Assembly: GCA_964348615.1 (NCBI GenBank)
Contig: CAYGDE010000003.1
Location: forward strand, 1 to 35,708
DNA: 35,708 nucleotides
DNA from: an uncultured Gammaproteobacteria bacterium
GTDB lineage: Bacteria; Patescibacteriota; Microgenomatia; Curtissbacterales; GWA2-41-24
Reading direction: 5' to 3'
Part shown: in pieces, positions 1 through 35,708 of the stretch
Position numbering within the stretch: the first letter of the stretch is position 1
Layout: each line of letters begins with the position of its first letter
Notes under the pieces: model-generated
Told to the model about the DNA's origin: nothing
The model's database searches: none
The model's input: only the letters and a program-made list of their open reading frames with translations
Made by a program: the position numbers and the translations under genes

Positions 1-371
1 ATGTGTTCCCATGGTGTTTTTAGTTTTCCATCATCTTTGCTCTTCTCTGCGGCCTGCATTTGAAGTATTTCTTCCCAACTACCGTAACTGCTTCTCCTCA
101 GAGATTTAAGAGCGAAAATTATCGCTGTAGTGTCGCCGGAATCAATTCTTTTTTTTAAGGCACTTTCTGCTGTGTCTGCTAAGGTTTCTCTGCCGCTTGT
201 AATTGCCTCCTGCATCTGTTCTGCAAACTCTGTATCAGCTCTTCGCCACTCGTACACAGTTTGCCTGCTTATACCTGACAATTTGCAAGCAACACTAACA
301 CAACCACAAGAGTCATCAGAGGAAAGCATCTCTAAAAACTTAGTCTTTTGTTTATCTCGAAAGGAGCTCAC
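1..371 (-). CDS. Phage terminase small-subunit-like helix-turn-helix protein (N-terminal part only; the ORF runs off the left edge)
   Basis: My own minus-strand translation is open from 371 (GTG; alternatives TTG 398 and ATG 329) down to position 1. It reads ...KQKTKFLEMLSSDDSCGCVSVACKLSGISRQTVYEWRRADTEFAEQMQEAITSGRETLADTAESALKKRIDSGDTTAIIFALKSLRRSSYGSWEE... The layout FLE..-ACK.SGISR.TVY.WR..D.EF...EA...GD...IF.LK is typical of homeodomain-like phage terminase small subunit/HTH proteins. It is absent from the ORF track because no stop lies inside the window. Confidence 0.5.
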   Translation of the reverse strand, partial: MSSFRDKQKTKFLEMLSSDDSCGCVSVACKLSGISRQTVYEWRRADTEFAEQMQEAITSGRETLADTAESALKKRIDSGDTTAIIFALKSLRRSSYGSWEEILQMQAAEKSKDDGKLKTPWEH

Positions 372-401
372 TTTTTTATATTTGTAAGATTTGTACAAAA
401 C

Positions 402-417
402 AGCGCCTTAAGGCGCT
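402..417 (-). terminator. GC-rich perfect palindrome AGCGCC-TTAA-GGCGCT; putative rho-independent terminator of ORF 444-686, or alternatively an operator of the downstream HTH gene
   Basis: A 6-bp GC-rich stem with a 4-nt loop in an AT-rich context. On the minus strand it is followed by GTTTTGT. It lies 27 nt after the stop of the 444-686 ORF. Confidence 0.35.
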
Positions 418-443
418 ACTTATTAGATATAAAGTTCAAAGTG

Positions 444-686
444 CTACTTCTTAATAGAAGTCGTGCCCGTAAGCGTACCTCGTTGAGGCTGTTCATTAAA
501 CTCTATACGGCCTCCTTGTCCATCGCTAATACTTGTAGCGTTGGATTGTGCTTCCGGAGCTGTGGTATCAATCTTCTGCATTTCTGTTACGAGTTGAGTA
601 ACAGGTTGAGCCGTCTGTGTAGGAGGGGCGCTTTGCTGCGAAGACGGCGTAGGTGTAGAACTGCTGTTTTGTTGATCAGTAGGCAT
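444..686 (-). CDS. Small hypothetical protein with a Q/S/T/P-rich low-complexity N-terminus
   Basis: 80-aa ORF. The overlapping plus-strand ORF (348-692) is Arg/Cys-rich nonsense, so the minus frame is preferred. No recognisable domain and only a weak RBS. Confidence 0.35.
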   Translation of the reverse strand: MPTDQQNSSSTPTPSSQQSAPPTQTAQPVTQLVTEMQKIDTTAPEAQSNATSISDGQGGRIEFNEQPQRGTLTGTTSIKK

Positions 687-886
687 ATATAACCTACTTA
701 TATCAGATTCAAGACTCTTGATGTCAAGTCAATACTGATATATTTCTTTGAGCTGATTCTGCTCCAAAACCTTCAATGTCAGGATGTCATCGCTTATATT
801 TGCCGGTTTCCAATTGGAAAGTACAGCATTTACAATAGGTTGGAAGAGTTCAAGATTTGTCGCTCTGAGCCGACTTTATCCTATAG

Positions 887-915
887 TTGATGTTAGTTCG
901 AACAAGTAGTATAAT
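887..915 (+). promoter_or_regulatory. Sigma-70-type promoter TTGATG-17 nt-TATAAT, 6 nt upstream of ATG 922 (leaderless transcript predicted)
   Basis: -35 at 887-892, 17-nt spacer (containing the GTTCGAAC palindrome), -10 at 910-915. ATG at 922 with no Shine-Dalgarno. Confidence 0.45.
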
Positions 916-921
916 TTTTAC

Positions 922-1557
922 ATGCCTGAAAGAAAAACAGGACCAGAAATTGCTGAAGTTTGGGATGGGCATCAGCCAAAGGACAAATGTCCCATAATTC
1001 GTGTTGGCGGAAGTCCACTTGACATCCTCAAATTACCATATGTTTTTCCAAGACTAGTTGGTGAACTGTACGGAGATATGTTAAGAAGAGATAGATTGCT
1101 CCTTGAAGAGATCAGAGAATTTATAGCTATCCAGCCGTTTGCACCCTTGAAAAGAATAACAGAGGGACAAAAATTTGACCCTTCCGAATATCAACCTAAA
1201 ACAATATTGACGATCAGGCGGGATAGATGTTTCGGTGGTGATATGTTTGAACAGGGTACTTGGGCTATTACTTCCTCAGAATGGCAACCCTACGGAGGTA
1301 ATAGAAATGTTGTTGTAGGTTTCTCTGTCCAGAACATACGATCTGGGCTGGGTTTTGGCGATATGGGAAATAGAAACTGGCATGAATCTTTTACTGTGGG
1401 GGATGTTATTCATGAGAAAGCAAAATATTTTCCTTTTGGTCAACAAGATACTTTTACTAGATACGGCACGGTTGAAATTTGGAAATTTGGCTTAGCCGAA
1501 CCAACGAAAAATCCATCGTTTTCCGCATCACTCAAGCCAAGCATCCAAAGAAGCTAA
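922..1557 (+). CDS. Hypothetical protein (211 aa), no recognisable domain
   Basis: Long ORF with its own near-consensus promoter. The composition looks like a globular soluble protein. I recognise no family motif. Confidence 0.6.
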   Translation: MPERKTGPEIAEVWDGHQPKDKCPIIRVGGSPLDILKLPYVFPRLVGELYGDMLRRDRLLLEEIREFIAIQPFAPLKRITEGQKFDPSEYQPKTILTIRRDRCFGGDMFEQGTWAITSSEWQPYGGNRNVVVGFSVQNIRSGLGFGDMGNRNWHESFTVGDVIHEKAKYFPFGQQDTFTRYGTVEIWKFGLAEPTKNPSFSASLKPSIQRS

Positions 1558-1740
1558 ACTTTTTCTTCCACTATTGTTCTAAGATCCCTTCAATACTTCA
1601 GGGTAAACGTCAAATATTTCCGACAGACCTTCTTTGCTTCTGGGCGAAGTGGACAGTAACCGAATACAGGAAACTAGGCTGGAAATTGAAGTTTTTAATG
1701 AAACCTTAGAAGCAATGGGAAAGGAAAAATATTTTCCGAG

Positions 1741-3057
1741 TTAGGCTGCTTGTGTTCTTGAGTATTCTTCTATGGCGTCAGTATTTAAATACCTTTGCAC
1801 ATAAGCAGTTGCCTCTTGCTCGGATTTAATTTCGTCGACTTCATTTAAAATATCTTTTCCAGCCTTTAAAAATTCTTCTTCGTCAAATTTTAGTTCTTTG
1901 CCTTCAAAATTAATTACACCTTTTTCCAGTAGGTTGTTAAATAGTATTACCGCACCTTCGAAATAGGCACGCATCATTTTGTTATCTTTTAATTGTTGGT
2001 ACTTTTGCACACAGCTTGCCACAACATGAGGAATTAATAACTTCCACGTTTCTTCTGAAACACTTTTTCCTTTTAGTTTTTGTGTATTGATAATTCCGAA
2101 AAGGTCGCAGTAAAGTTCACTTATTGCTGCAAATTTGCCTCCCAGGCTGTGTCTTTCGTGTGTTCTATTAAAATAGGGGTGAGCAAGTTCGTGGCCAAGC
2201 ATGACAGTTGTTGATAGAGTTTCCAACTCTTCTTTTGAGTGATGTACACTTTCAGGGTAGATTTTGTCTAAAATCGAGGTGTGCGTTCCGGACCTTTCCC
2301 GCCTGACTGGTGAAAAAATGGTTATCATTGAGCCTGTTTTTGGATCGGTTTCGATTTTAAAGCTGGGTTTTCCTTCAGAAAGGGCACCGGCTAAAAATAA
2401 GGTGTCATCAACACGCACTTTAACCGGACCTGTGCCATATGCTGTTGTTAAATCGTTTGCTAACCTTTGTGCAATTTCCGATTTTTCATCATCTTTCATG
2501 CCCATAAATGCCCAAAAGACATCTTTTGCGCCCATTAATTGATCCCTGTACCGGTCTAGGCCAATTTCAATTTTTATTTTAGGATCCATTTCGATAGCAA
2601 TTCTTTTTGCTTCTTCATAGTCGCCTTTTGCTATTGCCTGGGATAATTTTTGGTAGTACGAAGCGTCTTCTGGGGCTCTTAATGTTTCTCCAAGATATCC
2701 TAAATTGGTTGATAATATGCCTAAGAGCTCCTTATATTCTTGCGAATATGGGGTAGCAACTAAATTACCTTTTTCGTCTCTTCTGACAACTGTTGTCCTG
2801 TCCAAAATTTTCGGGTCTTTTTGGTTCGCTTCTTCAAGTTCTTTTTCGTTTGCGTCGGCGGGATAAAGGCGGCCTCTTTGCGGGTCGGGCCCATCCATTA
2901 TTGCGTAAATTTGGGCGACTGCGCCAATTGCCCCGGTATAGTGCGCGTATTCCCCTAATTCCTCGGGTTTAATCCCAACAAAAATTGTTGGAAATTCTGT
3001 GATATAAGATTTTTGCGGTGCTTGATCTTCTCGTTCCATGAACGAGAATAATATCAA
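1741..3057 (-). CDS. Putative soluble zinc metallopeptidase (HExxH, gluzincin-like)
   Basis: 438-aa ORF with MLGHELAHPYF (HExxH) followed about 25 residues later by ISELYCDLFG, a possible third-ligand Glu. No signal peptide. It sits 21 nt downstream of the membrane HExxH gene. Confidence 0.65.
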   Translation of the reverse strand: MILFSFMEREDQAPQKSYITEFPTIFVGIKPEELGEYAHYTGAIGAVAQIYAIMDGPDPQRGRLYPADANEKELEEANQKDPKILDRTTVVRRDEKGNLVATPYSQEYKELLGILSTNLGYLGETLRAPEDASYYQKLSQAIAKGDYEEAKRIAIEMDPKIKIEIGLDRYRDQLMGAKDVFWAFMGMKDDEKSEIAQRLANDLTTAYGTGPVKVRVDDTLFLAGALSEGKPSFKIETDPKTGSMITIFSPVRRERSGTHTSILDKIYPESVHHSKEELETLSTTVMLGHELAHPYFNRTHERHSLGGKFAAISELYCDLFGIINTQKLKGKSVSEETWKLLIPHVVASCVQKYQQLKDNKMMRAYFEGAVILFNNLLEKGVINFEGKELKFDEEEFLKAGKDILNEVDEIKSEQEATAYVQRYLNTDAIEEYSRTQAA

Positions 3058-3078
3058 GTTTGAAGCTATATGTCAAGA

Positions 3079-3750
3079 CTATAGGGTTCGATTTTTGGAA
3101 GTAAAAAGTTTAGAAATTACAATTGTTGTAATGTCTAAGGCAATAATTATCTGAAGAGGGTTTTTGGCAAGAGCGAAAAAAGGTTCGAGGTTTGGTGAAA
3201 GCTGAAGTAGCTGGTTTGGGATTTGTTCGTATCCAATAAGATAAAGAAAGACAAAAGTGAACAAAATGACAATTATTAGTTCCAATGCCCCTTCTACGTC
3301 CCTACTGCTGGAAAACATTGTATTGCCTATTTGGAAGAGGGCATAAAATAAAACAGCCTTTGGCCAGAAGCCGTTTATTTCCATTTTTGATGCGATTGTG
3401 ATTGCAATTACGATTAACAAGATTCCAAAAACAAGCGGGGCGATGCCTATTAAAAATCTTCGCAGTGGGTCGCTTTGCCCCACTTGGACGCTTCCAAGCT
3501 TAATTTGGTTTCCTTCGACTTTTGGGGTAAGTTCAATTTCGCCAACATATACACCAAGTGCCTGTGCAACTGCTGCATGGGCAAATTCGTGAATTATTGT
3601 CCCTGGCAAAAATACAAAGGCCAAAAAGCTGATTGTTGTGTTTTTGCTTTTTGTAATTTGCAAGATTAGCAGGCCAAGGTTTTGGGAAACGGTTTTTGAA
3701 AGCAAAAATAAAAAAAATAAAAGAAAAAGAAAAACCAGTGCAGGGCTCAT
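3079..3750 (-). CDS. Polytopic membrane metalloprotease-like protein (M50/site-2-protease-like)
   Basis: 223 aa with several hydrophobic helices. PGTIIHEFAHAAVAQALG (HExxH inside a TM segment) and a later NTMFSSSRDVEG resembling the N..P...DG second motif of S2P-type enzymes. Confidence 0.65.
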   Translation of the reverse strand: MSPALVFLFLLFFLFLLSKTVSQNLGLLILQITKSKNTTISFLAFVFLPGTIIHEFAHAAVAQALGVYVGEIELTPKVEGNQIKLGSVQVGQSDPLRRFLIGIAPLVFGILLIVIAITIASKMEINGFWPKAVLFYALFQIGNTMFSSSRDVEGALELIIVILFTFVFLYLIGYEQIPNQLLQLSPNLEPFFALAKNPLQIIIALDITTIVISKLFTSKNRTL

Positions 3751-3789
3751 TTTAATATCTTATCAAAAATGCTAAACTAACTTTAGTTT

Positions 3790-4200
3790 ATGGACAATAG
3801 GAGCCTTTTAGAATTTATTAAAAAACATAAGATTGGGATCCTTTCCACCCTTGGTGAAGAATTCCCTGAATCGTCTGTTGTGGATTTTGTAATAAACGAT
3901 AAATTTGAAATTGTTTTTAACACGTTTGTTGGTTCTAGGAAATACAGGAATTTACAAAAGAATAGGCATGTTTCTTTTGTTACTGGATGGGAAGGATTAA
4001 AAACTGTTCAGTACGAAGGGTTGGCATATGAACTTTTTGAGGAACCTCTGGAAAAAGTAAAAGAGGCGCATAGCCGCAATTTTGAATATGTTAGGCTTTG
4101 GAAGGTAGATGAGATGCGGTATTTTAAAATAAATCCTACCTGGATTAAGTACAGTGATTACAATGCAAAACCTGCGAAATTCTTCGAATTAGATTTCTGA
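3790..4200 (+). CDS. Pyridoxamine 5'-phosphate oxidase-family (FMN-binding split-barrel) protein
   Basis: 136 aa. The N-terminal LLEFIKKHKIGILSTLGEEFPESSVVDF...RKYRNLQKNRHVSF pattern is typical of the PNPOx-like family. Confidence 0.7.
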   Translation: MDNRSLLEFIKKHKIGILSTLGEEFPESSVVDFVINDKFEIVFNTFVGSRKYRNLQKNRHVSFVTGWEGLKTVQYEGLAYELFEEPLEKVKEAHSRNFEYVRLWKVDEMRYFKINPTWIKYSDYNAKPAKFFELDF

Positions 4201-4662
4201 ATTTGATTGAGGCAGACAGCTTACCGTAAAACGGTATTTTGGAATCTCTTGCTTTTTGGAGATTTGCAACAGAGGTGAATGCTGTTCTAGGAGTGCTTGA
4301 CAGCCAAAATTATTTGCAAACAAGATAGTTTGTGGAAGAGAAAGCACTACTTGGCTGTTTGTTTCCCAGCCGAAGGTTTTGAGGTTGTCTTTGTAGAAAA
4401 AATAGACTTCAGGCCAGTGATTGGTTGTAGTAAAGTCTATTACGGCAGAATCGCTGCACGGGGCGTTTCTGATGATACAAACCTTTCTTCTAGGTTCGAA
4501 TGTCCAACTTTCTGCGCCAGGGTATTTTGGGATTGCTGCTGATGCGTCTTGAATCTCTATGCTAAAGTTTTTGGGCGGTGTGGAAATTAGCAGATGAATG
4601 ACATACCCAATGCCTGTGCATACTAGAACGAAGATGAAAAACGTAACAAAACCGTGCTTCAT
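4189..4662 (-). CDS. Hypothetical N-terminally membrane-anchored protein
   Basis: 157 aa with a single N-terminal TM (FVTFFIFVLVCTGIGYVIHLLI) and four Cys in the extracytoplasmic part. No known motif. Confidence 0.5.
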   Translation of the reverse strand: MKHGFVTFFIFVLVCTGIGYVIHLLISTPPKNFSIEIQDASAAIPKYPGAESWTFEPRRKVCIIRNAPCSDSAVIDFTTTNHWPEVYFFYKDNLKTFGWETNSQVVLSLPQTILFANNFGCQALLEQHSPLLQISKKQEIPKYRFTVSCLPQSNSEI

Positions 4663-4700
4663 ACTTTTATATTAACACCATTTTTAAATTCCATTGTAAA

Positions 4701-5486
4701 ATGGATTTGATGGTATTAAAGGTTTTTCAGCTAAACTTGTATAAAGGGAAATGGCTAGAAAAAGCAGCTGAATTTTTAAAGGCTGAAAACCCGGACATAA
4801 TTACTTTGCAGGAGGTTACTACAAACAAGCTTAATTATTTTGATGATCAAAATGTAAGTTTATTTGACGAGCTAAAAATAAGACTTGGCATTGAGGGTGT
4901 TTATGATTGTACAATGCAATTTAAAAATTTGCCTGGGTCGTGTTTTGGGAATGCTGTTTTTAGTAAATTTAAAATTAAATCAAGCAGCGTTGTCTCTATG
5001 AAAGACGGCGGGGAGTTTTATTATGATTTTGAAAAACATGGCGATTTTGGCAAAGACAGGCCTTTTGTACCTAGACATCTTATAGATGCAACTTTGGAAG
5101 TGGACGATTCGTACATGCATGTTATTAGTGTCCATGGAGCCTGGACTGCCCCGCCAAGCGACAATGAAGAAACTTTAAGGCAAGCTGGTGTTATTGCCAA
5201 TCACCTACGTAGCCTTGGAGATGAGCCATTTATTATGGGAGGGGACATGAATATGCCCCAAAATACGAAAGTGATCGGAAAAATATCAAAAGTCTGCAAA
5301 AATTTAATGGAAGGTTCTGGAATAAAACAAACGTTGAATCCAAGATTGCACTACTTAAAAAGCAAGGAGCTTGCTGTTGATTATATTTTTACATCAAGGC
5401 ATTTTGATTTAAAAAATATTGAAGTTTTGCAAGTGGATATTTCGGACCATTTGCCTGTTGTTGCCCAGTTAGAATTTAATGTCTGA
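4701..5486 (+). CDS. Endonuclease/exonuclease/phosphatase (EEP) family protein
   Basis: Motifs DIITLQEV near the N-terminus, GGDMNM, and C-terminal SDHLPVVAQLEF. The start may instead be ATG 4710, which lies 7 nt after a TAAAAT -10-like box at 4697-4702. Confidence 0.85.
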   Translation: MDLMVLKVFQLNLYKGKWLEKAAEFLKAENPDIITLQEVTTNKLNYFDDQNVSLFDELKIRLGIEGVYDCTMQFKNLPGSCFGNAVFSKFKIKSSSVVSMKDGGEFYYDFEKHGDFGKDRPFVPRHLIDATLEVDDSYMHVISVHGAWTAPPSDNEETLRQAGVIANHLRSLGDEPFIMGGDMNMPQNTKVIGKISKVCKNLMEGSGIKQTLNPRLHYLKSKELAVDYIFTSRHFDLKNIEVLQVDISDHLPVVAQLEFNV

Positions 5487-5499
5487 CACCAGTAATTTG

Positions 5500-5572
5500 T
5501 GCCTCAGGAGGGATTCGAACCCCCAACCAATCGCTTAGAACGCGAGTGCTCTATCCGTTGAGCTACTGAGGC
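5500..5572 (-). tRNA. tRNA-Arg (anticodon TCT)
   Basis: Hand-folded cloverleaf: GCCTCAG/CTGAGGC acceptor, GCTC-AACGGATA-GAGC D arm, anticodon loop GTTCTAA, GGGGG-TTCGAAT-CCCTC T arm, discriminator A. No encoded CCA. G32 and a C27-T43 mismatch are slightly atypical. Confidence 0.85.
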
Positions 5573-5574
5573 AT

Positions 5575-5648
5575 TGGAGCGGGTGAAGAGAATCGGACTC
5601 TCGTATCCAGTTTGGAAAACTGGTGTTCTACCATTGAACTACACCCGC
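5575..5648 (-). tRNA. tRNA-Gly (anticodon TCC), CCA encoded
   Basis: GCGGGTG/CACCCGC acceptor, GTTC-AATGGTA-GAAC D arm, CCAGT-TTTCCAA-ACTGG anticodon arm, GAGAG-TCCGATT-CTCTT T arm, then T-CCA. Confidence 0.9.
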
Positions 5649-5703
5649 AATAGATGTAATTTTATCAAATTTAGGAATTAATTGTATAATTGTATTTGAG
5701 CAT

Positions 5704-5777
5704 GGTGGTTGTAGCTCAGTTGGTAGAGCAGCAGCTTGTGGAGCTGCGGGTCGCGGGTTCGAGCCCCGTCAACCACC
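5704..5777 (+). tRNA. tRNA-His (anticodon GTG) with genome-encoded G-1
   Basis: G-1 (5704) pairs with C73 (5777). GTGGTTG/CAACCAC acceptor, GCTC-AGTTGGTA-GAGC D arm, GCAGC-TTGTGGA-GCTGC anticodon arm (GTG at 5738-5740), GCGGG-TTCGAGC-CCCGT T arm. The downstream sequence is CCCA, so CCA is not encoded in register. Confidence 0.9.
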
Positions 5778-5789
5778 CCCAAGTTTTTG

Positions 5790-7172
5790 CTAAAATTGGT
5801 CTATTGGGAGTTTTTCTACTTTATCTTCGATGTTCTTGTAGATTATTTGGTATTTGTAAGGTCTATACAAAAGAGCAATTGGCGCCTCGTCCATAAGAAA
5901 CCTTTGGAAATCTTGGTAAACAGCTTTTCGTTCGTCTTGGTTCCGGATTACCCTGCCGTCTTCCAAAAGCTTGTCTATTTTGGGGTTGTTTAGTTTTGTT
6001 AAATTGGTTTTTTTCTGTGAAGAATGCCAAAGTCCATACTGGTCTGGGTCTTTGGAAATTTTTTCGACAACCAAAAGGGCCTGGAAATCCGCTGGAATTG
6101 TTTTACTTTCCTCTATTTTTACTTTTACGCCCAAGTCTTCCCAATCTTTTTTTATAGATGCGGCAATATTTTCAAAACTACCAACAACTGTTAAGTTTAC
6201 TTCCGGGTTTTGCAACTGCGATTTGGAAATCAGTTCCTTGGCTTTGCCAACATTGTAGTCATACCTTTTGACATCGGGATTATAAGCCCAGTTGTTTTGA
6301 GAGATTGGTGAAAGGGCTGTTTCGCCGTCGAAGCTGGTTTTGTTTATTGCATGGTTAAGGGCCTGGCGAAATTCTTTTGAGCCTAAAGTTTGGTCTTGGG
6401 TATTGTAAAAAATTGTTACAATTTCGTCTTGGGCTGCAACTTTGTTTACTTTGAGGTTTGGCCATTTTTCAAATTCTTTTGCCTGGGCTACAGACGCGTA
6501 CTTTACGTCCCCTATTTTTACTGCACTGGTTAGCTGATCTTCGGTTTGGTAAAACTTGATTTCGACCCTAGGAAGGTTTTTGTCCTTTGGGGTTAAACCT
6601 ATTTTTTGTATTGTTTTGCCAGTTTCGGAAATTTGGGTAATTCTAAATTCACCAGTGCCATAAAAGGTTTTAGTTTTAAAAACGGGTTTGTCCAAAGCTT
6701 GTACAAACGAAGAAATCGGGTTTGGAAGCTTAAATTCGATGGCTTTGTTGTTAAGGGCGTTTATTTCTACGTTTTCGATTGCCAGCGTAATATCCTTTGC
6801 CTCCAGGCGTGAACCGTCATGCCAAGAAAGGTTGTCTTTTAAAAAGACAACATAGTCTTTACCGTCTTCTGAAACGGTCCAATGGGAGGCCAAAGAAGGT
6901 TGAGGTTCGCCTTTTTGGTCTATTGAAATCAGTGATTGAGTTGCTAGGTTGAGTATTTCTGTTGGGACTGTTTCTAGTGTGTAGTTTCCGGCGTAACCTA
7001 TTGAAACTATGTTTGTTTTGGCAAGACTTGTTGTAAGTTTAAATGCGAGAAAAACTGTGGTAAAGATTGTTGTGGTGCCTAGAAAAATGGGAAGTTTGTA
7101 TCTTCTTGCGTATGCACTGGCCAAATGGATCCAGAATTTGGCCCTTCTTGTTTTTGGCGAAGAGATGGGCAT
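5790..7172 (-). CDS. ABC-transporter family-5 (peptide/nickel, OppA/DppA-like) substrate-binding protein, TM-anchored
   Basis: 460 aa. N-terminal TM, then LISIDQKGEPQPSLASHWTVSEDGKDYVVFLKDNLSWHDGSRLEAKDI, typical of the SBP_bac_5 family. Confidence 0.8.
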   Translation of the reverse strand: MPISSPKTRRAKFWIHLASAYARRYKLPIFLGTTTIFTTVFLAFKLTTSLAKTNIVSIGYAGNYTLETVPTEILNLATQSLISIDQKGEPQPSLASHWTVSEDGKDYVVFLKDNLSWHDGSRLEAKDITLAIENVEINALNNKAIEFKLPNPISSFVQALDKPVFKTKTFYGTGEFRITQISETGKTIQKIGLTPKDKNLPRVEIKFYQTEDQLTSAVKIGDVKYASVAQAKEFEKWPNLKVNKVAAQDEIVTIFYNTQDQTLGSKEFRQALNHAINKTSFDGETALSPISQNNWAYNPDVKRYDYNVGKAKELISKSQLQNPEVNLTVVGSFENIAASIKKDWEDLGVKVKIEESKTIPADFQALLVVEKISKDPDQYGLWHSSQKKTNLTKLNNPKIDKLLEDGRVIRNQDERKAVYQDFQRFLMDEAPIALLYRPYKYQIIYKNIEDKVEKLPIDQF

Positions 7173-7391
7173 TTATATAAGTACTTGGGAAACCGAGAGT
7201 ACTAAAAAGGCAATAGCTAAGAAAATTGTCAGGTACACAAACAATTTTTCCACTCCCCTTTTAGATCGGTAAACGCTGTTGCCTCCTCCAAAAGCAGCTG
7301 AAAGACCTGAGCCTTTTGCTTGAAGAAGAATAGTAAAAATTAAACTTAAACTTACGATAATTTGTAAAATTAAAAGAACGTTTTTTATCAT
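7173..7391 (-). CDS. secG: Preprotein translocase subunit SecG
   Basis: 72 aa with two TMs. LLQAKGSGLSAAFGGG is the SecG signature. Confidence 0.8.
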   Translation of the reverse strand: MIKNVLLILQIIVSLSLIFTILLQAKGSGLSAAFGGGNSVYRSKRGVEKLFVYLTIFLAIAFLVLSVSQVLI

Positions 7392-8386
7392 ATGAGTTGT
7401 TCGATTGCTTTAGCTATTTTCAGACTATCGTGATAAAGCGGGAAGCTTGTGTTGATAAAATCCCCTTCCAGTATTTTACCACCAAACGCCAGTAAATTTT
7501 TCCTGTCGTACTGGACGTATTTATATTTTAGACCTTTTGGAATTTTTGGTGCGTAATTTGTGTTTATTAAGATTTTATCAAAGATATTCTTTTGGACGTG
7601 TTTTTCTATTGTCTCTAGATAGTCTGAAGCCCGAAAGTTTGGCGTTTCGAAAGATTTGTTGGTTGTATTTAGAATAAATATTTTCTTGGCTTTTGATTTT
7701 ATAAATTCTTTTTTGATCTGCGAAACTATAAGAACGGGTAAAATTGTGGTAAAAAGGTCTCCTGGCCCGGCAATTAGTACATCTGCTTCGCGAATAGCTT
7801 CAATGGTTACTTTGTAGGCCTTGGCGCCTTCAGGGTCTATGTGTACCTCTTTTAAGGCTTTTGAGCCTGGAAATTTTCCAAGGTCTATGTTTTGTTCACC
7901 GTAAACTTTTTGTCCATCTTTATTTTTTGCCCAAATGTTAACGTTATCAATTGTTGCCGGAAGAACCCTCCCGCTAGGGGAAATTATTTTGGAAAATTCT
8001 TCGAGAGCCTTGTTCGTGTCACCCTTGTATATATCTGTTAAGGCAACAAAAATTAAATTTCCAAGTTTTTGTCCGCTTAAATCGGTGTCCTTTCCGTACC
8101 TTTTGCCTGCAAAACGATAGCGAAAAAGCAGATTTAAAACAGATTCTTCTGAGGAAAGCGCTGTGAGGCAGTTGACCAAATCTCCAGGCGGAAGGACAGA
8201 AAAAGCACGCCTAAGACGCCCCGCAGAGCCGCCATCGTCGGCCATAGAAACGATTGCAGTAAGCTGATATGGATAATCTCTTAACCCCTTTAGCACTTGT
8301 GCTGTTCCGACGCCCCCACCCAGACAAACGACTTTTCTGGGTTTTTCTGGGAGTTCAAGATAGTGTCTTACAAACGAAGCTAGCAT
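7388..8386 (-). CDS. YvcK/CofD-like (UPF0052) gluconeogenesis-factor family protein
   Basis: VVCLGGGVGTAQVLKGLRDY...LTAIVSMADDGGSAGRLR...PGDLVNC is the YvcK/2-phospho-L-lactate-transferase-like family pattern. 4-nt overlap with secG. Confidence 0.85.
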   Translation of the reverse strand: MLASFVRHYLELPEKPRKVVCLGGGVGTAQVLKGLRDYPYQLTAIVSMADDGGSAGRLRRAFSVLPPGDLVNCLTALSSEESVLNLLFRYRFAGKRYGKDTDLSGQKLGNLIFVALTDIYKGDTNKALEEFSKIISPSGRVLPATIDNVNIWAKNKDGQKVYGEQNIDLGKFPGSKALKEVHIDPEGAKAYKVTIEAIREADVLIAGPGDLFTTILPVLIVSQIKKEFIKSKAKKIFILNTTNKSFETPNFRASDYLETIEKHVQKNIFDKILINTNYAPKIPKGLKYKYVQYDRKNLLAFGGKILEGDFINTSFPLYHDSLKIAKAIEQLI

Positions 8387-8441
8387 TGGGATATGTTATC
8401 AGATGTACTGTACGGGTGGCAAATAAAGACTTTTTGTGATT

Positions 8442-8843
8442 TTAGTCGAAAATAATGTGCAAGACTTTTTGGGAAAATGTAAGTATTATGGCTGCCGCAA
8501 CGAGAGTTTCGATCTGGTTTAAGTTGGCTTGCGGAATTATGAAACCCTGGATGTTTGCGCCTGGGAAGTTATATGCAGAAATACTAAATTCTGGTAAAAA
8601 TTTAATATAGGCTAAAAAAAGCGAAATGTTTAAAATTAATGAAAGCAAGCCAAATGTAAGAATATTTATTGGCAAAAGGATGATTGAAAAAATTGGGTGA
8701 ATAACAATTGAGGTTAAAATTACGCCGCCTACTGCTGTTGCCCAATTTTGGGGATTAGCGCCAAGAGTTATTGTTGGAATAAGGGTTATTACCAGATAAA
8801 AGGAAATTGCTGAAATGATAAGGGTTTTTAGGTAGTGGCGCAT
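8442..8843 (-). CDS. Small 4-TM membrane protein, DUF360 / phage-holin-4_2 (YvlD)-like
   Basis: 133 aa. IHPIFSIILLPINILTFGLLSLILNISLFL matches the RP..LLTLP.TILTLGLF.LVINA core of that family. Confidence 0.55.
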   Translation of the reverse strand: MRHYLKTLIISAISFYLVITLIPTITLGANPQNWATAVGGVILTSIVIHPIFSIILLPINILTFGLLSLILNISLFLAYIKFLPEFSISAYNFPGANIQGFIIPQANLNQIETLVAAAIILTFSQKVLHIIFD

Positions 8844-8862
8844 TTTGGCAGATAACTTGATT

Positions 8863-8888
8863 GTAAATAGTAAACGGTAAATAGTAAA
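8863..8888. repeat. Tandem direct repeat GTAAATAGTAAA-CG-GTAAATAGTAAA in the uvrC/DUF360 intergenic spacer
   Basis: Two identical 12-mers at 8863-8874 and 8877-8888. On the minus strand they overlap a possible TTTACT-17-TACAAT promoter for the 8843 gene. Confidence 0.6.
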
Positions 8889-8902
8889 TAGGTATCAGAA
8901 AA

Positions 8903-10165
8903 TTAGGAAGCGAGCATTTTTTTGCTGCGAAGAAGCTTGTGGTAGGCGTTTGTAAATCTGTGGGCCTCGTCCCTTGCCTCTTGGGCGAGCTGCCTTGCCG
9001 GATTTTCCTTTGGAAGGGAAATGGGTTCCTTTCTATCTTGTGTATATATTTGTTCAAACCTTTTTGCAAGCGAAGTAACGAAGGTTTGCACTTTGTATTT
9101 AAAAACGACAGAAAGGGCAGCCGAAAGTTGCCCTTTCCCCCCATCAATGATCATAAGATCGGCAATTGGCCAGTCGTTTTTGAACCTGCGTGTTAAAACC
9201 TCTCTTAACATTTCGTAATCGTTGGGTTTTTTTGTAAATTTTATTTTGAATTTACGATACTGAGATTTGTCTGGCTGACCATTTGTAAAAACTACCATAG
9301 ATCCTGTAGCAAGAACACCTGAAATATTTGCAATATCGTAGCACTCTATTCTTTTGGGTATTTTTGAAAGTCCTAAGACTTTTTTCATTTCTTCAAGTCG
9401 CATTAACCTGAGGTCGTCTACTAAAGTTGGCCTTTCTAAAAACTCTTGCGGTGCTTTGTAGGTGGTCGTAATATATTGTAACTTTTGAATCTGATTTTTG
9501 AGTTCATTTGCCTGTTCATATTGTTGGCCTTTTGAAAATTTAGCCATTTCCCTTTTTAATTCTTTCAGAAGTGTTTGGCTTTTTTTAGAAAGAAGCTTTT
9601 TAATCTGACTGATTGTGTTTTTGTATGCCTTTTGTGAAAGGTCATTTGCATATGGATAAGGACAAAGACCCAGATGCACAAATAAACAGGGTTTTTTGGG
9701 GTTTTTGTGGTGGCAGTATGGAAATATTGCCCTTATCATTCTTAAAATTTCCCGGGTGGTTTTAGCTGACGGAAACGGGCCTTTTAGAAAAACACCTTTT
9801 TGGGGTTTTTCTTTTCTGGTGGTTGAAATTGTGGGAATAGGGCCGTTTGTAATTTTTATATAAATTGGGCTTTTATCATCTTTGGCTTCGATGTTGAAAA
9901 AAGGCTTATTTTGGCGTATTAACTCGGCTTCCAAAAGAAGTGCTTCAAATTCTGAAAATACTTTAATATGATCGATTTTTTTTATTTTTGAGACTAAAAG
10001 ATTGGTTTTTGGGCCTTGATTTTTGTTTTGAAAATAGGAGGACACACGTTTATTTAAGGACACTGATTTTCCAACGTAAAGAAGCTTCCCATCATCGTCG
10101 TAGTACAAGTAGATGCCAGGAGAATCAGGCAGATTTTTAATCTGTGACTTTATTTTTGATTCCAC
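8903..10165 (-). CDS. uvrC: Excinuclease ABC subunit C (UvrC), short form lacking the C-terminal (HhH)2 domain
   Basis: GIY-YIG (PGIYLYYDDDGKLLYVGKSVSLNKRVSSYF), UVR domain (FSKGQQYEQANELKNQIQKLQ), RNase-H-like endonuclease domain (IECYDIANISG). It ends just after RDEAHRFTNAYHKLLRSKK. Confidence 0.9.
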   Translation of the reverse strand: MESKIKSQIKNLPDSPGIYLYYDDDGKLLYVGKSVSLNKRVSSYFQNKNQGPKTNLLVSKIKKIDHIKVFSEFEALLLEAELIRQNKPFFNIEAKDDKSPIYIKITNGPIPTISTTRKEKPQKGVFLKGPFPSAKTTREILRMIRAIFPYCHHKNPKKPCLFVHLGLCPYPYANDLSQKAYKNTISQIKKLLSKKSQTLLKELKREMAKFSKGQQYEQANELKNQIQKLQYITTTYKAPQEFLERPTLVDDLRLMRLEEMKKVLGLSKIPKRIECYDIANISGVLATGSMVVFTNGQPDKSQYRKFKIKFTKKPNDYEMLREVLTRRFKNDWPIADLMIIDGGKGQLSAALSVVFKYKVQTFVTSLAKRFEQIYTQDRKEPISLPKENPARQLAQEARDEAHRFTNAYHKLLRSKKMLAS

Positions 10166-10179
10166 TTTTTTGTATTTTA

Positions 10180-12102
10180 CTAAATCCCGGGGATCTTGTG
10201 TTTTTTTTGGTGAAACTTTTTGTATAAATGTAAACCAGCGATTGTTAAAAGTATTGCAATTGAAGTACCTGCCAAAAAGTTTGGGGAGATTATCAGAAAA
10301 TAAATAGGGACAAGTGCCACACTTTTTACAATATACGTATCTTTATAAGAAAGAATTATGTCTTTTTTGGTTGAAGTAAAAAAACTTGGTGTTTGAATTT
10401 TGTATCTGTACTCTCTTTTGGAAAATGGGGGCATAAGCCCAGGGTTAAATTGTGAGTCACCAGTGATTTTAAGATCGGTTTGAAGTTTGATGTCGTCTGG
10501 TAAAAGTGCGGTATTACCAACATTTTGGATAATTGCTTTTGCTTGGGTTGGAACTCCAGAAATTATCTTGGGAGGCAGAATAAGATCCAGTTTTGGTACT
10601 TGTGACGGTTGAGGTAGTTCTTGTGCAAACGAGACAAAAACTAAATTTTTGTCTAAGTCCGACTGTCTCCTGTATGTTCCTGGCGGGTTTGGGCTTTGGG
10701 AATTTACTCCCTTTTGAACAAAAGTAACATGATTAAAATCCATTTTGTTAAAATAGTCGATTCCGCCGGAGGTTGCACCCCATGTCGGATCTACCTGAAC
10801 CCAGCCCTGTTCGTCGTCCCAATATTGAGGCCATGAATGCAAAACGTCCTTTTCAATTGCCAAAGAAAGTGGACGCAGGCGTTCGTTTTGTGTATATGCA
10901 TAACCTTCGATTTCTCTTGCCGGTATCTTGGCACTTCTTGCAAGTGCTATAAAAAGGTCGGAAAATTCCAAACATATAGCGTCGTCTGGTTCTTGGGCTG
11001 CACGGGCTGCGCCTTTCCTGGCGGCTTTTGGTGCAGTACCGTTGTTGATAAAACTTATGTAGTCGGAAACTTGCTGCTGCTTGCGGTTTTGGTTGTACTT
11101 TAAATAGGTGGTTACAAAATTGTAGATATTTTCTGGAGTCTTAAGTTCGTTAGCTTTATCTTTTATCCATGCATTATCTGTTTCCCAGTAACTTTGGGGT
11201 TGAGTGTAAATATTTTTTTCTTTTTCACTCAGAGTTTGCGTGCTATTTTTTTGGGGTTTACTGAAAACTTCTGCATAGCCGGAAACCAGAATGTCTATGG
11301 TCTTTTTTGGCGTGAGTTTATACGTTGCAAGGTAATTTCCGTCTGGATCTACAATGACATCGTCTGGTTTTGGATCAATTTTTTCGATGACAATTTTTTG
11401 GTAATTATTGTCCGGTGGCAGACTAATTTGGCCAATTTGGGTTGTGAGGTTTTTGTTTTCCAGATAGTATTTTAGGTTAAAAGAAAACACTTGTTTTTCA
11501 CCAAAAGACATGGATATACCTGATTTTGTTAATTGATCTTTTTCGAACGTAAAGTTTTGAGTTGAAAAATCTGTGCTTTGGGATTGCGGTTGTGGGAGCG
11601 CATATGCGTTTGGACCAAAAATTTTTGGTACAGAAACAGTTGCGTCGTAAGTTCCTATATCTTGAGAATCTGCAACCTTTGGAATAGAAACCTCCCAGAT
11701 TTGGCCAGATTTGGTGGAAAGTTCTGTTGAGGTGTAAGAAAGTGTCCAAGGCAAGGTTTTGTCTATACCAATTACCCTTTGATTAAATTTAACAGAAATG
11801 GAAGTAACATTGTCATTAAAGTTTACAGTTGTTTCCATAGGACCTGCCGAATCTTGAGCTTTAACATTTTCTATTTTTGTAGAACCAATTTTTAGTTCAA
11901 ATTTGTCCGCATAGAAATTGGTAGTTTTATTTTTGAGGGTTATTTGCTGCGTGACATTAGCTTTTCCAAAGATGTCCACCTGATAAGAAACTTTATAGTC
12001 AGTTTGAAATTCACCTTGGGCGGCAGCAGGAGTTGGTAGTACGTAGTAGGTAGTGAGTAGCAGGAAAAGGATTAGGACAAGGCGGACGAAAAGGCGCATC
12101 AA
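10180..12102 (-). CDS. Secreted/membrane-anchored transglutaminase-like cysteine protease-fold protein
   Basis: Signal peptide and a C-terminal TM. Cys-His-Asp core: DDAICLEFSDLF ... VLHSWPQYW ... WVQVDPTWG. Confidence 0.8.
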   Translation of the reverse strand: MMRLFVRLVLILFLLLTTYYVLPTPAAAQGEFQTDYKVSYQVDIFGKANVTQQITLKNKTTNFYADKFELKIGSTKIENVKAQDSAGPMETTVNFNDNVTSISVKFNQRVIGIDKTLPWTLSYTSTELSTKSGQIWEVSIPKVADSQDIGTYDATVSVPKIFGPNAYALPQPQSQSTDFSTQNFTFEKDQLTKSGISMSFGEKQVFSFNLKYYLENKNLTTQIGQISLPPDNNYQKIVIEKIDPKPDDVIVDPDGNYLATYKLTPKKTIDILVSGYAEVFSKPQKNSTQTLSEKEKNIYTQPQSYWETDNAWIKDKANELKTPENIYNFVTTYLKYNQNRKQQQVSDYISFINNGTAPKAARKGAARAAQEPDDAICLEFSDLFIALARSAKIPAREIEGYAYTQNERLRPLSLAIEKDVLHSWPQYWDDEQGWVQVDPTWGATSGGIDYFNKMDFNHVTFVQKGVNSQSPNPPGTYRRQSDLDKNLVFVSFAQELPQPSQVPKLDLILPPKIISGVPTQAKAIIQNVGNTALLPDDIKLQTDLKITGDSQFNPGLMPPFSKREYRYKIQTPSFFTSTKKDIILSYKDTYIVKSVALVPIYFLIISPNFLAGTSIAILLTIAGLHLYKKFHQKKHKIPGI

Positions 12103-12133
12103 TTAATAGTATCAAGTATCGCCTGCTTATGTA

Positions 12134-15061
12134 TCAAGTACTTGTGTATTTTGTACTGTTTTGGTTTCTTTGCTCCCGTGCGAGAAATTGCCCTGTATAT
12201 GATTTTGGGGCTTTGGCAATTTGCTCCGGAGTACCCTCGGCCACTATTTGTCCCCCTCCATCCCCGCCTTCCGGCCCAAGATCGATAATCCACTGAGCAT
12301 TTTTAATAACATCGAGATTGTGCTCGATAACTATTACTGTATTTTTTTGTTCAACAAGCCTTGTAAGAATAGAAAGTAGTCTCTCGATATCCGCAAAATG
12401 CAATCCGGTTGTAGGTTCGTCCAAAATATAAACAGTTTTCCCCGTTCCTCGCTTGGAAAGTTCGGTTGCAAGTTTTATTCTTTGAGCTTCACCGCCGGAA
12501 AGAGTTGGTGCTGGTTGTCCAAGGTGAATATATCCAAGACCAACATCGTAAATTGTTTCGAGTTTTGTTTTGATCTGAGGAATGTTTTCAAAAAACTTTA
12601 AACCTTCTTCTGTGGTCATGTCCAATACCTGCGAAATGTTTTTGTCTTTATAGTGAATTTCCAAAGCCTCTTCGTTGTATCTTTTGCCATTGCAAACTTC
12701 ACAATCAACATAAACATCCGGTAAAAACTGCATTTCAATTTTAACTTGTCCTGCGCCTTCGCAGGCTTCACATCTGCCTCCCTTTACATTGAAGGAAAAC
12801 CTGCCGGGTTTGTAGCCACGGATTCTGGCGTCGGTTGTTTTGGCAAAAAGATCACGCACGAAGGTAAAAACTCCTGTGTAAGTGGCTGGATTTGACCTTG
12901 GTGTTTTTCCAATTGGCGATTGGTCAATTAATATTACTTTGTCTATGTTTTCTACCCCCAATATCCCTTCGTGCGCCCCGGGTTTTTGTCGGGATTTGTA
13001 GATTTCTTTTGCAAGTGCGTGATACAAAATATCGTGGATAAGAGTAGATTTGCCTGATCCCGAAACGCCTGTTATACAAATGAATTTCCCAAGCGGAAAG
13101 TTTACATCAACATTTTTAAGGTTGTGATCTTTTGCACCGACGATAGTTATGGAGTTGCCTGACGACTGTTGACTATTTTCTGTTGAATGTGAACCTTTTA
13201 CTGTGATTTTCTTTTTTCCCGACAAGTATTTCCCTGTGATGGAGTTCGGGTCTTTCATTATGTGCTGGACATTGCCTTGAGAAATAATATGCCCTCCGTG
13301 TTCCCCTGCGGCGGGACCAAAATCTAAAATTTCGTCAGATTCCATCATCATGTCGCGGTCGTGTTCAACAACAATCACTGTGTTATCCAAATCCCTAAGC
13401 CTTTTTAGCGTTGTAATTAGGCGGTTATTGTCTCTTTGATGAAGACCAATCGACGGTTCGTCTAAAACATATAAAACCCCGGAAAGGCCGGAACCAATTT
13501 GGCTTGCCAAACGAATTCGCTGGGCTTCACCGCCTGCTAAGGTATTGGCGGTTCTGGAAATTGTTAGATACTCTAGGCCTACGTCTATCAAAAAACCAAC
13601 CCTATTTAAAAGTTCTTTAAAAATTGGCTTGCCTATTTGTATTTCCCTGTCAGAAAATAAATTTTGTGAGTTTTGGCTTAGCATTTTAAGCCACGAGTGT
13701 AAATTTGTAATACTTAGGGCTGCAATTTCGGCTATTGATTTGTGGTCGATAGTAACTGAAAGTGCTTCTGGCTTTAGCCTTGCACCAAGACATGTATCAC
13801 AAACATCTATCCTCATAAATTTTTCAATTTCTCCCCTTACATAATCGGATTCTGTTTGCGCGTATCTTTTTTCCAAATTTGTCATTACGCCTTCGAAAGT
13901 TGTGTTCCATGTTGTCATTTTTCCAAAACGGTTTTGTCCTTTGACTTTATAAATTTGGTTTTCTGTGCCTTTTAAAATAATGTCTCTTTCTTCTCTTGAA
14001 AGTTCTTGCGTGTCGAGATTTATGTCTATTTTGTGCTCTTTGCAGACTTGTTCAAGTACCTTCCAGCTCCAAGAATCTGTTTGCACAATTCGTGCCCAGG
14101 GCAAAATTGAACCTTCGGCTATTGATAGATTCAGGTTCAGTATCAAATCCGGGTCTACCTTTCTTATTGCGCCCAAGCCGTTGCAGGCAGGGCACGCCCC
14201 ATGTGGGGAATTAAAAGAAAATGTACGCGGTTCAATTTCTGGTAGTGAAATATTGTCAACGGGGCAGGCAAATTTTTCGCTAAAGACGTGGTCTTCCATT
14301 TCTTTGGGGATTTCGGGTAGGTCGAAGGATTTGTCGCCTATTTTGGAAACGATTATTGTACCTTCCCCTAGGTTTAGCCCCTGCTCGACTGCGTCGGAAA
14401 GCCTTTGTTTTTCGGCGGGTAAATTCATTTTATCGATAACAGCTTCTATGGAATGCTTGTTGGTTTTAATCAGGATGAAATCCTCGTCTGTACTTTTTAT
14501 TTGGCCGTCCACCCGTACCTGGCGGTAACCTTTTTTTGCGACGTCTTTGAACAGGTCTTTAAATTCTCCTTTGCGGTCTCGGACTATTGGTGCCAGTATT
14601 AAAATTCTAGTTGGTAGTTTGGAGTTGGTAGTGTGTAGTTTTTCGATTTCACCCACTATTTGGTCTTTGGATTGGTGGGCAATTTCGCGTCCGCATATTG
14701 GACAATGCGGGTGGCCAACTCTGGCAAATAAAAGCCTTAAATAGTCGTATATTTCGGTTACTGTACCAACCGTTGACCTTGGGTTATGAGAGGTCGATTT
14801 CTGGTCAATCGATATTGCCGGGGAAAGACCTTCTATTAAATCAACGTCGGGTTTGTCCATTACACCCAAAAATTGACGGGCATAAGAGGAAAGGGATTCA
14901 ACGTAGCGCCTTTGACCTTCGGCGTAAATAGTGTCAAAAGCTAGAGATGATTTTCCCGAGCCTGAAATGCCTGTAAAAACCACAAGTTTGTTTTTGGGAA
15001 TTTCTACTGATACGTTTTTTAGGTTGTGCTCTCTGGCACCTTTGATAATTATTTTTTCCAC
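12134..15061 (-). CDS. uvrA: Excinuclease ABC subunit A (UvrA)
   Basis: 975 aa. GAREHNLKN, two Walker A motifs ([18 protein letters not shown]), Zn-finger CxxC pairs, LSGGEAQRI twice. GTG start preceded by AAGAGGG. Confidence 0.97.
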
Positions 15062-15144
15062 GACAAAAACCCTCTTTCGCCTTCTTTGTTAGCAAAAGAC
15101 GAGAACTCAAAATTCTAGCATTAAAAGCAAGTGTGGAGCAAGGG

Positions 15145-17145
15145 TTATTGTTGACCTTTGAGCATTAGTGCTTGGTCTCGCAAGACCGCAGCTTTTTCGA
15201 AGTCTAGGGTGCGCGCTGCGTCCTTCATTTCACGCATTAAGACTTTAATTAATCGCTGTTTGTCGTCTGCCATAAGGCTTCCTTCTTTGGCCCTTTCGAC
15301 CGCGGATTGAATAACCGAATCGCGGTATATTTGTGTTTGATCTTCCTTATTCTTTTCGCGCTTTACTAATTTTTCGCGAATAGGTTTGTCTATAGAAATT
15401 GGGGTGATGTTATGCTGCTTGTTGTATTTTGTCTGGATTTTCCTTCTCCTTTGCACTTCGTCTATGGCCCGCTGCATAGAACCCGTTATATTGTCCGCGT
15501 AGAGAATGACTTGCCCTTCAAAATGACGGGCAGCACGACCCATTGTTTGGATCAAGGATGTTTCTGAACGTAAAAAACCTTCCTTGTCAGCATCTAAAAT
15601 GGCAACAAGCGATACTTCTGGTAAATCCAAGCCTTCCCGCAATAGGTTGATGCCGACTAAAACGTCATAATTTCCCAGACGTAGGTCGTCTAAAATGTCA
15701 GAGCGGTCTAAAGTTTGAACTTCCGAATGTAAATATTGAACTTTTATTTTTCGTTCCTCTAAGTATTTAGAAAGTTCTTCGGCCATTCTTTTTGTAAGAG
15801 TTGTAACAAGAACCCGTTGTTTTTTTTCAACACGTTTGTTGATTTCTTTGATTAGGTCTTCTATTTGGCCTTTTGACTTCCTAATTGAAATCTCGGGATC
15901 AATTAGGCCGGTTGGTCTTATGATCTGTTCGACAATCTGCTGAGATAGATTCAGTTCGTATTGGGCTGGTGTTGCCGATGTATAGATGACTTGATTTATT
16001 TTTCTTGCAAACTCTTCAAACTTAAGAGGCCGATTGTCGTATGCCGAGGGAAGGCGAAAGCCAAAATCCACAAGCATCTCTTTCCTGGCCCTGTCCCCGT
16101 TATACATGCCATTAATTTGGGGAATGGTCATATGAGACTCATCGATTATCAATAAGTAATCTTTCGGGAAATGTCCAATCAGGGAAAATGGTGGGTCTCC
16201 CGGATTTCTGCCATCGAAATACCTGGAATAATTTTCGATCCCTTTGCAATACCCTAGAGTTTGCATCATTTCGATATCGTAGTTTGTGCGCTGGTTTAGG
16301 CGATGGGCTTCCAACCCTTTGCCCATTTTTTCCAGTTCCAAAAGCCTTTCTTTTAGTTCTTGTTTTATCGATTCTATTGCCAAATATGTGGATTGGTCAG
16401 AAGCAACATAGTGTTTGGCCGGATAAAGAAATGCGGTATCTTGTGATTCTATTGTATTGCCAGTTATTGGATGGATGATTTCGATTTTTGAAAGTGTTTG
16501 ATTTTTAAAAGTTAGCCTTATGCCGTTGTTTTCGTATGCCGGCCAAAGTTCTATGTTTTCTCCCCTTACTCGATATGCTCCCCTTTTAAAATCGGCATCG
16601 TTTCTTTCATACTGAAGTTTGGCAAAGTTTTTCAGCAAATCTTCTCTTGCCCACGTTTGTTCCTTTTCCAAAACCATGCGGGCGTTTTGATATTCTTGCG
16701 GGGAACCCAGGTTGTAGATTGCCGAAACAGACGCGACTACAATTACGTCTTTTCTAAGTGACAAGTTTGTGGTGGCAGCAAGACGAAGACGGTCGATCTC
16801 TTCGTTTATTTCTGTCTCCTTTTCGATATAAGTGTCCGTTGAAGGTTTGTATGCCTCTGGTTGGTAGTAGTCGTAGTATGAAACAAAATAATTTACAGAA
16901 TTTTGAGGGAAAAATTCATGAAATTCCTGGTAGAGTTGGGCTGCTAGGGTTTTGTTATGGGAAATCACAAGCGTGGGTTTTTGAACGTTTTGAATTACGT
17001 TGGCGATTGAAAATGTTTTACCGGATCCGGTTACACCCAGAAGAGTTTGGTGTTTAAAACCTTTGTTGAGACCACTTGTGAGCTTTTGGATTGCTTCTGG
17101 TTGGTCTCCGGTTGGTTTGTATGCTGAGGTTAGTTTAAATTTCAT
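15145..17145 (-). CDS. uvrB: Excinuclease ABC subunit B (UvrB)
   Basis: 666 aa. YKPTGDQPEAI, GVTGSGKT, DESH, and a C-terminal UVR domain (LDFEKAAVLRDQ). Confidence 0.97.
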   Translation of the reverse strand: MKFKLTSAYKPTGDQPEAIQKLTSGLNKGFKHQTLLGVTGSGKTFSIANVIQNVQKPTLVISHNKTLAAQLYQEFHEFFPQNSVNYFVSYYDYYQPEAYKPSTDTYIEKETEINEEIDRLRLAATTNLSLRKDVIVVASVSAIYNLGSPQEYQNARMVLEKEQTWAREDLLKNFAKLQYERNDADFKRGAYRVRGENIELWPAYENNGIRLTFKNQTLSKIEIIHPITGNTIESQDTAFLYPAKHYVASDQSTYLAIESIKQELKERLLELEKMGKGLEAHRLNQRTNYDIEMMQTLGYCKGIENYSRYFDGRNPGDPPFSLIGHFPKDYLLIIDESHMTIPQINGMYNGDRARKEMLVDFGFRLPSAYDNRPLKFEEFARKINQVIYTSATPAQYELNLSQQIVEQIIRPTGLIDPEISIRKSKGQIEDLIKEINKRVEKKQRVLVTTLTKRMAEELSKYLEERKIKVQYLHSEVQTLDRSDILDDLRLGNYDVLVGINLLREGLDLPEVSLVAILDADKEGFLRSETSLIQTMGRAARHFEGQVILYADNITGSMQRAIDEVQRRRKIQTKYNKQHNITPISIDKPIREKLVKREKNKEDQTQIYRDSVIQSAVERAKEGSLMADDKQRLIKVLMREMKDAARTLDFEKAAVLRDQALMLKGQQ

Positions 17146-17165
17146 TGAAACTTTATTATATCAGC

Positions 17166-17180
17166 AAACAAACTTTGTTT
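17166..17180. promoter_or_regulatory. 15-bp perfect palindrome AAACAAA-C-TTTGTTT in the uvrB/lexA divergent control region (candidate operator)
   Basis: Seen directly. On the uvrB strand it lies immediately upstream of a TATAAT box (17160-17155) that sits 9 nt from the uvrB ATG. An outer CTTTG-N6-CAAAG inverted repeat overlaps it. Confidence 0.3.
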
Positions 17181-17240
17181 TTACAAAGTATCAGCCGTTT
17201 TTTATGTTTGGATGGTTATTGGATTATTCTGATTTGGGTA

Positions 17241-17269
17241 TTGACAAGTTCGGGTTTTGTTTGTATATT
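17241..17269 (+). promoter_or_regulatory. lexA promoter TTGACA-17 nt-TATATT, 6 nt upstream of ATG 17276 (leaderless)
   Basis: Consensus -35 at 17241-17246 and -10 at 17264-17269, with no Shine-Dalgarno before the ATG. Confidence 0.5.
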
Positions 17270-17275
17270 TTAGTT

Positions 17276-17893
17276 ATGGCAATAACTCTTTACCGAAGGC
17301 AGAAACAAATCCTCGAATTTCTCAGCGATTATATCAACAAACATGGCAATGCGCCCACTTTGGTAGAAATTGCCAAAAAACTTGGAGTTAGTTCTTTAGC
17401 TACAGTTCACGAACATTTGCAGACATTGGAAAAAAAAGGTCTCATTAAAAGATCGATTGGAATTTCTAGAGGTATTGAGCTTTTGGACCAGAAAATTAGC
17501 AAAATGGTAAAAGGCGTAGAGCTTCCACTTTTAGGTTTTATTGCAGCGGGTTCCCCAATAGAACCTTTTACCGACCCCAATGCCACTTTTGCAGTTACTC
17601 CAAACATGGTTACACCTCAAAAGAAATCTTATGTATTACAAGTAAAGGGAGACTCGATGATAGAAGACGGAATTTTAGACGGTGATTTCGTAGTTGTTGA
17701 AGAGACAAAAATAGCCAGAGACGGTGATATCGTGGTTGCAATGGTAAACAATGGTGTAGTTACATTGAAACGTTTTTTTAAGGAGACAGACAGAATAAGG
17801 CTTCAGCCTGCAAACGCTTCAATGCAACCTATTTATGCTAAAAACGTTACTATTCAGGGGAAAGTTACGTCTGTAATACGAAAGTATAATTAA
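17276..17893 (+). CDS. lexA: LexA repressor (S24 autopeptidase)
   Basis: MAITLYRRQKQILEFLSDYINKHGNAPTLVEIAKKLG winged-helix N-terminus, AAG cleavage site (GFIAAGSPIEP), GDSM Ser and LKRF Lys of the catalytic dyad. The ORF-track start at 17000 overlaps uvrB and is rejected. Confidence 0.9.
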   Translation: MAITLYRRQKQILEFLSDYINKHGNAPTLVEIAKKLGVSSLATVHEHLQTLEKKGLIKRSIGISRGIELLDQKISKMVKGVELPLLGFIAAGSPIEPFTDPNATFAVTPNMVTPQKKSYVLQVKGDSMIEDGILDGDFVVVEETKIARDGDIVVAMVNNGVVTLKRFFKETDRIRLQPANASMQPIYAKNVTIQGKVTSVIRKYN

Positions 17894-17899
17894 AAAAAT

Positions 17900-19165
17900 T
17901 TAAAAGAAGACACTTCCAAGCAATAGCAAAGAAGCAATACTCATTATCGCTGTTATTGTAATACCCATATAATTTGAAAATTTAGAATTTGTATAGGTTC
18001 CCATGATTTCTGGGTTGGAGGAAATTAAAAGGATTAATATCATCAGTGGAGGGGCAATCAAACCATTTAAAACGGCTGTGTAATAAAGCATTTTAAAAGG
18101 TGGTACGCCAGAGAAGTTAACCAAAATCCCAACCAGCGTAGCAGCGGCAATTACCGCATAAAAGCCGTGGGCTTTTGTGAATTTACGGTACAAGCCTTCT
18201 CTCCAACCCAATGCTTCAGAAATGGCATAGGAAGCGGACCCTGCAAGAACCGGTACTGCAAGAAGCCCTGTCCCAATTATTCCTGCTGCGAATAAAATAA
18301 ATGTAAAATTACCAGCAATCGGCTGTAGTGCAAGTGCCGCTTCTTGTGCAGTGTCTACATTGTGAATGTTGTTTGCAAAAAGTGTTGCAGCTGCTGTTGT
18401 GATTATAAAAAACATAATAAGATTAGAAAAAAACATACCTACCACTGTGTCTGCCCGCATTTTGCGTATGTCCCTCCTGTCAATTTTGGGTGTGCCTTCC
18501 CCCATTGTTTTGAGTTTATGAGATTCTACTTCCTCTTCTACTTCTTCCCCTGTTTGCCAAAAAAACAAATATGGTGAAATTGTTGTTCCTAAAATGGCAA
18601 TGATGTTAAATAGGTATGCTTTGTTGAGTGAAATTGTTGGAACTACAGTAGATGACAAAACCTGAAGCCAGTCTAACTTTAGTGCAAAAGCTACAATAAC
18701 GTAAGCAAAGAGGGAAAATGTAAGGTACTTTAAAAACTTTGCATAGACTTTGTAAGAAATGAATACCTCTAAAAAAAGTGTAAAAATTGCCATGGGTATG
18801 AGCCATAATACAAATGGCAAATTTATCAATAATTGCGCGGATGAAGCCATTGCTCCGAGGTCTGCACCAATATTTATTGTGTTTGTAACAAAAAGCAGGG
18901 AAACCGCAAAATAAAGTATTGGTTTGGAGTAATGTTTGCGAATTACCCCAGAAATTCCTTTTCCTGTGACCATGCCAATCCTGCCGCACATTTCTTGAAT
19001 CACACTTTGGAAAGGAAAAGAAAACAATGCTGTCCAGAGTTGGGAGTACCCGAATTGCGCACCAGTTTGAGAGTATGTCGCAATCCCTGAAGGGTCGTCG
19101 TCTGAAGCACCAGTTATGAAGCCTGGACCAAGATGCGAGAAGATTTTTTTAAGTTTGTTGTACAC
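17900..19165 (-). CDS. NRAMP/SLC11-family transporter with non-canonical metal-site residues
   Basis: 421 aa, about 11 TMs. LGPGFITGASDDDPSGIATYSQTGAQFGY aligns to the MntH TM1 DPGN region, and ILGTTISPYLFFWQ aligns to the TM6 GATVMPHNLYLH region. Confidence 0.8.
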   Translation of the reverse strand: MYNKLKKIFSHLGPGFITGASDDDPSGIATYSQTGAQFGYSQLWTALFSFPFQSVIQEMCGRIGMVTGKGISGVIRKHYSKPILYFAVSLLFVTNTINIGADLGAMASSAQLLINLPFVLWLIPMAIFTLFLEVFISYKVYAKFLKYLTFSLFAYVIVAFALKLDWLQVLSSTVVPTISLNKAYLFNIIAILGTTISPYLFFWQTGEEVEEEVESHKLKTMGEGTPKIDRRDIRKMRADTVVGMFFSNLIMFFIITTAAATLFANNIHNVDTAQEAALALQPIAGNFTFILFAAGIIGTGLLAVPVLAGSASYAISEALGWREGLYRKFTKAHGFYAVIAAATLVGILVNFSGVPPFKMLYYTAVLNGLIAPPLMILILLISSNPEIMGTYTNSKFSNYMGITITAIMSIASLLLLGSVFF

Positions 19166-19175
19166 TATTTGTGGT

Positions 19176-19847
19176 ATGAGTACACTTTACATTGTATCTA
19201 CACCGATTGGCAATCTTGGCGATATTACATATCGAGCTGTTGAGGTTTTAAAGTCGGTTGACTTAATTGCCTGTGAAGATACTAGAGTTTCATCAAAACT
19301 TCTTGTGAAATATCAAATAGACAAGCCGCTTGTTGCAGTTAATGATTTTAACGAGTCTTCAAAAATTGTCCAGGTACTTTCAATTTTGAGGGAGGGTAAA
19401 AATGTGGCTTTGATTTCTGATGCTGGTACACCTTTAATTTCTGATCCTGGATATAAAATTGTTCGCGAGGCTATTGGTTCCGGTTTTAAAGTCGAATCGA
19501 TTCCAGGCCCTTCGGCTGCTTTGGCTGCTTTGACTGTTTCTGGCTTGCCTTCTGACAAATTTACATTTTGCGGGTATTTGCCTAAAAAGGATGGAAAAAG
19601 AAAATCGGTTTTGGAATCGGTTAAAAAAAACGTGGAAACTGTAAAGTCTACAAGTATTTTTTACGAATCACCATACCGAATTGTAAAAACACTTGAGGAT
19701 ATTAAAAATGTTTTTGGAGATGTTGATATTGTGATTTGCCGAGAACTTACGAAATTGCACGAAGAGGTCAGGCGCGAAAAAATTTCACAATCGATTGAAC
19801 ACTTTTCTAGAACTTTACCGAAGGGCGAATTTGTAATTTTGATTTAA
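19176..19847 (+). CDS. rsmI: 16S rRNA (cytidine1402-2'-O)-methyltransferase RsmI
   Basis: MSTLYIVSTPIGNLGDITYRAVEVLKSVDLIACEDTRVSSKLL is the RsmI/tetrapyrrole-methylase-fold N-terminus. The start is taken at ATG 19176 rather than the ORF-track 19116. Confidence 0.85.
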   Translation: MSTLYIVSTPIGNLGDITYRAVEVLKSVDLIACEDTRVSSKLLVKYQIDKPLVAVNDFNESSKIVQVLSILREGKNVALISDAGTPLISDPGYKIVREAIGSGFKVESIPGPSAALAALTVSGLPSDKFTFCGYLPKKDGKRKSVLESVKKNVETVKSTSIFYESPYRIVKTLEDIKNVFGDVDIVICRELTKLHEEVRREKISQSIEHFSRTLPKGEFVILI

Positions 19848-19850
19848 GCT

Positions 19851-19878
19851 TTGCGCCGGAATGTTGTGGGTATATAAT
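19851..19878 (+). promoter_or_regulatory. Putative promoter TTGCGC-16 nt-TATAAT, 8 nt upstream of ATG 19887
   Basis: -35 at 19851-19856 and -10 at 19873-19878, with no Shine-Dalgarno before the start codon. Confidence 0.35.
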
Positions 19879-19886
19879 TCTAATCT

Positions 19887-21674
19887 ATGATTGACAGAGA
19901 ACTCCCTAGTGTAGGCTTGATGGATCGAGTTCGTGTAGTCGGTAGACACGAGGGTTTGATAGATGCTTACGTTCCTCTTGAACTCATTTCCAGAGAAGGT
20001 GTCGCAGTGGATGAAACACATGTTAGGGATCTTGCAAAATCAATTTCGTTAGAAACAAATGGTGTATATAACGGGCAGCTGTCTCCTATCATTTTGGGTG
20101 ATGTAGCTGGACGTGATAAGTTTGCAATAATAGACGGTTTTCACAGAACTCCTGCGCTGGAGTCTTTAGGTCGGACCGAAGCTTATTGCACTATTAAAGA
20201 AAATTGCACTTGGGAGAATGTTATAGATCTTAGGATTACCTCAACAAGCACACATAAGATTGTGAGATTTCCAAGGCTTATTGGGTGGATGACAGAATCA
20301 TGGTCATTTTCCCCATGGTCAGATAAAATTACTGTGAATCAGGCCTTTGCAATTTCCGTACAAAACAGTACGGCCATCGGAAAAAAATTAGGCTTAGATG
20401 CCGATGACGTTTCCGGTATCACGGATTGGGTGAACGTTAAATGCACTCAATGGAAATATAAACCTGGAAGCATCGCAAGATATTTGTCGATAGCAAAAAA
20501 TGCGGATCCAGAGTTGGTCAGTTCTGTCCGTGATTCTAGAGAAAGTGGTGTACCAAATGCTTTAACCACGAACCATATCGCTGCTCTTTCAAGTATTTTG
20601 CCAGAGCAGTATGAGTTTCAGCGGCTTGTAGCTTCGGTTGTAGATGCTGAAAATTTGACCATTCCAAAAACCAGAATCCTTGCTACTTTTATATCTCAGG
20701 CTGGAAGTGCCTTAGAAGCTCGAAGGATAATTTCTACAGGAATGTGGAGATCTGTTACTACTGTAGAAAGAGCAAGAGGAAAAAAAGAGAAGACCAGGTT
20801 TAGTGAAACTCAGGAGTTAATCGATAAAATCTTTGAAACTGAACTGGAGATTGCAAGATTGTCTATAGAGAATGCCGTATTGTCTGGCAGATACAAGTTT
20901 AATTTAAAGGATTCGATTGAGAATCTTCCTTCTGCTCAAAGGGAAGTTGCAAGGTTAAGGCTCGTTGAGGGTTTTTCTCTTGCTGATACGGCCCGAATAC
21001 TTGGGAAGGAAATTAATAATGTAAAAGTCTTACAATCAATGGCTATAGGGAAACTTATAAAAAGAGATGCTGTAGACGTTTCCCATGATTCTGTGAGCGA
21101 ACCATTTGAGCTGGTTTCTGACCTTCTGGCGCAGGATGAAAAAGTAATAACTTCAAGTGAAATTGAAGTTTTTGGAAACAAACTACGAGAAATTGTACCA
21201 GTTATTACTGCATTTCTTAGATCGAAAGGTATGAAACCTGAACGAATAATGTCTGCCACAACAGAGATTATTATAGACTCCTACTCTGCTTTAGGTCGGG
21301 CATCAGACCAACCAAATACCAGCAGCTCAGACGAGATCCAGCATCTGCTTATTTCAACTATTAGTGATGTACTTTCTAAATTTACTGAAGAAGACCCACG
21401 GAAAGACTTGGAACAACGAAACGTGGAAGTCAAACGCATTACAACAATTATTGGTGAGATTGAAGATGATCTGCGAAATAAGGATAAAGTGAAAAATTAT
21501 TTGTCTTTATTGCCTGCTACATCAAGAAGGGACTTTGTTTTGGCCGAATTTTTTGGCTTAGCACCATTTGAAATTGCGAAAGTTCGAAACGTCAACCTGA
21601 CAGGTGTAACCCGTTCATTGGCCCGCGCTCGTGCCCTTCTTTTAGAAAACATGGTCGAGGATTACGTATCTTAA
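19887..21674 (+). CDS. ParB/sulfiredoxin-like N-terminal domain protein fused to sigma-70 region-4 HTH and an ECF-like sigma2-sigma4 module
   Basis: 595 aa. Residues ~63-95, GQLSPIILGDVAGRDKFAIIDGFHRTPALESLG, form a ParBc-type DGxHR motif. Residues ~347-393, LPSAQREVARLRLVEGFSLADTARILGKEINNVKVLQSMAIGKLIKR, are sigma region 4.2-like. Residues ~430-505 are region-2-like. Residues ~541-588, LPATSRRDFVLAEFFGLAPFEIAKVRNVNLTGVTRSLARARALL, form a second region 4. Confidence 0.75.
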   Translation: MIDRELPSVGLMDRVRVVGRHEGLIDAYVPLELISREGVAVDETHVRDLAKSISLETNGVYNGQLSPIILGDVAGRDKFAIIDGFHRTPALESLGRTEAYCTIKENCTWENVIDLRITSTSTHKIVRFPRLIGWMTESWSFSPWSDKITVNQAFAISVQNSTAIGKKLGLDADDVSGITDWVNVKCTQWKYKPGSIARYLSIAKNADPELVSSVRDSRESGVPNALTTNHIAALSSILPEQYEFQRLVASVVDAENLTIPKTRILATFISQAGSALEARRIISTGMWRSVTTVERARGKKEKTRFSETQELIDKIFETELEIARLSIENAVLSGRYKFNLKDSIENLPSAQREVARLRLVEGFSLADTARILGKEINNVKVLQSMAIGKLIKRDAVDVSHDSVSEPFELVSDLLAQDEKVITSSEIEVFGNKLREIVPVITAFLRSKGMKPERIMSATTEIIIDSYSALGRASDQPNTSSSDEIQHLLISTISDVLSKFTEEDPRKDLEQRNVEVKRITTIIGEIEDDLRNKDKVKNYLSLLPATSRRDFVLAEFFGLAPFEIAKVRNVNLTGVTRSLARARALLLENMVEDYVS

Positions 21675-23273
21675 CTATTCCAATAAATTTCGGCCTGTCA
21701 TTTGAGAAGGTTTGGGGATGTTTAATAAGCCTAAGATTGTTGGTGCAACGTCGGCCAGTATTCCTTGAGTAAGCTGGATGGATTTGCCCTTAAATTCTTT
21801 TGTACAAATAATAAGGGGCGCTGGATTTGCATTGTGTTGAGTTTCGGCATTACCAAGAGAATCTAGCATTTGTTCCGCATTTCCGTGGTCTGAGGTAATT
21901 ACCAAAGCGCCGCCAACTGCAAGTACCGTTTTTTCTAAAATACCCAAGTGAAGGTCTATGCACTTTACGGCTTCAACTGCTGCATGTAAATTTCCCGTAT
22001 GACCCAACATATCGGCGTTGGCGAAGTTTACAACAATAAATTCATAAACACGGCTTTGGATTCTTTTTATTAACTGTTTTGTCATTTCAGGTGCTGACAT
22101 GTCGGGTTTTAGGTCGTACGATGCAACTTTTGGCGAATTAACCAAAAGCCGATCTTCACCTACAAACGGCATTTCTTTCCCCCCATTTAAAAAATATGTA
22201 ACGTGCGCATATTTTTCTGTTTCCGCAATATGAAATTGTCTTTTGCCCCTTTCTGAAAAAACCCTGGCAATTGGCATAGGAATTTCTTCTTTTTCGAAAG
22301 AAACTGCGGAAACCTGAAGACTGCTTTGGTAGTTTGTAAGCGTGACTACGAAAAGGTCCTGCAGTTTTGTGCCTCGGTCAAAAGTACTGACAATATCCCC
22401 TGATGCAGTTTTTACTTTTTCAAAATCATCAAGTACAAATGCTTTGACAATTTGCCTTGCGCGGTCTGGACGAAAGTTAAAAACAATTATGCTGTCGCCT
22501 GCTTTTATGGGCCCTTTAGGTTCGGCGTTTTGGTTTACAATCATTGTCGGTTTGATAAACTCATCCGTTATCCCTTCTGTGTAGGAAATTTCAATTGCAC
22601 CAACCGGATCGTAACTTTTATTTTGTCCTTTTCCCAAAAGTGTCATATATGCCTCTTTTGTTCTTTCCCACCTATTGTCCCTGTCCATTGCAAAGTACCT
22701 TCCGGAAATCGTGGCAACAATACCTAGGTTTTGGGCATTTATTTTTTTTAAAACTTCGAACATATATGCTTTTGCGGATGTTGGCGGACTATCGCGACCA
22801 TCAGTAAAAAGATGTATTTTTACATTTTGCTGGGGAAAGTGGGAAGCTTTTACAAGTTCCAAAATTGCAAAAAGGTGGTTGGTACTACTGTGTACTATCC
22901 CAGAACTTAAAAGTCCCATTATGTGAATATCGGATTTGTTGTTTTGAGCGTGTTCTATTGCTTGGGCAAGTGCTTCATTGTCGTAAAAGGTGCCATTATC
23001 AATGGATGCATTTATTCTCATTAAGTCGCCAAATACGACTTTCCCAGCGCCGATGTTTAGGTGCCCTACTTCGCTATTTCCCGCTTTTTTCGCCGGAAGG
23101 CCAACACTCGAACCGGAAGTTTGTAAGTATGTGTGAGGGTATGAAAACCAAAGCTTATTAAAGTTTTTTGGGTTCGCTTGGGTTATTGCATTGCCAGGGT
23201 AATTATTTGCAATTCCCCATCCGTCTAAGATGCAAAGAACCAAGGGTTTTATTTTGAACGTAGTTTTTAGCAT
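21675..23273 (-). CDS. gpmI: 2,3-bisphosphoglycerate-independent phosphoglycerate mutase
   Basis: 532 aa. LCILDGWG, GNSEVGHLNIGAG, HLFTDGRD, TSDHGNAE motifs. Confidence 0.95.
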   Translation of the reverse strand: MLKTTFKIKPLVLCILDGWGIANNYPGNAITQANPKNFNKLWFSYPHTYLQTSGSSVGLPAKKAGNSEVGHLNIGAGKVVFGDLMRINASIDNGTFYDNEALAQAIEHAQNNKSDIHIMGLLSSGIVHSSTNHLFAILELVKASHFPQQNVKIHLFTDGRDSPPTSAKAYMFEVLKKINAQNLGIVATISGRYFAMDRDNRWERTKEAYMTLLGKGQNKSYDPVGAIEISYTEGITDEFIKPTMIVNQNAEPKGPIKAGDSIIVFNFRPDRARQIVKAFVLDDFEKVKTASGDIVSTFDRGTKLQDLFVVTLTNYQSSLQVSAVSFEKEEIPMPIARVFSERGKRQFHIAETEKYAHVTYFLNGGKEMPFVGEDRLLVNSPKVASYDLKPDMSAPEMTKQLIKRIQSRVYEFIVVNFANADMLGHTGNLHAAVEAVKCIDLHLGILEKTVLAVGGALVITSDHGNAEQMLDSLGNAETQHNANPAPLIICTKEFKGKSIQLTQGILADVAPTILGLLNIPKPSQMTGRNLLE

Positions 23274-23281
23274 AGAAACTA

Positions 23282-24535
23282 TTACGAAAGTTCATGTTCT
23301 ATTTCCAAAAGCCGATTATATTTTGCTACGCGTTCACCCCTGGCAGGTGCCCCAAACTTTGCGTAGTCTGCACCAATTCCTACGGCGAAATCGGCGATAA
23401 AATCATCATTTGTTTCGCCAGACCTGTGAGAAACAACCAACTTAATTGCCGATTTTTTTGCAAAGCTAACTACCTCTAATGTTTCTGTAATTGTGCCTAT
23501 TTGGTTTGGTTTAATAACAATTGCGTTGCAAGCTTTTTGCTCAACTGCCTTTTGCAGCCTTTGCAAGTTTGTTGTGGTTAAATCATCTCCCACAATTAGT
23601 GTGTCTGTGCCAAGTTTTTTTGTAATATCCTGCCAGCTATTCCAATCTTCTTCCGAAAGCGGGTCTTCTACCGAAAGCAGATGGTATTGTTCGTTTATGG
23701 CAATGTAAAATTCGATAAGGTCGGAAGGCGAAAGAGGTATTGGCCGGTCTTTTAACCTGTAACTGTCGCCCGAGTGAAAATTTGAGGCAGCTGCATCTAA
23801 ACTAAAAAATAGGTCAATTCCCAACTTATAATTTGCACTATTCACCGCCTCCTCAATCATTTTGAGTCCGTCTAGATTAGAATACAGGGTCGGTGCAAAC
23901 CCCCCTTCGTCTCCCAAAAGTGCGGAGGCGCTATGAAGTTTTAGTGTTTCTTTAAGCGCGTGATAACTCTCAACGCCAACCTTTAGGCTTTTGGAATATG
24001 AGCTTGATTTTGGCGGAACAATCATAAATTCTTGAAAATCTAGGTTCATATTGCCATGTTTGCCGCCATTTAAAATATTGAACATTGGTGTGGGTATTGT
24101 AAATTGATTAGTTTTTTGCCCAGAAAGTTGCGAAATGTATTGGTAAAGTGGAAGTTTTTGTGAAACGGCTTGTGCTTTTGCGATTGCGCCAGACAGGGAA
24201 AGAATAGTGTTTGCGCCCAGATTCTTTTTTTCGGAAGAACCGTCTTCGGCTATCATCATTGAATCTAGAGCTTTTTGATTTGCAGCGTCTTGGCCTATTA
24301 ATTTTGGCGCAAGGTCTTTTGAAATTTTTTCAAGACAATTTAAAACTCCTAACCCAGCGTATCTTGCAGAATCTTTGTCTCTTAACTCCGTAGCTTCATT
24401 TTTACCTACAGAAGAGCCGGAAGGTACGGAAAAGACGCCAACTGCGCCATCTTCCAAAGCGATTATTGTTTCAATTGTTGGGTTGGCGCGGCTATCTATG
24501 ATTTCCCGGGCAATAATTTTTTTTATCTTAGCCAT
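23282..24535 (-). CDS. eno: Enolase
   Basis: IIAREIIDSRANPTIE N-terminus, SHRSGETNDDFIADFAVG, KYNRLLEIE. Confidence 0.97.
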   Translation of the reverse strand: MAKIKKIIAREIIDSRANPTIETIIALEDGAVGVFSVPSGSSVGKNEATELRDKDSARYAGLGVLNCLEKISKDLAPKLIGQDAANQKALDSMMIAEDGSSEKKNLGANTILSLSGAIAKAQAVSQKLPLYQYISQLSGQKTNQFTIPTPMFNILNGGKHGNMNLDFQEFMIVPPKSSSYSKSLKVGVESYHALKETLKLHSASALLGDEGGFAPTLYSNLDGLKMIEEAVNSANYKLGIDLFFSLDAAASNFHSGDSYRLKDRPIPLSPSDLIEFYIAINEQYHLLSVEDPLSEEDWNSWQDITKKLGTDTLIVGDDLTTTNLQRLQKAVEQKACNAIVIKPNQIGTITETLEVVSFAKKSAIKLVVSHRSGETNDDFIADFAVGIGADYAKFGAPARGERVAKYNRLLEIEHELS

Positions 24536-26810
24536 TTTTTGAAATTAGTTTTCTTTCTGCATCGTAAATTATTTGGCGGGTTATATCAATCTTGTCCGGA
24601 TTTACGGAAATTGAATTTATACCCCAGTCTACCAGTTTTTCAGTTAGTTCTGGGTAAAAAGACGGTGCTTGGCCGCAAATTGAACAGGTAATATTGTATT
24701 CTTTACAAGTTTTTATGACTCTTTGCAGCGCCCAAAGGACAGATTTGTCCATTTCCCAAAATTCGCTTGCAACTTCTTCATTGTCTCTGTCTGTTCCTAA
24801 AATAAGCATGGTTAAGTCGTTGGACCCAATTGAGATACCATCTACACCAACTTTTATAAAGTCTTCAAGACGAATAATGTTCGTTGGCAATTCGGCCATC
24901 ATATAAAACTTGAAGTCCTTGTCTTCAAACATACCTGCTTCTTGGGTGATATCCCTAACTGCTTTTAGCTCTTCGGGTGTTCTTACAAAAGGGATCATGA
25001 GATAAATATTTTTGTGCTTTTTTCTGACTCTTTTTAAAACTTCAAGTTCAAGTTTGAATATGTCTGGGTCTTTAAGATATCGAAATGCCCCTCTGTAACC
25101 GAGCATAGGATTCGATTCTTTCGGCTCATAACTTTCGCCGCCTTTTAAATGCCTATACTCATTAGATTTCAAATCGCTTGCCCTATAAATTACCGGCCTT
25201 GATCCAAAAGCTTTACCAAAAATTTCTAAACCTTTTTGGAAAAGACTAATAAATTCCTCCTGTCTTTTTTCTGCTAAAAACTTTTTAGGGTGAGTGCCTA
25301 TCTGTGCTAACATAAATTCTGCTCTTAAAAGCCCTACACCGTCTACATTATAGGCTGCAATATGGTGTGCAATTTGCGGCTCAGCCAGGTTAACATAAAG
25401 CTTTGTTGCAGTTTTTAAAACACTGCTTTTTTTAATTAGGTTTTTTTCTGCGCTTGCGACTTTTTCTCCCTTTTGTAATCCCCCTTTGTAAACAGCTCCT
25501 TTTGCTCCGTCAACGGTTACAACCATTCCCTCTTTCAATTTTTTGGTAGCATCTTGAGTGCCTACTACACAAGCAATTCCGAGTTCTCTGGAAACGATTG
25601 CTGCATGCGAAGTTCGACCTCCTTTATCTGTGACTATTGCAACCGCTTTTTTCATAGCAGGAACATAGTCTGGATTTGTCATTTCTACAACCAAAACATC
25701 GCCTTTTTGGACGCGGTTAAGTTCTTTGGGGGATTTAATTATGACAACTTTGCCTGATGCTATTGCTGGTGATGCTGGTGCACCAATTACAATCGGCTCT
25801 CTTGGATCGGATTTTTGCTTAAGATCTTCTGCTTTTTTTTGTAAATTTGGCTTTTGGTTTTTTATTGTTGTAATTGGCCGAGTCTGGACAATATAGAGTT
25901 TACCTTTTTCATATGCCCATTCGATGTCTTGCCCGAAATAATAATGGTCTTCAATTTTTTTACCAATCCTTGCCAACTCTTTAATTTTTTCGTCTGGAAG
26001 TTTTTGTGCTTTTTGAAAAGCTTTTGCAATCGGTATAAGCCTGTTGGCAGTTTTAGCTTTTACTAATTGTTTTTCCTGCGCAACAATATTTTTGTTTGTT
26101 ATCTCGAAGTTTTTTTTGCTTATTTCGTAGTGGTCGGGAGTTGCTTGACCACTTACTATCAACTCGCCAAGGCCAAAAACCGCCTCAACCGTAACGGTGT
26201 TTTTATCGTTTGTTACCGGATCCACAGTAAACATAACACCCGAGGTTTCTGACTGAACCATCAGTTGTACGGGCACTGCAATAGCAACTTTAAAGTGGTC
26301 GAATTTTTGCTGGACCCTATAAAAGATTGCCCTGGCTTCAAAAAGTGATGCCCATGCGCCAAGAATAGCTTCTATTAACTCTTTTTTACCCTTGATGTTT
26401 AAAAAGGTTGCTTGCTGTCCTGCGAAGGATGCGTTTGGCAAATCTTCTGCGGTTGCTGAGGACCGTACAGCTACTTGCGCATCATGTCCCTGGGAGAGTT
26501 CGTCGTAAAATTTGAAAATTTGTTGTTCTAGTTCTTTTTCTAGAGTTAAATTTTTAATCTCTTTTTGGCAAAGCAAAGCGGATTTTTGTAGGGCCAATGG
26601 GTCTTCGACATTAAGGCCGTAAAGAATCCCTTTTATCCGGTCTAAGGCACCTGAGGACTTAAAGATTTTCCTATACGCTTGGGCAGTTACAATAAAACCG
26701 TTTGGTACTGGGGCCCCTATTTTTGTCAGTTCACCTAAATTTGCACCTTTGCCGCCGACTTGATCTATGTCGTTTTTGTCTATTTGTAAAAACCAAACTA
26801 CATCTTCCAT
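24528..26810 (-). CDS. ppsA: Phosphoenolpyruvate synthase (pyruvate, water dikinase)
   Basis: 760 aa. ATP-grasp N-domain (VGGKGANLGEL), phospho-His domain GGRTSHAAIVSRELGIA, C-terminal PEP-utilising TIM barrel (ISIGSNDLT). Confidence 0.9.
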   Translation of the reverse strand: MEDVVWFLQIDKNDIDQVGGKGANLGELTKIGAPVPNGFIVTAQAYRKIFKSSGALDRIKGILYGLNVEDPLALQKSALLCQKEIKNLTLEKELEQQIFKFYDELSQGHDAQVAVRSSATAEDLPNASFAGQQATFLNIKGKKELIEAILGAWASLFEARAIFYRVQQKFDHFKVAIAVPVQLMVQSETSGVMFTVDPVTNDKNTVTVEAVFGLGELIVSGQATPDHYEISKKNFEITNKNIVAQEKQLVKAKTANRLIPIAKAFQKAQKLPDEKIKELARIGKKIEDHYYFGQDIEWAYEKGKLYIVQTRPITTIKNQKPNLQKKAEDLKQKSDPREPIVIGAPASPAIASGKVVIIKSPKELNRVQKGDVLVVEMTNPDYVPAMKKAVAIVTDKGGRTSHAAIVSRELGIACVVGTQDATKKLKEGMVVTVDGAKGAVYKGGLQKGEKVASAEKNLIKKSSVLKTATKLYVNLAEPQIAHHIAAYNVDGVGLLRAEFMLAQIGTHPKKFLAEKRQEEFISLFQKGLEIFGKAFGSRPVIYRASDLKSNEYRHLKGGESYEPKESNPMLGYRGAFRYLKDPDIFKLELEVLKRVRKKHKNIYLMIPFVRTPEELKAVRDITQEAGMFEDKDFKFYMMAELPTNIIRLEDFIKVGVDGISIGSNDLTMLILGTDRDNEEVASEFWEMDKSVLWALQRVIKTCKEYNITCSICGQAPSFYPELTEKLVDWGINSISVNPDKIDITRQIIYDAERKLISKNG

Positions 26811-26864
26811 GGGGCTTTATTTGATTGTAGCTGAAACAGTATGCAAGTTAAAAGTAGGCGTTTG

Positions 26865-27554
26865 TTATTTGCGAAGGTATTTTGTAAGAAGAACCATAAT
26901 TAGGGTTTTGGCCGGAAGGCTAGTTTTGCCGCTTTTTATTAAGGAATCTATTTTTAAGGAAGCACTAAATGTGGCAAGAAGTCTTGCTTTTTCGAATCTT
27001 GAACTTTGGCTTTGTAGTTTTTGCCACTGCCAGGGAGCAATTTGCCTTTTGGTAATTTGAGACGCAGATTGCATTGGTATTTCTAATTTAGAAAGTAAAA
27101 GTAGAAAAAAGCGGTTTTGAATTTGCCAAATCAAGCCTTCTTGCGCTTGTAGTTTAGGCAAAAGCGAAAATGCCAGTTTAGAGCCTGGAGTAAGACTGTC
27201 CAAAAATGCAAAAAGCTCTGTAGGCTTTTTAAAAAGCTCAACTTTGGCTATTTTTTGCAGTTTGGCTACTTTTGCTGGTGTCAATGCTTTGTTTTCCCAA
27301 AATATAACTTCTGAATCTTTTGGAACTTGAGCAAAAAGATTGTCTGGTAATTTTTTGAGTGGTGAGAGAAAATTTTCAACTACAATTACTTTGGCAGTGT
27401 CTAACAAATCTTGAGTAAGAAAAGCTTGGATGATTTGTTCTGGGCTGATTTTTGCACCTAAGCGAATTTTTGTTGACTCTTTTTGTGAATCTAAAAGATT
27501 GGACAATTTTGCGTAGGAGCTTTCGATGTCATCGCCGTGCAAAACAGTGATCAT
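26865..27554 (-). CDS. Short DNA polymerase III delta subunit (HolA)-like protein
   Basis: 229 aa. VLHGDD N-terminus and later ELFAFLDSL..G.KLAFSLL and KIDSLIKSGK resemble HolA domain motifs. It is shorter than typical (about 330 aa). 4-nt overlap with xseB. Confidence 0.45.
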   Translation of the reverse strand: MITVLHGDDIESSYAKLSNLLDSQKESTKIRLGAKISPEQIIQAFLTQDLLDTAKVIVVENFLSPLKKLPDNLFAQVPKDSEVIFWENKALTPAKVAKLQKIAKVELFKKPTELFAFLDSLTPGSKLAFSLLPKLQAQEGLIWQIQNRFFLLLLSKLEIPMQSASQITKRQIAPWQWQKLQSQSSRFEKARLLATFSASLKIDSLIKSGKTSLPAKTLIMVLLTKYLRK

Positions 27555-27754
27555 TCGTCTTCTTTTAAGATCGTTGAGATTTTTTGATTAGCTTCGGTTA
27601 ATTTTTCTTTACAAATCTTGTGAAGCTTCACACCTTCTTCCAGAAGTTTTAGGCCATCTTCCAGATCTAAATCAGGGTCTTCCAGTTTTTCGACAATCTC
27701 TTCTAGCCTTTTTAAGGAATGGGTGAATGAAAATTCAGTCGAATTTTTTGTCAT
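27551..27754 (-). CDS. xseB: Exodeoxyribonuclease VII small subunit
   Basis: 67 aa. FSFTHSLKRLEEIVEKLEDPDLDLEDGLKLLEEGVKLHKICKEKL is the XseB pattern. Confidence 0.85.
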   Translation of the reverse strand: MTKNSTEFSFTHSLKRLEEIVEKLEDPDLDLEDGLKLLEEGVKLHKICKEKLTEANQKISTILKEDE

Positions 27755-29006
27755 ATTTTTCGGTTATTTTTGATTTTACCTTGCCGTCTTTGAATTGTAC
27801 TCCAATTTTTTGACCAACGACAAGGGTTTTTACGCTTTTTATAATCTTTCCATTTTCCCCGGTTGTAATTGAATAGCCGCGGGAAAGCGTATTTTCTGGC
27901 GAAAGCAGCCTGAGTGATTTATTTGCAGATTCTAGTTTTTGTTTTTGATTTAGAAGTTGCAGCTGTAGTTCTTTTTGAATTTCAGAAATAAGCCTATCTA
28001 CTTTTTCGGAGGCATCTGAAATAAGAAGTTTTTCCTGGCGTTTTAAACTTTCTTTTGCCAGAAGTAATTTATTGGGCAAATCCTTAAATGTATTTTTTGT
28101 CTGCTGAAGCATAAGATGCAGATGGTCAAGTTTTTGGAAGTTAGTTGTAAAGTAATAGGCCGATTTGGAACTTAGACGATACTTTATGGCATCTAAGTTT
28201 GAGAGAAATAAGCTGTATCCGGCAGTTACAATGTTTGCTGCATCCGTGGGTGTTGATGCTCGAACGTCTGCAGTCCATTCGGCCAACGATTCATTGGCTT
28301 CGTGACCGATTGCAACAACTGTTGGAGTTTGCATTTCGAAAATCGCCCTGGCGATTTGTTCGTCGTTAAAAGCGGCTAAATCTTCTAGGGACCCTCCTCC
28401 ACGGGTAATCACAATCACATCAAAGTTTTGTTCATCAACTGCAGCGAGCGCCTTGAGAATACTATTGATTGACTTTGGGCCCTGAACACGCACGTCGGCT
28501 GTTGTTAATTCGATTATGGGGAATTTGTCTATCGTATGCCGCCTGAAGTCATTCCATGCGTCCGAGCCTTGGGAGGTAACTATACAAACACGTTTTGGAT
28601 ATTTTGGAATTTCCTTTTTGTATTTTTTGTCAAATAGCCCTTCGGCCCTTAACTTTTTAATAAGTTCTTCAAGTTCCTTTTGCAGCGCACCCTCACCATA
28701 TTCTTCAATTCTGACTATTCTAAACTGGTATTTTCCCCATGGTTCATAGAGCGTGAGATTACCATAGGCCATAATTCTTTTACCTTCAATATTTGCATCA
28801 AAACCAGCCATTGCTTGGCCATCGGCGACGCAAGGAAGCACGGATTTTTCGTCTTTGATTTTTAAATAATAAAAACTAAAACTTGGGTGCTTCTTAAATT
28901 CACTAACTTCTCCTTCAACCCAAAAGATTAATTGCTCCAAAGTTTCTTTGGAGATGTGATTTACTTCACTTACTGTAAATATTTCTTTTCCGTCTATTTG
29001 CTTCAT
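27735..29006 (-). CDS. xseA: Exodeoxyribonuclease VII large subunit
   Basis: FTVSEVNHISKETLEQLIFWVEGEVSEF (OB-fold N-terminus), ITRGGGSLEDLAAFNDE, and a C-terminal coiled coil. 20-nt overlap with xseB. Confidence 0.9.
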   Translation of the reverse strand: MKQIDGKEIFTVSEVNHISKETLEQLIFWVEGEVSEFKKHPSFSFYYLKIKDEKSVLPCVADGQAMAGFDANIEGKRIMAYGNLTLYEPWGKYQFRIVRIEEYGEGALQKELEELIKKLRAEGLFDKKYKKEIPKYPKRVCIVTSQGSDAWNDFRRHTIDKFPIIELTTADVRVQGPKSINSILKALAAVDEQNFDVIVITRGGGSLEDLAAFNDEQIARAIFEMQTPTVVAIGHEANESLAEWTADVRASTPTDAANIVTAGYSLFLSNLDAIKYRLSSKSAYYFTTNFQKLDHLHLMLQQTKNTFKDLPNKLLLAKESLKRQEKLLISDASEKVDRLISEIQKELQLQLLNQKQKLESANKSLRLLSPENTLSRGYSITTGENGKIIKSVKTLVVGQKIGVQFKDGKVKSKITEKYDKKFD

Positions 29007-29034
29007 TGATATATTTTGATGCTTTTTATCTCAG

Positions 29035-29063
29035 TTGACATGATGGTTTACACGCTATATATT
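29035..29063 (+). promoter_or_regulatory. Orphan consensus promoter TTGACA-17 nt-TATATT with no downstream ORF
   Basis: -35 at 29035-29040 and -10 at 29058-29063. It points away from xseA and into the 135-nt spacer. Confidence 0.5.
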
Positions 29064-29069
29064 TGTCGT

Positions 29070-29127
29070 TGCTTATCGCAAGATGAGCAAACTGGAAAGG
29101 GCTTCTCGCAAGAGAGGCCTTTTTCTC
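29070..29127 (+). ncRNA. Candidate ~57-nt small RNA: two GCAA-tetraloop hairpins, the second an intrinsic terminator
   Basis: Hairpin 1 is GCTTATC-GCAA-GATGAGC (29071-29088). Hairpin 2 is GGCTTCTC-GCAA-GAGAGGCC (29100-29119), followed by TTTTTCTCG. Each stem has one T-G pair, which is a valid G-U wobble only in the plus-strand RNA. Confidence 0.4.
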
Positions 29128-29141
29128 GTATTTCTCCTATT

Positions 29142-29813
29142 TTAAAAGTATTTTGTTGAATTTGCTATTTGGTCAAGAACGTTTTTGGCATCTTGGGTGT
29201 TTTCCTTCTCGTCAAGCTGCTGATAGGTAATTGCAAGTGGTGTTTTTTCATCGAATATTAAATATGCGGTTTCCACAAAACCCCGTTTTTTACCATCTGC
29301 GCCAGTTGATGTTAATTCTATTTTTTTAATTGGCCTTCCGTCTATTTGTAAATCCTGGCTTGAAATTACGTTGTGCAAATCGTTTGGGTTTTCCCAAAAA
29401 CTTAATGTTGTTTGCCAATCCGCGGGGTTTATAATTTCAACTTTTATGGGAATTGCGAAGCTTGAAGTTTCGTATGGCACAGCAAAAGAATAAGGGGCAA
29501 AAAAAGTGCATTTTTGGTCTTCTGTATTGTAGGTTGTGAACCAATCTTTTGGATATGAGAATTGAAAACTGTAAACCGTATTCGCGCAGAGTTTTACGTA
29601 TGAGGGAGTAATGGTTGCAACTTGAGTATCTGCGTATGGCACTGGAGAATTAATTGGGCTTTGGGGAAGGTCTTGGGTTTTATCGCCTTTTACCTTTAAA
29701 TTGTTTACAAGACTAGAATTTTTACCCAAAAGGTAAAAACCTAGTCCGTAAACTACGAAAAAAATAATCACTGACGTCAATTTAATGTTTTGTTTAAACT
29801 TGGCAAGAGTCAA
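29142..29813 (-). CDS. Hypothetical N-terminally membrane-anchored extracytoplasmic protein
   Basis: 223 aa. TTG start preceded by AAGGGA, and a single N-terminal TM. No known motif. Confidence 0.55.
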   Translation of the reverse strand: MTLAKFKQNIKLTSVIIFFVVYGLGFYLLGKNSSLVNNLKVKGDKTQDLPQSPINSPVPYADTQVATITPSYVKLCANTVYSFQFSYPKDWFTTYNTEDQKCTFFAPYSFAVPYETSSFAIPIKVEIINPADWQTTLSFWENPNDLHNVISSQDLQIDGRPIKKIELTSTGADGKKRGFVETAYLIFDEKTPLAITYQQLDEKENTQDAKNVLDQIANSTKYF

Positions 29814-29885
29814 TTTTTAATCCCTTTAAAGTAGCATAGGGATAAAGACTGTCTCATGTCAATTAGTTTGCGTGATTATTCCCTA

Positions 29886-30128
29886 CTATGCAGTTGGTTC
29901 TTCTGCGGGTGTTTCTGTGGGTGTTTCTTCTGGAGTAGGCATGCTATCTCCTGAATCTCCTGCAGGGGTGTCCATAGGAGCACCACCTCCCATACCTGAA
30001 TCGTCTGCTGGAGTGTCCATAGGAGCACCACCTCCCATACCTGAATCGTCCTGAGGAGTTGAACCTCCGTTTGAGTCATCAGCTGGCGGCATTGAGCCAC
30101 CGTTTGTGTCGTTTTGATCTGGATCCAT
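29886..30128 (-). CDS. Small acidic low-complexity protein with DDSGMGGGAPMDTPA tandem repeats
   Basis: 80 aa. AGGAGG (30144-30139) lies 10 nt upstream of ATG 30128. The composition is D/G/P/T/M-rich, with no TM or signal peptide. Confidence 0.6.
   Translation of the reverse strand: MDPDQNDTNGGSMPPADDSNGGSTPQDDSGMGGGAPMDTPADDSGMGGGAPMDTPAGDSGDSMPTPEETPTETPAEEPTA
29950..30057. repeat. About 2.4 copies of a 45-bp tandem repeat inside the small acidic protein gene
   Basis: GTGTCCATAGGAGCACCACCTCCCATACCTGAATCGTC is identical at 29968-30005 and 30013-30050. A diverged partial copy lies upstream. Confidence 0.85.
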
Positions 30129-30173
30129 AATTATTTCGCCTCCTTTCTATAAAAATTGATTAAACAAATTTTA

Positions 30174-31238
30174 TCAAATGATAGTGGGTAGTTGTAAAGC
30201 ACTAAAAGTAGGTAGTTTATCCATAATGGATTTTAAGTAGTATTGTGGCGGCTCAACTTTTGGGGTTTTTTCAAAAGAATTTTTCAAAACAACCTGTATT
30301 GCATTCCCCTGCAGTTCAATTGGGGCAAGCCTGTTTAGATTGTGTTGTACATCTACCAATTTGAGTTTTTGGGCAAGGATATTTTGTTCATTTTTTAAAT
30401 TTTCATTTTTGGCATTCGTTAACAGTTGGTAAGCTTTTTCGATTTGCGCAGCGTTGTCTTGGTTTTTGTCGTCTGGTTGGGAAAGAGTATTTATAATGTC
30501 GTCTGAAAGCTTCACCAAAAGAGCTAGGTAGTCTATTTGCGCCTTGTAGTAATCACTTAGTATAGGTGCGGGCGAGAGTTTAGAAAGGGATGCAAGTGAA
30601 ATATTGGCTTCGTCTTTAACATTTTTGTAATAGTTTGTAATTTCAACCTTGTCTTGTTTTTGCCAAAGCAGGTCTTCGGTTAAATGGGGTAAGTAGAATT
30701 TGGGCCCAGAGGCCAGAAGCAGCTGTTTTGCAAAAAGTTGGTCTTTGTAAATATCCGAAAGAACCATGGCAGACTGGCTGTAGAAACTATCTACTTGGTT
30801 GGCAAGTTCTACAAGGTCGCTTGGGATATTTTGTCCTTCAAGGCTTGATTTTTTAGACTGTAAGTTTTGGCTGGTAGCCTCTATTTTAGAAAGAATTCGC
30901 TCAACATCGTCTAGAGACACATAAAAACCTCCGGTTGCTGCCGATGCGGATGATTCTTTAAGACTGTCTACTACTTCTATTTTGTCGCCTGCCACTTTAA
31001 AAGATACTAAGATATCGTTTACCGAATTTATTGCACCGGAAAAATCACTGCTTACGGATTCTAAATATTGGTATTTGGCAACAAGTGGCGCTTCTTTATG
31101 AAACTTGTAGACAGCTGCTGCAAAAATACCAGTAGTTATGAAAATACCAATGAACAGCAATATGGCTATTTTTGAAATTAAAGTGGATTTGGGCTTTTGG
31201 TGAATGTAATCCAAATAATGCCTGTATGATGGTCCCAT
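30174..31238 (-). CDS. Hypothetical N-terminally membrane-anchored, largely alpha-helical extracytoplasmic protein
   Basis: 354 aa with one TM (IAILLFIGIFITTGIFAAAV). No known motif. It is the first gene of a three-gene minus-strand unit. Confidence 0.6.
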   Translation of the reverse strand: MGPSYRHYLDYIHQKPKSTLISKIAILLFIGIFITTGIFAAAVYKFHKEAPLVAKYQYLESVSSDFSGAINSVNDILVSFKVAGDKIEVVDSLKESSASAATGGFYVSLDDVERILSKIEATSQNLQSKKSSLEGQNIPSDLVELANQVDSFYSQSAMVLSDIYKDQLFAKQLLLASGPKFYLPHLTEDLLWQKQDKVEITNYYKNVKDEANISLASLSKLSPAPILSDYYKAQIDYLALLVKLSDDIINTLSQPDDKNQDNAAQIEKAYQLLTNAKNENLKNEQNILAQKLKLVDVQHNLNRLAPIELQGNAIQVVLKNSFEKTPKVEPPQYYLKSIMDKLPTFSALQLPTII

Positions 31239-31350
31239 CTTTGATTTTTGTATATTAATTTAATGTAACATCTTCTCCAATATTAATCCAAAACTCCTTG
31301 TTGATTTTCGGTTTTTATTCGGATAGCATGAGAGAAGAAATGCTTGAGAC

Positions 31351-32610
31351 ATGCAAGGCGCTACTCGGACTATCATCCATGCCGATTTAAATAGCTTTTT
31401 TGCCATGGCAGAGCAACAAACTAATCCTCGCTTGCGCGGAAAGCCTATTGGTATTATTAAGGCAAAAGGCAGGGCTTGCATAATTGCAGCTTCGGTTGAA
31501 GCAAAGAAGCAAGGAGTTGTAACCGGAACAAATGTGTTTGAGGCTAAAAAACTTTGTCCACAAATAATTTTAATTCCTGCGAATTTTTCAAAATATGAAG
31601 ACTTTAGCTTGCAATTTATTAATATCTGCAAAAGGTATTCTTACCTTTGTGAAGTATTTTCTCTGGACGAGTGCTTCATAGATGTTACCGAAACAGAAAA
31701 ATTCTTTGGGGGAGTTTTAACGCTTGCCTATGATATTAAAAAAAGACTTTCTGCAGTGGGCGATTATATGACTTGCTCTGTGGGAATTTCACACAACAGA
31801 CTCCTTGCCAAACTTGCTTCTGAACAAATTAAGCCAGACGGGTTATTTTTAATAACAGAAGCCAATGTTTTTTCGGTTTTGGATAAATCCCAATTAACTG
31901 ATGTGTGCGGATTGGGATGGGCACTTGAAAAACGCCTATTGGCACTGGGAATTGATAGTTTCCCAAAGCTTAGGGGCAAAAGCATGGAATTCTTACATGC
32001 GCATTTTGGACCTGTGTGGTCGGTGCATCTTTATAACCTCTGCAGAGGTATAGACCCGACACCAGTTTGTGACGTGTCTAGTCTTGCCGATGCAAAAAGT
32101 GTGGGGCGAACTTATACTACCCACCGCAACTTATATAAGCCGGACGAAGTTTTCCGGCTTGTTAGAAATTTGTGTGAAGAAACTGCCGCAAAGGCTAGGC
32201 AAATGCACCTTTCGGGAAGGTATGTTGGCTTTGTGCTTAGAGGACAGGATATGTTTTATGGCCATAGGACTTTAAAAAATTATATAAACGACGGAAAAAA
32301 ACTTTTTGACATTTGTGTGGCCATTTCTAAAAACTGGAATTTTTGCAACGCTAAAGATTCTTATGTACGCTTTTGCGGCATAACATTGGGTATGCTTGCT
32401 CCAGTAAAATATAATCCTACTCCCCTTTTCCCTTGGGACATAAAAAGAAATAACCTGGTTTCATCTTTGGATAGAATTAATGGAAAATATGGCGATTATA
32501 CTGTTTTCCCTGCGCAACTTTTGGGGATGCAAATAATAAGACCAGAGGTGAATGGCTATTTTGGAGACAAAGTTTATCGCCTTAAGAAACTTCAAAATAC
32601 TAATATTTGA
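31351..32610 (+). CDS. dinB: Y-family DNA polymerase IV (DinB-like)
   Basis: IIHADLNSFFAMAEQQTNPRLRGKPIGI, SLDECFIDVT, SVGISHNRLLAKLAS motifs. Confidence 0.9.
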   Translation: MQGATRTIIHADLNSFFAMAEQQTNPRLRGKPIGIIKAKGRACIIAASVEAKKQGVVTGTNVFEAKKLCPQIILIPANFSKYEDFSLQFINICKRYSYLCEVFSLDECFIDVTETEKFFGGVLTLAYDIKKRLSAVGDYMTCSVGISHNRLLAKLASEQIKPDGLFLITEANVFSVLDKSQLTDVCGLGWALEKRLLALGIDSFPKLRGKSMEFLHAHFGPVWSVHLYNLCRGIDPTPVCDVSSLADAKSVGRTYTTHRNLYKPDEVFRLVRNLCEETAAKARQMHLSGRYVGFVLRGQDMFYGHRTLKNYINDGKKLFDICVAISKNWNFCNAKDSYVRFCGITLGMLAPVKYNPTPLFPWDIKRNNLVSSLDRINGKYGDYTVFPAQLLGMQIIRPEVNGYFGDKVYRLKKLQNTNI

Positions 32611-32690
32611 CACCCAATAGAAATTGAGCGATATTTAAGACGTAATGAAATTTTCACACAAAAGATGTATAATTATCCTATAGTTTAAAT

Positions 32691-34025
32691 ATGGTCAGTC
32701 TTGAGGCAAGGGCAAGTATTTACTCCTCTGCCCAAAGAGATACCCAAGCCGCTATTGGCGAAGAGGGATGGAGGGCCTCGGGCAACGACCAGGACTTCGG
32801 AAATTTCTTCTCCAGAGATTCAGCAATTTGTGGTCTTTTTAGACTGCATCGTGTACACAATTACTTAAAACAAACCGATATAAATTCGTCTGGGCCTGAC
32901 TTTTTGGACCATCCGGACTTTAAGCCAGTAAGAGACAGCTTAAGGACTATGGCCCGTTACCAAGGAACTACGGTTGATCTTTCGCGTGATGAACGAAGGG
33001 GTAAGATACCTCATGAGCTGCGTTTTTGGGATACCGATAAAAATATTTCGAGGTTGCAGCAATTAGCAAATTCAAGGTGGCCCGTGGATGAAAATGGACT
33101 GAGATATTATGGCGCAGTTGACCCTACTATGCTTTTTGTAAAAGATGTATGCGAATATTATTTGGTTTCAAGCGATCTTGCGTTTTTCATGGAGTTGGAA
33201 CCTAATTTAGATTCTGCTCTTAGTTGGATAAAGAAAGATGGCGATTCTTATGGTGATGGTTATATAAGGTACTCTGCAGATAATAGGTTCGCGCTTTTAA
33301 ACCAAGGATGGAAAGATTCTTTGGATTCCATCGAAGTTTTAAAAAACGAGAGACCGCGTGAACCTATCGCCTTAGTTGAGGTTCAGGGTTACACTTATAT
33401 GGCTTATCTTTCGGCGGCAGAAGCTTATAGGAAAAGGGGTTCTGTTGGGGATGTTGAAAAGGCAAAGGAATTGTATCAAAGGGCAGGGGCGCTTAAGGTT
33501 GCTTTTAATCGGGATTTTTGGGCGGAGAGTAAAGGTTTTTTTGCTTATGCTTTGGATGGGAACAATCATCAGGTAAATGAAATCACTTCTAACGCTGGCC
33601 ATCTGTTGATGAGTGGTATTGTGGATGATGACAAATTGCCACAAGTTGTTTCTAGGCTTTTGGAGTCAGATATGTTCACAAATGGTGGGATAAGGACGCT
33701 GAGCAGCAACTCCGAGTTTTTTACCCAAGAACACCCCGCGGGTTATCATAGAGGAACAATATGGACACACGATAATGCTCTGATTTATCTGGGATTACTA
33801 TCTTCCGGTTTTTTGAAAGAAGCAATTTTGGTGAGGGATACTATTATGGAAGCTCAACTTGTGCTGTGCGAAAAGTATGGTGTTATTAACGCCGAACTTC
33901 ATTGTTGTGATGAAAATGGCAATGTAATTCCTTACGTACAAGCCCAGCGGCCTCAAACGTGGGTGGGAGAAGCAAATCTTATGATGCTTGATGAGTTGGA
34001 AATGCAACGATTAGATTCCGTTTAG
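32691..34025 (+). CDS. Amylo-alpha-1,6-glucosidase / glycogen-debranching-enzyme C-terminal-type (six-hairpin) glycosidase
   Basis: GNFFSRDSAICGL, LLNQGWKDSLDS, VEVQGYTYMAY, NAGHLLMSGIV, GGIRTLS, YHRGTIWTHDN. Confidence 0.8.
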   Translation: MVSLEARASIYSSAQRDTQAAIGEEGWRASGNDQDFGNFFSRDSAICGLFRLHRVHNYLKQTDINSSGPDFLDHPDFKPVRDSLRTMARYQGTTVDLSRDERRGKIPHELRFWDTDKNISRLQQLANSRWPVDENGLRYYGAVDPTMLFVKDVCEYYLVSSDLAFFMELEPNLDSALSWIKKDGDSYGDGYIRYSADNRFALLNQGWKDSLDSIEVLKNERPREPIALVEVQGYTYMAYLSAAEAYRKRGSVGDVEKAKELYQRAGALKVAFNRDFWAESKGFFAYALDGNNHQVNEITSNAGHLLMSGIVDDDKLPQVVSRLLESDMFTNGGIRTLSSNSEFFTQEHPAGYHRGTIWTHDNALIYLGLLSSGFLKEAILVRDTIMEAQLVLCEKYGVINAELHCCDENGNVIPYVQAQRPQTWVGEANLMMLDELEMQRLDSV

Positions 34026-34978
34026 TTTGTAAATACTTGCACAAAAACCTTTCCGTATATGCCAGCATCAACTACGCCAATGCCAACTTTTCTAAATGCC
34101 GGGTCTAAAATATTTCTTTTGTGCCCGGGACTGTTCATAAGGCCTGCATGGGCTGTTGATACGTTGGGGGCAAAAGCCAGGTTTTCACCTGCTGTCGCAT
34201 AGGAAACATTTGATTCTGATAACCTATCACCAACGTCTTTTCCCTCTGGGGAATAATGGCAGAAATAGTTCCTATTTATCATGTCTTTGGAATAGTCCCT
34301 GGCAATTTGTCTAATATTATCTTCTTGCACAAGCGGCGAACTACCTACCTTTGCCCTCTCTTTGTTTAGGGCCTCCAACATTACAGTTTCGCTAGTTTTG
34401 TCTGTCGATGTACTAGGTGTCGAAAAGCCTAATTTTTGACATTCTTTTTCTGTGGGCGAAACCGTTAAAAAAGTAAAACTTTTTTTAGTTATCGGGCCAA
34501 AAATATTATTAAAAGGTTTTTCCAGAGTGGTTGCACTGTTTATTAAATGTGGGGCAATTTTGGATTTGAAAATATCACCTTTTTGTTGTGTATTTAAGGG
34601 CAGTGAAATTGCAAAAATTAGCAAAAATGAAGCTAAAAGCAGAGCATTTAGCGAAGAAGGGATAAAACCGAGATATTTATTAACAGGGGTTTGGTGTGTT
34701 TTTTCAAAAATTTTCTTAAAAAAACCAGTGAAAAGCGTAAAAAAGATTGCTTCTGTTGCTATCCAGACCAGCAAAAAACCTATTGGGTCGGCACCGATTC
34801 TTGGAACACTTAGAAGATTTGTTAAAAGCTGCGAAGCAAATGTGTAAAAAGTAAGTGCTGTGACAAGCGAAACCAAAAGCCCAATAATGTCGAAAAGCTG
34901 CACCAAAAAACCACGCTTTTGTCCTTCGACTGCGAAAAATATAACTACACCTATGATTGCTGCATCGACCCAATTCAT
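34022..34978 (-). CDS. CvpA-family membrane domain fused to a C-terminal CAP/SCP (YkwD-like) domain
   Basis: N-terminus MNWVDAAIIGVVIFFAVEGQKRGFLVQLFDIIG (CvpA) with 4 TMs. C-terminus LNKERAKVGSSPL...YSKDMINRNYFCHYSPEG...AGENLA...GLMNSPGHKRNILDPAFRKVGIGV (CAP domain). Confidence 0.8.
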   Translation of the reverse strand: MNWVDAAIIGVVIFFAVEGQKRGFLVQLFDIIGLLVSLVTALTFYTFASQLLTNLLSVPRIGADPIGFLLVWIATEAIFFTLFTGFFKKIFEKTHQTPVNKYLGFIPSSLNALLLASFLLIFAISLPLNTQQKGDIFKSKIAPHLINSATTLEKPFNNIFGPITKKSFTFLTVSPTEKECQKLGFSTPSTSTDKTSETVMLEALNKERAKVGSSPLVQEDNIRQIARDYSKDMINRNYFCHYSPEGKDVGDRLSESNVSYATAGENLAFAPNVSTAHAGLMNSPGHKRNILDPAFRKVGIGVVDAGIYGKVFVQVFTN

Positions 34979-35081
34979 AATTGGGGATATTATATCTGAT
35001 AAACCTCAGAATTTAGAGAAAAAAGTACTTTTGTCTGTGGTTTAACCTTAATTTGATAATACTTAAGTGGAGTAGTAGTAT

Positions 35082-35552
35082 ATGCAGTTGATGTCAAATT
35101 CTCCGGAACGAAGTAATGAAATCGCATCAACTCCTGCTTATAACTCGGACTCGTTAGAAGCGCAAGTTTTAAAGGTCGCTATAGATAAAGGCATTTCCGG
35201 TATATATGCGGTCGAGGGAAATATGTATTTCGACGTTTCGCTTACATTTTCGGGTCAAGAATTTTTGTCTCAAGTACTTTCCCATCAAAATATTGAAGCT
35301 GCAAGAATTCTTACTGAGGCTGAACAAGCTGATAAGCGTGCATCGGACCAAGAAATATATCTTAGGTATACTGCGACTAAATTTGAACGAGTCCATTCAA
35401 AAACACGAGCATTTATAATCCTGCAGGAAGCGATTGCTGCCGAGCATAGGAAAAGGGCTGCTGAATTGCTTGGTTTAGAAAGCGATAATTTGCCACGTGT
35501 CAGATCTTTGGTAGAAGAAATAGTAGATAGCGTCCTTACAGCTTCAAAGTAA
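35082..35552 (+). CDS. Hypothetical protein (156 aa)
   Basis: ORF preceded by GTGGAG. No recognisable motif. Confidence 0.5.
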   Translation: MQLMSNSPERSNEIASTPAYNSDSLEAQVLKVAIDKGISGIYAVEGNMYFDVSLTFSGQEFLSQVLSHQNIEAARILTEAEQADKRASDQEIYLRYTATKFERVHSKTRAFIILQEAIAAEHRKRAAELLGLESDNLPRVRSLVEEIVDSVLTASK

Positions 35553-35574
35553 ATTAAAAAAGCGGATAACCAGG

Positions 35575-35649
35575 TGGTGGCTCCACGGGGAGTCGAACCC
35601 CGCTTTGGACCTTGAAAGGGTCCCGTCCTAACCGATAGACGATGGAGCC
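35575..35649 (-). tRNA. tRNA-Glu (anticodon TTC), CCA encoded
   Basis: GGCTCCA/TGGAGCC acceptor, GTCT-ATCGGTTA-GGAC D arm, GGACC-CTTTCAA-GGTCC anticodon arm, CGGGG-TTCGACT-CCCCG T arm, then A-CCA. Confidence 0.9.
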
Positions 35650-35693
35650 TCATTTACATTCGTTACCTCGTCTGATTCTCGCTTGCGCTCGAA

Positions 35694-35708
35694 ATAGACG
35701 ATGGAGCC
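35694..35708. repeat. Second copy of the first 15 nt of tRNA-Glu (ATAGACGATGGAGCC), ending exactly at the window edge
   Basis: Identical to 35635-35649, with a 44-nt spacer between the copies. Confidence 0.8.

Follow-up and report, generated by a model that had tools for sequence, protein, structure and literature searches.

A ParB-like/sigma-like fusion protein family of Patescibacteria with a possible role in transcription

What might a protein do that carries a ParB-type half and the domains of a sigma factor in one chain? The locus that raises this question lies in the window, by which we mean the whole stretch of 35,708 nucleotides that was analysed. The first-pass annotation had described a 595-aa open reading frame as one polypeptide combining a ParB/Srx-type domain, a sigma-70 region-4 HTH and an ECF-like sigma2-sigma4 module. 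The reading frame is present as described, and according to Foldseek and profile comparison the composite reading holds for the whole family as well as for this member.

19887 to 21674, plus strand: whole gene for the ParB-like/sigma-like fusion, 595 aa, its end including the TAA stop (ORF list and sequence)

This ORF is real and not an artefact. We considered whether a parB-like gene and a sigma gene could have been joined by a frameshift or by chimeric assembly, and regard that as having next to no probability. Nothing that we found speaks for it; the same gene occurs at 99.8% nucleotide identity, with no indels, on contigs of two other metagenome samples or assemblies, and these independent contigs rule the chimera and frameshift readings out. 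Homologues at 27–45% identity, and many protein clusters, repeat the full-length architecture. The close full-length homologues, ten in number, measure 558–610 aa.

The N-terminal half of the protein is made up of these parts:

19959 to 20261, plus strand: ParB/Srx-fold N-terminal nucleotide-binding domain, aa ~25–125 (Foldseek, hhalign, PHROG, NCBIfam)
20073 to 20087, plus strand: Box I-like loop GQLSP, within the ParB/Srx-fold N-domain
20133 to 20147, plus strand: Box II DGFHR, aa 83–87 (hhalign pairs IIDGFHR with ParB IVAGERR)
20262 to 20756, plus strand: ParB-type helical DNA-binding domain, aa ~126–290 (hhalign, Foldseek, pLDDT ~90)
20463 to 20525, plus strand: HTH core, aa ~193–213 (hhalign to the ParB HTH)

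DGFHR lies exactly where it had been placed, and the ParBc-type motif that was read there agrees with Foldseek, hhalign and PHROG, all of which put the N-terminus in the ParB/Srx fold. The ParB assignment is weak by single-sequence search, in which PHROG ParB-like families match aa 40–114 (E 1.1e-4) and the NCBIfam SerK family matches aa 65–103 (E 2.6e-5), but solid when predicted structure and profile alignment are taken together. The AF2 model has a pLDDT of ~90 across aa 10–290, and the top Foldseek matches for this segment are Noc, ParB, PadC and KorB (best E 1.6e-5, probability 1.00, ~250 columns); the ~250-column alignments to Noc, ParB and KorB span both the N-domain and the HTH. Srx and SerK are also among the matches of the N-domain. 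Aligned with ParB by hhalign, the family is collinear over aa 29–272, a range that takes in Box II and the HTH; KPGSIARYLSIAKNADPELV is paired with the ParB HTH SRPHIANHLRLLTLPENI, and LTTNHIAAL with ParB LSMGHGRTL, the GHARAL-like helix after the HTH. The "helical HTH-like middle region" of the earlier description does contain an HTH, and can be named more specifically as a ParB-type HTH DNA-binding domain (Foldseek, hhalign). The N-terminal half therefore corresponds to a ParB without its C-terminal dimerisation domain, rather than to a bare Srx fold. Searches of Pfam and the PDB gave no match of the protein to that dimerisation domain, and the C-terminal 200–290 aa consist of a helix and sigma-like domains. 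The full-length AF2 model, with a pTM of 0.48, does not fix the arrangement of the domains relative to one another.

The ParB N-domain is the most conserved part of the protein, 64% identical to that of the closest relative, P0002, and the two family alignments, of 131 and of 86 members, show no variation at G84, R87, R116 or R130. By hhalign, F85 of Box II stands at the position of the catalytic Glu of GERR and H86 at that of the first Arg, and the segment opposite the ParB Box III ENLQR is IGWMTES, in which neither N nor R is conserved. Because the catalytic Glu is replaced by Phe and Box III is not conserved, CTP cannot be assumed, and a ParB-style, hydrolysis-timed clamp cycle is doubtful.

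Beyond the ParB-like half, a helix is followed by three sigma-like domains:

20799 to 20891, plus strand: family-conserved long amphipathic helix, aa ~305–335, ...ELEIARLSIENAVLSGRY (close-homologue alignment, model)
20898 to 21062, plus strand: inserted, lineage-specific sigma-70 region 4, aa ~338–392 (Pfam, PDB matches, BLASTP)
21147 to 21386, plus strand: degenerate ECF sigma2-like three-helix domain, aa ~421–500 (family profile, Foldseek of the C-terminal model)
21462 to 21662, plus strand: C-terminal sigma region 4, aa ~526–592, the family's ancestral region 4 (sub-threshold Pfam match, consensus, model)

The helix is 71% identical to that of P0002 and is modelled as a single helix with pLDDT above 90. 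Standing where ParB would have its C-terminal domain, it is a candidate for dimerisation or docking.

The region 4 that follows the helix is a strong sigma-70 region 4, and it is also the domain that the family does not share. Pfam Sigma70_r4_2 matches aa 340–382 with 46.8 bits (E 2.3e-12; gathering cut-off 25.7), and its PDB matches are region 4 of BldN and of SigD. The textbook region 4.2 seen here at first reading is thus well supported as a domain, but it is an insertion and not part of the family plan: only our protein and P0002 carry it, while eight of the ten close homologues lack it, as do the 153 remaining representatives. BLASTP matches it (E 5e-14) to the ECF sigma factor of locus L004, whose gene neighbours that of P0002; the HTH cores of the two are ~64% identical, including the segment expected to serve as recognition helix. 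Judged by this similarity, the second region 4 is a lineage-specific capture from a resident ECF sigma factor, and it probably directs the protein to the donor sigma's −35 elements.

The C-terminal ~170 aa had been likened to a stand-alone ECF sigma factor. In the target protein alone that likeness stays below threshold: Sigma70_ECF matches aa 525–587 with 17–18 bits against a cut-off of 21.1, and Pfam Sigma70_r2 has no match. At the level of the family and of structure it holds. With the family profile, full-length ECF sigmas are recovered (SigW, for instance, over residues 18–184 at E 8.5e-8); the alignments span nearly the whole length of SigW, AlgU and RpoE and include region 2 of SigW and AlgU. 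The C-terminal model of the target (pLDDT 82) retrieves almost only ECF/sigma-28-type sigmas and sigma-like domains with Foldseek, with two-domain matches to AlgU, SigW, CnrH and SigK; the best structural matches are conformations from sigma/anti-sigma complexes. The C-terminal region 4 is modelled with pLDDT ~91–96 and has the family consensus LPxLxxxxRRxLxL...IAQ; region-4-only Foldseek matches reach ~1 Å rmsd, in a table that does not assign a match to either region-4 copy.

Region 2 is where the target departs from its relatives. Many of them keep ECF region-2 signatures, and Pfam r2 is present in seven of 86 family members (best E 8.8e-11). Seven of ten close relatives match TIGR02937, the sigma70-ECF model (best E 2.6e-16). 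The target has lost DAED and W..R..N..D..R, signatures still present in relatives; its fold is predicted to be sigma2-like, and the domain is only 22% identical to that of P0002. With region 2 so degenerate, real sigma activity of the target is uncertain, and its sequence suggests that core binding of RNA polymerase and −10 melting may have been lost.

The family is large and unstudied, and every genome in which we have so far met it is from the Patescibacteria (CPR). Clustered at 50% identity, the proteins that an exhaustive profile search recovered at E ≤ 1e-30 form 368 clusters, mostly of proteins 500–650 aa long; the ten matches that came from genomes were all Patescibacteria. Exhaustive searching was required to see the family, as a word-indexed search with the 86-member profile found just the eight known proteins. 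Annotation pipelines differ in the name that they give its members: some write "ParB-like N-terminal domain-containing protein", others "sigma-70 family RNA polymerase sigma factor". No relative was found in IMG/VR viral contigs by a pattern search combined with tblastn. Against BFVD, Foldseek turned up phage ParB-like proteins of a generic kind, with a 538-aa protein named "ParB/RepB/Spo0J" at the top, and a PADLOC search for defence systems came back empty.

A homologous module of ~185 aa stands at the C-terminus in about half of the best 155 representatives; some matches of the iterative C-terminal HMM, in about 20 proteins, overlapped the N-module (aa ~230–420) and were treated as drift and not counted. 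The other half have different, mostly unannotated tails. A Pfam scan of 86 members identified the tail as a GerE/LuxR HTH in four and as a cNMP-binding domain with a Crp HTH in two, which we count in favour of a transcriptional output. Since about half of the representatives have other tails, the conserved function may reside in the ParB half alone.

We found no conserved partner genes in an all-against-all BLAST of the neighbouring ORFs of 16 loci; only the family itself occurred at three or more. None of these 16 loci has an adjoining parA, none has a conserved anti-sigma or NepR-like gene nearby, and the N-terminus of the protein is without the LG(R/K)GL ParA-binding motif. A search for short inverted repeats around the gene gave no parS-like candidate, and no perfect 7+0–2+7 palindrome was common among the 16 loci. 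One isolated palindrome lies upstream of the homologue at L007.

Immediately upstream of the gene lies one further element:

19851 to 19878, plus strand: putative promoter, TTGCGC (19851 to 19856), a 16-nt spacer and TATAAT (19873 to 19878)

Both hexamers of the promoter first proposed for this gene are present, but its −35 hexamer TTGCGC matches the consensus at only three of six positions and a consensus promoter scan did not call it. The ATG lies 8 nt downstream of TATAAT, a gap so short that a leaderless mRNA is likely, and an in-frame stop one codon before the ATG, together with the lack of room for a Shine-Dalgarno sequence, makes the suggested leaderless start plausible. A TATAAT-like hexamer 6–10 nt before the ATG recurs at the homologues of L003, L004, L005, L007 and L011. 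These positions suggest a housekeeping-type rather than an ECF-type −10 element, with leaderless transcripts in several lineages.

The flanking genes were correctly named as rsmI and gpmI, encoding an RsmI-type methylase and an iPGM. The description of the gene between them as a single-gene insertion is not supported: its GC content equals that of the flanks, and the same rsmI-X-gpmI order is found at L004, where the relative's protein is 45% identical. Given this flat composition and the synteny with L004, we rejected a recent horizontal insertion; on sequence evidence the gene is a syntenic resident.

Fusions of this type are already in the literature, while the present family is unstudied and chromosomal in Patescibacteria. 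The earlier remark that its author knew of no characterised protein joining ParB and sigma domains needs correction, since a 2025 PNAS survey (PMC12704722) catalogues fusions of the ParB-CTPase fold with Sigma70 and reports that one of them, uvig_297896_22 from a gut phage, binds ATP (DRaCALA) and requires the Box II arginine to do so. According to the same survey, nucleotide specificity can be predicted neither from sequence nor by AlphaFold3. Box II of the target, of the GxHR type, resembles that of the ATP binders listed there. Literature searches on ParB with ECF, sigma, Patescibacteria or Saccharibacteria returned nothing specific to the present family, the PNAS survey being the one relevant paper. 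The phage protein and ours share a ParB/Srx nucleotide pocket with a GxHR-type Box II (GEHRVRA in the phage, DGFHRTPA in the target) and sigma-70-family domains, and both are orphans outside any parAB operon. They differ in that the phage protein is known only as an ATP binder, whereas the Patescibacteria family is chromosomal and has a ParB HTH and a full ECF-like sigma2-sigma4 module (the phage protein being compared by its published description).

Among ParB relatives, KorB (RK2), VirB (Shigella) and BisD (ICEclc) are reported to be ParB-type clamps that can regulate transcription, and they put the ParB N-domain and HTH to use in gene regulation rather than partition, as may be the case here; Foldseek matches KorB structures 8qa8 and 8qa9. 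The three are reported to have both the CTP pocket of the GERR type and the dimerisation domain at the C-terminus, to be CTP-dependent sliding clamps, and to act on RNA polymerase indirectly or via partners such as KorA. In the target, by contrast, the catalytic Glu has given way to Phe and Box III is not conserved; the C-terminal domain has been exchanged, and the sigma domains belong to the same covalent chain.

From the side of the sigma factors, the target family shares with ECF (group 4) sigmas a two-domain sigma2-sigma4 module of ~185 aa. The lack of a separate anti-sigma gene at the loci compared also has its counterpart in ECF groups that are regulated by their own extensions. Here, however, the extension of ~335–420 aa is N-terminal and consists of a ParB module that itself binds DNA; the target gene has a housekeeping-type −10 in place of an ECF autoregulatory promoter, and the target's region 2 is degenerate and its region 4 is present in two copies. 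In PhyR, too, a switch domain shares one polypeptide with a degenerate ECF-like sigma domain, which is non-functional; its switch is a phospho-receiver and its partner NepR, whereas the target would have a ParB fold and a ParB HTH and no NepR-like partner is seen. In the late transcription of phage T4, the sliding clamp gp45 activates the sigma gp55. This is a conceptual analogy only, as a DNA-loaded clamp coupled to a sigma; in T4 the two are separate and unrelated proteins, and the target is a putative clamp at most.

Starting from the observed domain identities, family conservation, taxonomic range and lack of conserved partner genes, our preferred reading, to which we give a probability of about 0.45, is a ParB-derived Patescibacteria protein acting as a nucleotide-gated, DNA-tethered factor in transcription initiation or regulation with a sigma-like output; NTP binding, DNA targets, any contact with RNA polymerase and the direction in which regulation would go are the parts that we infer. 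Of ParB, the family retains the nucleotide-binding domain at the N-terminus and the HTH that binds DNA; in place of the C-terminal dimerisation domain it has the conserved helix and, after it, an ECF-type sigma2-sigma4 module. The invariant GxxR pocket of the ParB half would bind an NTP, ATP being at least as likely as CTP, and its HTH would bind DNA. Nucleotide-driven engagement of the N-domains would then switch the availability or the position of the sigma-like half, which would contact RNA polymerase core, −35-type promoter DNA or both. Such a factor would be self-contained, needing neither an anti-sigma partner nor ParA. In the target lineage, sigma2 has degenerated and the extra region 4 has been taken from a resident ECF sigma. 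A bolder version, a new class of initiation factor that loads on specific chromosomal sites like ParB, is switched by ATP or CTP and is itself the sigma that recruits RNA polymerase core, we consider doubtful.

The strongest competitor, less probable than our preferred reading yet deserving real weight, is a ParB-like DNA-binding regulator or nucleoid protein whose sigma-like tail is an extra HTH or a dimerisation module and never binds core as a sigma does; it would bind to DNA, on which it might spread or clamp, and its effect would be repression or organisation. The replaceable tail fits this well (GerE in 4/86, cNMP with Crp HTH in 2/86, many unannotated), as do the degenerate, fast-evolving sigma2 of the target and the concentration of conservation in the ParB N-domain; KorB, VirB and BisD, moreover, are reported to control transcription without any sigma domain. 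What it leaves unaccounted for is region 2, recognisable in many relatives (Pfam r2 in 7/86, to E 8.8e-11): the only known roles of region 2 are core binding and −10 recognition, and a plain HTH tail needs no conserved sigma2. The two-domain ECF sigma match, too, covers the whole module.

The degeneracy of sigma2 can also be read as mimicry. The protein would be a PhyR-like decoy that sequesters an anti-sigma, or competes with a resident ECF sigma for −35 elements or the beta flap, the ParB-fold nucleotide switch standing in for the PhyR receiver domain. The target's degenerate sigma2 does resemble the sigma-like domain of PhyR, which is non-functional. The sigma4 of a genuine neighbouring ECF sigma is ~64% identical to the inserted region 4, weak matches to PhyR_sigma-like and PhyR-family models fall on aa 336–390, and the best structural matches are conformations from sigma/anti-sigma complexes. 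The PhyR matches lie far under the cut-off, however (16 bits against 27), no conserved anti-sigma or NepR-like gene is nearby, the extra region 4 is missing in most of the family, and the ParB HTH would be left without a role; we judge this reading improbable. Least credible of the three is a canonical partition ParB, or a ParB/Srx-fold enzyme (nuclease or kinase) with HTH domains. The ParB fold with its ParB-type HTH points that way, as does the sequence around Box II, which is similar to that of the serine kinase SerK. Partition has against it the lack of parA beside any of the 16 loci, of an N-terminal LG(R/K)GL motif, of the ParB C-terminal dimerisation domain and of a parS-like repeat near the gene or shared among the loci, and the similarity to SerK is limited to ~38 residues around Box II.

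Returning to the preferred reading, the large size of the family (at least 368 clusters at 50% identity) and a single-gene protein of soluble size make it directly testable in vitro, by NTP, DNA and core binding. Recent work reports that nucleotide switches of the ParB family regulate transcription (KorB, VirB, BisD), always indirectly; a conserved, chromosomally encoded protein that joins a complete ParB DNA-binding half and an ECF-type sigma module would tie such a switch to RNA polymerase more directly than any case so far. The domain capture, in which a region 4 was apparently copied from a neighbouring sigma gene, could illustrate the rewiring of regulons. Patescibacteria have small genomes and a poorly understood regulatory repertoire. 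If the initiation-factor version were true, the family would join a clamp or landing pad covalently to a sigma, and reduced CPR genomes would gain nucleotide-level control over promoter choice without anti-sigma factors; the extra region 4 of the target lineage would retarget the protein to another sigma's regulon.

The gene annotated in the first pass as joining a ParB/Srx-type domain to sigma-factor domains is uninterrupted, and every sequence element quoted in that annotation is present in the window. The features that concern the gene (the target) are:

19887..21674, plus strand: target gene, a single uninterrupted ORF of 595 aa
20133-20147, plus strand: DGFHR, aa 83-87, the Box II motif
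19873-19878, plus strand: TATAAT, 8 nt before the target ATG
16 nt upstream of the TATAAT, plus strand: TTGCGC, a candidate -35 matching at 3/6 positions

The same locus was found in contigs of two other ENA samples at 99.8% nucleotide identity with 0 indels, the gene in the first of these differing by 3 nucleotides (2 amino acids), and nine more proteins of 558-610 aa align to the target over their full length at 27-45% identity. These contigs and homologues rule out an assembly or frameshift artefact, for which we leave only a negligible probability, and the fusion is one real gene.

For the N-terminal half, single-sequence profile searches gave weak matches to NCBIfam SerK (aa 65-103, E 2.6e-5) and to PHROG ParB-like families (aa 40-114, E 1.1e-4), with Pfam ParB_N seen only in some relatives. 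An AlphaFold2 model of aa ~10-290 is confident (pLDDT about 90); its first Foldseek matches in PDB, which span about 250 columns with E-values from 1.6e-5 upward, are Noc, ParB (M. xanthus, C. crescentus, B. subtilis and T. thermophilus), PadC and KorB, with the N-domain-only relatives sulfiredoxin and SerK ranking after them. In a profile-profile comparison of the 86-member family alignment with three PDB-verified ParB sequences, aa 29-272 aligned collinearly with ParB (pairwise E 1.2e-3, HHsearch probability 19%), matching GQLSP to the Box I loop GILQP, IIDGFHR to IVAGERR, KPGSIARYLSIAKNADPELV to the ParB HTH SRPHIANHLRLLTLPENI, and LTTNHIAAL to LSMGHGRTL. The structure matches and this alignment therefore identify aa ~10-290 as a ParB N-domain, its GxxR pocket intact, followed by a ParB-type HTH domain; there is no ParB dimerisation domain. 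The ParB/Srx-type assignment thus holds, the 'helical HTH-like middle region' of the first-pass annotation becomes specifically a ParB-type HTH domain, and the presence of that domain excludes a bare Srx fold.

The nucleotide pocket departs from that of canonical ParB: the catalytic Glu of GERR is aligned to Phe in the target, and nothing conserved corresponds to Box III (ENLQR) in the family, where R116, H123 and R130 are (nearly) invariant instead. G84, R87, R116 and R130 do not vary in either the 131- or the 86-member alignment, nor do W139 and Q245 in the smaller one; D83, H86, H123 and several Trp are nearly invariant. The N-terminal ~335 aa is the conserved core of the family.

The middle sigma region 4 is as textbook as first described: Pfam Sigma70_r4_2 scores 46.8 bits (E 2.3e-12) on aa 340-382, against a gathering cut-off of 25.7, and the segment directly matches region 4 of BldN and SigD in PDB. 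The C-terminal ~170 aa had been read as a stand-alone ECF sigma factor, which is clear at the level of the family and below threshold in the target alone. On its last ~190 aa Sigma70_ECF reaches 17-18 bits (cut-off 21.1), TIGR02999 matches aa 452-589 (E 2.9e-4), and no Pfam region-2 match was found in the target by itself. A 10-sequence family profile matches full-length ECF sigmas, including SigW residues 18-184 of 187 (E 8.5e-8), AlgU, RpoE, SigH and SigE, and seven of the ten close relatives match TIGR02937 (best E 2.6e-16). Of the 50 best PDB matches to a separate model of aa 301-595 from a 57-sequence alignment (pLDDT 82), nearly all are ECF or sigma-28-type sigma factors, exceptions including two PhyR chains; the E-values are modest (best 9e-3). 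Two-domain matches over 170-195 columns are to AlgU, SigW, CnrH, SigK and RpoE, and structures of region 4 alone superpose, at about 1 A rmsd, on a region-4 copy that the Foldseek table does not specify. The tail is thus an ECF-like sigma2-sigma4 module, whose sigma2-like domain is degenerate in the target: it has PERIMSATTE... where relatives have the ECF signature PEDAEDIVSE..., and ...HLLISTISDVLSKFT for ...FWMFRVVTNTAISKHRK.

The middle region 4 is not a regular component of the architecture. It was found only in the target and its closest relative, P0002, among 10 close relatives and 155 representatives, and is an insertion. A candidate donor lies beside the P0002 gene at locus L004:

L004 2462-3337, minus strand: ECF sigma gene, 291 aa, between the P0002 gene and gpmI, with clear regions 2 and 4

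This sigma (Pfam r2 E 5.6e-15, r4_2 E 5.4e-12) is also extended at its C-terminus by about 100 aa. Its region 4 matches the target insertion (window 20898-21062) at BLASTP E 5e-14, and the core LP.AQREV..LR...G.S.ADTAR.LGK..NNV.V.QS.A..KL is about 64% identical (28/44, hand count), which suggests domain capture from the adjoining gene. No such ECF sigma gene was found in the window by tblastn, the sole match being the insertion itself (20841-21056). The simplest history would be capture from the adjacent sigma in a common ancestor, with the window's genome lacking the sigma gene at this position. Identity between the target and P0002 contrasts sharply between regions, from 22% to 71%.

Identity between target and P0002 by region
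Conserved helix: 71%
ParB N-domain: 64%
Inserted region 4: 55%
C-terminal region 4: 46%
HTH domain: 45%
Sigma2-like domain: 22%

An exhaustive HMMER search over 1.84 billion representatives placed 368 clusters (50% identity) in the family at E<=1e-30 and 494 at E<=1e-10, mostly of 500-650 aa and many aligned end to end. GTDB species representatives yielded ten relatives, every one of them from Patescibacteria (Curtissbacteria, Gottesmanbacteria, several Saccharibacteria and unclassified 'Patescibacteria group' MAGs); IMG/VR viral contigs yielded no relative, and PADLOC defence models gave no match. The names assigned automatically in databases disagree: 'ParB-like N-terminal domain-containing protein', 'sigma-70 family RNA polymerase sigma factor' or 'hypothetical protein'. 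A C-terminal sigma-like module of ~185 aa is recognisable in about half (77/155) of the best representatives; the tails of about half belong to no recognisable family. Among 86 members scanned with Pfam, Sigma70_r4_2 was found in 28, Sigma70_r4 in 14 and Sigma70_r2 in 7 (best E 8.8e-11), and in some the conserved N-module is joined to other transcription-factor tails, GerE/LuxR HTH (4) or cNMP-binding plus Crp HTH (2). Wherever recognisable, the variable tail is therefore a transcription-factor-type output.

The target lies between genes for an RsmI-type methylase and iPGM, with NRAMP, lexA, uvrB, uvrA and uvrC upstream and eno, ppdK, xseB and xseA downstream. It had been called a 'single-gene insertion' between rsmI and gpmI; we reject recent insertion, since its GC (0.39-0.41) equals that of its surroundings and L004 keeps the order rsmI-X-(ECF)-gpmI (RsmI 65% identical), which makes it a long-standing resident. 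Other family genes occupy unrelated housekeeping surroundings: between rplA and rplJ, beside tRNA genes, after rlmH. All-against-all BLAST of neighbouring ORFs found no other gene family in at least three loci, and neither a ParA nor an anti-sigma gene; at these loci the family has no partner genes.

Several neighbourhood details deserve record. Window 8903-17893 holds a DNA-repair cluster (minus strand) of uvrC, a transglutaminase-like protein, uvrA and uvrB, with lexA divergent opposite; the mechanically called lexA ORF (297 aa) overlaps the uvrB start by about 146 nt, so its true start is probably internal. The homologue P0009 is encoded two genes downstream of an S24-peptidase/IMS (umuDC-like) pair. 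At window 21675-26810 and 27735-29006, convergent with the target and all on the minus strand, come a glycolytic block of gpmI, eno and ppdK, then a gene whose only match is a weak DNA_pol3_delta_C-like one, then xseB and xseA. tRNA genes directly flank the family gene at L005 (147-219; tRNA-Met, 45 nt upstream) and at L009 (tRNA-Arg, 4958-5031, upstream; tRNA-His, 6824-6897, downstream), either by chance or perhaps as a trace of earlier mobility.

The window shares a TATAAT-like hexamer, placed only 6-10 nt ahead of the start codon, with five loci of distantly related members:

Window 19873-19886
L003 ~7480-7503
L004 ~570-590
L005 ~240-263
L007 ~5075-5098
L011 ~5945-5967

This recurrence implies conserved leaderless expression, and supports a promoter of the housekeeping type over autoregulation in the manner of ECF sigmas. 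The codon before the one preceding the target ATG is not needed to close the frame: an in-frame stop is found one codon ahead of that ATG. Of the promoter first proposed, the TATAAT and spacing stand and the leaderless start is plausible; the TTGCGC was not called by the promoter scan. No intrinsic terminator of the target was seen, and its stop codon abuts that of convergent gpmI. At L007, where the homologue sits between rplA and rplJ, a perfect 16-bp palindrome, AGTAATCCAGATTACT (5048-5063), immediately precedes a TTGACA/TATAAT pair, about 50 nt upstream of the start. The other loci do not show it, and it may serve as an operator or as the terminator of rplA.

We tentatively propose, at a probability of about 0.45, that the target is a nucleotide-gated, DNA-tethered sigma-like transcription factor. 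The ParB half would bind NTP and DNA, nucleotide-dependent engagement of the N-domain would alter how the sigma-like half is exposed or positioned, and that half would contact RNA polymerase core and/or -35-type DNA. In its GxHR Box II the target is similar to ATP binders tabulated in PMC12704722, including a phage ParB-Sigma70 protein (GEHRVRA), and nucleotide specificity is unpredictable from sequence or AF3 (PMC12704722). A hydrolysis-timed clamp cycle appears doubtful, because Phe occupies the catalytic Glu position and Box III is missing. By analogy with PadC, a binding-only nucleotide switch, the binding-only alternative seems more plausible. The degenerate sigma2 and captured region 4 suggest that in the window's lineage the protein may have shifted from a sigma role toward targeting, or competing at, the donor sigma's -35 elements.

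A ParB-like regulator whose tail is just an HTH, favoured by the target's degenerate sigma2 and the exchangeable tails of the family and harder to fit to the two-domain sigma matches, is the less likely account. Less probable again is a PhyR-like decoy. A partition ParB or an enzyme is very improbable: the ParB fold is there, the dimerisation domain and a neighbouring ParA are not.

The first-pass annotation knew of no characterised ParB/sigma fusion. The fusion type has catalogued precedent: a survey of the ParB-CTPase fold (PMC12704722; PNAS, Dec 2025) lists Sigma70 among fused domains, with a gut-phage example that binds ATP dependent on the Box II arginine; it neither mentions Patescibacteria nor offers a functional mechanism. 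Among viral structures in BFVD the best match, A0A6J5M246 (538-aa 'ParB/RepB/Spo0J' protein of an uncultured Caudovirales phage, about 660 columns), may have a similar ParB-plus-sigma layout. KorB, VirB and BisD regulate transcription as ParB-type CTP clamps that have no sigma domain, whereas the target family carries an ECF-like sigma module; on the sigma side the nearest analogues are PhyR and those ECF sigmas that bear a fused regulatory extension. Unlike all of these, the family combines a full ParB NTD and HTH with a full ECF-like module and is encoded on the chromosome across much of one bacterial radiation, and the target additionally carries a second, captured region 4. Although the target's own sigma2 is degenerate and its function putative, the fusion is real, conserved, mechanistically suggestive and testable.
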